Assembly (NCBI GenBank): GCA_030770535.1
Contig: JASVEC010000025.1
Coordinates: forward strand, 1 to 64,000
Direction of reading: 5' to 3'
Length of the DNA stretch: 64,000 nucleotides
Source: Batkoa obscura
Lineage: Eukaryota
Shown here: positions 1 through 64,000 of the stretch, one piece after another
Layout of the letters: the number at the start of each line of letters is the position of its first letter
How positions within the stretch are numbered: position 1 is the first letter of the stretch
Translations under genes and position numbers: made by a program
Notes under the pieces: generated by a model
Told to the model about the DNA's origin: nothing
Database searches by the model: none
The model's input: the letters and a program-made list of their open reading frames with translations, nothing else

Positions 1-45
1 AGTGATAAAAGAGAGGATAGTAAGACTAATGATGAGTTTGTTCAT
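1..45 (-). CDS. Secreted Gly/Ser-rich family protein, 5' end only (runs off window)
   Basis: Reverse complement of 1-45 reads MNKLIISLTILSFIT, identical to the genes at 2218 and 4164; upstream 46-233 is a near-perfect inverted copy of 2031-2217. Confidence 0.9.
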   Translation of the reverse strand, partial: MNKLIISLTILSFIT

Positions 46-487
46 TTTGTGATTATATTATAGTGTATTTATTATCTGATATTAAATAAAAGTTATTAGT
101 TTTTTTGATATCTATTTCAATAGTTCTTTTCGAGTATTTATAGTACTGTTTTTCAATGTTTATTATAAATTTAGTATTTAATCTAATATATTAAATAAAA
201 TGCATCCAAAAGTTCGAATGTGAACTTTGGAGTAATGAATTTGTCTCCAATTTCTAGGGATAAATTTAAATTTGTTTATTTCATGCACAAGATTTTAGTC
301 CTTAAGCAGCTACTAGTGAAGTTGGTGTTTATCCAATTTATTAATGAGTTGTTTATGCTTTTTGGCCATAAACACAATCCTGCTAAAAAACTTCGTAATA
401 TAGCTTTTGCAGCTCTATTACGACTTAGTTAGCAATATTCTTTAGATTTAGATATTTGGTTGGTTTTTTTTACCGTTTAATCTTTAA

Positions 488-827
488 CCCGTTAGCATCC
501 CTTTCCCTAATCAAAAAGTGCTAATTTTTTCTGATATTAAATTTTTTGTTTTAACGATTAGTTTATACAATTTCCTAGGTTCCAAGTTTTAGATTTTTTG
601 CAATAAAAGCTCTGACTCTACACAATTGCCTAAAGCCATCTTTTTTCATGCATATGGGGTGTTTTTTTTTTTTATTTCATTACTTTTTCCATCTTTAAGC
701 GCTATTTGAGCGGAAAAATTGTTAGCAAAATTTTTAAACAAAAAATACACCTCCATATGTACACAACATACGCAGCAAGATTGGACAATTGTCATGATGT
801 AGACATACGGCATATGCGCTTGACGGG
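488..827. mobile_element. TTAA-flanked piggyBac-type non-autonomous element containing a nested MITE
   Basis: TTAA(484-487)-CCCGTTAGC...GCTTGACGGG-TTAA(828-831); CCC termini plus TTAA duplication. Confidence 0.65.
656..754 (+). mobile_element. ~98-bp MITE family A, copy 1
   Basis: GGGGTGTTTTT...AAAAATACACCTCC flanked by ATAT/ATAT; shares internal consensus with 16 other copies. Confidence 0.9.
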
Positions 828-2217
828 TTAAGTTTTAATAACTTAGCTAAAGTTAGGCTAAATTTACTCTCAAATGAACGGTTTATTAGGTTGTAAAAGA
901 GCTGCAATAGCCGTAAAAATGGAGAAAAAAATTATTAGGCACAAAACGGGTGCATAACATTTTCAGTTTTTAAAAAATGGCTATTGGGCCAAGCTTTATC
1001 TAATTTAAGTCTTAAGGGGTCTAAATCCAGAATGGTAACATTTAAAACTAATATTGTTTGTTTATTTATTTTTAACAAAAGTAATCTACTTAAAATGTAA
1101 CCCTCAATTAAAAATTAACTGACGCAGTATACTTTATATATTTCTTGCTTTCTTGATATTTTTAATATCAATTTAGAGGAATTATCCTTCTACGTTATTT
1201 TTTATGAGTTTTATATAGTATATTTGACTTTAACCTTTGATATTGAGTTAATATTAATCAATATATTAAATATCTCGGACAATTTTTTGTAAAATATTGA
1301 CTAGAGGTTATATATTGACAGAATAAATCCAACTGTGTTTTGCATACAAAGCTTATTTCCATAATTATAGTTTAAGTTTATGTCCTCATTATAAGTGTTT
1401 TATTTGATCGTATAAATTTGCTATAATTAAGATTTGTATACTTTAATCAATCCTGATTTAATTTTACTTCAAGTGGAAGAATTTTAGAAACTAATTTAAC
1501 TTACCTTAAAATCAATATCATTAAACAAGTCTTTATCAATAGTTTTACCTATATGCTCTAACGATTCATTCAATGTTAGATTATAAAAGCTATTTAGGAA
1601 TTAAAGATTAAAATTTAAAATTATGGTCATTACAGTTGTTAGTCCTGTAGTTTTAATTGAAAGCTAATATCGTTAAAAAAATAGAAACTCGTTTATTTTA
1701 AAAAGAATAATAGCATATTTAGTATGGGTATGAAGTTGTTAATCGTGTTTTTTTGTATTTTTTTATAAATGTCCAAGACACTATTAAGATGCTTCAGCTA
1801 TATTTACAGAATATAGCCCATATACTAAATAAATAAAAATTTCGCAAATTAGAATTAAAACATTATAATACTAATTGATTAGATACTTTATATAAAGCGA
1901 GCATGATGAGAACTACTATAATATCAATTAAATAATATAATTTAAATAATTAAGAAGCGATTAGTTTCAAAATATAAAACAAAAAGCAAATAAATTAAAA
2001 TCAAGCTAAAAGATGGAGAAATATTTGGACACTCCAAAGTTCACATTCGAACTTTTGGGTGCATTTTATTTAATATATTAGATTAAATACTAAATTTATA
2101 ATAAACATTGAAAAACAGTACTATAAATACTCGAAAAGAACTATTGAAATAGATATCAAAAAACTAATAACTTTTATTTAATATCAGATAATAAATACAC
2201 TATAATATAATCACAAA

Positions 2218-2733
2218 ATGAACAAACTCATCATTAGTCTTACTATCCTCTCTTTTATCACTGCTGCTCCTACTTTAGTTAAACGTGAAGCTGAAGGTCT
2301 TGGTTTAGGAGTAGGCTTAGGCTTAGGACGTAAAGGACATGGATCTGGATCTGGATCTGGATCTGGTCATGGATCTGGATCATCTGGCTATGGTTCAGGC
2401 TCAGGTTCAGGTTCATCTGGTCATGGATCAAATTCAGGCCTTGGATTAGGAGTAGGTTTAGGCTTAGGTTTAGGCTTAGGAGGTAATGGACATACATCTG
2501 GTTCTGGATCTGGTTCTGGATCTGGTTCTGGATCTGGATCGTCAGGCTCAGGATCAGGTTATGGATCTAGATCATCAGGGTCTGGATATGGCTTAGGCTC
2601 TTCAGGTTACGGCTCAGGATCAGGATCAGGTCATGGTGGTCTTGGTCTAGGATTAGGTTTAGGAGCTGGTGTTGGTCTTGGAAAAGGAGGCCTTGGATTA
2701 GGTCTTGGGGCTGGTGTAGGACTTGACCTTTAA
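2218..2733 (+). CDS. Secreted Gly/Ser-rich (Gly-X)n protein with Kex2 site
   Basis: Signal peptide, LVKR-EAE, alternating GL/GV and GS tracts; intronless; TATAAATA about 95 nt upstream. Confidence 0.92.
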   Translation: MNKLIISLTILSFITAAPTLVKREAEGLGLGVGLGLGRKGHGSGSGSGSGHGSGSSGYGSGSGSGSSGHGSNSGLGLGVGLGLGLGLGGNGHTSGSGSGSGSGSGSGSSGSGSGYGSRSSGSGYGLGSSGYGSGSGSGHGGLGLGLGLGAGVGLGKGGLGLGLGAGVGLDL

Positions 2734-3081
2734 TTATTATTTTTCAAAACATCATTAATCTTCAACTAATAAGTATCTTAAATTTACTAAAATAAAATAA
2801 TATACATTTTATATCATTTATTATTTATTGCTTTTAAATATACTAGTTATTTTTATACATTGAGATGTGTAGTATAGGTTTATACATATAAAAGCTGCTA
2901 AAACTGTAAAAATATTCATCAAGTTTTTATTTTCGGTTATTATCATTTTTTATCCTAGAATCTAACTTCTACAAATTTAAGGGCTCTTTAATTTTTTAAT
3001 ATTGATTAGTTATATTTTATTTTTTTATCTCTGTCTTTCTGAATCTTAAAAATATTTTACACCATATTTTCAATAGGACAT

Positions 3082-3173
3082 GGGGTGTTTTTTGGCTTCA
3101 TCACTTTTTCCATCTAAGTACTATTTGAGTGGAAAAATTGTTAGCAAAATTCTTAAATATAAAATAAATCCCC
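3082..3173 (+). mobile_element. MITE family A, copy 2
   Basis: GGGGTGTTTTTTGG...AAATCCCC; flanks ACAT/ATAT. Confidence 0.85.
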
Positions 3174-4163
3174 ATATCTTAATTTTTATTTCTATTTTAT
3201 CAACTTTTTACTTTTTCATTTTTTCATATATACCTATTACAAAGAAGTAAACAGCGACTTTATCTCAAGTAAAAGGAAATGTTTACAAATGTACATAGTA
3301 AATAGATAGATCATAACGACTGGTAATAAAGATAAAGAACCTAGCCCTCGCCAGCCAGATGCCTTTTTTGATTTTAGCTTCTCAGGATTTTAAAAAAAGT
3401 ATATTCGGGCTTTATCACAAGCGTACCATTAGCTAAGTAATAAAACTAGGAAGTTTATATTTTTAATTCGTATTTTTAAAGCTACATATATATGGCATTT
3501 TCTATGAAACAGTATAATTTTAAAAAAACCATTTTCATCTGTTTTCAGTAGTCAATATTTAATAATTAAACTTGTTTAAAAACTTACTAATATTTTTCTA
3601 ATATATTCAGTTTTTAAAGTATCAGGTTTTATTTTACCAAATTTCTAGTTCATTACTAATGGATAAATGAAGATGTACTAAAAGTGATTAAGTACAAAAG
3701 CAGTGAATTAAAAAGTGAAAAAAACATTGAGAGATTTTTAATACACAAAAATAAAATTTAAAAATTTATCTATACAAAACTTAACTTTGTTTTAGAAATT
3801 ATAAATATAACATTTTTGAATGAATAGTTTTTAAATTTGACTTTTTTCTGAAATTATGCAGTTTTGCATGAAATCTAATTTTTTCGATGGTAGCTAAAAA
3901 AGGCTATTTTGAACCATGAGAACTAAAAGGTTAGTGTACTAAAATTTAGCTAAAAAGGCTGGAAGCAAAATAATCTTCATTACTCCAAATTCACACTCAA
4001 ACTTTGGGGTTTTATAAGCAATATTTAATCTAATTCTATTTTTATAATAAACATTGAAAAACAGTACTATAAATACTCGAAAAGAACTATTGAAATAGAT
4101 ATCAAAAAACTAATAACTTTTATTTAATATCAGATAATAAATACACTATAATATAATCACAAA

Positions 4164-4817
4164 ATGAACAAACTCATCATTAGTCTTACTATCCTCTCTT
4201 TTATCACTGCTGCTCCTACTTTAGTTAAACGTGAAGCTGAAGGTCTTGGTTTAGGAGTAGGTTTAGGCTTAGGCTTAGGCTTAGGACGTAAAGGACATGG
4301 ATCTGGATCTGGATCTGGATCTGGATCTGGTCATGGATCTGGATCATCTGGCTATGGTTCAGGCTCAGGTTCAGGTTCATCTGGTCATGGATCAAATTCA
4401 GGCCTTGGATTAGGAGTAGGTTTAGGCTTAGGTTTAGGCTTAGGAGGTAATGGACATGGATCTGGATCTGGATCTGGTCATGGATCTGGATCATCTGGCT
4501 ATGGTTCAGGCTCAGGTTCAGGTTCATCTGGTCATGGATCAAATTCAGGCCTTGGATTAGGAGTAGGTTTAGGCTTAGGTTTAGGCTTAGGAGGTAATGG
4601 ACATACATCTGGTTACGGTTCTGGTTCTGGTTCTGGTTCATCAGGATCAGGATCGGGTTACGGATCAGGCTCTTCAGGCTCTTCAGGCTCTTCAGGCTAC
4701 GGTTCAGGTTCAGGTCGTGGTGGCCTTGATTTAGGTTTAGGCTTAGGAGCCGGTGTAGGTATTGGAAAGGGTGGTGTTGGATTAGGTGTTGGAACTGGTC
4801 TAGGGCTTAACCTTTAA
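4164..4817 (+). CDS. Secreted Gly/Ser-rich (Gly-X)n protein with internal ~49-aa duplication
   Basis: Same leader as 2218; GHGSG...GLGGN module present twice. Confidence 0.92.
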   Translation: MNKLIISLTILSFITAAPTLVKREAEGLGLGVGLGLGLGLGRKGHGSGSGSGSGSGHGSGSSGYGSGSGSGSSGHGSNSGLGLGVGLGLGLGLGGNGHGSGSGSGHGSGSSGYGSGSGSGSSGHGSNSGLGLGVGLGLGLGLGGNGHTSGYGSGSGSGSSGSGSGYGSGSSGSSGSSGYGSGSGRGGLDLGLGLGAGVGIGKGGVGLGVGTGLGLNL

Positions 4818-5293
4818 TTATTACTATTTAAATCATCAATAATCTTTAACTAATCTTTATCTTAAATTCACTAAAATAAAACAAAATATATTTTAAAAGA
4901 TTATATATTTTATACTTTTAGTACAATAATTTTATTACACTCTTTATGTCTACTGTGTGATTTATTATCAACAAATTGGTCAAATAATGTGAATTTCAAG
5001 CGCCAACGTTTACTGAATATATATTCAGTTATTTATGAGTGTCAATACTTTCAGTATATCTTTATATTTTTATTTTGAAAATATTACGCTCATTACTTTT
5101 GAATCCTTATCATTTTTGTTATAGTCCTTTAAGTTATAATTTATAATATCATAACCAAGGAATGTAGAGTTTTAAAGTCCTTTAAAATCGAGAACTTAAT
5201 ATGAGCATGTTTAAATTGGAGAGCCTATGTTTTTTCATATTACATAAAAAAACAATGTATCACCCATCTTTAGAAATGAAACGAACTGTATAT

Positions 5294-5391
5294 GGGGATG
5301 TACTTTTTTGTTTAAAAATTTTACCGGCAATCTTTCCGCTCAAACAACGCTTAAAGAATAAAAAAAGTAATGAAACCAAAAAAACACCCCT
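5294..5391 (-). mobile_element. MITE family A, copy 3
   Basis: GGGGATGTAC...AAAACACCCCT; flanks ATAT/ATAT. Confidence 0.88.
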
Positions 5392-6051
5392 ATATCATGG
5401 TAATTCTTATCAGCTATATCATAAAATTGTGATTTTTATAAAATAACAGCTTCTTAAACTATTGTTTTGTTTTTAAATAAACCCTAGACTAAAAACTTTA
5501 AGCTACATAATACATTTTAATAAAACTAGCTACTTAACTGTATTTTCCTTCACCCTCTATTATCAAACCTTAATTGTTCTAGTGGTTTTTACGGGATTCA
5601 TAGCAGCTTCACAGTCCTCCTTAATTATCACTTTCTCTTTGCATAGTTGTTAATGCTTTGGATTGAAAACTTCTACTTTTAGTAGCTAAATGGTGCAACT
5701 TTTTGTTTATCGCTTTCTGAAAAAGTAAGACTATATTGAAAAACTTACGTGCCTCCCAGAATAATCTTATTATTATAACATCCGAGAAATGCTAACTTAT
5801 TCTACTTCTCTCAGGCACGATAATTAAAACATTTGAAGTTATTTAAACATTAAGAAAAGTAACTACAGTAAGTATATAAAGTTAATTTAAGTTCAATTTG
5901 TAATGTGTTGCAATAAAAAATGATTTTAGCACTTAAATGTAAACTTTAAATAATTTTTACAATAAGTTTGAAGGTAGTTTATTATAAATAAGATGATTGA
6001 CTGAAGTGTGATCAAGTAAAATTAAAGTCCAACACTAACACCTAAATCAAC

Positions 6052-6474
6052 TCAATATCCGTACCCTTTATCGTATCCTGAGCCATATCCTGAGTTATAT
6101 CCCGGTTTACTACCAGTACTTACTCCTACACCAGCGCCTACTCCTAATAATGGATTTCCACCTAAACCTACTCCTACACCAGCGCCTACTCCTAATAACG
6201 GCTTACCACCTAAACCTAAACCTATTCCAGCTCCTACTCCTACTCCTACTCCTCCACTGCCATTTGATCCTGAACCATGGCTTGGATTATATCCTGAACC
6301 ATATCCTGGGTTTGAGCCATATCCTGGGTTTGAGCCATATCCTGGTTTCCCTCCTAAGCCTAAGCCTAAACCTAAACCTAAACCTAATCCAAGGGTATTA
6401 GCTTCACGTTTGTTCAAAGTTGGAGCAGCGGTAATAAAAGAAGTAATAGCAAGACTAATGATGAATTTATTCAT
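6052..6474 (-). CDS. Secreted Gly-rich protein with PGYGSN repeats
   Basis: Signal peptide, NKR-EA, (GL/GV)n tracts, PGYGSN repeats. Confidence 0.9.
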   Translation of the reverse strand: MNKFIISLAITSFITAAPTLNKREANTLGLGLGLGLGLGLGGKPGYGSNPGYGSNPGYGSGYNPSHGSGSNGSGGVGVGVGAGIGLGLGGKPLLGVGAGVGVGLGGNPLLGVGAGVGVSTGSKPGYNSGYGSGYDKGYGY

Positions 6475-6698
6475 TTTAAAGTATAATTTATGTTTAATAT
6501 AATATAATATAATATAAATGTGTTTGTATTTTGTTTTTTTTTGATCGATTTATCTACATATTTATATCTTTTAATATACCTAATAAAGCCAGTAGCATAG
6601 TTTTTTAGCTTTTTATTTTTAGTTTTAGCTTTTAAGCAACTTTTAGGATCTCAAGCCATTGTCTAGTTTTGACTACTGAGTCGTAAATTTAACTGTCT

Positions 6699-6791
6699 GG
6701 GGCTGTTTTTTTGGTTTTGTCACTTCCCATTTTTTAAGCACTATTGAGCAGGAAAATGTTAGCTAATTCTTAAACAAAAAGAAACATCTTC
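6699..6791 (+). mobile_element. MITE family A, copy 4 (degenerate)
   Basis: GGGGCTGTTTTTTTGG...AAACATCTTC; flanks GTCT/ATCT. Confidence 0.8.
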
Positions 6792-7096
6792 ATCTATTTT
6801 TTATTTGGCACTATGTGCTATGTTAGATGAATTTTATCACGATAATGTTTCTATAAATTTTATTTCTGTATATTCTTAAATATCTTATAATACAATCTTT
6901 AATAAATGTAATATATCACTTTCTTTGTAGTTACATTATATCTTAGATCAAATCAAAGCCCAACATCATTTTTCAATATGAGTTCAATATTTTTGCGTTT
7001 CATAGCTTAATTTACCTGGTTTAGAGGCTAATTTGATTTAATAACTATATTCATTTTCAGCTAAAAATAAAATATTATTGAACTCTTTTTGTATAT

Positions 7097-7194
7097 GGTG
7101 ATGTTTTTTTTCATTTAAGAATTTTACTAACAATCTTCCCACTTAAATAGCGCTTAAAAAATGGAAAAAGTGATAAAATTAAAAATACATCCTC
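7097..7194 (-). mobile_element. MITE family A, copy 5
   Basis: Consensus match; flanks ATAT/ATAT. Confidence 0.88.
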
Positions 7195-7783
7195 ATATGT
7201 TGATAATCATAAAAATTCTATTTGACTATTATTTTTTTATATTAGACAATTCCTCTTTTTGGCATATGTTATTTAACAATCTATGAAGATGTTTCTAATC
7301 AGTTTCTTATGTTAATTTAATATTGATTATCTGATTTTTAAGCTAAATTTCACACCTAAAAAAAGCCCATTTGATTGAGTGAAGTATTCGCATCAAATAC
7401 ATCTATTACAGCCTTTTTTCAAAACTTTTAACTGTTCATTTAAGAGTATTGTTTATCCTATAATTCACCAAATAGAAGCAACAGTTTTAAAAAAAATCAG
7501 CTATACAGATTATTTACTACAAAAATACTCACTAAATGGTTCGCAAAAGAGCTGCAACAGCTGGATCCAAAAGAGATTTTCAAAGCCTTTGGTAACTATT
7601 CTACGGCTGTTTAAGGTCCAACATTGGATATTTAACATAAACAACAGTAGATAAAATATATCAAGATCATAAGGGGCATTAGCTTTTTAAAAAGGTTAGT
7701 AATTTGCATATTCAATTTGTAGTTTTAAAAAAGTTTTAAAGAATCCAATTGAATCTTTATTATCTTTTGAAATTTGACGTTAA

Positions 7784-8027
7784 CCACTTGAGTACCGTGG
7801 ACGAATATTGTTCGCCAATCTTGGATTAAAATTCAATTATGATGAACATTGCTCCAATATGATTTTAAATTGAAATAAAATCTTGATAAACATTACTCCC
7901 ATGGTTGGAATTAAATTAGCCCTTTGAATATTGAGTTTTAAAAAAAGCTGGGTCAATTGGCGTAAAATCTATTAGAAATTATAATCCAACCAAACAGGAT
8001 TTTTTGAGGTGTCTGGCACTCAAAAGG
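7784..8027. mobile_element. piggyBac-type MITE family B, copy 1
   Basis: TTAA-CCACTTGAGTACC...GGCACTCAAAAGG-TTAA; related inverted copy at 57486-57664. Confidence 0.8.
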
Positions 8028-8677
8028 TTAACAAAACACTTAACACTATCGTCTTGAAAATTATAGTTAAAAAGCAGATTATTAAAAAACAAATGTTAGA
8101 TTAGGATTATCAGCTTCAAGATAAAATGTTAAAACAAAAATAGTTACAAAATTGATTTTGTATTCTATTAAATTTTATATTATTATTTAAAAAGATTAAG
8201 TTATAATACAATTATCATTTCGAATTAATCAGCTTTCATTTTCAATAAACTTTATTACTCTTTTTAATACTAAATGGAAAGTAATCAAGTTTTCGAATTT
8301 CAATCATTATAATATTAAAACTTTAACCTAAATTCCTTTGAAACTTTTTATTAATACTTAGTTGCTATTAAAACTATAACACTTGTATTACATTGGAAAT
8401 TTCGGATCAAATAAAATAATGAATAGCTGGATATACTATTTTGTGTTTTACAATAAACATACTATTCACCTTCAATTAGAATATAGAAAGCGCTATACTT
8501 TTATATACTAACTATCAAAAAATTAAGCTTCAAAATTGAACGCTAGAATTATAGGGATAATTTTTAGATATATTATATAACCTTAACTATTTAAATATAA
8601 CAATCATAAAAAATAGATAGATTTAACTATATCTTTATTTGAAATAGAATAACTAATTGAGTTGTAATTAGATAAAA

Positions 8678-9133
8678 TTAAAGTCGGATATTAAGTAAAT
8701 TCCCTTTGTTGTTGCTTGTACTGTATCCTGAGTTAGAACCATATCCTGAGTTATGTCCTGAGTTATGTCCTGAGTTATGTCCTGAGTTATATCCTGAGTT
8801 ATGTCCTGATTCATATTCTGGTTCACCTCCTAAACCTAAACCTAAGCTTGTACCTAAGTCTACTCCTACTCCTACTCCAAGAATATTACTTTCACGCTTA
8901 ACTAGAGCAGGATAACCTGGGTTTGATCCTGGGTTTGATCCTGGGCCATACCCTGGTTTTGAACCATGCCCTGAATTGGAATCATATTCTGGTTCACCTC
9001 CTAAACCTAAACCTAAGCCTAAATCTACACCAACTCCTACACCTAAACCGAGGGTATTAGCTTCATGCTTATTTGAAGTTGGAGCAGCAGCGACAAAAGA
9101 GAGGATAGTAAGACTAATGATGAGTTTGTTCAT
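8678..9133 (-). CDS. Secreted Gly-rich protein with two modules and an internal Kex2 site
   Basis: Signal peptide; NKH-EA-NTLGLGVGV module and LVKR-ES-NILGVGVGV module; SGHN repeats. Confidence 0.9.
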   Translation of the reverse strand: MNKLIISLTILSFVAAAPTSNKHEANTLGLGVGVGVDLGLGLGLGGEPEYDSNSGHGSKPGYGPGSNPGSNPGYPALVKRESNILGVGVGVDLGTSLGLGLGGEPEYESGHNSGYNSGHNSGHNSGHNSGYGSNSGYSTSNNKGNLLNIRL

Positions 9134-11194
9134 TTTTAAGATATGATATTAATTTAGTATGAAATAGATTTGTTTTTAATTTAATAGTTAGTTGGTAGAT
9201 TTATCACAGTATTTATATCTTTCATTATACTTAATAAAATTAAGCGATATAATTTTTTTAATTTTTTAGTTTTATTCTTAGTTTCTAATTATCCTTTAAG
9301 GCCCCAAGTTATATTTATTTTTATATACTAAATTGTATATTTAAATACCCTTTATTCCATTTATTATGGATGATATATTAAATCTCTTTCATCATTCATA
9401 TGTCTTTATAGATTTCATTTCTATATACCATTATACCACTTTTATCATATTATTTAAATGAGACTAATAGTTCAATAGTTTTATCTTCATATCATATCAT
9501 AAATATATTTAAAGTACAGCTTTATCATTCTATTTTAACATTTATTTATTTTATAATGTTTCATAGATAATTTTAACTTGCTTTAGAGGACAAGTTAATT
9601 TATTAACTAACAATTATTTTCATTCAAAAAATAAACCATTATTGAAATTTTATATGTATATTTTAATAACAAACAATATTTTAATTTCAAATATTGTTAG
9701 TTTTATATTAGATAATTACTATATTTGACTATTTCTATCAATATTGATTTTTTAACCCTTAATGCTATTTTTTTTAACGGTTTTCTAAGCTTATTTTAAC
9801 TGAACATTAGTACTTTTGTTTTATATTAACATTTGCATTGAAATCTTTTGTTTTAATTAGCATTCATATTTAATAAAATTCAAAGATTCTATTTTAGAAC
9901 CTCTAATAACTTTTTTAAAGATAATGAATGCATCAACGCTAGAAAGGGTATTAAATTTTTTTTTAAAATGGTAACTAAATTTATGTGTTATGAAAAGGTT
10001 CTAAAATATTCAAAGAATTTGCTTAAATCTTAATTAACTTTTTTATTTGATATTAATCAAACACTTGATGTTATTAATTTGAAAATTCTATTGAAATAAG
10101 TCCATTATCAAAAGAAACAGATTAAGCAAAGTTATCAATTTAAAAGATATAAAAGTTCAACAATGAGAGTATTAAAGTTGATCTTATTTTAAATGAAAAT
10201 TTCAGTTATTGTTTATAAACATGATATTATTTTAATATAAATAATAGTTTCCAATTAAGAGGTTTTTTTATTAAAATTGAATTTTATGATTTTTTTCAAA
10301 TTCAAGTTCCAACTTTTAATACCTTTTTAACAATTGATAATTTTCAAACAAAACATATCATCCAGGTGAATTATAGTAAAATAATTATTAAGTCATTAAT
10401 ATTAAAAAAAGTAATATTTATTTTCTACTAAGATATTTTAATAGAATAATAGAATCGATAACTCATAATACTATTGTCATCAAAAAGTTTAGTATCTAAG
10501 ATAAATGCTTTTGAAGCAAATAATATATTTAATAAACAGTCTTTAAATATAGTCACTATTTTTTATAGAAAAATTCTAAATGTCAACAACTTCGAAATTT
10601 TATTTTTACAAATTAAATTATTAAAATGTAATCCGGTTTATTATTCTGTTAATTCTGAATTCTAAATTGAGTGATTTTTAGGATCAAATGAATATTATGG
10701 TTCAATAAAAAAACTACGTATATTTCAAATTAGCTGTTTATTTTAAATAAAAATTTAATTTAAAATTTTAAACTTGCTACTTATTTATAAAAGCTAAAGA
10801 CCAAAAGAGAAACCGAGTATTAAAAAATGATTATCTAAATAAATTATTGAAATACATATAATAGTAACTGTTTAATTATATTATCTAGCTATTGAATTTG
10901 AATTTGAATTTTAAAATATTCTCTTTTTTGAAACTTCCTTTGAATTCAATCCCAAAATTTTTGATTCAAAAGGTTCCCATAATGTTTTAATCCAAATCAA
11001 TCAATTAGTCTGAATAGAGCTAAATCTTATTTAATTGGCTAAGATTTGTAACTAAAAGCTTAGTTCTATCCCACAACGAAAATATAAAAATATATTTCTT
11101 AGCTAAGGTTAATATGTTTATATTTAATCTAAGTTTATTCGCTCCTAAATCAAGTATATAATGTAAGTTAATTTCTTTACCTATGTTTCCATAT

Positions 11195-11272
11195 GTGATG
11201 ATACCTATTCAACCATAGAACTAATTGTATGATCATTAATGATTTCAACCTTTTACATGCATCACCAACTGA
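11195..11272 (+). ncRNA. Box C/D snoRNA, snR55/U33-like (18S Um1269 equivalent)
   Basis: Box C GTGATGA, box D CTGA; guide CATGCATCACCA pairs with 18S UGGUGGUGCAUG (one G-U); D+5 rule selects the U. Confidence 0.85.
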
Positions 11273-11420
11273 AGATTATTATGATAATCAAATACTTTAT
11301 TGATCATTTTACTAATTTAATTTTATTAGATGTTAAACACAAAGACATTATTATTGCACTGTTATAATAACTAAATGGTAAGTAATATGTTTCATTTAAA
11401 TTCAGAATAGAATGTTGGCG

Positions 11421-11504
11421 TTGATGAATGCAATTAACCATAGAACTAAGAATCTAATGAGAGCAATCACTAATGATTACAATTCAATGCATGCACCACT
11501 CTGA
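11421..11504 (+). ncRNA. Box C/D snoRNA, snR40/U32-like (18S Gm1271 equivalent)
   Basis: Box C TTGATGA, box D CTGA, terminal stem AATAGAAT..TGGC/GCCA.ATTCTATT; guide CATGCACCAC pairs with 18S GUGGUGCAUG. Confidence 0.87.
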
Positions 11505-11604
11505 GCCAGATTCTATTTATTATAAATAATTTTATTTTAAACATATATTAATATTCTTTTATTAGATGTAAGTAATAATTTCAATTCTTATTCTATTCAT
11601 CAAA

Positions 11605-11696
11605 ATGATGAAAAGATTTGAGCACTGGGCTCTGAATAGTTCTGAAGATAAGCTCTATATTCCTATCCAAAGACATTCAAACCGGATAGTTACTGA
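11605..11696 (+). ncRNA. Box C/D snoRNA, snR76-like (25S Cm2197 equivalent)
   Basis: ATGATGA, D' CTGA 11632, C' CTGAAGA, D CTGA; D' guide GAGCACTGGGC pairs with LSU GCCCAGUGCUC; GACATTCA complements adjacent UGAAUGUC. Confidence 0.88.
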
Positions 11697-11822
11697 TATT
11701 TTTATTAATATCATTAATTTTTATTGAGAATATAATTCTAATTTATACTCATTAGATTGTAAATTATAATTCAAATGTAATAAGGTAGGTATTTATTTTG
11801 ATTATTAATTTTTTAATTTTGC

Positions 11823-11897
11823 GTGATGATTGATTTTCTGTCAGTTCTGCTTCTGATGCAAGTATGAAGCTAATAAATCTCTTACCAAATTATCTGA
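11823..11897 (+). ncRNA. Box C/D snoRNA, snR61/U38-like (25S Am1133 equivalent)
   Basis: GTGATGA, D' CTGA 11853, D CTGA; guide CAGTTCTGCTT pairs with LSU AAGCAGAACUG; CTTACCAAA complements adjacent UUUGGUAAG. Confidence 0.88.
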
Positions 11898-12043
11898 TGA
11901 ATTGAATTTTTATTAACTGTTATCTTTGAATAATTTATTAATTTTCTATTATAGATATCCTAATGTATAGTTTGAAACTAAACATATAATGACTCATATA
12001 ATTCTTTAATGTAAGTATTTAGTTTAATTCTATATTAACTCAA

Positions 12044-12105
12044 ATGATGATCAATTCCGTGTTTCACCTGAAACTTTAATGATTACTAACCCCTTTTCAA
12101 CCTGA
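12044..12105 (+). ncRNA. Box C/D snoRNA with two guides (LSU UGAAACACGGA region; possible second LSU site)
   Basis: ATGATGA, D' CTGA 12068, C' ATGATTA, D CTGA; D' guide TCCGTGTTTCA; D guide CCCCTTTTCAA. Confidence 0.85.
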
Positions 12106-12476
12106 TTTTATTTAATCAATATAATTATCTAAGATAATGTATACTAATTATTGTTATTAGGTTCTACTATTGGTATACCACTAACCGACAACCTTAATAA
12201 TTGTTTAACTAGTTTATTAAAAATAAATATATTTATTGCTTATTTTTGTATATATCTATTTTCATAATTGAATCCTTACATATCTTTAATATTTCGTTTG
12301 TAAAAATAAAACCTGTTTTTTCACAGCTTTAATGATAGTGCAAAAATTCTACTCAAATGTAGCAACTGTTTAGAGGTTATTTCTAACTATTTTCATTTTT
12401 CAAGCGTAAAAATTAAACAGATTATTAACTAAATTAATAAAAAACATCTCATCAGCATGCTTGACATTCAACATAT

Positions 12477-12571
12477 GGGGGTGTCTTTTTGGCTTCATCA
12501 CTTTTTCTATTTTTAAGCGCCATTTGAGTGGAAAAATTGGTAGTAAAATTCTTAAACACAAATACATCCCC
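12477..12571 (+). mobile_element. MITE family A, copy 6
   Basis: GGGGGTGTC...AATACATCCCC; flanks ATAT/ATAT. Confidence 0.9.
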
Positions 12572-13506
12572 ATATAATAAAATTGTATTAAAAATTGGTT
12601 CTAAAATATGCATAGAACTAAAAGATTTGTTGCAAATAAAAACTTATTTTTTGAATCAAAAAACTAGTTACTTACAGGAAAATGTAATACGCTAGAAGGT
12701 AGTATTAAGTTTATAGATTTTAAAAAAATAGGCAGCTATCTCTCTCTGTCCTCTAAAATAAGCTTATATTGTAAATTCAACTTGGATAAAGATAAATAGG
12801 ATTATTAATAACGTAGGCATTCATCAGGGGTTAAATCAAAAGCTAAATTAATAAGTTTGCATTTATTATTTACATAAGATAAAATTACTTTTGTGAGACT
12901 ATTTTTAAAAGTTAGTACACCTAATTTAAAGTCTTTATGGTTTTTTTTACTAAACTCAAAGCTTGGCCATGTAAATTTTTTTCTTTCCCCTCTTTTTTAT
13001 TAGATAATTTTTTTAGCATAACTTCAATAATGTATTTTAAATATGGTGAAAAGAGTTAGAAGATCATTAAAAGGAAAAAATTGGGATTCTGATTATTAGT
13101 AACAATAATGGTAGCAGTAATAGTAATAGTAATAGTAGTGTTTTTTTTTTAAAACTAAACTTTGATTTCAGTAATATAATAAAATGGGTGCATAATTCAA
13201 TCAGTAAAATTAAAAAATTGACAACTTTACGATTTTTTAAAAACTTGGCGTTGGGATTACTTGACTACAAAATTTAAAAAAAGTCAAAAATTCATCCCTA
13301 AATTAATATGATAACTACTCCAACTAACAGTTGTAATTTGGGGTGGATTCTATTTAGCAAAAGTATCCATATACAAAATTACTACTATTACATATCAATA
13401 ACCCATCCCATAAATACTCCAACTCAACTCTCATAATAATTATCAAAAAATTATTACTATTATTATTATCTAATACTTAACAACACCTACAATACAGTCT
13501 ATTAAA

Positions 13507-13902
13507 ATGAATAAATTAATCATCAATCTTACTATTCTCTCTTTTATTACCGCTGCTTCTACTTTAGTTAAACGTGAAGCTGACGGACTTGATTTAGGTT
13601 TAGGTTTGGATTTGGGCTTAGGAGGTGGCAAGCATGGCTCAGGTTCAGGTTCAGGTTCAGGTTCAGGTTATGACGTTGGATCAGGGTCAGGATCTAGTTA
13701 CGGTTCGGGCTCAGGTTCAGAATCTAGTTACGGCTCAGGATCTAACTACGGCTCGGGCTTGGGCTCAGGATCTAGCTATACTCCAGATTCTGGCCATAGT
13801 TCAGGCCATGGATATAGTCATGGCGGTTTAGGCTTAGGAGTAGGAGCTGGAAAAGGAGGACTTGGATTAGGACTTGCAGCCGGTGTTGGACTTGATCTCT
13901 AA
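13507..13902 (+). CDS. Secreted Gly/Ser-rich (Gly-X)n protein
   Basis: Same leader family (LVKR-EAD), GS tracts, C-terminal GVGLDL as in the 2218 gene. Confidence 0.9.
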   Translation: MNKLIINLTILSFITAASTLVKREADGLDLGLGLDLGLGGGKHGSGSGSGSGSGYDVGSGSGSSYGSGSGSESSYGSGSNYGSGLGSGSSYTPDSGHSSGHGYSHGGLGLGVGAGKGGLGLGLAAGVGLDL

Positions 13903-14025
13903 TTATTAGCATTTGATTTATTGCTTATAGTTAACTAATTTTTAACTTTATCAAAATAAAGTTTACCTCTATTTCATCAATGTTGAATGATATTCTATTG
14001 ATTATTTACTCGATAAAATTTATAT

Positions 14026-14122
14026 GATGATGTATTTTTATATTAAGAATTTTACTAGCAATTTTTCCACCAAATTGCGCTTAAAAAATGAAAAAAATGA
14101 TGAAGCCAAAAAAAACACCCAC
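14026..14122 (-). mobile_element. MITE family A, copy 7
   Basis: Consensus match; flanks ATAT/ATAT. Confidence 0.85.
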
Positions 14123-14499
14123 ATATCAATATCAGTAAGTAGTGATGTTACAAATTAAACATTTAATTTAAATTCAATAGATTTACGATATTGCTATTTA
14201 GAATGCACTATAAGGATCAAATTCACTTGTATTTAATACTGTGAATGTATACGAATAATATGATATATTGTTCGAAAAATATTAAAATTTAATCAATTTA
14301 TGAAAGGGCATAGAATTATACTAATATTATTTAATTATATATTTGTTCATTTCAAGATTGCTACCTTTGCTAAACCATAAATGAGTTGTTTAGCAGCATT
14401 TAGCTCCAAATATTTCATACAAAAGTAGCGAAAGTTTAGTGTTAAGTAATAGCATATTATAAGTATTAATACACATATCAAACTCGAATTTAAATATAT

Positions 14500-14593
14500 C
14501 GAGGTGTTTTTTGGTTTCATCGCTTTTTCCATTTTTTAAGCACAACTTAGTGGAAAAATTGCTAGTAAATTCCTAAACGAAAAATACATCCCC
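14500..14593 (+). mobile_element. MITE family A, copy 8 (about 80 bp upstream of the Maf ATG)
   Basis: Consensus match; flanks ATAT/ATAT. Confidence 0.85.
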
Positions 14594-14671
14594 ATATTGA
14601 TTTTTAAATCCCAAGCATCAAATTTGAACTCCGAATTTCCTTTTTTAAAATCTTTGACTAAAAAAACTCCA

Positions 14672-15554
14672 ATGATTTATTCCATCTATCCAGGACTCAA
14701 AGACTATACGATAGTATTAGCCTCCTCCTCACCAAGAAGAAAAGAATTATTAGAAAAAATTGTAATCAAAAATTAAACTTATTTTATTACTTTAACTAAT
14801 TACTTTATTTATCAAAAGGGTTTAGAGTTTCAAGTAAAAGCTTCCAATTTCGCTGAAGATTTAAACAAATCCGATTACTCCCCCATCGACTATTGTCAAA
14901 AAACGGCTTATTTAAAGACATTGGATGTATATGATAGGATTAAAGTAACATCATTAAAGCAATCAATTAACGTTATTCTAAAAAATCAATAATGTCTATT
15001 ATTATAGAAAGATATAACAAAACCATTAATCATTATAGGGAGCGACACTGTTATATTAAAAGATAATAAGATATTGGAAAAACCAAAGAACAAATCAAAT
15101 GCTTTAACAATGCTTACTTCACTTTCAGGGAGTACACATCAAGTGATTACGTGTCTTTGTTTAATTGTAAGAAAAGAATTTGAACTTCAGGAAATTAAAG
15201 AATATCAAAAGATCAATAAAACAGAAGTGACTTTTGATCACATTGATGAAAAAGAGTTAATGGCCTATATTGATACCGAAGATCCATTGTAAGTCTTTAT
15301 TTTTATTTATACTATTTTTTATATGAATATAAAACTAATTTGTAACTAAATTTAAAAAGAGATAAAGCAGGTGGATATGGGATTCAAGGTCCAGCTTCTA
15401 TTTTTATTAAAGAAATTAAAGGAGATTATTATGGTGTGGTAAGTGATTTTTTATGTATTTTTTAATATGATATTGAGATATGTTTTTTTTATGATAGATG
15501 GGGTTTTCATTAAACACATTTTATACTATGTTGAAGGAAGTGTTCAAGAAATAA
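14672..15554 (+). CDS. Maf-family nucleoside triphosphate pyrophosphatase (5 exons)
   Basis: Spliced motifs [45 protein letters not shown]. Confidence 0.92.
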
Positions 15555-15981
15555 ATAAGAGCGTTGTTTCAGCTGAAGATAAGTTATGAAGGTTACTAAA
15601 GTTGACGTTTTGGATAAAATATTCTATAAAATAAAATACAATAGATTCAATTATAAATATGGAAATGTTTTTAATGTTAATGAATTAGCCCAATAGTCTT
15701 TTAAAATCTTGTTGCTGTATTGATAACGGATAAAGCAATAAAAATAGACTAATATTAGATTGATAAATATTTTAATATTATTACGAGTAAACAATTTTTT
15801 AAATATAATATTAAGATCAATAAACGTTTTATTTTTATTTTGTTTTGCTTAGTTCACTTCAATATTGAAAGCTTTTGATTGGCTGATATACTTCAAATGA
15901 CAAAATCTTTAAAATATCGTAATTTCAAAACTCTAAAGCTCAAAAAAATTTATTCATCTTTTACTTTTGACAATAAACAAA

Positions 15982-17023
15982 ATGATAAAATTTCCAGTAA
16001 ATTTAATTAAGAATAAAATACTGGGTGGATCTTTAAAGGCAAATCCAATTTCCAATGTTAAATTAAATTTTTTTTCCAATGTAAAATTGTTAAATGTAAA
16101 ACCCACACTAGTAGCACCAATTAAACCAAGTCAATTTATACAATCCAGATTCTACCGAGTATATAATCAACGCCCCCAAACTCTCATTAGCACCCTTAAA
16201 AACCGTTTTCAAAACCCAGATGCCATCGCTTATACTATCATAGGCGCTAACGTCGCTGTATTTCTTATCATTCAACTATTATATTTAGAAAAAGATCAAC
16301 GAAAATTAATGAGATTAAGATATTGGGTCCATAATAACTTATGTATCTCCTATAATAATATTCAACAACATAGATATTGGACATTGTTAACAAATGGCTT
16401 TTGTCATGAAAACTTTGGCCATTTTTTAACGAATGTTATTACATTGTATTTTTTTGCCTTTCCAGTAAGTTTATTTATTAGTTTATGATGATTTGAATGA
16501 ATGAGGGATTAATTTTAATATTATTTATAGGTATTACATTCCTTAGGTACTAAACGCTTTTTAACTTTATATATTAGCTCTGGTTTATCAGCTTCCATTT
16601 TATTTTTAACATTTTTTAACAAAGAACCCACTTTAAGAAATCAAGAGAGATCTAAATATGTAACAAGTTTAGGGGTAAGCAAAGAAAATATTAAGTTTAA
16701 TATACACCAATATTAATATTATCTTTAATTAGGCCTCTGGACACACAATGGGCTTATTAACTTATTTTGCTTTAAAATACCCCTTTGAACAAATCATCTT
16801 ACTTTTTATACCAATGCCAGCAATTTTACTAGTTGGTGGTTATATAGTATATGATTTATTTTCATTTAATACAAAAGAAAATACCATGTTTGGTTTAAGA
16901 ATTAATCATATTGGCCATCTTGGTGGAGCTTTAGCTGGAGCTTTAATGTTTCTTTGGACTAAAAGAATACCTCCACAAATGAGGTATGGAAGTAATAATT
17001 TAAAATGGCGTGGAAGAGGATAA
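15982..17023 (+). CDS. Rhomboid intramembrane serine protease, probably mitochondrial (Pcp1/PARL-like; 3 exons)
   Basis: Basic presequence-like N-terminus, WTLLT..F.H...H...N, spliced catalytic SLG|ASG, HIGHLGG. Confidence 0.9.
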
Positions 17024-17117
17024 AATAAAATAAATAATAATATTTTTTGTATTTTTATTTTAATAATATATAATTTTTATGATAATTTAAAAGATAGGTA
17101 TAAAATATAGAATTATT

Positions 17118-17917
17118 TTAACCAACAGTTAAAAAGAAAACAAACAATAAACCATTTAAAATAGTAATTGGAGAACTTAAACTACCATTGGAAAATATAG
17201 AGGGTACCTTTGAACTTGTAGCTGTATTTGAAATTGAAGACTTCTTTTTACTATGATTATTATTGTCTTCTACAGTACAATTTTTGGAATTAGCACAGCC
17301 AATTGAACAAGAAGCATTGGAACCACAACGTAATTGACAACTTCTAATAGTTTCAGTACACGTAACAAATTCAGCTGGGAAAGTATAATCTATTAAAAAA
17401 AGTTAATAAATCTGAATATCATTTATAAAAAAACAAATAATAAACTTACTTTTAGTACTTGGTTGTACCCCATTATTGCAATAACAACGCCATTTAAAAT
17501 CAGCTGTATTACATTCATTAACCACAGCAAATGATTGAATTTCTCCACATACATTATCACAAAAATTCGTTTGATTTTGACATGTTTCTTCACGTACACT
17601 ATCCGAGATATCATCCTCTATTTAGAGATAAGATTAGTATGAATTATTATGTTATTTTATTATTATTATGTTATTGGGTATATGGATATATGTGGAGAGA
17701 CTATGGTGATAAAATACTTACTTTGTATTGATCCAGTAGGTTGATGATAAGTAGCTAAATCCGAAGGTTCCAAAGTAGGACTTGGAGTCAACAGAATTGG
17801 ATTAGCATTTGATACTACTGGACTTGTTACAGGTACTTTATTTACTACCGTGTTATTGGTTTTTGATGTAATGCTTAGAGCGAAATAAAAAGATAATAAT
17901 ATTATATTAAATTGCAT
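17118..17917 (-). CDS. Secreted Cys-rich, probably GPI-anchored surface protein (3 exons)
   Basis: Signal peptide; exon 2 TCQNQTNFCDNVC..NEC..WRCYC; exon 3 further Cys, Ser/Thr-rich stalk and hydrophobic tail ending LLFVFFLTVG. Confidence 0.8.
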
Positions 17918-18457
17918 TAGATTTTGGTTTTTAGTTGATTAAAAGAATAAATAACCGAAGTTGGTTATCTTTTATATTAGTTTTTAGTTTGGAGTATATG
18001 GACGTTTCTCTTTCATTGACTTTTAATCTCGATAACATACCCATTTGAATCAAATTTTGGACCGTTGTAATGATTGAAGTTCAAAATTATTTCTATCTAA
18101 TTGCTAAAAAATTATGGATTAGCCCAAAAAAAAAAATTCGAAAATAGCATTTGAAATTTTTAGTGCTCAAGATTAAAAAAATAAAATAAAATAAAATAAA
18201 ATAAAAACATAGTAAATAAAAAACCTATTTTTTTATAAGCAGTCAATTTAAAAAGTTATAAATTTAGTAACCCCGTTGAGGAAAAACAATTTTGAAAACA
18301 TGCAAAAGTAAAAGTGGCAATTTTAAGATTGAGAGGAAAGGAGGAGTAGGGAGATGAAGAGATCCGTTGAGTATCTCTACTATATTACAGGTAAAAAGGG
18401 AAACAAGTTTTATCTTAGAAACTAATATAAAATAAAACTTACTACATGTTCACCTTT

Positions 18458-19759
18458 TTAATAACGGTAATGGTTTGGCTTGAATGGACCTTCTGGTTTA
18501 ATACCAAGGTATTCTGATTGAGCATTATTAAGTTGAGTTAATTTAACACCTAGTTTGGAAAGATGAGCACGAGCTACTTCTTCATCAAGATGCTTTGGAA
18601 GCATATGAACACCTAATGGATAAGAAGCATTATCAGTCCAAAGGGCAATTTGAGCAAGTACTTGATTAGAGAAAGAATTGGACATAACAAAAGATGGATG
18701 ACCAGTAGCACAAGCTAAATTAACAAGACGACCTTCAGCTAATAAAATAATATGACGACCTGATGGCATAGTATATCTATCAACTTGTGGTTTAATGTTT
18801 TCTACTGATTTAGCATTAGCTTTTAACCAAGCAACATCAATTTCAACATCAAAATGACCAATGTTACATACAATGGAATCATCTTTCATTTTTAACATAT
18901 GCTCACCAGTGATAATATCTCTATTACCAGTGGTAGTGACGAAAATGTTAGCTTCATCTACAGAAGCATCTAAAGTAGTAACTTCATAACCTTCCATGGA
19001 AGCTTGTAAAGCATTAATTGGATCGATTTCAGTAACAATAACACGAGCACCCATACCACGTAAAGCAGCAGCACAACCTTTACCTACATCACCATAACCA
19101 GCAACAATGGCTACTTTACCAGCAATCATAACATCGGTGGCACGTTTAATACCATCAATTAAAGATTCACGACAACCGTATAAGTTATCAAATTTAGATT
19201 TGGTAACAGAATCATTAACGTTAATAGCAGGAATTCTAAGTTTACCTTCTTTAAGAGCAGTATAAAGATGGTGGACACCAGTAGTAGTTTCTTCAGATAC
19301 ACCTTTACATCCTTCAAGATATTGTGGATATTTGTCGTGAATGAGCTTAGTTAAATCACCTCCATCATCTAAGATAAGATTGAAGTGCTTACCATCCTTG
19401 AAAGAGGCAAGGGTTTGTTCAATACACCAAATATATTCTTCATCGGTTTCACCTTTCCAAGCGAAAACTGGTACACCGGTAGCAGCAATAGCAGCAGCAG
19501 CATGGTCTTGAGTAGAGAAAATATTACAGGAGGACCAAGTGACTTCAGCACCAAGAGCAGTTAAAGTTTCAATTAAGACAGCAGTTTGAATGGTCATATG
19601 TAAACATCCTACAATACGAGCACCAGCCAATGGTTGGCTTTTACCGAATTTTTCACGGAGGTACATGAGACCAGGCATCTCATTTTCAGCTAATTCAATT
19701 TCTTTACGACCGAAAGCGGCGAGGGAGATATCAGCAACTTTATAGTTTTGGGTAGCCAT
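18458..19759 (-). CDS. SAH1: S-adenosylhomocysteine hydrolase
   Basis: [38 protein letters not shown]; intronless, 433 aa. Confidence 0.98.
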
Positions 19760-21859
19760 TTTTTATATTTGGATTTTTCTTTTTGGAAAAAAGTAAGCTT
19801 GATATTCTATCCCAAAGCTTTATATACCTAGAATTGTAAGGATTTCAATGTTAGTTATTAATTTGATTTAGTTTTTTAATACTTAAGCAACACTATTGGT
19901 TTTGATAGAGAGTTATTCTTATCCTTGAGTTGTCATTGGTTTAACAGCTACAAAGCTTAATCTCCATAGTACGTTTTTGATAGAATTTTTTTGATAGTTT
20001 CAGATAGTAACCAATCAAATGTAAATTATCAACAATCCCTTATTATTCTTTAAAAAATATCTTGCTAAATTTTTAACCATTGAATTTCAACCAATAAAAT
20101 TTAGTTCGCTGTAAGTTGTAATTGTATGAATTTATTTAATGAGATTTACTATTCTTAATATGAAAATCGAATTATTAATCAAACGTGGTTCAAATATTGA
20201 ATGTTATTGATTAATATCGAAAGTTGATATTTTGTTGATAGTTCTTTTTATGATTATTACGTGTAAATAAAAAATTTGTTAGTAAATTGGAGACGTAGGG
20301 TATCTAATTAGTTATTAATATAACACTATTTAAAAATAATCCTAGTGTTTTGATTAGAAAAAATTGGAAAGTTTCTGGTTGCAATAGAAAGCATTTTTTA
20401 TTACTAAAATCAATAATTATTTCGACATAAAATTCATTAATGTTGCAATCAATTATCCTCGCGATAATTCTTTTCTTTTTAAAATATTGTGATTATTTTT
20501 GAAGTCATTTTATTTATATGGATTATTATTTTGATAATGAAATAATAACTTTCTTAATGTAATATATTTCATTTTAATTAGATGAAATAATTTTAGGTGG
20601 CTGTCACCGCTACAATGTTTATTATTATTTTTAGTAAGCACTATTACAATATGTGTATTACATGAAAATTCATAAATGTTGGATTATTCATTTTAGATAA
20701 AACAAAACAATAATCATTGTTTAATATCAATTTATTTTTCATGATACGTATCAAAACTAAGTTGGTTATCACTGTCTTTATACTTAATTTTTATCATCTA
20801 CAAATAAGAGTCAAATATTAAATAAACATGAGTATTAAGTAGTTGTTGAATTGGATAATAATAAAATTACCTTTTTAAAATCAATATAATAAAAACTGAT
20901 ACAATAATTATGATCTCACTTATAAGATAGTTTTATTTTAGTTTTATTAAAAATGATAGAAACTGTCAAAATTAACATGATCAAAAGCGTCAAAAGATAT
21001 TGATACAAAAATAAAGCGGAAAACATTTTAAAAAAGTTAGCATTTAACAATTAGAGAACAATCAACTTATTAAATAGACTAGTATTTTAAAAATAAACCC
21101 ATTTGTTTTATAAAAATTATAAATGTTATAAAAAATAAAATCTATTTACTTTCTCATATTATTTATACTGTAATAGCTATAAATATTTTAAATAGTTGAA
21201 AAATATAGTAAAATATTTAATAGTTCAATAAAAAAGCAATGATAAGTAATGCTTTTAAAGCATAATGTTGATTACTCAACCCAAATACTTGTAATAGTTT
21301 ATAAACAACTTGTAATATAACAACTTTAGATAATAGCAAATCAAACATGATCGAATTATAATAAAGTCATTAAAACTATAATATACCAGTATGTTTATCA
21401 AGATACTATGACTAATTTTGTGATAATAATATCAAATTAATTATTACTCCATTATTATTTAGCGCTTGAGGTGAAAGTAACTTGTTGAGCTGGGGTGCAA
21501 GAGAGAGCAGATATCTGGCTTCAATTTTCTAAGTAAATTTGCACTAATACCAAGTTTTAGATTGATCAGCTTTGTCGTAGCTAATTAAACAGTAGTTTCT
21601 TTAGAAACAGAAGCTGGAATCTCAATTATTCTTCTTTCTTTTACTTGTTCTTTATCCAGTTGAAAACTTATCATAGGCCTTACCTTTAAAACTAAAGTTC
21701 TATTGTTAAATTGGAACTGAAATTTATTAGCTTGGTTTATTTTTTAATGTATTTTAAATTCAATTATTAAATGGGCGTTGCTTATATGTGAAGATGGTGT
21801 CAAAGTCTTGAGCGTGATTTATAATCCACTTTATTTAAGGGATAATAAAAGTAGTATAT

Positions 21860-21921
21860 GGGGATGTATTTCTATGTTTAACAATTTTACTAACAATTTT
21901 TCCACATAAAAATACATCCTT
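21860..21921. mobile_element. MITE family A, symmetric 62-bp derivative
   Basis: Both ends are the GGGGATGTATTT-type end; flanks ATAT/ATAT. Confidence 0.8.
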
Positions 21922-21990
21922 ATATAATTGAATTAAATAACAACCTTAAGTCAATAAAAAATAAAACCCATTTACCAAATCTTATTTTAA

Positions 21991-22180
21991 CCTCTCTTAT
22001 ATCGTTAGTTATTTTTAGTAGTCTGATATGCTTTTGCTTTAAAAACTTGTAAGTAAATAACATCTATTTAAAGTCTTAGATAGCAACTAACTTTGAATAG
22101 TTCTGCCTTTTACTATATTAAAAGCTCATTGTTATAGTTCAACACTTCCCTTTTGTGTTATCCAAAAGTTTATCAGAGGG
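21991..22180. mobile_element. Possible TTAA-flanked piggyBac-type MITE
   Basis: TTAA-CCTCTCTTATA...TATCAGAGGG-TTAA; imperfect short TIR, single copy. Confidence 0.4.
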
Positions 22181-22621
22181 TTAACAATTGAAATAAAGAT
22201 AAACTAATATAAAGTTTCCTTTTGTTTATGATATTTTTTTAAAATGACGATAAAGGATTAAAAATCATATAACATAGCTGATAAATTTGCAAAATGAACT
22301 GTTGCCAAATAAATGAAATAATACAATAATGGATAAGAAATAAAAAATAAAAAATAAAACTCTATTTAAAGTACATTTTTTCTCAAAACCTGGTAACTAA
22401 TATGGCAACCTAAACAGTTAAAATAAGTTCACTATTGTGCTACATAAGTGATTGATTAAAATGAGCAGAGCTTATTATATAATAATAAGCCCTTGTTTAA
22501 TTTACTTGGATTAATATCAAATTATTCATTTTAAAGACATTGGTTACTATTCACGTATATTTTAATAATGGAACACTTATAAAAACGGATATTAAAATAA
22601 CAATTCGAACTATTGAGGTAT

Positions 22622-22718
22622 GGGGATGCATTTTTTTGTTTAAGGATTTTACTAGCAATTTTTCTACTCAAATAGCGCTTAAAAAATGAAAAAGTAATGA
22701 AGTCAAAAAAACACCTCG
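22622..22718 (-). mobile_element. MITE family A, copy 10
   Basis: Consensus match; flanks degenerate. Confidence 0.85.
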
Positions 22719-23776
22719 ATTTGTTATCTTTAAATTTGCTAATGATCTTTTTCATACAAGTTAGCAATCATTATACTTTGTAAGATTATTAAGTTCGTAT
22801 AAAAAAATTTAACGGCGAACTAAAAGAAACCAATTAAAGCTGAAAAATAGAAATTAGATTGTACAAAGTTACAAATTCAATTGTAATTTTTACAAAAGCA
22901 ATCACACAAGACTAGTAAGCTAATCCAGTGTATATTCCCAGCTTTGCCTACTATTAAACAGTTAGCTCCCAAAAGGCTTGATTTAATACCAAACGGCATG
23001 ACCACAGAAGTATTTTAATTACAATCATGTATATCCTGGTTGATTGCTGACTATAAAAATCATTAACTCCACTGTTAACTATCCAGCTTTAGCCCATTCA
23101 ATGAATTATATTTTTATTTTGGTATGTCTAGCAACTTTTATCTTAAAATTAATAGCTATGGGAGTTAATACCTAAGAATTAATTATTATCTTACTATAGT
23201 TGACAAGTTGTTATAAAATTTGCTTAATTTTAAATATAAAAATAAAAATTGAATAAAACAAATTAATATATTTTCTAATAATAATATATATAATTATTTC
23301 AGTTAATTATATAAAGTTCAAACTTTATAAAAAAATATAAAAAAAATATAAAAAAACTCAATTAAGCAGTTATATAAACTAGCTATTAAAGTAAAAAATT
23401 TAACATTAGAAAAATAAACAGTTTTTAATTTAATTTATAATAATTAATAGTTTAATAAATAAAACAAATAATTTTTTTATAATATAAAAACAATAAAAAT
23501 AATAAAATAAGTATTTTTACATACTGATTTTTATTATTATTATAAGTTTTGTTTGAATCTTTAAATAATTTTTATTATTATCTAATTACTAAATATATAA
23601 TTTTATTATGAACTTTTTAAATATTTGCTATTAAATTTAAAAAATTAAAAAATAAGCTTATTATTTATGTAAACTAGTTTAAATAAAAAAGTTCTAAAAT
23701 TAACTTGAATCTTTAATAATTTCAATAATTTAGCAAAGTATTACAAAACTACAAAAGCTAGTTTTATAATTTATAT

Positions 23777-23874
23777 GGGGGTGTTTTTTTTGGGTTCATC
23801 ACTTTTTCCATCTTTTAAGCACTATTCAAGCGTAAAATTGTTAGTAAAATTCTTAAACACAAAAATACATTCCC
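23777..23874 (+). mobile_element. MITE family A, copy 11
   Basis: Consensus match; flanks ATAT/ATAT. Confidence 0.9.
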
Positions 23875-24030
23875 ATATCTTAATTATTTAAATATTAATG
23901 TTTTGTTTTTATATTAAAACTTATATACATTATTTAGTTTATTTTTTTATTATGTTTGTCTTTATTGTTTTATATAATTTATTATTAAACATTTTATATT
24001 TACAATATTTTATATAACATGTCAATATAT

Positions 24031-24231
24031 AAGGATGCATTTTTTTATTTAAGAATTTTACTAACAATTCTACCACTTAAATAGCGCTTAAAAAATGGAA
24101 AAAGTGACAAAATAAAAAAAACATCCTTATATGGGGATGTATTTTTATGTTTAAGAATTTTACCAACAATCTTCCTGCTGAAATAGCGCTCAAAAAATGG
24201 AAAAAATAATGAAACCAAAAAAAACATCCTC
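24031..24231 (-). mobile_element. MITE family A head-to-tail dimer (24031-24128 and 24133-24231)
   Basis: Two copies separated by a single ATAT, with ATAT outside both. Confidence 0.9.
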
Positions 24232-24556
24232 ATATGTTAGACAGTTAAATAGTTTTTTATAAAAATTATTAAAACTATTAAAAGATTTAAATAAAATTTA
24301 TAATAACTTATAAAAACATCAATGTCATTTTTAGTATTGAATAACAAAGAAATATTACCAAATCTATAATTAAGCCATTATAAATATTGAATAAATTGAA
24401 TATATTAAAAATATAAAAACAATAACTAAATTTAACAATTATAACTTATTTATTTAAAAATTCCAAGCCTTATCGAAAAGGATATGATTATCTTAATCAA
24501 ATCTACAAAACTAAATTCATTGATTGAACTCATTCTTTTCATCTAGAATCAAAAAA

Positions 24557-25247
24557 ATGTTATTACAACCTTTAAAAACGATAACAAGACAAACCACACT
24601 CTTAAGTCAATCTAAAAAGTTGTATCTTCTCCAACCATTACTAACCAATATTATCAAGAAGGTAATACTATTCTCAAAATTAACATATCAGTATAACTAA
24701 CTAGCTTTTTTAGAGTCTCTATCACTCTACCAACTTACAATCAAGAGATTTCTCTCACTCTCACAAAAAACCAGCAACCAAATACCTTGATGGGGACTGG
24801 ACATGTGGCCGTTGTGGTAACCATAACTTTCGTAAAAGAACTAATTGTAACTCATGTGATGCCCCTAAAGAAGCTTATGAAGGCGAATCTCAAATGAAAT
24901 TAATGCGAGGAGATTGGTTATGTATTGAGTGTGATTTTCATAATTTTGCTTATCGTTCTTCTTGTATGAAATGTAATGCTTTGGTTAGCGATGAAGGGTT
25001 GAGGAAGGCAGATGTAGAGATGGTCAAGAAAGGAGATTGGGAATGTAATGGGTGTGGTGCTATTAATTTTTCGTTTAGGAAAAGTTGTTTTAAATGTAAA
25101 GAAGAAAAGGTAGAAGAAAAGGAGGATATAGAAGGTGAAAAAGAAGAAGTTAAGGAAAGCGAAGAGACGGAAGTAAAAGAAGAGATAGAGGAAATTGAAA
25201 AGAGAGAGATAGAAACAGTGAATGAGAATGAAAAGATAGAAAAATAA
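24557..25247 (+). CDS. Triple RanBP2-type zinc-finger protein with presequence-like N-terminus and acidic tail (2 exons)
   Basis: Exon 1 24557-24661, exon 2 from 24714 in frame; three GDWxCxxCxxxNFxxRxxCxxC fingers. Confidence 0.85.
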
Positions 25248-25344
25248 ATTCAATAAAAATTATTTAAAGATAAAAATAAAATACAGATAATATCTATAAA
25301 ATAAAATTTATTATATTTTTAAATTCTAATAATATTAATTTTAT

Positions 25345-26445
25345 TTAATATTTTTCACGAAATAAACGTTGATGAATAATATTCCAATCTAAGGTATTTA
25401 AAAATTGATTTGTATATGATTTGACTTGATTTTCATGATCTAAAATATAACCGGATTGCCACATATTTAAATTTAAAATTGGGATATAATATCCGGTTGG
25501 TTTGTCTTTAGATAATGTAAATGGTAATTTGCTTAATAGTTGTTCATTGATTTCGGTGCTTACTCCTTCAATGCTTTGTAAACGATTGGGTATTAATGGA
25601 TTGCCTATATAATTTTTTATAATTAGTCTTGTTTTTATTATTACTGCTAATTACAATACCTGAGTTGATTGTATTAACAATCTTCAATTCACCCCTAGCG
25701 TCTTCAACTAACCTAAAATAGTTAATTGTTTTTTCAAATTTACTTAAAATAAAAACATACCAAACCCAACCATTACCAAATACACCTTCAGCAGCGGCCA
25801 TAAACTAAAAGAATATAATAAGTTTTGATTCAACTCTATAATAAAGTTCTAACTTACTTGAGATTGAAATCCTTGTAAAGAACCAAAGTTAGCAATAAGC
25901 CTATTTTTTAAATCGGTTTTAATTGGAATTTGAGTTGGACTCTATATAAATTTATAAATTTATAAATAGATAAATATATGCTAAAATGTTAAAGATATCG
26001 TACTGTAAACCTACCAAAGCTTGTAAAAAAAAAGACATATTCCATAATTGAGATGAATAATTAAAAACATTTGTATCATAATATTGGCCACTACTTTTTA
26101 CCATCGTTTGATATAAGTTTTCACTCTCATATTTGGTACCTTTTGAGAATAAATAGAATTAAAATTAATTCTTAATAACATAAACTTATTTTCTTACCTT
26201 CAGTAATATCATTTAATTTATCAGTTAATTGTTCCATTTCTTTAATTATATATTTCATTTGTGTTTTTGGATACAATTTAATGTTTTGTAACTCGGTCGA
26301 GATCGGGATTAAAGTATGCTTTTCTCTACAGAGAGTCTATAAATGAGTGGGTTAAATACATTAATAATGATAAAAAACACAGTGATATTACTTGCAACAA
26401 TCCCTTAACACCTTTTCTTGAAACTAGTTGGAATCTTTGAAGCAT
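25345..26445 (-). CDS. Fe/Mn-SOD-fold protein lacking metal ligands; likely mitoribosomal mS42/mS43 (Rsm26/Mrp1)-like (7 exons)
   Basis: VFNYSSQLWNMSFF, NFGSLQGF, FGNGWVWLV, PILNLNMWQSGY in place of DVWEHAY; basic N-terminus. Confidence 0.82.
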
Positions 26446-26674
26446 ATTAAATGTTATATTCCGTATATATGAAATTAGTCTATTGTCGTATTTTTTAAAA
26501 TCAACTTAATTTTCTATTTTGAAAACTCACTTTTTTTGATAATTTCAAAAATCTTAAAAAACTTCGTTTTTAATTGGTCTATTTACTAAAAACCAATTCA
26601 ATCCCATGAAATAAAGATAGCTTACATTTCATAATTAAATTTTAACAACTTGAATTATTTGAAATATTTGAAAA

Positions 26675-27023
26675 ATGGGTGGTAATCAAGCTCCAGAATT
26701 AAAGAGGTAACAAGTATCCCCATAGTACCTTAACACTTCAAAACTAACGCATGTTTTTAAAGATATATGGACAAACGATTAATGGTCCACATGAACGCAA
26801 AACGTAAAGTTAGTGGTATATTAAGAGGATATGATCCATTTATGAATATTGTATTGGACGAAGCTAGTGAGCTTTTAGATAATAATAGTTATGAGCCTAT
26901 TGGTACTGTGGTAAATTTTAATTTGAGTTTTAGTTTTTAAGGGGAGCTTATTAATGAATGTTTTTATAGGTAATAAGAGGAAATAGTATTGTTCTATTGG
27001 AAACTCAAGAAAGAGTACTTTAA
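26675..27023 (+). CDS. SMX2: snRNP Sm protein G (3 exons)
   Basis: PELKRYMDKRL...RKVSGILRGYDPFMNIVLDEA...IGTVVIRGNSIV. Confidence 0.95.
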
Positions 27024-27848
27024 ATTTAAAAGTGAATAGTTGTTGGCTATAAGTTAAATGGAAATAAATAGGATATTCTGAGTTACTTTTTTTTGAATTT
27101 TTGAGGTTATTGAGACGGTTTAGTAAATGTTTAAAATAATGCTTGTTGGACTTGATAATTACATTTAAATTTGATTTTATTAGATGAGTGTATTTCATAC
27201 CCTATTTTTTTAAAAAAATTATATATTAATTTAACTAACTATTTTAGTATGTAGTAATTTAAGCATAGTCTATATAATATTAATTATCAAAGCGTGTAAG
27301 AATTCGAATCATATATTAAGTTATAGTAATAAATTGGTATAAGAAATTTAAATCCATTCTTTATAATCTTGCTTTTTTTGTTGCAGCCTCTTTGAAAATA
27401 AGCTTGACATTAGTTAAATAAAAACAAAATTTGTGATTATTATCTTTACTTGGTAAACTATCAATTTTATTTTCAAAGGAGTTATACTATTATCTGCTTA
27501 TTTTAGTTAATTTTAGGTTTTCAAAGCTTATTTAAAAATTAAATTAAATTATTTACTTTCATCAATCGCTTAATTGCATCAGTATCCTTGCTTTTGTTCT
27601 TTTTTTCGCTCCTCCTCATCTTAAGCTCTCATCCTCTATTTTACTTATTTATCTCTTATTACTTTCACTAATAGAACATTAGAAAGTTTTTGACTTCAAA
27701 TTTTAAAAAATGATTTAATTTCAATAACATGAAATTGTTCTTTTAACAAAATTATAAGAACTACTAATAGAGATTTAATATGTTTGATTTATACTCTAAA
27801 ATAAATGATAAATTATAAAATGTAAAAATAAATTACAATCTTTTTTTA

Positions 27849-29244
27849 ATATTTCTGTTATTATTTTTTATTTTTTCATTATATGATTCAATTGAGTTTT
27901 CACCAAGAGAGGATCGTGAGGGATGTATGATAACTGAAAATAAAATATATTACTTAGATAGAGTTGTTCAATTTCTAAATTTAAATTATATGAAAATAGT
28001 CTTAAAGTATTTCAATTAGATTTAGAAAAAGGATTTAAGTTAGTCAATAATATTGTACCATGGAGAAGAAAGAATTCGATTAATCCACCAAAGGAGATGA
28101 CAAATGTAAAGCCATTTAAAACAAAAAGCACAAATAGAACAATAGTGAGTTTTCATAATACCGACAATATGAGAAAGTTGTACTTTAATATTATGATATT
28201 GATAAAAATGAATGGGACAACGAATGTTGGATTAAAGATTTGTTTAATGAAAAAAATATTAAAATGATAAATAAATACGAATACAATTTGTATTCAGTTA
28301 TTTTTCAAGATGCTATAAATTCAATGAGTTTCATATGACCGATAATATATTTTTTGATGGTATAAAAAAGATTTTACTATTTCAAGTTTATTGAATATTG
28401 AAACAAAAGAGGGAAAAAAATGATCAGTTTTCCTAATAACAGTGATACTATTCTTGCCTTGTTTGCTAAAACAATCGGCTTTAGTATTTTGAACGAAGCA
28501 AATCTAAAGATTTTCATAGCTCCATATTAAATGAATTAAATTTAGCAAATTCAGAGATAAAAAGTAACACTGTTGAGTTTGATATAGGCCCTCAATCAGC
28601 TTATTTAGTAAAAAGCAATGATTTGATTTATTTGTTTGGATTTATACAAATAAGAAAAGCAATGGCAGTTCATAAATTCGAGCTCAGCTCATTATCAATA
28701 ATAAAAACTAGTTTAGATACAAATAACCTTGGTTGTTCTACATTTTATAATGTTTGTTTAATTAATTTTTTTGGCAAAAGGCTTTTAGGATTTGGAAATA
28801 GAGGACCAGAAAAGATATAAGATAAAATTCAAGTATTAAATATAAATAACTGGGGAGAAATTGATAGCTTATTGTCTTTAGTTAAGGGAAATGATAATGG
28901 CAATACTAACAGCAGTAATGTAAAAACAGAGGAATCAAAAACAACAATCAGGGGATATTAATACTAATATTATTAGAGGAATCGCAGTGACTATATTTTT
29001 ATTAGTAATTCTAATATTGATATTCTAAAAATATAAACAGAAAGAAAAAAGAGCACTAAGTTTTATTTTAGATTCGATTTTTATTGAGAGAACTAATCCA
29101 TTAGATTCTAATAATAATTACAATAATAATGTATTGTATAGCCATTACCACGAAATTGGTAATGTTACTACTACACTACCTGAAAAACTACCAGTTAGGA
29201 TTGTAAGTGTGACAATTATAACTAGGGAAGAAAATCAGTTTTAA
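27849..29244 (+). pseudogene. Pseudogene of the Kelch-like single-pass membrane protein at 51092
   Basis: Colinear nucleotide similarity to 51092-52525 including upstream sequence; ATG is ATA, several frameshifts and stops. Confidence 0.9.
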
Positions 29245-30315
29245 GTAAAAAGTCAAGTTACTAAAACTACAATCACACAATCAATTTTCATATTACTTCA
29301 AAAAATTCCAAAGTTTTGAAAATTAATTATGTATTTTTAAAAGGTCTTTTGTGAAAAAAACAAAATAAGATGCTAAAACTAATAAATGAAATATATAATA
29401 GTTTTTATTTTGTTATAGTTAAGTCTAATGGGAGTTAAGAGGAATAGTGTAATATCTATGGGGAATTCAATGATTGATTTTAGAAAATAAAATTTAAAAA
29501 GAAAATAAAAAACTAAATCAATGTATAAATAATCTTTATTTATAATAATAAAGTACTGTTTATATAATACTGTTTGAAATAAAAGTTATAATAGGACCAT
29601 AATTAACTTTGATATTGTTTTATCTTTAAGTTAATGTTATAAAATTTAACAAAATTTAAAAATTTAGAAAGTTACATAAAATTGTTTTAATTAAAAATAA
29701 TTGTAAAAGTTTCAACAGAAATCTTCTTTCCCAGCCAATTTTAGCAAAATAATAGACTTTCTTTTATAATTAAAAAAAGTGCCAACAAAAAAACAATCAA
29801 GGAACTTGAAAAGCCTAGAAAAATAGTCTGTAAATAGAGGTTATGGTTGCAGTTTAGATAAAGTTGAATCTTAATTAGTTGAAATGGGCTAATCAGTTTT
29901 CATTCACTTTTAACCCAGTTATTATCTAAAAAGAGATTCTTTATCAAAACGAATAAAAATTCAAAAAAGGGTTCCTACTATTCTTGACTATGACCCATAA
30001 ATCAATTGAAACTTGTATGATGTACTTTATTTATTATTCAATCTATAGCTAACATAATTAAAACATAAAGAAACTATTAAAACTTAACTTATTTAAACTA
30101 TTATTATTTTATAAATAATACTATTTTTAGAATACATCAATAATGACTATTAAAACCATAACATTTTATAAAATAGCTTTGCTTCTTTATCAACTTAATA
30201 TCCTTTTTTTATTAATCATTCATGAGAAAGTGCTATTTATCTCTTTCTCAATAATCTTAGTTTGTAATAACTTATCACTATTTGTTCCACTTTTCCTTTC
30301 ATTCTTCTCTTTTAT

Positions 30316-31180
<865 letters not shown>

Positions 31181-31366
31181 TTTAGTGATTAAAGTTATTA
31201 GAAATAAAATAGTCACTAATCATTGAAGAACTCATTCACTCATAAAATCCTAATTTTTGGAAAGCCAATGAGGTTCCAAGTTCAAATTTAAAATTTAAAA
31301 TTCCATTTTAATCAAAAAGATTTGATATTTTATATATCTTAAATTTCAATAAAATTAATAACTATA

Positions 31367-31836
31367 ATGACGGAAGGTAAACTTCTAATTCTATCAACTT
31401 CAAATAACAAAAATAAAATCTCACTAGTTATTTTCCCTCCTTTCAGCTGATAAATCAGTAGGAAACGCTGTCCAAGGTTCCAAATTATTTAAAAAATTAT
31501 GTAGTCAATGTCATAGTATAATCAAAGTAGATAGAAAAACAAACTCTATAGAATCTCATTTTATCTTTAACTTCATTTTTTTTATAGAACTCCGGTCACA
31601 AAGCAGGTCCTAATTTATATGGTGTTATTGGAAGAAAAAGCGGTACAGCTAAAGGTTACTTATATACAAAAGCAAATAAAGATGCAAATATATTATGGGA
31701 TCAAGAGAATTTAAATGAATACTTAAAAAATCCAGTCAAATATATACCAGGTACTAAAATGGTATTTACAGGTATTAAAAAAGAAGCGGATAGAAAAGAT
31801 ATTATTGAGTTTATTAAAAAAATTAGTGAAGAGTGA
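31367..31836 (+). CDS. Cytochrome c, divergent (3 exons)
   Basis: CSQCH haem motif, [16 protein letters not shown] with axial Met. Confidence 0.93.
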
Positions 31837-32025
31837 ATAATTATAATAAAGTAAAGATTAGAATTAGAAAAGTTATTAAATTTAATCTGATTTTAAAATT
31901 TATTTCTTTATTAAAATCAAGAAAGCATAAATAAAAAAGGTAATTATTGTATTGTTGTTATTATTTAAAAAAATAGTCGAAAAAAAGTATAGTCTCTATG
32001 TCTCAAAAGAAAACACTACTTTAGC

Positions 32026-34040
32026 TCATTTCCAAACCTAAATAAACATTTAAGTTATTATTTTTTATAAAACCTTCTAAAAACTCTTACCTTAATTGTC
32101 CTATCCGCACAACCTGAAAATAATTTATCATCCCCGACAACTAGAGAATGTACAAATCCTTTATGACCATATAATGTCATGTCACATTGATTCATCCTAG
32201 GTTCCCATCTTTTAATAGTATGATCAAAAGAACCAGAAAATAATTTTCCTTTACAATAAACTACTTGCCAAACTTCCCAATCATGTCCTTTTAATGTTGT
32301 TATTAATTTTTTATCATTCATGGAATAGACTAAGATAGAAGCATCATAGGTTGAAGCAAATAATAATTCTTGATCATCGCTTATTGTTACATCTAATATC
32401 TCATTATCATTGCTAATAATAGTATCAACACATGTTGAGGTGGAAATGTCCCAAATCTAATTAATATGTTATTATATAATCAATATATTATTACTTTAAT
32501 AATTACAACTTACTTTAATAGTTTTATCACTTGAACCTGTAGCTAATTTATTATTTCTTAAAGCAACAATCGAATTCACATTATCTTGATGTCCGATTAA
32601 TGTAGCTTGTAAATTTAAACTTCTTGGATCCCAAATTTTAACTGTTTTATCACTTGAACCTGAAAATAACTTCCCAAATCGACATAATAAAGAATAAACT
32701 TTACCTAATTTAAATTAAAATATCAATATATTTATAATTATAAACTCCTATATATACATTCTGTTTAATTTAAATTAATTAACTTACCCTGATGTTGATC
32801 CAATACTTTGCTTGGATTATAACTTCTTTCCCCTTCTTTGTAATCCCAAGCTTTAATTAATTTATCTGATGAAGCTGTAAAAAATCGCTTTTCATCTTGA
32901 AATACAGTTAATCCCCAAACGGATGTACAGTGAGTATTATGTTCCCAAATAATTTGATTTTGATTATTAATATCATATATTTTGGTACTACCATCATGAG
33001 AACCTGAAAATAATAAACCGTTGGAATAAGCTAATGAGGTTACCCCACTCGTATGACCAGTTATATTTTGTTCTAATTTAATATCATTGTGGGGGAATGA
33101 AGGCTATTTGTAATGAGATAAAATTAATAAAATATTGAATTTATTTATTTGTTCATTTATTATTATATTACCTGATCAACCAGTTCATCTTCTATTATGT
33201 TATGATTGGAACTTGAAGTTCCATTATTAACCTCAACTATTTTTTTGCTCATTCCATTAACATTTCCATTTTGATTTTGATTTACGAGTATCAGTTTAAC
33301 TTTCTCCAACTCTTTATTTTGCTCCTAAAAGTAATTTGTTAAAACTTTTATCTTATATATTCTAAATACAAAACTCCTTACCAAAACTTTCTCTTCCAAT
33401 CCTTTAATTCTATTTTCCATTACTTTAATAAATGGAAGCATCTTTTGTATTTCACAATTCCTCAAATGTTCTTCTTTTTCTTTTAATGTACCATGAAATT
33501 CACAACCATAAGTTTTATTTGGACATTCTATTGGCGTATATAAACAACTTTTTGTATGTGCTTTATAACCATCCAAACGTATTTTTTGAATACATCCGTA
33601 CATTTGATTTTTACAATAAACCAATAATTCATTGATTAAAGAAGCAAGTGCAAGGTTGGGATGTAAATCTAAAAAAACAATAACATTAGTTTTGGGTTTT
33701 TATAATTTTTTTAAAAATAATTTAATTGAAAATTGAAATGAAGATTAAAGTATTACTTACCTTCACTTTTCAATCGACATCGACATAATGGACAAAATGG
33801 TTCAATATTAATTGATTGATAAATACATTTTGCACAATATGAATGATGACATCGATGGGTTATTAAAGGTTCATGACATATATCTCGACAACTGATAAAT
33901 ATTAAATTGTTATTAATTTTAACTTAGAATTAAGTTGAAGTGAAATCAACTTACACTGGACATAATAAAGAATTGGAAGGTTGATTAACAAATTTTAAAG
34001 TTTCAATATCTGAGTCTTCTATTGTAAGCTCAAAATCCAT
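32026..34040 (-). CDS. TRAF7-like E3 ligase: RING, TRAF-type Zn fingers, coiled coil, WD40 repeats
   Basis: C3HC4 RING (CPVC..CHHSYCAKC..CPLC), LVYCKN..GC..H...C fingers, multiple GH..LFSGS.D.T.K.W repeats. Confidence 0.88.
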
Positions 34041-34320
34041 CTTCCTTTTCTGTTTTCTTAATATAATATTTATATTTGATTGAATTTCAAAAATTTCAAA
34101 TGAATAAAATTTAATACTTTATTTAAAATTCACAGTATTTTAGCCAGTTTTTTTAATTTTATTTTCGAACTTAATTTTCGATCAGATTTTGAATTTTAGA
34201 GAATCATTACTAATCATTAAAAATCAAAATTTCACCTCAAAAAAACATCAAAAACCTCATAACTAAACATAAAACTTTTTATTCCCTGTCAAAAAAAACT
34301 ACTTTATCTTTTCTAATCTC

Positions 34321-37300
34321 CTACCCAAGCGTAGCTCTTTTTCCAATTTTCGCTGGATCCCCACCCTTACCAAATTGAAATTCATCATAACTAAACATAT
34401 ATATCATTAATAAAAATCCTTCAAATTACTATCAATTAAAAAGTAAACTTACATTGCTTGTAGCCTAAGAATTTCATTATACGGTAGTGATGTATTTGTT
34501 TCCCCCATTGCTTTAGATAAATGTTTCCATTCAATTATTATTTTTTCTCCACTTCCTTTCTTTTCTTGATTTGTATCCTCATTGACTTTACCATTCACTT
34601 CTTCATTTAAATGACTATTTATCACACTCCCTTTCTTTTTCATTAAGATTTTAACTCTTCCTTTCAACTTATCCATCTCAGCCAATGTCAATGTATTCTC
34701 TTTACTCCCCTTAGCCATCTTAGCCACAAACAATTCATTTTCATTCTCTTCTTTATTCCCATTCTCTTCTTTCCCCATTATATAATTTTTACCTTCTAAT
34801 GACTCATGGACTGCCTCTAAATGTGAACTATATAACAAAGCTTGTAAATCGGCACCTGTGAAATTATCACATTTTTCAGCTACCATTTCCAATTTTTCAT
34901 TACATTCATCAGATAAATAAAATTTATTAGCATGAGCTTTAAGGATCATCCAACGATCATATTTTGTTGGTAAATGACATAATAATGATTTATCTAATCT
35001 ACCAGGTCTCAATAATGCTGGATCAATTAAATCGGGTCTTGAAGTTGCTGCTAATACATAAACACCATCTAAGCCTTCTGCTCCATCCATTTGTGTTAAT
35101 AGTTGATTGACCACTCGATCCGTTACACCTGTGGAATCATGACCTCTTCGTGGTGCTATAGCTTCAAATTCATCAAAGAATAATACACACGGTTTAGCTG
35201 CTTGTGCTCGTTGAAATAAATCTCGAACCGATTGTTCAGATGCCCCAATGTATTTGTTTAATATCTCGGGTCCTTTTACAGTAATAAAATTTAAATGACA
35301 TTCTTTAGCTATTGCACTAGCTAACATCGTTTTACCACATCCTGGAAAACCATACAGTAATAATCCTGATCGTAAACGTAAAGGACAGTTAGTAAATATT
35401 GCTTGATATTTAATTGGCCATTCTAAGGTTTCTCTTAATACTTTACGTGTTTCTTCTAAACCGCCGATATCTGTCCATCGTACTGTACTACTTTGTAATT
35501 TCACGCCTCTTAAGGATACTGGTATATAATCTTCTTGAGCTGTTTTAAAATCATCATCATTAATTAATAATATTGTTTTTTCGTTAGTTTCTTGCTCTGT
35601 TTTTATTACTCCGTTGACTTTTTTATTGTCTTCATTATGAACAGTAGATTTCATTTGTTTACTTTCATATTCTTTTGATTTTATTGGTTCATTTGTTTCA
35701 TGATTGTCAATTTTACCTGTAAGTTGACGAATAGCTGAATGATGGACTGCTCTTTCTGTTAAAGTAACTAAATCTGCTGGTAAATAACCTTCAGTTGAAC
35801 TAGCAATGGCCATTAAATCAATTTGTGGTAAACTATTTTTAACGGAATCAATATTACTACTACTCATTATAGCTTCTAATATCTAAATAAAAATAAAAAA
35901 TAAAATAAAAATAAAATATAATAATATAATAATAAGTAAATAAATAAATAAATAAATAACTTACTTTTTGTCTTTCTAATTTACCAGGTGGTTTAATATG
36001 AATAGTATTAGTAAATACATGACATTGTAGTAATAATGAATGAATAGATTGAGATTGTTGAGCTGTAGCAATAATAGTAACTTTTGGATAAATTTTACGA
36101 AAATGTAAAATTAAATTAGTTAAACATTCTGCTAATTGTTTGTATCTGAAAGAATCCATATGTTCCATTTCAGCTGGTATTAAAGTATCTAAATTATCCA
36201 TAAACAATACACTTGGAGAATACCATGCTGCTTCATAAAACTGTAACTTTATTTTTTCAATAACATTAGAGACTCTTTCATTAATTAATGTATTACATTC
36301 TAAATTAATACATTTTATTAGTGTGTTTTTATTAATTCCAATTTGATATTTAATTGTTTTTAATAAAGATGTTTTTCCACTTCCTTTTGATCCACAAACT
36401 AATACACCAATTGATTTATGATTAATCATAGTTAATTGTTGATAATAAGGTGAAATAGAACATCGAATTAATCCAAATAAGTCATTAATTATATTATCAA
36501 ATGACCCTAATTTATCAGGTAAATTACTATATTCTTTCATTAATGAATGTTCTTTTTTAAATAAATTAGCTGGTATAAATAAGGCTGTTGTATCTTCTAC
36601 TATTGTTAATTCAAGCCATTTCTTCACCTTCATATGACTAAAATAAATGGCTGTCATTTCATAAATACCAAGATCAATTTGTATCATTAAATTGTGTTTC
36701 ATCTTATTATTCGTTTTATTAGGTAATGATAACATCATACCATGTGTCAATATAAGTTCACTTTCATCTTCATTATTCTTTAATTTTAGCCATTCTTCAT
36801 AAGTAATGTTATCATATAATTATATTATTATTATTATATTATTAATTACCTAAAAAACAAGTCGTAATCCAAGTACTAGAATTTATAGCTGTAGTATTTG
36901 ATTTCATGAATGAAGGTAAATAATCGACTTTTTTTCTAATTTTAAAAAAATAAAATTAACAAACATAATATATTATTATAACAAACTTACTTATTCTCAT
37001 TATTACTATTATTCCCAGATTCTGGAAAGATAGCTCTAATTTTTAATTGTCTAGGTAAAATAGGTTCATTTAATTCAAATGATAATAATAATCTTGAAAA
37101 CAAATTGGCATTCAAATTCAATCCAATTTGATCGGATATTATGATATGTTCTTTGGGCAATGTTAAATCCCATTGAATTGTTACAATTAAGCTATTGTTT
37201 GTAAATTTCATTAAACTACTCACTTTAGCATGTGTATCATTAGCTGCGGTTGGGGTATTATTTTTGTTGCTATTGATATTGTTGGCGGTGACATTAGGGT

Positions 37301-38293
37301 TGTTGGTATTATTTTGTTTTTGATTCACTTTACTATCTTCTTCAGAAAAATCTGTTCTATTTATTAAAGTAACTTTACCCAACTTTGGGAACTCATTAAA
37401 TTGAATATTTTGTTTTAATGCTTCTTCAAGATTTAATATTGAATTAGGATTGACTACAATTGTAAGTTGATTTTCCAGTTTAATATCATCAAATTGTTTA
37501 TCGGTAATAATTCTTAATATTTTATTTGGAAATTTAATATCTTTTTTTTTTAAATCTTCTTTTATATCTTCTTTTTTTTGTAATGGTTGAACATAAATTT
37601 CACTATTTTCAGATAAGGATATAAACTCTTTTTCAGGTTTAATAGTTACTAATATAAAATAGTATTAATTTAAACCATAACTATTGTTATTGTTAATTTC
37701 TTACCTACTTTAACCTTAATAATAGTACCTCTTACCCATAATGGTATCACTTGATCTTTTTTAACTACTCTACATTGATTTAAGAATTCTAGCTCCAATA
37801 CACCAGCGTTTAATTGCTAAATAAAAATTAAGATTAAAAAATCTTACTACTATCTTAATAAAGCTATTACCAAAACCTCCCAATCTTCAATTGAATTTGG
37901 TATAACTTCAACAGATTCTGCTTTGACTGCTTTAGCCATCACTTTGATTTTAACTTTATCATTTGAGCTTAAATTGCAACATTCTGCAAAGTTGGTATCA
38001 ATTAATATATATTCGTCTTCCGTTCCAAATGTTTTCGTACTTAATCCACTCCATGAGACATAGATTTTTTCTTCCAAGTTTTGACCAGTAATCCATTTTA
38101 ATTCGAATACTAAATCATTTTGATTCTAAATTGAGAATGTTAATGTCAGTAAATAAATGATAAATGTTTATTGTAAATTATTAAAACCTCTATCTACCTT
38201 ATGATTTTCTAATGCATTAGAGATACTTTTAGGTACTTGAATTGAGCCATTTTTTAATTGACCTAACCTTAAACTATATTTCTTTTCTACCAT
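34321..38293 (-). CDS. PEX1: Peroxin-1 AAA+ ATPase
   Basis: N-domain (SWSG, V.P.S.EDWE), degenerate D1, D2 with LRLRSGLLLYGFPGCGKT and APRRGHDSTGVTDRVVNQ, C-terminal GKRATLG. Confidence 0.95.
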
Positions 38294-39692
38294 TATTATT
38301 TTTATTATTATTAAAAAATATGATTTTTAAAATTTATTTTTATGCTTCTTTCATTAAAAATCACTTGATTTTTAAACCCAATTTAAACAATTTTAGTGGC
38401 TGAAATTTCGGAATTGTGAGCTGGCATTTTTGAAGTTTGAAATGAAGAAATAAAATGTGTAAGATATAAATATAGTATGTAATAGATGGGATGGAGATAG
38501 AAGTAAAGTTGGCTTTGTATTTATACTAAAATTTACTAAAATTTTATTGAGCTTTCATTGTTATGTGTATGAATAAGAGTTCCTAAAGCACAAATTTAAA
38601 GCCATTAATTTTTTATATAAAAGATAAAATAAATAAACGTTTTAATTAAACAATATTTAAATAATATAAGTTGTTTTACAAAATTGATAAAAAGACTAAG
38701 TTATAAAATATCATAAATGCTATTCAAGGCATTTTAATTTGTTTATATACTAGCTGATCTTTCGATATATAAATGGTTTTTTCTTTTCATTAGATTTTCA
38801 TTTTTTTTAAAAGCTAAAAAAAAGTTGTTAGCAAATCGTTGGTAACAAAAAATACTAGAATGATAATAAGAATGATCTTTACAAATTATAGAGGCTTAAA
38901 TATTAATACAAATACTGTCTTCAATTTTATTATAAGTTATAATAGTTTTTTTCTTTAGGTTGAAAAATGAGAATTAAATATTTCAATAAACAAAAATTAT
39001 CTTAAATCAATAAAAAGGTTGAAGATAAAATTAAAATTCTTTCAACAAAAATGATACATAGAAACTAGGGACTATTTAAATAGCAGTGATTTTATGGTTT
39101 ATTGTTTTAATAGTAATATATAGGTATGGAATAATAACGTTATTGTTACTTTAAGTAACTTCAGCTTATATAATAAAACTAATTTGGGTTATATAAGACT
39201 ATTAACATAATAAAAAAATATTTTGAGCTTTTTGTCAAAAAAGGTACTAAATTCCTTTAATTTATCATCTAATATACAAATTAGTTATCTTGATCAATTA
39301 AATAGTAAAAGTATATTATATTAACAATTCAACATAAGTAGTAGTAATTTTGAAAATAAAAAGTATTTTTCAATTAGATATCCTTGTATAGAACATCATA
39401 TATTTAAGAACATTGAAACTATGTTTGAGAATTTCATTTGTCTATTGTTTATTTTTTCAAATCTTAAATCCTTACAGATCAAGGATTTTAAATTAACAAG
39501 TATAAATTCAGGAATTGATATAACCCTACTACACTATTATTATTTACTATAACTTATACAAATGAAATAAGTAGAAATTTTTATAAAGCAATTGAGGATA
39601 TTCTAATATTATATTAGATTAAGCACTAGTAAATATTATTTAATATCATGGTACTTTAATTTATTAACTTATTAAAAATACTAACTATATAT

Positions 39693-39791
39693 GGGGATGT
39701 ATTTTTATGTTTAAGAATTTTATTAACAATCTTTCCACTCAAATAGCGCTTAAAAAATGGAAAAAGTGATGAAACCAAAAAAAACACCTTC
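39693..39791 (-). mobile_element. MITE family A, copy 14
   Basis: Consensus match; flanks ATAT/ATAT. Confidence 0.9.
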
Positions 39792-40571
39792 ATATATTAT
39801 TGAGAAATTACTTATAAACTAAAATATTGTTGTTTTACTAGAAATGTAAATTCAACACTAAAATACTATTATCATATATGTTGCGAAATTTCAAAATTTA
39901 ACTATGATAGAATACTTATATGAGTTAATTCAATATCAAATTAGTTATTACACAAGAGGCTTTCTTTTTTGTTGTTTTGTCCAATTTTTATACGACATAG
40001 GATAAAAATATTTATTAGTTAGATGTTGGAACTAAAAATACATTCTCATGTTGATTTGTCGAAATCATTTTATGAATGTATAAACCTTTGAGTGAAAATG
40101 CCATACTGTATTAGCTTTACTGAAAACGATACAATAAAACATAAAAAACTATAGTACCGAATAATAACATTGAATTACCTATATTTTAATTTTTTAAACC
40201 TTTCATTTTTAAGTAAATATTGCACTTTAGTGTAAAAAGATAGAATTTTGTTTTTTTAATTTCCCTTTTCATAATATAATTTTGAACAAGTAGCTCAACC
40301 ATACTTCATTTTTATAATTAAAATGATTATGATATAAAGTTGATTTAATCTATTATATGAAAGTACTAAATAAATTAATGAATAAAGCACTAAGAAATAA
40401 AATAGAACAAGCTACCTATGATTGGTTCTATCTCAAACATAGAAACAACCTGAAAATGACCTAATAATTAAAACGCCAACCTCAAAAAAGCGCTAAAAGA
40501 GTAGTCTAATTTTGATTTTGATTACAACTTAAGATTTACCTTTCTTTTTTAATTTTAAAAATTGGAACATA

Positions 40572-41674
40572 ATGTCGGAAGCCCAAGCACGTAAATATTT
40601 AGCCGATGCTCAAACTAAAGAAAAATATAAGGGTTGGTTTGGAGGTGATAAATTAGACGAAGCTTATGAGTTATATAATCAAGCTGGAAACTCATTCAAA
40701 TTGGCTAAATGCTGTAACTTTTTTTCATGATCAATAATTTTTTAAATTGACTTTTTTTAAAAAAAACTAGGGAAGGAAGCCGGAGAATCTTTTAAAAGTG
40801 CAGCTAGAGTTTCTACTTCTTTAGGTGAACAAAATGATGCTGCTACACAGTATGTTAACGCTGCAAAGGCTTATAAAAAGGATTATCCACAAGGCAAGAT
40901 TTTTTTCATTAAAAGATTGTATAAATCCTAATATTTATTTAGATGCTATTGATTGTCTTAAATTAGCAGTAAGCATTTTAACTGAACGTGGAAGGTTCCA
41001 TTCTGCTGCTATTCAACAAAAGGAAATTGCTCAACTATATGAAACAGAGTTAAATAATTTAAATGAAGCTATGGCATCTTATGAGTTAGCTGCTGAATGG
41101 TATAGTTCAGAGGATTCAAATGCGTAAATTACATACCATTATTTTAACCACATCTTTTAACATAAATTAAAGCATTGCTAATTCGTGTTTATTAAAAGTG
41201 GCTGAGTTTGCGGCTCAACTAGAACAATATGATAAGGCTATAAAGATTTTCGAACAAGTAGCGAATGATAGTGTCAACAACCCATTGGCTAAATGGTCAG
41301 TTAAAGAATATTTATTAAAAGCAGGTTTATGTCATCTTTGTGTTGGGGTAATTATAGTCAAAGGCTTTTTTTTAAATATTTATAAAATTGTAGGACTCAG
41401 TGAGTACCCTAAGAGCACTTGAAAACTATGATGAGTTAGATCTTTCGTTTTCTCAAACTAGAGAACGAAAACTTTTAAGAGTAATTTAAAATAGAAACTT
41501 ATCCATTTTTGTAATTGTTATTTTTAGAATCTATATGAAGCCGTTGAACAAGAAGATGTTGAAGGATTTACAAATCACGTATTTGAATTTGATCAATTAA
41601 CGAAGCTAGATAATTGGAAAACAAGTTTAATGTTGCGCATCAAAAAATCGATTGGTGATGAGTCTTTAACTTAA
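40572..41674 (+). CDS. SEC17: alpha-SNAP (6 exons, one GC-AG intron)
   Basis: [53 protein letters not shown]. Confidence 0.95.
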
Positions 41675-41903
41675 TGTATTACAAAATTAATATTTTTAAA
41701 TTGGTTTTAATATAAGATTATTAAATTGAAGTTATTTTCTAGCCAATATTTTGATTTTATACATTAGCACTCCTATAATAAATTTATCGCATTATTTTTA
41801 ATAAACTTGAATAAAATTTATGTAATAAATCTATTGCTTTTATTCTTTATATTAAACTTATAGTATCTTTAATAAGGCTGAATAAAAATTATATAATACT
41901 AAA

Positions 41904-42050
41904 TTATTTTTTGTTTTTAGTCATCATCTCTTGTCTCTTTTTATCTCTTTCATGTTTGCCTTTATCAATTTGAGTTTTTACCCAAAGCACTAAGATGGTC
42001 GCCATAGTAAAAGCTGCAAAAGGTTGGGCTATTTTGGAATTGATGTTCAT
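41904..42050 (-). CDS. 48-aa microprotein with one hydrophobic helix and basic tail
   Basis: MNINSKIAQPFAAFTMATILVLWVKTQIDKGKHERDKKRQEMMTKNKK; AAAATG start context; candidate 5'UTR intron upstream. Confidence 0.7.
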   Translation of the reverse strand: MNINSKIAQPFAAFTMATILVLWVKTQIDKGKHERDKKRQEMMTKNKK

Positions 42051-42268
42051 TTTATAAACTAATAAGGAAGAATCCTCTAATAACTAGTTATTGAGATTAT
42101 AATCCCAAGCAACTTTCAGCTTGATTGGTTACTCTGTTGCAAAATTAAAGCACAAACTTCAAAAACCGTTAAACCATATGGGCTCTCAATTTTAATTGGC
42201 CATCACCAAGCAGTATAAAAGGCACTTGAGTTGGTTTATAAAAAGGTAAAAAAACTCTTCTTTTAAAA

Positions 42269-42689
42269 ATGTCACAATATTATGAATTATACCGTAGTAG
42301 CACATTAGGGATGGCATTAACAGATTCTCTTGATGAGTTAATTACCACTGGCCAAATCAACCCTCAATTAGCTATGCGCGTTTTAAATCAAGTAAGTAAA
42401 AGTTTAAAAGACTTTTTAAAAAGTTAATGCTTGATTTAGTATGACCGTAGTGTCACTGAAACTTTAGGAAACCAGGTTAAAAGTAGAGCTACTTTTAAGG
42501 TATTTATTACGCACTTTTTTGAATTTTAGTTTAAATTGACTTTAGGGTCATCTTCATACTTATAGATTCTGTGATGACGTTTGGACTTTCATCATTGAGA
42601 ATCCTACCTTTAGGTTTGAAAGTGAAGTGGTCAACGTACCTAAAGTTAAAATAGTTGCATGTAATGCTAAGAAACCTGGGGAAGCTTAA
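42269..42689 (+). CDS. TOA2: TFIIA small (gamma) subunit (3 exons)
   Basis: [22 protein letters not shown]...[16 protein letters not shown]...KVKIVAC. Confidence 0.96.
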
Positions 42690-43086
42690 GTACCTCATAT
42701 TAAGCACTTGGTTGCTATGCTTTTTAGATTTTAATTTAATAAATTCAATGTGATAAATACTGAATTATTAGTCTTTATTTAAATTATTGTCTAATTTGTT
42801 GCTTAAATATCATTTATCTTATACTAAAATTTAGAAGTTGTTGATGAACCACATAATAGGTAAAAAACTACAAGCAGCTTTGATTTTGAAACATTTAAAT
42901 TATCTAAAACTAATAAAACGAGTATTTTAAATTATATTCAAGTATAAAGTCAACATATTAGTATTATTTGTTTGTGCTTTTATTGTGTCAAAAAATACTA
43001 AAACAAAAGAATAATCTATAATTTGATTTACTAATTTTAGAAGCTCTAATAACCCAAAAGTTGTATCTATAAAACCTCAAATCGAC

Positions 43087-46000
43087 CTAATTTTCTACCA
43101 AAGATTTAGGCATTGTATTAATACACAAAGTTTGCAATGGTAGCATTATTGGGAACAGTTTGATTCTTTTAGCGGTTTTTACATTGTTTTCAGGGAGATA
43201 AGTAAGCATAACTGGAATTGGCCCAAGGATAATATTATACTTTTTTAAATATTGCTTTTCAAATTTCATAGCTGATTTTGCAAAATTCCTCCTCTGTTCT
43301 TCATTACAAGCATCATATTTCAATTCTCCTTTAACGAAATAAAACCTGCCATCTTTGGTATTGATTGAACATATTTTACCCCCACGAATATCCTCAAAAT
43401 TTACTATTAAAAAGGTTAGTTACATATTTATTCAAGTAATTAGATATTAAGTTACGAAAATATGCTTGTGTATTAAGCAATAATTTAGCTATATGTTGAA
43501 CGCTTAAATGACTTATAGGAGAAGAGAGATAAATTAACTGCGACATTGAAGTTCTGTCTTCTCTTTTAGTATCATTATAACTTAGTGATTGTGTAATTGT
43601 AACGCTTGGGAAACTATTTAAATAATAAAAACCAGATTTGATTCCTAAGTATGGTTTAAAATCAGGGTTTATTATACTCTCGATACAATGGTTATATTCA
43701 ATTGCTTTAATTACATATTCTTTAGCACACTGGTAAATATATTTACCATCTATATAAATAGAATTATTATTATTATTATTATTACATATCAATATTAAAC
43801 TATTACGGTTTTTAACTATTCTATATGGCAAGCACCATCGATTTAATCTCTTTTGCTCATCGCTAAACTTTTTAGCTTTACCTACTTGAAAGTTAATATA
43901 AATTGATTTGATTATAAACAAATTACCTAAAACACATCTTGTTATTTTATGTGGATCTATTACTTCTGGATTGAACAAATCATAGTAGTTATATAATTCG
44001 GATTTTGGATTTAACATTAAATCCTATTTTGTATAAATATAAATATAACAAACATAACAATGAAAACATAATTTACTTGTAAAAGTTTTGGCAATTCATG
44101 AGCGTGATTTCTAGGCATAAGAGCTAAGAGGTGAGCATATGGAGAAAGTGGTTTTCCAATAGTAAACTCAAACTTTTCTTTTGGTATTCCAGCCTTTAAA
44201 ATATCTAGAATGACTGTTTAGAAAAGAGAACTTGAGCATAAAAATAATTACTTTCTATCCGAATTGCTCTTCCGCCTGGATAAAACCAATCCCAGGATGG
44301 CATTCCACGAAAAATATAGTATATCGTATATTGGAGTGATTTTAGATAATCACTTATTTTTGCGTTTATATCTTTATTATCCTAAATTATAAATTAATTT
44401 TATACACAAATAATCTTACTAATCTACTTACATTAAGACAATTTACATTTAGTTCATCCTTTCGATCAATATTCACAATATACTTTTGTTCTTCGTCAGG
44501 AAAATCAATTTTAATCATGTCATGATTATGAATGACTAAATTAGCATTTTCACAAGCCGATGCCAGCTGCTTCAAATACGTAGATAAATTAACATATTCA
44601 TAAATTTTCTCTTTAATTTCAATTGGAAATTTAGTATTAGCCGATAATTCCAATTTTTGTTGCAATGTAGCTTTGTGTACCATTTTTTTTTCAAAATAAG
44701 TTTCTGCTTCTTTTATAACGATCTGTTCAAACTTCATAAATTTTTCTATTTTCTTTTTACCTATTTGAGATATCAATTCAAAAAGATAGAATAAATTTTT
44801 AAAATTTATTTCTCCATTAAAAAGAAAATGACCTTCTCCGTGTTCTAAATAATAAGCATAAATTTCTAGCAATCTATCAAACCCTCCGTATTCGACATTG
44901 ATACCATAGATACCAGGTATATAATCATTTCCACTAAAAGCAGCTAATAAAATAAAATCGTCTAATATTCTCTCTTCACTCACCTTAAACTTAGCTTTTT
45001 TAGTATAAAACTCTTTAATGATACATTCTCTCAATAATGAAATATATATTGTTTCAAACTTGAGATTAAATGTATTTGAAATACTATTTTCGGTTGGTCG
45101 TATAACAATAAAGCTTGGTTCGTGAGTAGATAAAGTTAGTAAAGTTATATCTGCATCAGAGCCTAGTACGGCATGCTTTAAATTCGGATTATAATCTTTT
45201 TTAGTTTTACAAAGTCTTATATAATCCATGATCTTATGTTCACCCTCCCCAGGTACCTTATTATTATAAGAAACATGATTTATTTAAATTATTATTTAAA
45301 TCTTACAAGGTGTCCAGATAATATAATTTGAGGCTTTTTCCAGTTGGAGGAGGAACCTGTGTTACTGTTGAGTTTATCGAGCACATATTTCTCAAAATCG
45401 ATATATAATTTGTGCATAAACTCAGTGCCTTTAAGAAATTTAGCTTTAACATATTTGTATGTATCCAAATTAAAGTACCGGGTGTTATTGAAATAGAAGT
45501 GACTTCTTTACTCGAGTTTAATTCATTGATCTTTTTGTAATTAATCTTCTTCTACTGACATTTAATTATACATATACATATCATATATTTTTTATTACCA
45601 ACATTTCATTTATCTCTTCTTCCGTTTGAGTACTTAAATTGAATCCTAACTCTTTCCTAGCTATCTTTATCCTTCGCAGCCTTTGTGTACTCACTTTAGC
45701 TAGTGGAGCGACCCCTATATAAATTTATTAATCTATTTTATGATAACAAGTCAAAATTACAAACCATCTGAGGCAATGTAAATCAATTTTTGAGGCCTTA
45801 CAGCATCAATTGTTTGTTCTAATCTTGTTACCAACTTGTTGAACCTTTGTTTATAGTCTATTTCTCTATTTTTGGACGAAATTTTCATATTAACATGTAC
45901 TAATTCATTGAAATCAATGTATAAATTATCTATTTTGGATTAGTTGCTATTCCCCAAGTTTATTATCTCGTACCTATCTTTGGTAACGTATTTACTGTCG

Positions 46001-46109
46001 AAGTCTGATGCGCTAAAGGATAGCGGTGTCTAATGAGTGTTAAGTGTTATAGAAATAGCAAGAGTATATGAACATACTTAAGCCATTGATTAAATTTTTT
46101 GATTGCCAT
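43087..46109 (-). CDS. Divergent, short XRN-family 5'-3' exoribonuclease (many exons; 3' end uncertain)
   Basis: DNLYIDFN, SDGVAPLAK, ITPGTEFM, PGEGEHKIMDYIR, GSDADI, DDFILL..SGNDYIP, PSWDWFYP, P.SPYAHLLALMP. Confidence 0.85.
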
Positions 46110-46625
46110 TTAAAAAACAAATGTACTTTTTATTTTTTATATTTTAAATTCTTGTCTATTTTTTTAATCCAATTTATTCAATACTGATTGGACAATTAGT
46201 GTAGTTTTTTTTGTAATTATAATAAAATTCGGTAAATTTGCTAATTAACTGAAAGTAAAAGTATCATTAAATTAATCCTATATTATTGTTTAACTAGGAA
46301 ATGTCGATTCCATATGATATTAAAAACAGCGATTACTATTTAGTTATAAATAAACTATAATTACTATTAACAAAACCAAGTTCTATTATGTTTAATCATT
46401 TTGTATATATTTCAAAATAATATTAGTAAACATTGATATTTAACTGCAGAATAGCCCATTTAAATAAAATCATGAGAAATACACCACTTCTTATTATAAT
46501 AAACAAAAACGTAAAAAAGTATTATATACCTAAAAAAATCAATCCTAGTGCTAAATTATACAAAAGCATATATAGAACCATTTAAAATAATATAAATTTA
46601 ATTTTATACTTGCGCTTTTCAACTC

Positions 46626-48143
<1,518 letters not shown>

Positions 48144-49266
48144 GATTGTTTATTTCTATGTTTATTAAATAAAGTGATTTGACTTTAGCCAAAGGCTGGT
48201 TTTTTAGGATCAAAATCTAGAGCCAATCAAATGAAACCTTGGATTTTGGAAAGAATTTTGGAAAGGATATTGTAAGGATTTTGATTTTTACATTAGGTTG
48301 TATAGTAAAAATCATTTCCAAAAAATTTCAAATTGAAAAATAAATTGTTTATAGCTTATCGAAATAAATAATATTCAAACCTATAGTTTTATTTTATATA
48401 CTTGACAAAAATAAACTCGCTTTTATAAAACTATAAGCTTTTAGCTTTAAAAAAGCTATATGTCTAATATTACACAGTTTTCTTAATAATATAATATAGC
48501 ACAGTGAGAAGAAAAATGGCCCGAATATCATTATAGATTTTATCATATGCGACTATATATATAAATACAAACAAATATAGTCTGTTAAATAAACCTCATA
48601 ATAGTATTTCAATATTATAGAAGAAAATTAGAGCTACTATAAGCTTGTTGAATAAATACTATTTGATATTAAATAGAGCATTTATATGATTTTTTTACTT
48701 GTGAACACTTTTCTAATATTTTCTAATAAAATAAATATTAATTTCTAAACATTTACTAGTTAATTATAATCACTATGAAAATCTTATATAAGCCTTCAAA
48801 ATATATTTTTTCATTAATCTGATATTTGTAATTATTCGATAAAAAACAATTTATATAAATACTCCTTCAGCTATTTAAAATCTTATGAAATTGTGAGCAT
48901 TATTCTATTGCTTTAGATATTATCTCTAGTTTAGTTATAAATGAAATACTAATAAAATATCAATTTTTTACAAAACATCAAAACCTAATATTTATAATGT
49001 GAAATTTTTAATGTTTATTCAACCTAGTTATTTATTATACCAGCAGGACGAGATAAATACATTGATCAAAAATGTACAAAAAAAATACTCCCTCCAGAAC
49101 AAAATAAATAGTATGTTGGCAAAAAAATTATTTACTATAACTGCTTTATATAAATCTTGGGTTATTGAAATTAATATCATAATAAAAGCAAACTTTTATA
49201 AAAATATTTTCAATATTAAGTTTTATTATTTTTAAACTTTTGATAATTATTTTAGCTAGTTAGTGC

Positions 49267-49937
49267 TATGGAAGTTGGTACTCAGTGGTAAGAGTTAAAA
49301 GCAATTCTTACTTGATTAACTTACCATAAGTCGAAAGATCTTAGTTTATGTAATTAAGATAGACATAAAGGAATAGGAGTAGTAGGTAATAAGCTACGAA
49401 CTATGTAAAATAAATAGAATAGAATAGAATAGAATAGAATAGAATAGAAAATGGGGATATATTTTTTTGTTTAAAAATTTTACTACCAATTTTTCCACTT
49501 AAATAGCATTTAAAAGATGGAAAAAGTAATGAAGCCAAAAAAAACACCCCCAAATACTAATGTAAAATCTACGTAAAATACTATAAGACTTAGTAGCTTT
49601 ATTAAAGGTACGATATCAGCGAATAATTCAATCAAAAAGCCTCGAGTTATCATGTTGAAGAATCTCTTTTATACTCCAACTGGGTGGTTATATATGAGAA
49701 GCATGATAACAGTTATTCCTTATTGTAGTTACCAAGTATGGACATCAAAATGTGGACAATAAGTTCTTCATGATTAGGCGGTAGGAATTCTCATAACAAA
49801 TCTAAATAAAGGACTTTGGATTGATTGTATCACATGAATCACGATCAAACTGAATACAAGGCTACAATTAGTTTTATAAACAAGTCAAGTGATTATTTTG
49901 ATAATCAATTATAGAGCTGGTGAAGCAATATTTCACA
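49267..49937 (-). mobile_element. Solo LTR, copy 1 (671 bp)
   Basis: TATGGAA...TTTCACA with 4-bp TSD GTGC (49263-66, 49938-41); near-identical inverted copy at 58652-59319. Confidence 0.85.
49453..49551 (-). mobile_element. MITE family A inside solo LTR 1
   Basis: Flanks AAAT/AAAT; next to (AATAG)7. Confidence 0.9.
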
Positions 49938-51091
49938 GTGCTTATTTGTTTTTTAAGCTATTATTTAATAAATAAATAGCTAAAGCTTTGATTTTTTATT
50001 AAATAAAATTTTAGTTTAAAAACTAAATTGAACCAATAATTTAATTAGCATTTATTATGCCTGAGAAGCACTTTCAGTAGATTAAAAAATTAAATTTTGG
50101 TGCTTGAGAAACACTCCCAGGAAACAAAGGATTAGTTTAATTGATTTTTTTATTTTTAGGTCTGCATCTTCACTTTTTCAAGGGGTTTAAGTTGTTATAA
50201 AATCCATTTTTACTTGAATCAAGTCCTTTTTTTATATTCCGCTTATTGTTTTAACTTAAATATTAAATTAGTAAACTAATTCTCTCTTGATTTGCTCTAT
50301 AGTTTTATTAAACTTGCATTTTTGTAATAGATGTTCATAGATTCTATGTCTCTCATCATTAGTCAAATCTTCTTTCTTACTTTTCTGTTTTCTAAGCTCA
50401 GGTAAGTTTGTAAACTGATCTTGTTTTGTTAGCCATTTTCATGAATAAAAAGTGACTGTAAAAATAAAAGCTAACTTAAAACAAAATGCGTTTTAACGAA
50501 TTCATTCTGTTTGGTAAAACCACTTGTTATTTTCTATCTACTTTAAGGCCTCTGCGTAACTTCAAGGGGCAGTATAAAAATAGACTTTTACTGTAAAAAA
50601 TGATTAAAAAGATAATATAAATATATAGATCAACCAGTTTATTTATTTATCAATACAGTAAGCTTAATATGGAAAGTACTGAAAAATATATCATTTATTA
50701 TGTTTTGCAAGAGTACATAATAACTCACTATAAAAATCGTATTTATAAAAGTAAACATTTTAAAATTTTGAATATTTTAAGCAAACAAATACTTTAATAC
50801 ATTTAATGTAAGCTTTATTTATAGACTGTTTCAAGACTGTTTTGGTAAAATTGGAAAACTTTTAGTCTGAATATCTAGGATGTTATTTTTTTAATAATTT
50901 ATTTTACTTTTTTAGGGTGCTTTGAGATTTAATTAATTAATACCAATTATATAACTCAGATAAGAAAGGTATTGTTCTTTTAATAAAATTATAAGAACTT
51001 TAATAAGCATTTATCACACCTATTTATCATTTTAAAATACACAATATAAATAACATAAAACGTAGAATTAAGTCACTAGGTTCTTTTTTTA

Positions 51092-52525
51092 ATGTTTCTA
51101 TTACTATTGTTATTCAATTTTTTATCATATAGCTCAATAAAACTTTTGCCAAGAGTGGATAGTGGCGGATGTACAATAGTTGAAAATAAGTTATATTATT
51201 TAGGTGGAATTATTCAACTTCCAAATTTAAATTATATGAAAAATAACACTGAAGTATTTCACTTAGATTTAGAAAAAGGATTTAAGTTAGTCGATAATGT
51301 TGCACCGTGGAAAAGGAAGGCTTCAATTAATTCACCAAAAGAAATGACAAATGTAAAGTTATTCAAAATAGGAAAGGAAAATAAAACAATAGCGAGTTTT
51401 TATAATACCAACAATATGAGAAAGTTGTACTTTAATTATTATGATATTAATAAAAATGAATGGAACAATGAATATTGGATCAAGGATTTATTTAATAAAG
51501 ATCAAATTAAAATGATGAACAAGTATGAATACCAATTGTATCCCTTTATTTCACAAGACGATACAAATCCTAAGCAGTTTTATATAACCGGTAGACTATT
51601 TCTTGATAGTGTGAAAACAATGTTGCCACTTCAGTTAAGCTTATTTAATATTGAGACAAAAATGATACAGAAAATACACGACTTTTCTAATAATACTGCT
51701 GTTCTCCCCTTTCTTGTTTTGAATAAAAACTTTTATTATTTTGGGGCAAGCGGATATAAAGGTTCTAATAAAGTCTTATTAAACGAGATGAATTTAGTAT
51801 CTTTTAAGGTAAAAGCCCATCCTATGAAGTATGCCGTAAATCCGTATTCAATCTATTTTGTAAAAAATAGCCATCATATTTATTTTGTTGGATTTTCTTA
51901 TGAACCTACAAGAAAAGAAAAAAGAATTACAATCTCCGAATTAAACCTCAGCCCACTTTCATTAAAAGAGTATACTCCGAATACGAATAACCTTGGCTGC
52001 TTTACCCTTTATGAGAGTTTTTTAATTAATTCTTTTGGTAAAAGGATTTTAGCGTTCGGAAGTGCTCAACCAGAAGAATCGTCTGATAAGACTCAAATAT
52101 TAAATATGGCTAATTGGGAAGAAATAGATAGTTTGCCATCTTTAATTAAGGAGAATGAAAATAATAGAAGTTCTAATAATACTAATGAACAAGCAAGAGA
52201 GACAAAAAATAATGATAATGCTACATTAATAGGTGGTATTATTGGGGGAATTACAGGTGCTATATTATTAGCAGCAACTATAATATTTATATTATATAAA
52301 TATAAACAAAGAAAAGAAAGAGCACCAAGTATAATTTTAGAGCCTATGGTCAATGAGCCAATGGTCAATGAGCCAATCAATCCTCTAGACATCAATAGTG
52401 GCTATAATAGTGAATTATTTAACTATTATCATGAAATTGATGATGATAATAGTCTAGTTCCTGAAAAATCATATATTGAAAATAAAAGAAGGACGAGTGT
52501 AACTAACGAAGCGAAAAGAACTTAG
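51092..52525 (+). CDS. Type I membrane protein with Kelch-like ectodomain
   Basis: Signal peptide, PR..GGC..VENKLYYLGG, TM helix IGGIIGGITGAILLAATIIFIL followed by basic residues; intronless. Confidence 0.85.
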   Translation: MFLLLLLFNFLSYSSIKLLPRVDSGGCTIVENKLYYLGGIIQLPNLNYMKNNTEVFHLDLEKGFKLVDNVAPWKRKASINSPKEMTNVKLFKIGKENKTIASFYNTNNMRKLYFNYYDINKNEWNNEYWIKDLFNKDQIKMMNKYEYQLYPFISQDDTNPKQFYITGRLFLDSVKTMLPLQLSLFNIETKMIQKIHDFSNNTAVLPFLVLNKNFYYFGASGYKGSNKVLLNEMNLVSFKVKAHPMKYAVNPYSIYFVKNSHHIYFVGFSYEPTRKEKRITISELNLSPLSLKEYTPNTNNLGCFTLYESFLINSFGKRILAFGSAQPEESSDKTQILNMANWEEIDSLPSLIKENENNRSSNNTNEQARETKNNDNATLIGGIIGGITGAILLAATIIFILYKYKQRKERAPSIILEPMVNEPMVNEPINPLDINSGYNSELFNYYHEIDDDNSLVPEKSYIENKRRTSVTNEAKRT

Positions 52526-53269
52526 CTTAAAACTTGATTATATTGGGATTAAAAAAGTATTATCATATAATTACCTTAATACTTCATAAAGATTTGAATA
52601 TATATTTACTTATTAAACATGTGTGATTGTCTTTTTCTTTCTATTTATTATATATATATTTAGCTCAAAATTTATTATAGATTATATTAATACTAAATAA
52701 TACTAAGATAAATAAATTATAGACAATCCAAAAGTTAAATAGACTAACCAAAATATTATAAATATCTGCTTTTTTTATACGCAAATAATAACTTTTTTTA
52801 AAAATTAACTAGGTAAAGATAACCATGAAAAACAAAAAGTAAATTTAAAAATGTATAGATCAAAAGTACAGTATGTCATCTTTTTTTAAAGTGAAAGCTT
52901 TGTAAAAAATATCAAACAAATACCTTTCAAGTTTTTACTAAAAGTCAAGTCACATACGCTAATAGTGTTTTTTTAAGGCCTATAATAAAGTTGATATACA
53001 GTTAATAGTTTCGAAGCTATAGTTAATAAAATAACTTTTTTAAACTTGACATAGCTGATTTAACGAATTTTAGTATTATTATTATTAAAGCAGAGACAGA
53101 TAGACAGCTCACTATTGGTTGAAAAAAGAGAAAAGCTTAATTTTATTGGCTATTAATGTGAAGTCGGATGTCTCACTAGCTACACTGTGTTACGTAAGAA
53201 TGAATACTAAGTTGCTCCAAGTATAAAACAAATAATAGAGAGTCACTTCAATTAAATTAAATTTTAACT

Positions 53270-53575
53270 ATGAAGAAATGGTTTGATTTCCCAAAGTTAG
53301 ACTTTGGATTAAGTCCAGAGGTAAATATCTTATTATCGTATTAATAATGGTCTTATGATTTTAGTATATTGCACAGACAAGACAGTATGTAGGTAGGTCG
53401 TATTCCGCCGCTATTATTGTGTCTGGGATTGGAATAGGGCTAGGTAAATTATTATGTGATATTACAATAGTAAGCTTTTCAACAAAATTAAAAACGATTA
53501 GGTTTATTACTCCATAAGTATTCTAATCCAGGAGAAATTAAAGAAAAAGAAAAAGAAATAAAGCAAGAGAAATAA
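53270..53575 (+). CDS. 67-aa single-TM microprotein (3 exons)
   Basis: Exons 53270-53320, 53365-53443, 53502-53575 splice in frame: MKKWFDFPKLDFGLSPEYIAQTRQYVGRSYSAAIIVSGIGIGLGLLLHKYSNPGEIKEKEKEIKQEK; TATAAAA at 53222. Confidence 0.75.
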
Positions 53576-53587
53576 GATTTTGTTTTA

Positions 53588-54301
53588 TTATTTATATAGT
53601 TTGAATTCAGCTGGTAAGTTTTGTTCTGAAAACGATGTTTGGTCACACAAAAAAATTCTTCTTATACAACAATTAGGGTTTAAAGTTATTTGAATTACTT
53701 CTTTGAAATTGGTAATGTAGTATTTTCTAATTAAAGATCGAAGATCTAATACAATTTGGTTCCAATTGGGTTCTAAATCTAATTTTAAACATAATATTTC
53801 TGGAGTAACCCTTTTTTCTAGCTTAATAAATAAATATACTTAAATGAATTAACTAATATATAATAGTATTCTTACTTGAAACGTTGACACTCTTATTCTT
53901 CGTATTCTATTTTTATCATCTAAAGCTTTCACTTCCATACTAAACTCTTTGTTTAAATTTTTTAAAACAAGAACCAACTGTGGTAAAGACAAACCTAAGC
54001 CATCAGCAAAGTTAGCAGGACATTTTAAATGCACTTTTGATAAATCATTCGCAATTAGTCGATGTACTTTAGCATCAATTTCAGTATCGTGTACTAAATT
54101 CAATTCGCAGTCTTTTGAATCGGTAGTCATTAATTGCCATAATTCTAAAGGTTTGGAACTAAATAATTTAATAACTTATTTATTATAGTTTGTTTTCTTT
54201 TACCCTTCAGTAAAATATAATGTCAATGGGCTATACTAAAATCGTTTAATTTAAATTTATGTTATTTTTTTAGAATTTACATTTTCACATTGTCGAAACA
54301 T
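53588..54301 (-). CDS. CFAP20: CFAP20/BUG22 homologue, divergent (4 exons)
   Basis: GSKPLELW, LGLSLPQLVLVLKNL, LDDKNRIRRIRVSTFQ, WNQIVLDL, NCCIRRIF, LPAEFKLY. Confidence 0.9.
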
Positions 54302-54741
54302 TTTGAAATTTAAAGCTTGAATAAAAATAAGTTATTTTTTTTTGAAGTTTAATGCATGAAATGCCACAAATAGAATTTGAAATTTATTGAGTTGTTTTAC
54401 ATAATTGACAAATATAAAATATAAATTGACGGTTAAAATAAAAATATTTTTAATATATATAAAAAAAGGGGAAAAAGAAGAGATAAGATAAAATGAGGGG
54501 TTAAATTGAAAGAAAATTGGGCTGTCTAAAGTTGGGATGTGTACTACACTTACAATGCTTACTAGTAAAAACAAAACATGAGATTAAAATGGAACTATTA
54601 TTATCAGATAATATAATAATTTTAACATTAAAATAAGAATACTAATATGAATAATAATAATAAGTTTATGAAATAAAAGACGAGATTTAATGTTTACAAT
54701 CGTGAAATATAAACGAATAATAATACAATGTTTTAAATATT

Positions 54742-55815
54742 TTAATAATAATACCCTGATAAGTTATTATTATTATTATTATTTAAATTGTTATTATATT
54801 GTATGTTCTCATTGATTCCTGAACTCATATTTAAAACTGATACATCAAACGAACCATTCCTATACGGTTGAAAATTATTTAAGCCATAATAACTATTAAA
54901 TATTGGGTTATTAACTTGATGAGGTGTAAATGATTCGTTTAACATGGCAGTGTTATTAGTGGTAGGCATATAATAATTGGAATCTATCATCATAGTATTT
55001 TTTAATTGAGATTCCAATGGAAAAGAATTACGACGGAAATATTGTTCATCACTTTCCTCAGTAAACACATTTGGAAACCCTGCTGAAAGGGGGGTGAGAC
55101 ATAGTGGGGTGGTAATGAATCCATTTAAGGGATTATTAGTGTTATCGTTAGTACTGTTACTTGATAATAGGGAACTGCTTTGCATATTCATCATTGTATT
55201 ATTGGTCATCATAGTGGTAAACATAGACATATCGTGGGCGCTATTGTTGTTGTTTATGTTTGATTGCAATAAATTTAACGGGGCAGGACAACGTTTGTTC
55301 AATTTTTCTTTATTGTTATTTATGGTAACATGGTCAACCTTTTCATTGTTATCTTGAATATCATTTGATGTGCTTGGATGGTTATCTTCTTCAGTTTCAT
55401 TTTCGTTGGAATGAAATTCATGATCAAAGGTCGTGGTTTCTTCTTTAATTCCATTATCAGTCTCTTGTGTAGCATTAGTATTACTTTTTGAGTTATTTTT
55501 AAGCTTATCTTTTGCTCTCTTATTTTGGAACCAAATTTGTACGGAACGTGGGGTCATGTTAAGTTTGTTAGCTAGGAATTTACGTAGATTTAAATTGGGC
55601 TTGCTTGTTTCTTGATATGTTTTCTCCAATAATTTAAGTTGGCCACGGGATATCTTTTTCCTTTGTTTGACTTCGTTTAAAGGGAATAGAGTATTATACA
55701 TAAGTGGATCATTTTTAAAGTTAGGTGGGATTGCGTTTGGATAGTAAGGTGAGATCATACCATTGGATTGTATCAACTCATAGCTTGAATTTGGGTTGAA
55801 ATAAGAATAATTCAT
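54742..55815 (-). CDS. Homeodomain transcription factor with Asn-rich region
   Basis: KQRKKISRGQLKLLE...LANKLNMTPRSVQIWFQNKRAKDK. Confidence 0.93.
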   Translation of the reverse strand: MNYSYFNPNSSYELIQSNGMISPYYPNAIPPNFKNDPLMYNTLFPLNEVKQRKKISRGQLKLLEKTYQETSKPNLNLRKFLANKLNMTPRSVQIWFQNKRAKDKLKNNSKSNTNATQETDNGIKEETTTFDHEFHSNENETEEDNHPSTSNDIQDNNEKVDHVTINNNKEKLNKRCPAPLNLLQSNINNNNSAHDMSMFTTMMTNNTMMNMQSSSLLSSNSTNDNTNNPLNGFITTPLCLTPLSAGFPNVFTEESDEQYFRRNSFPLESQLKNTMMIDSNYYMPTTNNTAMLNESFTPHQVNNPIFNSYYGLNNFQPYRNGSFDVSVLNMSSGINENIQYNNNLNNNNNNNLSGYYY

Positions 55816-57485
55816 GATTTAAATAAAACAAAAAAGGTAAAGAAAAACAAAAGGAAGTATATAATTTATTATAATTAATAATTGGAAACTATTCAATTAT
55901 AACGTTGATGTACAATGGAAAATGAGTTCAAACTAGATGATTTGGTGATAAATTGATTGTTTAGTCTTTTGATTGTTATCAATAGTTTACAGTTAGAATA
56001 TCAACTAAATTTAGTTATTTTATAGATTATATACTACAGAATATAACTAATCTTGAAATAAAGAAAAAAGTAAAGTTCAATTTATTCAGTTATTAGTTCA
56101 AGTTTATTTTTAAACTAACTGTTACAGGTAATAAATTTTAAAACGTAGTATATTCCAAATCTAAGTTGATGGTGGGTCTAAAATTCTTTGATGTTAAATT
56201 TCCTATAGGAAATATAATGAGAATTTATTTACTCCAGGTAAAATCCCAGCTTTTTTAAAACCAAAAAAAGTAGTCCCTTAAAAATTATTGGCTCTTAGTT
56301 CGTCTCCCTTTTTTTTACTTCCTATAACACAAAGGGAATCTTGTTGATAAATTTTATTTAACCCCTAAAATTAATTTTAATATGAAGATTATTAATCAAT
56401 AGTACATATTGTTTTATAATAACAATTAAATTATTAAGATTAAGCTTATTATTATGCTTTAAATAAATAGTTTTTATTTTTCATTATTGTTAGTAACTTT
56501 TATTACTACTTATTGATATTATTTATTAAAACTAAATGATAATTTTATACATTTATAATTTTATTTACCCAACCTAGAAATCTAGAAGTGTGAGATCATT
56601 TTAGTAACTGATTTTGATTGGAGGTTGGGTATATAATTGGTAGTTTTATAATTTGTTCATCAATATAAATCAATAAAAATAAAAAGTGATTGTGGATTAA
56701 TCATAACGCAATAGTAATGCTTCATTTAACTGATTACTTTTTACAAATAATAAGCTCTTATTAATTTATCTTTAACGTTACTTTTCTCCTGTGCATTTTT
56801 TAGATTGAATTGAGCTAGACTTTCAATTTATTTTGTAGCTTTTTTTCACATTGGGGTTTTTAAGCTAAAAGTATGAACTCAAGCTGATATTTTAATTTAA
56901 ACTGGATTATTGTACTTTTAATTAATCTTTTTAATAGTTAAATTAAAATTAGTAAATCTCACTTTATATGAAATAAAATAATGACAATAATAAAAGTAAC
57001 TATCTAATTATGTTTATTTCCTTTACATTTACTTTCAAGATAATGATACTAAAATTTCAAAATTGGTTTTAAGGTGTTTTATTTGGTGGCACAATTGTTA
57101 AATTTCAATTGTATAGTAACTAACTGTTCATTTTAAAATAAAAAACTGAGGATTGGACTATAAATTAGCATAATAATACAAATTATTAATTGTAAAAATT
57201 ACCGCTATTTGTTGCATAGTTGAACCTTATGAATCATAATCTAACTCAACTAAAATAAAGATTTATTAGCTTACAAAGGTGCTATAAGAATACATTTTTG
57301 ATCTTAAAATTTAAATGATTTGGGTTGAAAAATTCACTATTGTTTCTGTTATTTTAGTTTATTAAATAACTTTTATTTAAATTTGAACTATTTTGCCCTA
57401 ATTTTTATAACCAATTTTTTAACTATTGGTTACTTTTTGTGTAAAAAATATTTTAACTTGGATTTTGTTCAAATTTGTTTTTTAA

Positions 57486-57664
57486 CCCTTTGAGTACTGA
57501 ACATCTCAAAATCCTGTTTGATTAGATTGGAATTTTTGATCTATCTTTTGATTATTGAGAAATAATTTTTGCTTAGATAGGGCTAATTTGACGAGCAGTG
57601 TTCATGATTTTATTTTGCTCTACAAAAACTTAGGGAACATAACTTGTTCACGGTACTCAAGTGG
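57486..57664. mobile_element. piggyBac-type MITE family B, copy 2 (shorter, inverted)
   Basis: TTAA-CCCTTTGAGTACT...GGTACTCAAGTGG-TTAA; subterminal sequence shared with 7784-8027. Confidence 0.8.
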
Positions 57665-57755
57665 TTAAATAAACACTAAACAGTTCAATTTTAAGCCGAA
57701 GTCAATATGATATCGTAAAAGTATAGCAAAGTTAGAATAACAATAATCATTTATA

Positions 57756-57800
57756 ATGTTAAAATGTTTAAAATGTTTAAAATGTTTAAAATGTTTAAAA
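57756..57800. repeat. 9-bp tandem repeat (AAATGTTTA) x~5
   Basis: Direct reading. Confidence 0.8.
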
Positions 57801-58651
57801 TTAAAATAATAGATATTTAAATTAAACTTTTTTATCATAATTCAAGCAAGTATCTTATTATTCTAATAATTTATAAGAATTAAATTATAAGTTAAAAGTA
57901 TTAAAGATTTAGATATAAAGTTAATTTGGCTCATGCTATAACAATGAAACTAAGCCAAGGAGTTACCTCTTAGGTTTTCTCTAAACTCTTACCAAGCTAC
58001 CTTATCAACTCAAAGGTTTAAAGGGGCATTCAGTGCCAACAACAGTTTATACTGAGTTGTCTTAAATTGGATGAATGACGAAGAAGCGAGAAAGGATGAG
58101 TTCAGAAACCAAGTCAATACTAAAGCCATTTAACAAATTCAATCAACCTACCAGACCATCACCTAAATTGACTTATAGTTTTATCCAGCTAAGCAATGTT
58201 TATCGACGTGCTAAAATTTAGGGTAAGGCAGTAGGTAGCGCAATGTTAAATGCTTAAATAGCAAAGGCAAATTCTTAAAAAATTAAGCTAGAAATTGAAA
58301 GTATCTTTTTATACATGAATTTAAAAAACTGGATTAAATGACTTAAATTAATGGCAGGATTTGATTGATTTTTTACGCAGTTTAAAAATGGGATACTCTA
58401 GCTAACATATAATCAAAAAATTGCTGACACTCTAAATTTGATTTCAAAAACAGTAAAATCGAATTTTTTACTAACTTTGAAAAAAAACACAAAATAATAA
58501 CAGCTATTTATTATTATATCGCTAAATTAGCTATTGATAGCATTGAATTTATATATAGTATCAAATAATTAAAAAAGGCATAAAAGTTTTAAAAAAAAAT
58601 ACATTTTATAAATCAACCAAAAAAATATAAAAGTTTTTTATTAGTTTCTTA

Positions 58652-59319
58652 TGTGAAATATTGCTTCATCAGCTCTCTATAATTGATTATCAAAATAATC
58701 ACTTGACTTGTTTATAAAACTAATTGTAGCCTTGTATTCAGTTTGATCGTGATTCATGTGATACAATCAATCCAAAGTCCTTTATTTAGATTTGTTATGA
58801 GAATTCCTACCGCCTAATCATGAAGAACTTATTGTCCACATTTTGATGTCCATACTTGGTAACTACAATAAGGAATAACTGTTATCATGCTTCTCATATA
58901 TAACCACCCAGTTGGAGTATAAAAGAGATTCTTCAACATGATAACTCGAGGCTTTTTGATTGAATTATTCGCTGATATCGTACCTTTAATAAAGCCACTA
59001 AGTCTTATAGTATTTTATGTAGATTTTACATTAGTATTTGGGGGTGTTTTTTTTGGCTTCATTACTTTTTCCATCTTTTAAATGCTATTTAAGTGGAAAA
59101 ATTGGTAGTAAAATTTTTAAACAAAAAAATATATCCCCATTTTCTATTCTATTCTATTCTATTCTATTCTATTTATTTTACATAGTTCGTAGCTTATTAC
59201 CTACTACTCCTATTCCTTTATGTCTATCTTAATTACATAAACTAAGATCTTTCGACTTATGGTAAGTTAATCAAGTAAGAATTGCTTTTAACTCTTACCA
59301 CTGAGTACCAACTTCTACA
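58652..59319 (+). mobile_element. Solo LTR, copy 2 (668 bp)
   Basis: TGTGAAA...TTCTACA with 4-bp TSD CTTA (58648-51, 59320-23); TATAAAA near 58918 then AATAAA near 58989. Confidence 0.88.
59040..59138 (+). mobile_element. MITE family A inside solo LTR 2
   Basis: Flanks ATTT/ATTT; identical position to that in LTR copy 1. Confidence 0.9.
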
Positions 59320-59560
59320 CTTATTTATAGTTTCTTCTGAATTACAATAAAATAAAAACAGGTTTATTATTTTATATCTTCATTATTTAAATTTAAATTT
59401 GTATAAATATTAATGATGTATAATTTAATAACGCTTATATTTAATAAAAACGCAATCAATTTAAAACTTAATATAAATATTTAAATTATAAAATACCATT
59501 TTTGGTAAGTATTTGATATATTGTAAAACAAAAAAAGCTTTAAATCAAATTTCAGGATAT

Positions 59561-59658
59561 AGGGATATATTTTTATGTTTAAAAATTTTACTAACAATTT
59601 TTCCACTCAAATAGTGCTTAAAAAATGGAAAAAGTGATAAAGCCAAAAAAAACACCTC
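59561..59658 (-). mobile_element. MITE family A, copy 17
   Basis: Consensus match; flanks ATAT/ATCT. Confidence 0.85.
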
Positions 59659-60986
59659 ATCTTTTTTTTACATTATAGACTATATATCCATAAACTCTTG
59701 AGCTTCCCGCACCTCCTGACCAAACCCTAATAAACGCTTTAGTAACACACATGTGTATTACTATAAATGCAGTAGGGCAATTGAGCCCAGGCTATAAACA
59801 AATAATAAAAATTAATAGTTTATTCGAGGAAATGATCTCGAAACAGCTATGACTTCTGGCAACTTAACTACTTTGTAAATTTAAAAAAATAATTACTGAG
59901 GTAGCAATAACAGCTGGTTTGGTATATAGTGAGTATCCTTTTTGATGTATAGTTCATTTTTTATCTCCTATAATCTATTGTTTAACTTTATCAAATAACC
60001 TGGATCCTTTAAACGGGGATAAGGTTAAACTTATCTAAACGTGATTTAAATGCTTCTTGGCCTTTAAAGTTAAAAATAAAATGCTTTTGTTTTATTTTAC
60101 TTTATTTTATTTTATTTTATTTTATTCTATTTTATAAGCTTACAAACTTTTGAAGTACTTCTGCGATCAAGGTTAATATATAAAATAATGATAAATCTAA
60201 TATAATATTATTTCATTCTCATAATAAAATACCATGAGTATTCGATCTGAATTTCAATTTCAATATTGTTGGACTTTAATTTGGTTCCAGTCAGTAATTG
60301 AGTTCTATTATATGCCTTATATGTAGTTTCCAAAGGTTTTACAAAACTGTAACACTACATTTGGCACTAATAGTTCCAAATATTTGATATTCCAATTTTC
60401 TTATTGCTTTAATATATATTAAGTAAAGTAGTTTCTTTGCCGCTTTATTTAGTATATTATAAGCTCATTTATTTGATGTATTTTAAGGATTAAAGTTTTA
60501 AATTTTGATAAAATGGTTTCCAAATAATTGTAATGCAGTCACATTTCACGGTAACAATTTAAGTTAATGCATCAAGGATCAATTTCGTGTAGATAATAAG
60601 AGAAGTACTTTAAATATTAGAAAAGTACTTTAAATTAGAATTAAAAAAATATATCTACAATATGACTCTATTGATTTCTAATTTGACTCAAAGCTTAATC
60701 AAAATTTGCGCTTAAAAAACAAAAAACATCACTGTATAAAAAATTAATTTAAGACTTCTTGGTTGTTTTTGAGAAATAATATTTACAAACTGAAAAATCT
60801 ATTAAAACATTAGGTAAGAACTTTATTTTGAAAGATGAGGGTTTCATTATATATTAGTAAGTAAATAACTATTAACCTAAGTTTTAAGCTTAGAAGGCCT
60901 TATACTTATCAAAGCAGAAGCATTTTAATTATAATTTAAAATAAATTGCTCTCTGTCTCAATACTAAAATTTAAACATCAAATTAA

Positions 60987-62087
60987 ATGCCAAAAAACAA
61001 ATAACAGAAAAGGATTAAAAGCAAAAGTTAGTGATAGCCAAAAACCTAATAAAACTAGTGATGAGACCAAAAAGTGTTTAATAGGGCTAGCAATAAAGCA
61101 AGGGAACTCGACTAAAGAAGCAGCGAGGGAGTTGTTAGTCAATCACAAATCTGTCAATAGCGCTGTTTACCAAGGGAAAAGGCGTTTGAAAAAGACTTTA
61201 AATGCAGGTGATTTAAATTTAAAAGGTAATGAAGTAAAAAAAAATTATTATCGGACTTGGCAACAAGACAAATAAAAAACAAAAAGAGGATTTATTAGAA
61301 CTAATAATTGAGTATGGAGTACCCATAAAAGACGCATCAGAAGAAGTTGATATTATCTATAGCCTTGCTTATAGGATTGTTGATCGAAAAAGAAAAGAGC
61401 TAACAAAGATTGTAGATTTTAAAAAAAAAGTATCTTAGGAAAGGCTATCTCTTACAAATTATTATTGAAGGACCTGAAAAATCAATAAAGCAGATAGAAG
61501 GAATTTATTAGATATGGTAATTATCAAACGAGAGTCAATTGAAAATGTCACTTCTGAGTTGAATATTACATATGATACTGCAAGAAAGATTGCTGATGAA
61601 GAAAAAGAACGTTTAATTGATGATATAAAAGCAGGAATAATTAAGTTAAAGGAAGGTAGTGATTTGAAATATGTTATCAACAAATCTAATGATACATTGA
61701 ACTATGACATTGAAATGAGATTATGGGAGTTATTAGCTAAAAAAGGGAAATCCATCCAGGATATTACTGATTTATTGCTTATTAAACATAGCACCGCAAC
61801 TTGTATTTATCATAATATCAAAAGAAATCCGAAACAGACTCAAAGGTAGTACAAGCTATTGATACAGGAAAATATAATGAGGTTGATAAAATCAATGAAA
61901 CCAATGAAATTAGCGAAAGTGACGAAAGTGATGAAATTGATAAAGGTGACGAAATTGATGTAAATGATAGGCAAGCTTCAATTGTATTAGTAGATGAATT
62001 TAATTGTTTTGTAAGAAAAATGACACCAGTTTTAAATCTTGACTACAATAACGCTTTGAAAGTTTTTATTCAACATAGCTATAGATA
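60987..62087 (+). pseudogene. Frameshifted gene with four tandem HTH-like repeats and an acidic tail
   Basis: Repeats such as GNSTKEAARELLVNHKSV, GVPIKDASEEVDIIYSLAYRIV, RESIENVTSELNITYDTARKI, GKSIQDITDLLLIKHSTATCIY lie in shifting frames. Confidence 0.65.
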
Positions 62088-62619
62088 AAGAGATGCGAAC
62101 ATTTAGGTTATATAACGTAAAAGAATGTATAATAGATACTAAACACAAGGATCTAGTTCAAAACTATTTTATAGTTTAGCTGATTTTCTTTTATTTAATA
62201 AAGCTGCTCTTATTTAAGTTACTCATCTTAAAGTTAGTATTAAATTTTTATTAGTGTAGTATAAAACTTAAAAGATTAGAAATTGTAATTTAACTGTACT
62301 TGTTATTTTTAAAATAATGAATTTTCGAATTAATAGATTAAATGTTTATTCTTATTTATTTTTTAGTTATATTTTTATGCAATATAACTTTTAAATAAAA
62401 AGTCATTCATATATTAAATTATATTATTGAATGAGGTATCAATAGTATTTGGTAATTGATATGATATAATGTTTTTTTTACATTATTACATTTAATTTTT
62501 GAGCTAAAATTTACATTAATAAATTGTTTTTAATACAAAGTAAGTTTAAAAATAAAAATATTCCAAGGATCTTAATGTAGATTATAACATTTATTTATAA
62601 ACTTTATTAAATTCGGTTA

Positions 62620-64000
62620 TCACAACCTCATCAATCCCTCTGCCATCCCACGAAGTCTATCTAACCTATATAGCTTGGCTAAGTTTACCAATCCTTTATA
62701 ATAACCTCTCATTTTATCTCCCATAAACTGTACATCCTTCACTTCAATTGTACAATTGCTGCATTTTGAGGGTAAAATGGAGGTAGGCATATGATCGCAT
62801 TTTGGGCATTCAACGTCCTGAACTTGGAATGCAGTTACGTTTTGCTGCAGCTGAGTAATTAGTTGCTTTTCAACAATGGCTGTAGGATAGAGTGAAGAAC
62901 ATGAGGGGCAGCACAAACCTTTAAACTTTTCATTTTGAATTTGTACCAAATCGTCCGTAGCTTTATCTTTACTTGAATGTGTTGATTCATCTACATTTTC
63001 ATTGAAATAATTCATCTCATTATCCTCTTCTTCAGAATTGGATTCAAGGATTTTATCTATTTGGTGAGCTTCACTTTTATGATGGCGATTATTTTCTTGG
63101 TCGATATCACTATCTAGCCTTTGCTGCACCTTTAAATTACTCATCGCTATCAAATGCTCATAAAAATTGATCTCCCAGCTAAAGTTACAATAACTGCACA
63201 CTATTTTGGGCAATCGAAGCTGAGTTTCCCTGCTTGATTTATCCTTATACAAACTACGAAAGCCTGCTTTTGTCTGGGGATTCTTATTTGAAAGGCTGGA
63301 ATTTACGGACGTATTACCTTGCTTTACATTCTCTGTCCAATCCTGTACCATCTGAAATTTAGTTTCTGGAGCATATGGGCTGACGTCGATGGCCTCAAAC
63401 AGCTCAAACTTAATGTCACTAAATAAGTTGCTAAGTCGATGGTCCAACTCAAATACTGCAAACGTGTTTTTGATCCATTCCATTGTGATAAACTTTAAAT
63501 TATTATTCTGGGGATTTGAAAGATAGGGGGATCCTGGCAGCATAGGGAATGCAAGTGCTGAATTATCACCACTATTACCTGATGGATTTGTACACGTGAA
63601 ATCCCCAAGAATGCCAAATAGTCGTGCTTTTAGTGAGTTTACGACCATGTTGGTTATATCCACAATTTCTTCTTCGTTAACTTCTTCAACATTCTTTTCG
63701 ATTCCATTACTATTTAATTCTCTTCTAACTTGGTGTATGTCATAAATATACTTTCCAATAATGATATCGAAATACGGCCTTACTAAAGAAGGTAAATAAT
63801 GAGCAATAGACCAATTCATTTCTACATCTTTGAGCCAATATAACGCATCCTCCACGTTGATAACGGGCGTTGATTCTAGTTGTTGGCTAGCTAACAAAGT
63901 AACTGCTAGACTCTTTTCAATTCTTTGATTATCTTCTGCTTTATAAATAATCCCACCATAGTTTGATGGACTCATCCAGATTATTCGATCCCAAAATAAA
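62620..64000 (-). CDS. POL2: DNA polymerase epsilon catalytic subunit, C-terminal part (gene runs off window)
   Basis: WMSPSNYGG, WSIAHYLP, CysA (CSYC...CPSC) and CysB (QDVECPKC...CSNC) motifs; frame open to window end. Confidence 0.88.
   Translation of the reverse strand, partial: LFWDRIIWMSPSNYGGIIYKAEDNQRIEKSLAVTLLASQQLESTPVINVEDALYWLKDVEMNWSIAHYLPSLVRPYFDIIIGKYIYDIHQVRRELNSNGIEKNVEEVNEEEIVDITNMVVNSLKARLFGILGDFTCTNPSGNSGDNSALAFPMLPGSPYLSNPQNNNLKFITMEWIKNTFAVFELDHRLSNLFSDIKFELFEAIDVSPYAPETKFQMVQDWTENVKQGNTSVNSSLSNKNPQTKAGFRSLYKDKSSRETQLRLPKIVCSYCNFSWEINFYEHLIAMSNLKVQQRLDSDIDQENNRHHKSEAHQIDKILESNSEEEDNEMNYFNENVDESTHSSKDKATDDLVQIQNEKFKGLCCPSCSSLYPTAIVEKQLITQLQQNVTAFQVQDVECPKCDHMPTSILPSKCSNCTIEVKDVQFMGDKMRGYYKGLVNLAKLYRLDRLRGMAEGLMRL

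Follow-up and report, generated by a model that had tools for sequence, protein, structure and literature searches.

A family of small, cysteine-free proteins, encoded at one edge of the analysed window (the whole 64 kb stretch of DNA), is read here as secreted block copolymers whose Leu/Val-faced β-strands would come together at hydrophobic interfaces to form a film, be it of the wall, a spore coat or an adhesive, a proposal to which sequence, structural models and analogy together give about an even chance of being right. It draws on the block anatomy of the chains, on strands predicted by AlphaFold at low confidence, and on the precedent of the GL repeat of Mms6. An earlier note had proposed a secreted, Kex2-trimmed, self-assembling surface family; this is still the best reading, although the specific roles then named (hydrophobin substitute, spore coat or adhesive) look alike by sequence.

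Gene cluster

By its adjacent SAHH gene, the genome groups within the Entomophthorales as sister to Entomophthora. The cluster comprises five complete single-ORF genes (g2 to g6) and, at the window edge, the first 15 codons of g1 (1-45, minus strand), so that the six genes initially counted are five complete ORFs plus one leader whose Gly-X body lies outside the window. The g1 leader equals that of g2 and g3 (leader HMM E 7e-08), and the leader HMM matched the six members and nothing else across the 64 kb. Positions 1-233 (minus strand) are an inverted duplicate, at 99% identity, of the promoter and leader of g2 (2031-2262), g1 and g2 being divergently oriented. A TATA-like box is found at 2122-2129 (plus strand), 96 nt 5' of the g2 ATG, and this box recurs 84-98 nt ahead of every one of the six start codons, with C replacing the first T in the g6 copy; counting both strands, TATAAATA occurs 47 times in the 64 kb, and the family's copies of the box are homologous, hence non-independent.

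The g2 gene (2218-2733, plus strand; 171 aa) shows LVKR-EA after the leader, four (Gly-Leu/Val) blocks with Gly/Ser/His/Tyr spacers, and a C-terminal block pair linked by GKG. A similar plan is displayed by g3 (4164-4817, plus strand; 217 aa), with an internal duplication of a block-plus-spacer unit. In g4 (6052-6474, minus strand; 140 aa) the leader and LNKR-EA are followed by one GL block, a Gly/Tyr/Asn/Pro spacer and a distal part formed by three GV/GL blocks, with GGKP and GGNP turns between them, and a Tyr-rich tail. Two tandem units form g5 (8678-9133, minus strand; 151 aa), the first preceded by KH-EA and the second by an internal LVKR-ES, while g6 (13507-13902, plus strand; 131 aa) is acidic (pI 4.6), with Asp on the Gly face of its first block, one 68-residue spacer and a C-terminal block pair. 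An antisense Pro-rich (PK/PT) reading was discarded, as it is open in g4 only, the other four genes carry 2-10 stops in it, and an ATG ORF of 50 aa was not found in that frame.

Contigs were taken from four runs (X1-X4) of one study, whose RNA nature is a guess and which carry no stage labels. Zero-difference contigs span 4457-4604 and 4575-4866 in g3 (X1), 5977-6483 in g4, covering its entire ORF gap-free (X3), and 8761-8968 in g5 (X4); those overlying g2 differ at 2-5 positions. The g2/g3 stretch has contigs in X1 and X4 and none in X2 or X3, g4 has its fullest cover in X2 and X3, and for several bins between genes no run supplies a contig; since contigs show presence only, this pattern is no evidence of stage-specific expression or of RNA. 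Raw synonymous:non-synonymous codon differences are 11:7 for the last 33 codons of g2/g3 and 6:1 for the last 17 of g2/g6, and are taken as protein-level constraint, other pairs being mixed (6:6 for the g3/g6 C-terminus, 2:5 to 6:2 for leaders).

Leader and processing sites

On inspection of residue properties along the chain, the five complete proteins exhibit a basic N-terminus, a hydrophobic core (8-residue Kyte-Doolittle mean of 2.55-2.92) and a small-residue cleavage region, and are predicted to be secreted via a shared putative signal peptide. The KR-EA(E/D/N) junction formerly attributed to the whole family is present in four of the five (g2, g3, g4 and g6), g5 having KH-EAN instead. 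In those four, L-x-K-R occupies residues 20-23, whereas it is internal in g5; by sequence it provides an aliphatic P4, Lys/Arg at P2 and Arg at P1 near the N-terminus, in agreement with the Kex2 preference for Leu at P4, Lys at P2 and Arg at P1, the last being described as needed (PMC8528282). Cleavage by signal peptidase would fall behind residue 16-17, approximately, and that by Kex2 directly behind L-x-K-R; the first GL block would then open the mature chain, whether or not Ste13 trims EA. The KH-EA site of g5 is likely left uncut, its P1 not being Arg, and g5 would be the sole member yielding two chains. Each protein contains one KR, which in the other four would remove only a 6-7-residue propeptide, a common trait of fungal secreted proteins (a putative Kex2 pro-domain is reported for ~30% of 120 plant-pathogen effectors; PMC8528282) that weakens the analogy with the Ustilago maydis repellent Rep1.

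Block anatomy and predicted structure

No Cys is found in any of the five mature chains, as the earlier note had claimed. In their plan, (Gly-Leu/Val) blocks of ~14 residues alternate with Gly/Ser/Tyr/His spacers of 34-68 residues, Gly accounting for 26-45% of residues. Exactly seven Leu/Val/Ile/Ala positions are present in 10 of the 17 hydrophobic blocks of the five proteins, a recurring length that does not represent 10 independent events because the blocks are related by duplication. The hydrophobic face (110 positions) is made of 75 Leu, 25 Val, 8 Ala and 2 Ile, and the opposite one (93 positions) of 85 Gly, 7 Asp and 1 Ala. G-x-G fractions for g2-g6 are 0.82, 0.80, 0.65, 0.42 and 0.60, versus maxima of 0.42, 0.41, 0.46, 0.42 and 0.50 in 2000 shuffles of each, that of g5 only equalling its shuffled maximum. 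Hydrophobic and polar residues are segregated into fewer runs than in all 5000 shuffles in four of the five proteins, g6 being the exception (18 runs versus a shuffled minimum of 17). The strict alternation previously described holds for the hydrophobic blocks, but the polar spacers are looser, with Pro/Asn/Tyr-rich repeats in g4 and g5. The proteins bear no domain for anchoring or wall binding.

Single-sequence AlphaFold models of g3 and g4 place strands on the GL/GV blocks (four in g4) and coil on the spacers, with low confidence (mean pLDDT of 42.6 and 53.6, respectively; no residue above 90). Foldseek searches with both models gave no match at E <= 0.001, pore formers included.

Considering these features, each ~14-residue block would form a strand with all its Leu/Val gathered on one face and Gly, with an occasional Asp, on the opposite one, such strands pairing as hairpins over the GKG, GGKP and GGNP turns as well as between chains. 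The Leu/Val face would be turned to air, wax, lipid or a second sheet, the long Gly/Ser/Tyr/His spacers would stay hydrated and disordered, like a gel or brush, and, more speculatively, Gly-flanked Tyr and His might become cross-linked, hardening the film. The likeliest sites would be aerial structures and the surface or mucilage of conidia. Such a film would answer a biological need: entomophthoralean conidia are described as coated by a mucinous adhesive film (PMC9026835), and according to PMC8588673 neither the E. muscae adhesive nor what fastens entomophthoralean spores and cadavers to surfaces has been identified.

Searches for relatives

That no characterised family claims these proteins is borne out by Pfam, protein, cluster-representative and NCBIfam searches. 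No Pfam family appeared at E <= 0.1, none of the 7981 candidates scored with the family alignment against 5.8 billion proteins reached E <= 0.001, and none of 1169 candidates for g5 alone reached E <= 10, composition-bias filters weakening such full-length searches. The leader profile, run against 1.84 billion cluster representatives, matched a single plant repeat protein of 1082 aa (E 7.8e-04), which has neither signal peptide nor Gly blocks and was rejected as chance, and two metagenome contig scans produced 596 and 590 pattern matches with zero confirmed. PDB sequence matches were engineered GS linkers, together with one hydrophobin chain at a non-significant E of 0.67. NCBIfam matches to MamG (E 0.1) and MamD (E 0.97), for one of the five members each, were likewise not significant, and the Atlas provided leads only (best score 0.79; third, a 'fibroin heavy chain-like' cluster, 0.75). 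Ice-nucleation protein, suggested by a GYGS likeness, was set aside, there being no Thr-x-Thr pattern and no Pfam match. The genes appear to be unannotated in their own public assembly and seem not to be in protein databases.

Comparison with known systems

Hydrophobins (class I/II), with eight conserved Cys forming four disulfides, are small and secreted, as predicted for this family, and alike in the interfacial assembly proposed here, but the absence of Cys and of any Pfam family at the above threshold rules out that identity. In silk fibroins the crystalline repeats, (Gly-Ala/Gly-Ser), carry small side chains; fibroins also have conserved terminal domains and are far longer than chains of 10-16 kDa. 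The silk likeness suggested in the earlier note is weaker than it was put there, since the non-Gly face is mostly Leu/Val rather than Ala/Ser and neither terminal domains nor a Pfam match were found; Asp, tolerated at 7 of 93 positions of the Gly face, would be easier to reconcile with a face exposed to solvent than with close packing of the silk type. Suckerins and barnacle cement proteins, which are marine block copolymers, also alternate strand-forming with amorphous Gly/Tyr-rich blocks, though they are animal proteins of different strand chemistry. With magnetosome Mms6, MamG and MamD the family shares an identical (GL)5 motif, the driver of self-assembly in Mms6, where replacing GL by GA is reported to greatly disrupt assembly (PMC3742261). 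Those proteins differ in being bacterial and membrane-associated, with one GL tract and an iron-binding tail, and the likeness is a convergent motif rather than homology; Mms6 gives micelles and not fibrils, so that the precedent supports association, not amyloid.

Rep1 shares the lack of Cys and is, as predicted for this family, secreted, Kex2-processed and amphipathic; it is described as replacing hydrophobins at the hyphal surface, and cleavage of its 12 repeats yields 10 peptides of 34-53 aa and one larger protein (PMC3133707). Repellents form amyloid-like amphipathic fibrils on hyphae, and strands with one hydrophobic face are predicted here too. By contrast, four of the five proteins here are each predicted to remain a single chain in which disordered spacers link several strands, and their single KR contrasts with ~11 Rep1 peptides, so the analogy drawn earlier is weakened, g5 alone resembling a multi-peptide precursor. 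The database searches showed no sequence similarity to Rep1, and the family is not counted among the repellents.

Alternative readings

The repeats are slippage-prone hexamers, no homologue was found outside the window and the genes are seemingly missing from protein databases, as would befit sequences with no function, or nearly neutral ones, that arose by hexamer slippage downstream of a duplicated leader. Nonetheless, all five frames are intact while alternative ones are mostly stop-filled, coding G+C reaches 0.41-0.47 against roughly one quarter for the genome, synonymous codons vary within the repeats, the TATA position is conserved and contigs match, making this origin very improbable. 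Membrane-active, antimicrobial or insect-directed factors, in which Leu-faced, Gly-lined hairpins enter lipid, would be consistent with the tight hairpin pairs (C-terminal in g2, g3 and g6, and within g4), with recent tandem duplication of the family in a lineage of insect pathogens, and with Gly/His spacers that may resemble glycine-rich antimicrobial peptides. However, net charges from +2 to -6 are unlike those of cationic antimicrobials, mature chains contain neither Trp nor Phe nor a soluble carrier domain, and pore formers gave no significant structural match, so that such a role seems distinctly unlikely.

A weightier alternative, though still an unlikely one, is a cross-linked matrix protein of the inner or resting-spore wall, given strength by Tyr/His links, with interfaces minor. 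The predicted signal peptide, GGX/GXGX repeats and high Gly content agree with plant glycine-rich class V, a compositional pattern only, in a group that may not form a true superfamily (PMC5852109); Gly precedes 25 of 31 Tyr and 19 of 22 His in exposed spacers, and tyrosinase domains are reported as over-represented in the E. muscae-unique secretome (PMC11105155). Set against this, Tyr is just 3% of mature g2 and g3, one-faced hydrophobics in blocks of recurring length are left unexplained, and, in comparison with class V or silk, X is sorted here into Leu/Val blocks and Ser/Tyr/His spacers within 10-16 kDa chains bearing a Kex2 propeptide. Rep1-type Kex2-processed repeat precursors (KEPs), releasing several short amphipathic peptides, would account for the tandem units of g5 with LVKR-ES between them and for the RK after the first block of g2 and g3, and Zoopagomycota are credited with the most KEPs per strain (11.56; PMC7329392). 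Yet RK and KH lack the P1 Arg described as needed by Kex2 (PMC8528282), four of the five proteins hold a single KR and g5 only two units, with one KH and one KR, short of the three repeats used as a survey minimum, and Rep1 itself is listed without the STE13 signature (PMC6339444); this reading is hence highly unlikely.

Implications

Hydrophobins are reportedly rare in the phylum, strict candidates having been found in only one of six Zoopagomycota genomes surveyed (bioRxiv 2022.08.19.504535), which favours the proposed film; but that one is E. muscae, a near relative, and the present lineage may therefore not lack them. Possible, though rather doubtful, is that the block copolymers constitute a third, independently evolved fungal surface-active class beside hydrophobins and repellents, the single-chain (Gly-Leu)7/Gly-Ser-Tyr proteins being the entomophthoralean conidial adhesive or water-repellent coat, missed because gene callers mask simple repeats. 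Should they prove another glycine-rich wall filler, their interest would be modest; if the block-copolymer reading is true, a natural Cys-free surfactant of 10-16 kDa would be of interest for biomaterials. As such genes can apparently go unannotated in a public assembly, relatives may hide across early-diverging fungi, and the family offers small, easily synthesised candidates for the entomophthoralean spore and cadaver glue, which makes the question testable.

Gene family, coding evidence and putative transcripts

One leader, a signal-peptide-like N-terminus with a short propeptide, is common to five complete ORFs (g2, 2218-2733, +; g3, 4164-4817, +; g4, 6052-6474, -; g5, 8678-9133, -; g6, 13507-13902, +) and one fragment (g1, 1-45, -), spread over 13.9 kb in both orientations. 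Of the six-protein cluster claimed by the earlier note, five members thus stand, while the sixth is a leader-bearing fragment at the window edge. A leader HMM run over the 64 kb matched g1-g6 and no others. Promoters and leaders of g1, g2 and g3 are near-identical (99% over 233 nt; 91% over 551 nt), g6 is nearer in sequence to g2/g3, and g4 and g5, 70% similar over 428 nt, make up an older pair. In all six genes AAA precedes the ATG, and a TATA-like box lies 84-98 nt upstream of the start.

A MITE-like dispersed element of ~105 bp, with short terminal inverted repeats, occurs in 17 copies in the 64 kb, 75-90% identical to one copy and two of them in tandem near 24020-24240. The first 15 kb contains eight (655-761, 3077-3180, 5287-5395, 6695-6796, 7090-7198, 12473-12578, 14019-14126 and 14496-14600), and nine more extend to 59662. 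The copies may have helped the gene duplications, and the element is strongly represented among the run contigs aligned to the window.

The coding frame is open in all five complete genes (coding G+C 0.41-0.47), alternative frames being mostly rich in stops. Four runs of one study, whose RNA status is a guess, contained 6-8% of the words of 1900-9400; their contigs were aligned over 1-9600, with depth unable to order genes. Zero-difference contigs from these presumed RNA runs match g3 (4457-4604, 4575-4866), g4 (5932-6414, 5977-6483) and g5 (8761-8968), and since contig 5977-6483 crosses the entire g4 ORF without a gap, g4 is intronless in that record. Contigs differing at 2-11 positions overlap g2 and the end of g3, which suggests additional paralogues or a different strain; those at 4725-4866 (11 differences from g3) and 2194-2303 (3 from g2) suggest family members beyond the window, possibly g1 itself.

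Genomic setting

The window is AT-rich (G+C 0.16-0.37 in 1-kb windows) and eukaryotic in character, with housekeeping genes split by introns; 26.46% G+C is given for the C. obscurus genome (PMC9026835). The SAHH gene (18458-19762) is 92% identical to that of Entomophthora muscae, 86% to Basidiobolus and 82% to Conidiobolus coronatus, and a single-gene tree of 27 rows hand-picked from 120 matches makes it the sister of four rows, two of them E. muscae (support 99/95). These identities and this position mark the source fungus, on sequence grounds, as entomophthoralean, and the position taken with the low G+C makes a Neoconidiobolus-grade species likely. A C/D-box snoRNA, snR61 (RF00476; 11818-11900, +; 55.1 bits, above the gathering score), lies between g5 and g6. 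A 481-aa ORF (51080-52525, +) has a weak Kelch match and a C-terminal transmembrane-like segment, and a frame-broken copy resembling it lies near 28 kb (fragments 27962-28820, +). Two short ORFs with weak helix-turn-helix matches (60940-61849, +) are possibly transposase relics. Short ORF pieces at 17118-17938 (-) may together encode a single small GPI-anchored or membrane protein, their start being signal-like, one segment Cys-rich and the C-terminus hydrophobic.

Predicted mature chains and their processing

Mature chains comprise 108-194 residues (9.6-16.2 kDa, pI 4.6-8.9, Gly 26-45%) and hold zero Cys, as had been proposed, and the sorting of hydrophobic and polar residues into blocks, also proposed, lies well outside shuffles. 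Defining blocks as at least four Leu/Val/Ile/Ala, each at every second position, a rule that overlooked the final g3 block and part of one g5 block, yielded 17, ten of them holding seven such residues; the 93 positions of the opposite face are 85 Gly, 7 Asp and 1 Ala. Block pairs are linked by turns of 3-4 residues (GKG, GGKP, GGNP), and the long spacers (34-68 residues) consist of Gly/Ser/Tyr/Asn/His. Run without an alignment, AlphaFold gave g3 (mean pLDDT 42.6) five long strands, which fall on its five GL blocks (alternating Gly-Leu/Val runs), and g4 (mean 53.6, 17 residues at 70-90) four strands, with spacers below 50 in both; neither model matched a solved fold.

By inspection, the leader is basic at its start, has a core of hydrophobic residues and carries small ones at 15-17, and is read as a predicted signal peptide. 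L-x-K-R at residues 20-23 of g2, g3, g4 and g6, in agreement with the Kex2 preference described in PMC8528282, is followed by EA, a Ste13-type dipeptide (PMC6339444), while g5 has KH at its first site and an internal LVKR-ES opening a second copy of the unit. Because of this placement, Kex2 would trim a 6-7-residue propeptide from the former four and cleave only g5 in two. Here the earlier note needs its chief correction, since the proteins do not look like polyproteins of the Rep1 kind. Such a Kex2 site is an ordinary feature of secreted fungal proteins.

Proposed assembly and alternatives

When all Leu/Val of a strand lie on one face and Gly/Asp on the opposite one, the strand is a one-faced amphiphile, and the Asp there suggests that the Gly side would face water. 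Silk crystals, on the contrary, bury their Gly faces, which weakens the silk likeness drawn earlier. In Mms6, the sole experimental precedent found for the exact GL motif, a GL-to-GA change greatly disrupted assembly into micelles (PMC3742261); in open-access full text the eight-letter GL string turned up in four papers, of which two concern Mms6 and none concerns fungi. Several one-faced strands on flexible hydrated tethers would form an interfacial film or a physically cross-linked gel. This fits a conidial coat or adhesive, since conidia of this order bear a mucinous film coating (PMC9026835), the E. muscae adhesive is described in PMC8588673 as undetermined, with hydrophobins merely hypothesised, and a survey reports strict hydrophobin candidates in one of six Zoopagomycota genomes, that of E. 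muscae (bioRxiv 2022.08.19.504535).

An interfacial self-assembling coat or adhesive, in which we infer every functional step, has about an even chance of being right. A cross-linked wall matrix is a possible but considerably weaker candidate, and a membrane-active factor is unlikely. A Rep1-type precursor is less likely still: the likeness to Rep1 had been suggested from the Kex2 junctions, but only g5 would be split, and whereas the 12 repeats of Rep1 give 10 peptides and one larger protein (PMC3133707), here propeptide trimming is predicted in four. Neutral repeats are the least probable reading; within the repeats Gly is encoded by three to four different codons and the Leu and Ser codons are mixed, synonymous differences in C-terminal blocks at least equal replacements (11:7, 6:1 and 6:6, as raw counts, not dN/dS), and leader pairs are mixed in this respect.

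Novelty of the family

Pfam assigned a family to none of the five proteins, NCBIfam gave no significant family, and no homologue was found in 5.8 billion proteins, 1.84 billion cluster representatives or metagenome contigs, which speaks against an already characterised family in the databases searched. The search of the 1.84 billion representatives used the leader profile, a check called for by the earlier note. The five exact sequences are absent from a 15-billion collection in which the neighbouring SAHH is present, and the leader profile, scoring complete members at 83-117 bits, did not recover g2-g6 from the cluster representatives; for these reasons the five genes appear unannotated in their own assembly, and therefore absence from relatives' proteomes does not imply absence from their genomes. 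Searches of open-access full text turned up no account of such a family, on which subscription entomophthoralean secretome papers could bear. The gene family is real and lineage-restricted, and apparently undescribed. Secreted glycine-rich structural proteins are already known as a kind; what is new is a copolymer design of one-faced GL blocks, in a fungal order poor in hydrophobins.

Follow-up and report, generated by a model that had tools for sequence, protein, structure and literature searches.

A non-coding gene that very probably carries one box C/D snoRNA in each of five introns, in a putative Entomophthorales fungus

Between positions 9148 and 13474 of the 64-kb stretch of DNA analysed here (the window) there is no ORF of at least 80 codons, and the question is whether a gene lies in this gap nevertheless. 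The original prediction had placed there a non-coding gene, invisible to ORF annotation, with five introns that each carry one box C/D snoRNA. In its main points our analysis bears this out: the unit is very probably a spliced, polyadenylated non-coding host gene with one box C/D snoRNA in each of its five introns (Table 1).

The introns, boxes and guides were located as claimed. The five introns measure 150-188 nt; four start with GTAAGT and one with GTAGGT, and all five end in TAG. A motif detector that combines 5' splice site, box C, box D and 3' splice site, run over both strands of the 64 kb, returned five matches, all of them in the unit and none on the minus strand, and no sixth snoRNA intron unit was found in the window. 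Shuffles gave far fewer matches: when the 1.2-kb unit was shuffled 5000 times by dinucleotide, no shuffle exceeded two, and each of 100 shuffles of the whole window contained at most one. Spacing is nearly constant, with 32-42 nt from the 5' splice site to box C and 55-61 nt from box D to the 3' splice site, and the distance from box C to box D (62-92 nt in the five snoRNAs) stays inside the range of 60-100 nt. The intron length, supposed to be two to three times the local norm, is about right when set against a median of 68 nt for other candidate introns in the window, a heuristic and noisy set of 31 with overlapping and false calls. Boxes C and D are present in every intron, the box C of snoRNA 2 being the variant TTGATGA. 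A box D' had been announced for each intron as well, but its canonical form CTGA occurs in introns 3-5 only, and introns 1 and 2 have CTAA. These CTAA motifs are unlikely to act as D' boxes, as the one in intron 1 is altered in the X4 copy and the motif overlaps an element complementary to 18S rRNA downstream of the target. Folding gave no signal (z between -1.1 and 0.3), as expected for C/D RNAs.

Table 1. Features of the host gene, in window positions; X1-X4 are the sequencing runs whose contigs were compared
Feature	Position	Strand	Details
TATA-like TATAAAA, candidate Pol II promoter	11083..11089	+	from sequence only
Exon 1	11134..11162	+	11134 is the first contig-covered position among the contigs listed; contigs cannot show the transcript start
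Intron 1, predicted, 167 nt	11163..11329	+	GTAAGT..CTAAT..TAG; contigs across it in 4/4 runs, only retained
snoRNA 1, snR55/SNORD33-like	11195..11272	+	D guide 11256-11268, predicted target 18S Um1269 equivalent; extra-pairing element 11210-11220
Exon 2, 48 nt	11330..11377	+	contig joints to 11566 and to 11756
Intron 2, spliced, 188 nt	11378..11565	+	joint 11376>11565 (X1); exon-2-like letters abut 11565 (X2, X3)
snoRNA 2, snR40/SNORD32-like	11420..11504	+	D guide 11490-11500, predicted target 18S Gm1271 equivalent; extra-pairing elements 11436-11452; terminal stem
Micro-exon AT, 2 nt, in spliced RNA	11566..11567	+	joint 11377>11756 with AT between (X1, X2)
Intron 3, 188 nt	11568..11755	+	spliced in X1, X2; retained forms in 4/4 runs
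snoRNA 3, snR76/SNORD88-like	11605..11696	+	D' guide 11620-11630, predicted target 25S Cm2197 equivalent; extra-pairing element 11672-11679
Exon 4, 29 nt	11756..11784	+	contigs
Intron 4, spliced, 170 nt	11785..11954	+	joint 11782>11953 (cut +2) in X1, X2, X4, two studies; variant joint in X3
snoRNA 4, snR61	11823..11897	+	D' guide 11842-11852, predicted target 25S Am1133 equivalent; extra-pairing element 11881-11889
Exon 5, 56 nt	11955..12010	+	contigs
Intron 5, spliced, 150 nt	12011..12160	+	joint 12010>12161 in X1, X2; variant joints in X2, X3, X4
snoRNA 5, SNORD126-type	12044..12105	+	D' guide 12056-12066, predicted target 25S A646 equivalent; second guide 12087-12101
Last exon	12161..12242	+	AATAAA 12222-12227; A-tails in X2, X3, X4; poly(A) site behind 12242

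Seven sequencing runs contain part of the stretch and were taken for RNA by guess; contigs of four of them, from two studies, were compared. The GT..AG joints and the A-tails argue that the runs are indeed RNA. Many of the contigs come from a haplotype 90-99% alike to the window and not from the window's own. Removal of introns 2-5 was observed in these contigs, with joints for introns 2, 2+3, 4 and 5. Among the contig joints listed for the four runs there was none for intron 1, which was retained in all four. The dependence of the gene on splicing, for which five junctions were to be sought in RNA, was thus supported for introns 2-5, whereas intron 1 was seen in its retained form only. Transcripts end in a poly(A) tail 15 nt after the AATAAA in three of the four runs, where the genome has no run of A; this signal closes the unit as foreseen, with the 3' end at 12242 and not at 12230.

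Contigs with intron 2 removed and intron 3 retained were present and the converse form was not seen, in contigs that show presence and not absence. This order fits the stepwise removal of adjoining snoRNA introns described in the accessible part of Luo et al. 2013 (PMC3596301). Removal does not proceed from 5' to 3' overall, since X4 has introns 4 and 5 removed and intron 3 kept. None of the four runs had a contig inside intron 2, a finding to be read only together with the joints that span this intron. Between the snoRNA introns 2 and 3, the included 2-nt exon represents an intermediate step towards the zero-length exons of yeasts. Listed strain differences affected 4 of 307 covered snoRNA positions as against 26 of 385 covered intron-flank positions (Fisher p 5e-4), in a count that disregarded indels, differences in exons and one unlisted row and in which snoRNA 2 was uncovered. 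None of them fell into box C, box D, the CTGA D' boxes or the main guides. The snoRNA bodies are under constraint.

The behavior of intron 1 could be read as a sign of mixed processing, with snoRNAs 2-5 coming from spliced introns and snoRNA 1 being released by endonuclease cleavage and trimming from a 5' part that is rarely or never spliced, as in partly de-intronized yeast clusters. Its retention in four of four runs and the lack of its joint among those listed speak for this. However, the GTAAGT, branch-like CTAAT and TAG of intron 1 equal those of the other introns, its spacing is the same (32 and 57 nt) and no hairpin stands out (fold z 0.23). Because exon 1 is short and lies at the 5' end, its joint is also easily missed in contigs, and we consider mixed processing distinctly improbable. 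Still far less probable is a location of the introns in the untranslated region of a protein-coding mRNA instead of a stand-alone non-coding gene. Such an arrangement draws on the unmapped 5' end of the transcript and on a deep X2 contig that touches 11130 with 116 letters matching nowhere on the stretch compared. A 16-letter piece of these loose letters, however, had no above-chance match in the window, the poly(A) site ends the unit 1.2 kb ahead of the next ORF at 13474, and the gap around the unit is the ORF-free one described above. The exons proved non-coding, as had been claimed: the longest ATG ORF of the spliced RNA has 16 codons, or 43 if intron 1 is kept.

For a stand-alone host gene, established snoRNA biology would assign the role of Pol II promoter to the TATA-like element at 11083. 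Box C/D RNAs carry the core proteins Snu13, Nop56, Nop58 and fibrillarin; lariat debranching and trimming are followed by guide pairing and methylation. By analogy with known intronic snoRNA biogenesis, the excised lariats would be debranched and trimmed by exonucleases down to the protein-protected C/D core, so that the snoRNAs are likely released from excised introns, and the exon RNA of about 250 nt is probably a by-product. Methylation of the 2'-O at D/D'+5 would then be directed to U1269 and G1271 of 18S and to C2197, A1133 and A646 of 25S rRNA (yeast numbering), and extra pairing beside four of the five target sites would aid it.

The window itself contains no rRNA, and pairing of the guides was tested at 79 loci that carry motifs of eukaryotic rDNA, that is, on rDNA of other eukaryotes, three of them confirmed as eukaryotic rDNA by Rfam. 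Metagenomes supplied 26 of these loci, chosen for an 18S variant expected from guides 1 and 2 and thus unable to test it. The other 53 are pieces of eukaryotic rDNA in prokaryote assemblies, picked for the target region of snoRNA 5; viral contigs searched for the same region gave 0 loci. On this foreign rDNA each snoRNA had one convincing guide with a duplex of 11-14 bp, inside the 10-21 bp range of guides that end at D or D', for example 12-13 bp with one G-U pair for snoRNA 1 and 11 bp for snoRNA 3. As for specificity, 0, 7, 9, 2 and 3 of 150 shuffles were as good as main guides 1 to 5 on L008 rRNA, which makes guides 2 and 3 borderline when taken singly. The D-side second guides of snoRNAs 3, 4 and 5 did no better than chance on foreign rRNA, 54, 135 and 66 of 150 shuffles being as good; the one of snoRNA 5 had two candidate targets there, within the 5' domain of 28S. 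The predicted rRNA guides therefore hold for one guide per snoRNA and not for these second ones.

By the +5 rule four of the five main guides point at sites methylated according to the S. cerevisiae table, namely Um1269 (guided by snR55), Gm1271 (snR40), Cm2197 (snR76) and Am1133 (snR61). Guides 1 and 2 point at the U and the G of an 18S stretch equal to the fragment GGUmGGmU, which mass spectrometry detected in S. pombe. Beside their targets, snoRNAs 1-4 have 8-11 nt complementary to rRNA of other eukaryotes; for snoRNA 2, the secondary box was set aside in this survey and only the extra-pairing rows were used. Extra base-pairing is published for snR55, snR40, snR76 and snR61 (accessible part of PMC3116282).

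Rfam, proposed as a check on the snoRNAs, was passed by one of the five: snoRNA 4 scored 55.1 bits with snosnR61 (RF00476; gathering cut-off 45), and the remaining four stayed under their cut-offs. With the SNORD33/32 family (RF00133; cut-off 44), snoRNA 1 reached 22.8 and snoRNA 2 24.1 bits. Their guides and register match nonetheless, the guide and box of snoRNA 2 being identical to the Rfam snoMe18S-Gm1358 consensus, and we file both as functional equivalents despite these scores. The best score of snoRNA 3 was obtained with snoR118 (25.1 bits, E 0.003, cut-off 44), whose D' guide has the same register and which we take to group with snR76/SNORD88. The assignment of C2197 to its place in the rRNA sequence has the snoR118 register in support.

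snoRNA 5 deserves separate discussion. Its guide covers the U18 region, with the CTGA 3 nt further 3' than in the Rfam U18 consensus. As a result of this shift, the predicted target is the A located 3 nt 5' of Am649, directly after m1A645. A perfect 11-bp duplex with the D' guide was found in 65 of the 79 loci, a count that is circular for the 53 picked for that motif. The same target has been described in two organisms: the A646 equivalent is methylated in human (28S Am1310/1323) by SNORD126 (PMC9941101) and in Dictyostelium (Am841, beside Am844) by CD12 (PMC8817022). The S. pombe map shows this A without modification (fragment m1AAACAmCG, PMC4605285 supplement), its methylation is missing from the S. 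cerevisiae table and the N. crassa snoRNA table, and the accessible passage comparing plants does not have it. A literature search for SNORD126 in fungi showed no fungal report, and the accessible parts of PMC4914119 and PMC11649923 have nothing on the A646 target site.

One could object that snoRNA 5 is simply a diverged U18 which methylates A649 through a non-canonical D' or a bulge. Among named Rfam families, snoU18 and SNORD18 match it best, both below cut-off, while SNORD126 was unlisted at E<=10 in two scans, one of which hid two same-clan overlaps; the unmethylated A646 of S. pombe and its absence from the two other fungal tables point in the same direction. On the other hand, the displaced CTGA is perfect, two of the three extra letters extend the duplex, the TGG at the far end of the U18 guide is missing, and the human and Dictyostelium sites are guided ones. 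A diverged U18 thus seems to us rather unlikely, and it is reasonably probable, judging from guide register and complementarity, that the A646 equivalent is the real target of snoRNA 5. Since it has no match to the SNORD126 model, we call it SNORD126-like by register, and its likeness to SNORD126 and CD12 is one of shared target.

The host itself appears to be a fungus of the Entomophthorales (Zoopagomycota), of an insect-infecting type, judged from the sequence identities of one protein. The S-adenosylhomocysteine (SAH) hydrolase encoded at 18461-19759 has, among the named fungal matches, 92% identity with Entomophthora muscae, 86% with Basidiobolus and 82% with Conidiobolus coronatus, in agreement with the early-diverging fungus that had been suggested.

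How does the unit compare with known clusters? Novelty of the layout, implied in the original prediction by setting vertebrates against budding yeast, could not be upheld, since non-coding hosts with one snoRNA per intron are the norm in published work on filamentous ascomycetes such as Neurospora, on Basidiomycota and on Rhizopus oryzae (accessible parts of PMC2780460 and PMC3596301). In the part of their text available to us, Luo et al. 2013 (PMC3596301) describe three fungal clusters and place every snoRNA of these inside an intron in Euascomycetes, Basidiomycota and Rhizopus oryzae; the hosts are non-coding and likened to the U22 host gene, exons are small or absent and the snoRNA introns are mobile. 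Liu et al. 2009 called the N. crassa snoRNA clusters UHG- and gas5-like (PMC2780460, available part). With these N. crassa clusters I-V and with vertebrate UHG/SNHG1 and GAS5 our unit shares a spliced carrier of intronic C/D snoRNAs with short ORFs, but the cargo differs and no sequence homology is shown or expected; in N. crassa the distance from 5' splice site to box C is also mainly 41-60 nt, compared to the compact spacing found here (same source). The closest parallel is fungal cluster II, snR57-snR55-snR61, which according to the accessible text of PMC3596301 likewise has a non-coding spliced host with one box C/D snoRNA per intron, an snR55-like member ahead of snR61, tiny internal exons and partly spliced forms that keep the downstream intron beside the tiny exon. 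The present unit, however, has no snR57-type guide and adds snR40-like, snR76-like and SNORD126-type members, and so does not belong to cluster II; the internal exon is 0 nt there and 2 nt here, and the lineage lies outside those named in that text. Cluster I, snR78-snR72, includes snR76 in most fungi surveyed (PMC3596301; PMC5824354, parts available), whereas the snR76-like intron here sits between the snR40-like and snR61 introns. The layout is thus already known in fungi, and the member set is unlike published clusters I-III, mixing clusters I and II. The description as ancestral-type accordingly suits the intronic layout and not the member set, which matches none of the three. The set of guides looks new.

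Given that this layout is routine in fungi, the result chiefly adds, with good support, a gene overlooked by ORF callers to the annotation. The comparative value lies in the mixing of members of two published clusters and in a lineage that the fungal snoRNA surveys leave unnamed: the main text available for them names no Entomophthoromycotina, and 'Conidiobolus' and 'Entomophthoro-' are absent from the available main text of Canzler et al. 2018 (PMC5824354). Among the matches listed for snoRNA and Entomophthorales in the literature, one paper mentions snoRNA, once. Canzler et al. dated cluster I to the root of Ascomycota, and in the scoring by Luo et al. cluster I has lost snR76 in Rhizopus and in fission yeasts (accessible parts of PMC5824354 and PMC3596301). 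Tentatively, the unit may be a new snR55-snR40-snR76-snR61-SNORD126-type cluster which shows the placement of snR76 outside Dikarya and points to a late entry of snR76 into cluster I rather than to a loss in Rhizopus; its fungal A646 guide may serve an ancient mark beside the conserved m1A645, one that human and Dictyostelium have retained and the model yeasts have lost. We regard this combined scenario as possible rather than probable. The predicted methylation of the A646 equivalent, missing from yeast maps, bears on the timing of its loss in fungi.

Another observation concerned the kinship of snoRNAs 1 and 2. Their alignment reached a z of 6.1, compared to at most 1.5 for the remaining nine pairs; with the target-pairing parts masked, the likeness weakened to 8/1000, and what remains includes the C' box. 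Yeast snR40 targets Gm1271 with its D' guide. In snoRNA 2 the guide lies at box D, and given the resemblance to snoRNA 1 this RNA may be a copy of it with a shifted guide and not a true snR40 orthologue; the two likely arose by tandem duplication of one intron, with the guide shifted by 2 nt.

The extra-pairing elements of snoRNA 1 and snoRNA 2, which lie in the first and second introns of the host gene, predict alike a U at one and the same 18S position. In unselected rDNA loci this position is mostly occupied by G. The U variant was present in 26 metagenome loci, which were chosen for the variant itself, so that their count is no test of the predicted U.

Coordinates of snoRNA elements and neighbouring protein genes in the window
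Feature	Position	Strand	Characteristics
Extra-pairing element, snoRNA 1	11210-11220		complementary to 18S
Extra-pairing element, snoRNA 2	11436-11445		complementary to 18S
Candidate second guide, snoRNA 5	12087-12101	+	similar to antisense of 28S 5' domain
Gly/Ser-rich paralogues	2206-2730, 4152-4814	+	short, signal-peptide-like start
Gly/Ser-rich paralogues	6055-6549, 8681-9148	-	short, signal-peptide-like start
Gly/Ser-rich paralogue	13474-13899	+	short, signal-peptide-like start

Sequencing run X4 (record 24, placed on 11239-11279) contained a second, diverged snoRNA of the snoRNA-1 type, whose flanks differ. It lacks the CTAA behind the extra-pairing element but retains this element itself as well as the D guide region, and is either a paralogue or derived from another organism in the run.

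In the rDNA of other eukaryotes, two neighbouring stretches of the 28S 5' domain are nearly complementary to the candidate second guide of snoRNA 5; the best fit is 10 bp, or 14 bp in some rDNA variants if one base is bulged out. A eukaryotic 28S motif occurred in 53 stretches of prokaryote genome assemblies (L027-L079), most likely as contamination; two of them, L028 and L053, hold complete eukaryotic rDNA with group I introns.

Around exon 1 of the host, a deep contig of run X2 matched a short stretch (11130-11164) and carried 116 unlike letters ahead of the matching part. These may represent an upstream exon of the host; since, together with the matched stretch, they resemble the 5' splice site of another gene, the match is probably due to chance. 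Five short, mutually paralogous Gly/Ser-rich proteins, all sharing a signal-peptide-like start, are encoded around the host, on both of its sides.

Follow-up and report, generated by a model that had tools for sequence, protein, structure and literature searches.

Box C/D snoRNAs Lie at Similar Distances from the Predicted Branch Points in the Introns of a Non-Coding Host Gene of Batkoa obscura

The 64,000-nucleotide stretch of Batkoa obscura DNA analyzed here (contig JASVEC010000025.1, positions 1 to 64,000; hereafter, the window) contains a cluster of five box C/D snoRNAs. Five units occupy positions 11163–12160 of the + strand; in each of them, a 5' splice site is followed by box C, box D, a branch-like motif, and TAG. 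The cluster begins at 11163, upstream of position 11269, from which the first-pass annotation of this DNA had counted it. The locus is a spliced and polyadenylated host RNA without a long ORF, and each of its introns carries one C/D snoRNA (Table 1). The joined exons are 250 nt in length when exon 1 is taken from position 11130, and their longest ATG-started frame has 14 codons. A candidate TATA box is located upstream of exon 1 (11083–11089).

Table 1. Features of the snoRNA host gene. Intron rows run from the 5' GT to the end of the 3' AG; snoRNA rows run from box C to the end of box D.
Feature	Coordinates	Strand	Basis and remarks
Exon 1, non-coding host RNA	11130–11162	+	Contig starts at 11134–11161; GTAAGT at 11163; 5' end approximate
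Intron 1, 167 nt, hosts snoRNA 1	11163–11329	+	Predicted branch A at 11315; read from motifs alone
snoRNA 1, snR55/SNORD33-clan guide	11195–11272	+	SNORD33 22.8 bits, below the cut-off of 44; D guide is that of the Rfam-called snR55 in metagenome locus L006
Exon 2, 48 nt	11330–11377	+	Joints leaving 11377
Intron 2, 188 nt, hosts snoRNA 2	11378–11565	+	Predicted branch A at 11551; GT..AG joint 11377->11566
snoRNA 2, paralog of snoRNA 1	11421–11504	+	Core similarity (z = 5.6) and alignment; SNORD33 24.1 bits, below the cut-off
Exon 3, 2-nt microexon	11566–11567	+	Joint 11377->11756 with both letters kept; X1 and X2, one study
Intron 3, 188 nt, hosts snoRNA 3	11568–11755	+	Predicted branch A at 11741; GT..AG joint
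snoRNA 3, snoR118-like guide, clan CL00071	11605–11696	+	snoR118 25.1 bits, E = 0.0029, below the cut-off of 44
Exon 4, 29 nt	11756–11784	+	Joints at either end
Intron 4, 170 nt, hosts snR61	11785–11954	+	Predicted branch A at 11941; GT..AG joint 11784->11955 in X1, X2, and X4, two studies
snoRNA 4, snR61	11823–11897	+	Rfam RF00476, 55.1 bits, above the cut-off of 45
Exon 5, 56 nt	11955–12010	+	Joints at either end
Intron 5, 150 nt, hosts snoRNA 5	12011–12160	+	Predicted branch A at 12147; GT..AG joint 12010->12161 in X1 and X2
snoRNA 5, U18-like D' guide, weak assignment	12044–12105	+	snoU18 20.2 bits, E = 0.18, below the cut-off of 47
Exon 6	12161–12242	+	AATAAA at 12222–12227; poly(A) site after 12242; A-tails in X2, X3, and X4, two studies

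Splice joints of four of the five introns (2, 3, 4, and 5) were seen in public contigs of close relatives, which differ from the window by substitutions, and the sites used in them are the predicted ones. The contigs belong to four of the seven listed public runs (X1–X4); none is recorded as RNA, and we take these runs for RNA as a guess that only the joints and A-tails back. Intron 1 has no joint among those listed from the relatives' contigs, despite its strong motifs; its 3' site agrees with a contig that stops at 11328 and with a step in the depth of run X1. The coverage gap over intron 2 was not counted as evidence by itself. At the other end of the gene, the genomic DNA past position 12242 is T-rich. 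Two other 5' sites for intron 4, which precede box C by 46 and 64 nt, were ruled out, since the joint uses 11785; an AG that follows box D of snoRNA 2 by 5 nt was likewise ruled out as a 3' site by the joint.

In contigs of the X1, X2, and X3 runs, intron 2 is spliced out and intron 3 is retained, which hints at ordered splicing. Intron 3 is also the deepest-covered intron in all four runs among the contigs listed, contig depth being a poor measure.

Boxes C and D are present in all five snoRNAs, within the 60–95 nt spacing expected of this class, and the internal D'/C' boxes were read by eye. Only snR61 scores above its Rfam cut-off; the other four are below theirs, and their guides are common to other loci or models. 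Clan CL00071, to which the guide of snoRNA 3 was assigned, presumably includes snR76/SNORD88. When comparing snoRNA 2 with snoRNA 1, a shift of box D by 2 nt towards the guide can be noted; therefore, snoRNA 2 is predicted to methylate a position 2 nt away from the site of snoRNA 1. The methylation sites of snR40 and snR55 are also 2 nt apart, and the position is likely the snR40/SNORD32-type site.

Besides their related D guides, snoRNAs 1 and 2 (11195–11504) have a common 14-nt stretch ending at the D' position. By analogy with the elements reported in PMC3116282, this stretch may provide additional pairing with rRNA. A contig of the X4 run matches 41 nt of snoRNA 1 (11239–11279) and is unlike the sequence on either side; it probably represents another copy elsewhere in that organism. 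A scan for C-to-D pairs on both strands of the window revealed nine pairs, namely these five and four others, one of them inside the RUVBL1 frame. The four were not accepted as snoRNAs, and the window thus offers no independent spacing case. No rRNA was found in the 64-kb window.

The gene content resembles a variant of fungal snoRNA cluster II (snR57–snR55–snR61), with the order snR55-like RNA, its paralog, snR76-like RNA, snR61, and U18-like RNA. The snoRNAs of cluster II reside in introns of non-coding hosts whose exons are tiny (Luo et al. 2013, PMC3596301; for Candida, PMC5033589). The window shares with it the non-coding spliced host, the snR55-like RNA upstream of snR61, and the tiny internal exons; exons of one base and of zero length are described in the cluster II papers, and the window has a 2-nt exon. 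Unlike cluster II as presented there, the window has no snR57-type RNA and additionally contains the snR55 paralog, the snoR118/snR76-like RNA, and the U18-like RNA. For snR57, no match was found in the 10900–12400 region at E up to 10, and the + strand of this region contains only the five C/D pairs. The loss of snR57 is known in Euascomycetes (PMC3596301), and given this precedent, the window can be considered a cluster II variant without the first member. As far as the accessible text of Luo et al. goes, Rhizopus is the only organism outside Dikarya in its species list.

The snR61 guide was also searched for in metagenomes, which yielded at least 117 loci with 119 pattern matches. All of the 20 loci scanned match snR61. 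An intronic snR55-like RNA lies upstream of an intronic snR61 in the window, and the same order was found in 11 of the 20 metagenome loci scanned. The U18-like guide of snoRNA 5 recurs downstream of an snR61-type RNA in two unrelated loci, L021 (1396–1467) and L066, as in the window; snR55–snR61–U18 may be an old linkage. The 3' spacer of the U18-like RNA in L021 is much longer than that in the window. In addition, snR61-type tandem duplicates, each in its own apparent intron, were observed in loci L019 (205–563) and L073 (249–611).

The ten spacer distances recorded in the first-pass annotation were recomputed from the box and splice-site coordinates and proved exact. From the end of box D to the 3' AG, they are 57, 61, 59, 57, and 55 nt for snoRNAs 1–5; from the 5' GT to box C, whose position is taken as that of the base preceding TGATGA, they are 32, 43, 37, 38, and 33 nt. 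The standard deviation is 2.3 for the 3' spacers vs. 4.4 for the 5' spacers, and the former are not significantly tighter (F test, p = 0.12; n = 5, one host gene in one genome). If each snoRNA is placed uniformly in its own intron, a range of the 3' spacers of 6 nt or less appears in 91 of 200,000 draws (p = 0.0005).

Equal lengths might have been inherited from duplicated introns or have arisen by chance in a set of five. All five snoRNAs do belong to one host gene, and snoRNAs 1 and 2 are paralogs; however, the 3' spacers show no similarity to each other on alignment (all ten pairs have a z of at most 1.1), the z values of the 5' spacers are at most 2.1, and recent duplication of introns therefore fails to explain the equal lengths. 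Moreover, the spacing is common to four unrelated guides, and chance has to contend both with the result of the uniform placement and with the peak in the independent loci described below. We consider this explanation highly improbable.

The spacers of the relatives differ from those of the window by 26 substitutions and no indels, while the exons differ by ten substitutions and six indels; three of the six exon indels are in one patch, poorly fitting contigs were excluded, and both the 5' and 3' spacers are indel-free. This is a weak hint at a length constraint of either kind.

The snoRNA-bearing introns can be compared with the ordinary introns of the window. The RUVBL1 introns are 48, 50, and 49 nt in length, and each of the snoRNA 3' spacers alone (55–61 nt) exceeds them; thus, the introns of the host gene cannot be regarded as minimal introns that received a snoRNA. 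The median length of ordinary introns is 63 nt over all 33 candidates and 55 nt in the 21 candidates that were retained after the exclusion of ten introns longer than 110 nt and two doubtful ones. In these 21 introns, the median distance is 40 nt from the 5' site to the branch and 14 nt from the branch to the AG.

With one fixed rule applied throughout, the predicted branch A of the five snoRNA introns is 14, 14, 14, 13, and 13 nt from the intron end, and the distance from box D to it is 43, 47, 45, 44, and 42 nt (SD 1.9, n = 5). In all five introns, box D would therefore be 42–47 nt from the branch point; the branch points are predicted, and a TTAAT-type motif is easily found in AT-rich DNA. 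Since the branch spacing and the short ordinary gap between branch and AG together make up the distance from box D to the AG, the branch point, rather than the AG, is likely the anchor.

In mammals, intronic C/D snoRNAs are preferentially located approximately 70 nt upstream of the 3' AG, and the mature snoRNA 3' ends lie a few bases beyond box D. The spacing from snoRNA to branch point was described as 40–50 nt, a range bounded at both ends (PMC10234308), or about 50 nt (PMC5519232, PMC8162545). The mammalian splicing-coupled assembly (Hirose and Steitz 2001 and Hirose 2006, via these papers and PMC10208982) and the window share several features: each intron has a single C/D snoRNA, the guides are of the rRNA type, most terminal stems are weak, and the 42–47 nt to the (here predicted) branch A fall within the 40–50 nt range; measured from the mature 3' end, the window is at or slightly below the lower edge of this range. 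The distance of 55–61 nt from box D to the AG, below the mammalian 70 nt, is likely explained mostly by the short stretch of 13–14 nt between branch and AG. Terminal stems are weak in four of the five snoRNAs (−2.3 to −5.1 kcal/mol), and only snoRNA 2 has a strong one (−14.3 kcal/mol). According to mammalian reviews, long terminal stems uncouple the snoRNA from splicing.

The metagenome loci allow the spacing to be followed outside this host gene. They are fungal-type by inference and were treated as independent despite possible kinship. Among the matches listed, 71 have the second guide and box D, 68 have enough flank, 50 are distinct, and 47 of these have a branch motif. A stricter filter resulted in 36 clean loci, L026 and L048 with two candidate branch sites each being dropped as well; this filter cuts outliers, and the standard deviations obtained with it are low estimates. 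The branch motif is 40–65 nt after box D in 40 of the 50 distinct loci listed, whereas shuffled sequences gave 6.3 on average and 15 at most in 1000 shuffles. It is at 5–30 nt in one of the 50 loci and at 75–100 nt in five. Over the 47 loci listed, box D precedes the branch by a median of 56 nt and the AG by a median of 67 nt. For the snR55-like neighbour upstream, the median from box D to the branch is 54 nt (22 loci among those listed).

The window is approximately 10 nt below the listed loci in the distance from box D to the branch (p = 0.006; the five window values represent one genome), and only two of the 36 clean loci among the matches listed have 47 nt or less. Over these 36 loci, the distance spans 41–67 nt. 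Its standard deviation is 5.3 vs. 7.2 for the 5' spacer (Levene p = 0.03), and it is not significantly tighter than the distance from box D to the AG (p = 0.17). The 5' spacer and the distance from box D to the branch co-vary (Spearman 0.67, n = 36 loci listed, kinship ignored). The window snR61, whose 5' spacer is 38 nt, would be expected to have 54 ± 4 nt from the regression over the same loci; its value is 44 nt.

These data bear on the earlier proposal of an equivalent but shorter molecular ruler. The positional rule itself is supported, and the window spacing is indeed shorter than that of most other snR61 loci (44 nt vs. a median of 56 nt among the loci listed). It is mostly not shorter than that of mammals when the branch point is used for measuring (42–47 nt vs. 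40–50 or about 50 nt). A dedicated ruler remains hypothetical: spacer lengths differ from locus to locus and change together with the 5' spacer, and the pattern is in print for Neurospora.

Probably, selection keeps the spacing because snoRNP assembly is linked to the spliceosome and takes place at a set distance upstream of the branch point. The observations that support this reading are the boxes and their distances, the splice joints seen for introns 2–5, the poly(A) end, and the matching peak in other snR61 loci. The host would be transcribed and spliced, the snoRNP proteins would be loaded while the spliceosome holds the intron, and each lariat would then be debranched and trimmed, freeing the snoRNA. 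The footprint of Aquarius/IBP160 is located 33–40 nt upstream of the branch point (PMC10234308, PMC10208982). This factor is the most likely candidate for the coupling; its footprint would adjoin box D here, and loading would favour a box D just past it.

Some data count against a ruler. The distance is not fixed among the loci listed (41–67 nt) and grows with the 5' spacer, as compaction would give. Most expressed human C/D snoRNAs are at least 100 nt from the branch point, and distance ranks only 23rd among 34 predictors (PMC10234308). Aquarius is present in fission yeast and absent from budding yeast (PMC10208982), yet a position effect or preferred distances for intronic snoRNAs in budding yeast were reported, judging by the title of the publication.

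The main alternative, possible rather than probable as the cause of the spacing, is a steric floor combined with compaction: the snoRNP has to keep out of the area that the spliceosome covers around the branch point and the 5' splice site, and a genome-wide pressure towards short introns reduces the two spacers to this limit, so that the spacing is narrow without any measuring factor. The human distances, the absence of Aquarius in budding yeast, and the co-variation of the two spacers over the loci listed favour this reading. So do the shortness of ordinary introns in the window, the similarity of the 42–47 nt between box D and the branch to the ordinary median of 40 nt between 5' site and branch, and the fact that a branch motif at less than 30 nt occurs in just one of the 50 loci listed. 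Shared scaling, however, is not the whole account, as the value of the window snR61 is approximately 10 nt lower than the regression gives. In addition, the mammalian range is described with bounds on both sides (PMC10234308), and long outliers are few (the five loci at 75–100 nt).

Another explanation is that the spacer length serves the splicing of the host or release by a nuclease, for example, through an RNase III site, and not snoRNP assembly. Co-hosted snoRNAs are processed by RNase III in fission yeast, and the contigs retaining intron 3 after the removal of intron 2 suggest ordered splicing. Here, however, a strong flanking stem was found only at snoRNA 2, and every snoRNA has its own spliced intron, which makes this explanation very unlikely.

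Returning to assembly coupled to the spliceosome, a bolder version of it can be put forward tentatively, and we rather doubt it at present. The branch-anchored snoRNP ruler could be ancient and tuned by lineage; in this fungus, it would be shorter by approximately 10 nt than in most other snR61 loci (44 vs. 56 nt), with box D abutting the Aquarius footprint at the physical minimum of the hand-over between spliceosome and snoRNP. If this is true, differences among fungi would amount to a natural experiment on what sets the distance.

The locus is a real and well-supported example of an established rule in a lineage new to it; its length departs modestly from the rule, and it represents no new mechanism. 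Preferred distances to both splice sites are already known in Neurospora crassa (Liu et al. 2009, PMC2780460), where the distance to the 3' splice site is Drosophila-like and UHG/gas5-like hosts are present. The 5' spacers of Neurospora are 41–60 nt, while those of the window are 32–43 nt. For Plasmodium, spacers above 100 nt were described (PMC2656528). The Neurospora paper measures to the splice site, and the word "branch" is absent from its text as accessible. In the literature on snoRNA and Conidiobolus, which included few subscription papers, no account of this locus was found by title or abstract. A fungus-wide survey of the distance between snoRNA and branch point was not found either in the literature covered, which comprised few subscription papers and no supplementary tables.

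The locus thus extends the known rule of snoRNA positioning to an early-diverging fungal lineage. The generality of this rule is questioned by human genome-wide data (PMC10234308), yet the peak in the snR61 loci listed is sharp. Comparison of fungal loci is a cheap handle for distinguishing a distance set by a factor such as Aquarius from a floor under compact introns. The spacing also provides a rule of thumb for locating intronic snoRNAs in fungal genomes.

As for the surroundings of the cluster, the RUVBL1 gene is located approximately 35 kb from it (46626–48143) and is 99% identical to RUVBL1 of the entomophthoralean fungus Neoconidiobolus thromboides. RUVBL1 is a subunit of R2TP and is counted among the C/D snoRNP assembly factors; its proximity to the snoRNA cluster is likely a coincidence. 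The snoRNA host is flanked on both strands (2206–9148 and 13474–13902) by genes for small Gly/Ser-rich repeat proteins, at least five of them, whose starts resemble signal peptides. Possibly, this family represents cell-wall or spore-coat proteins.
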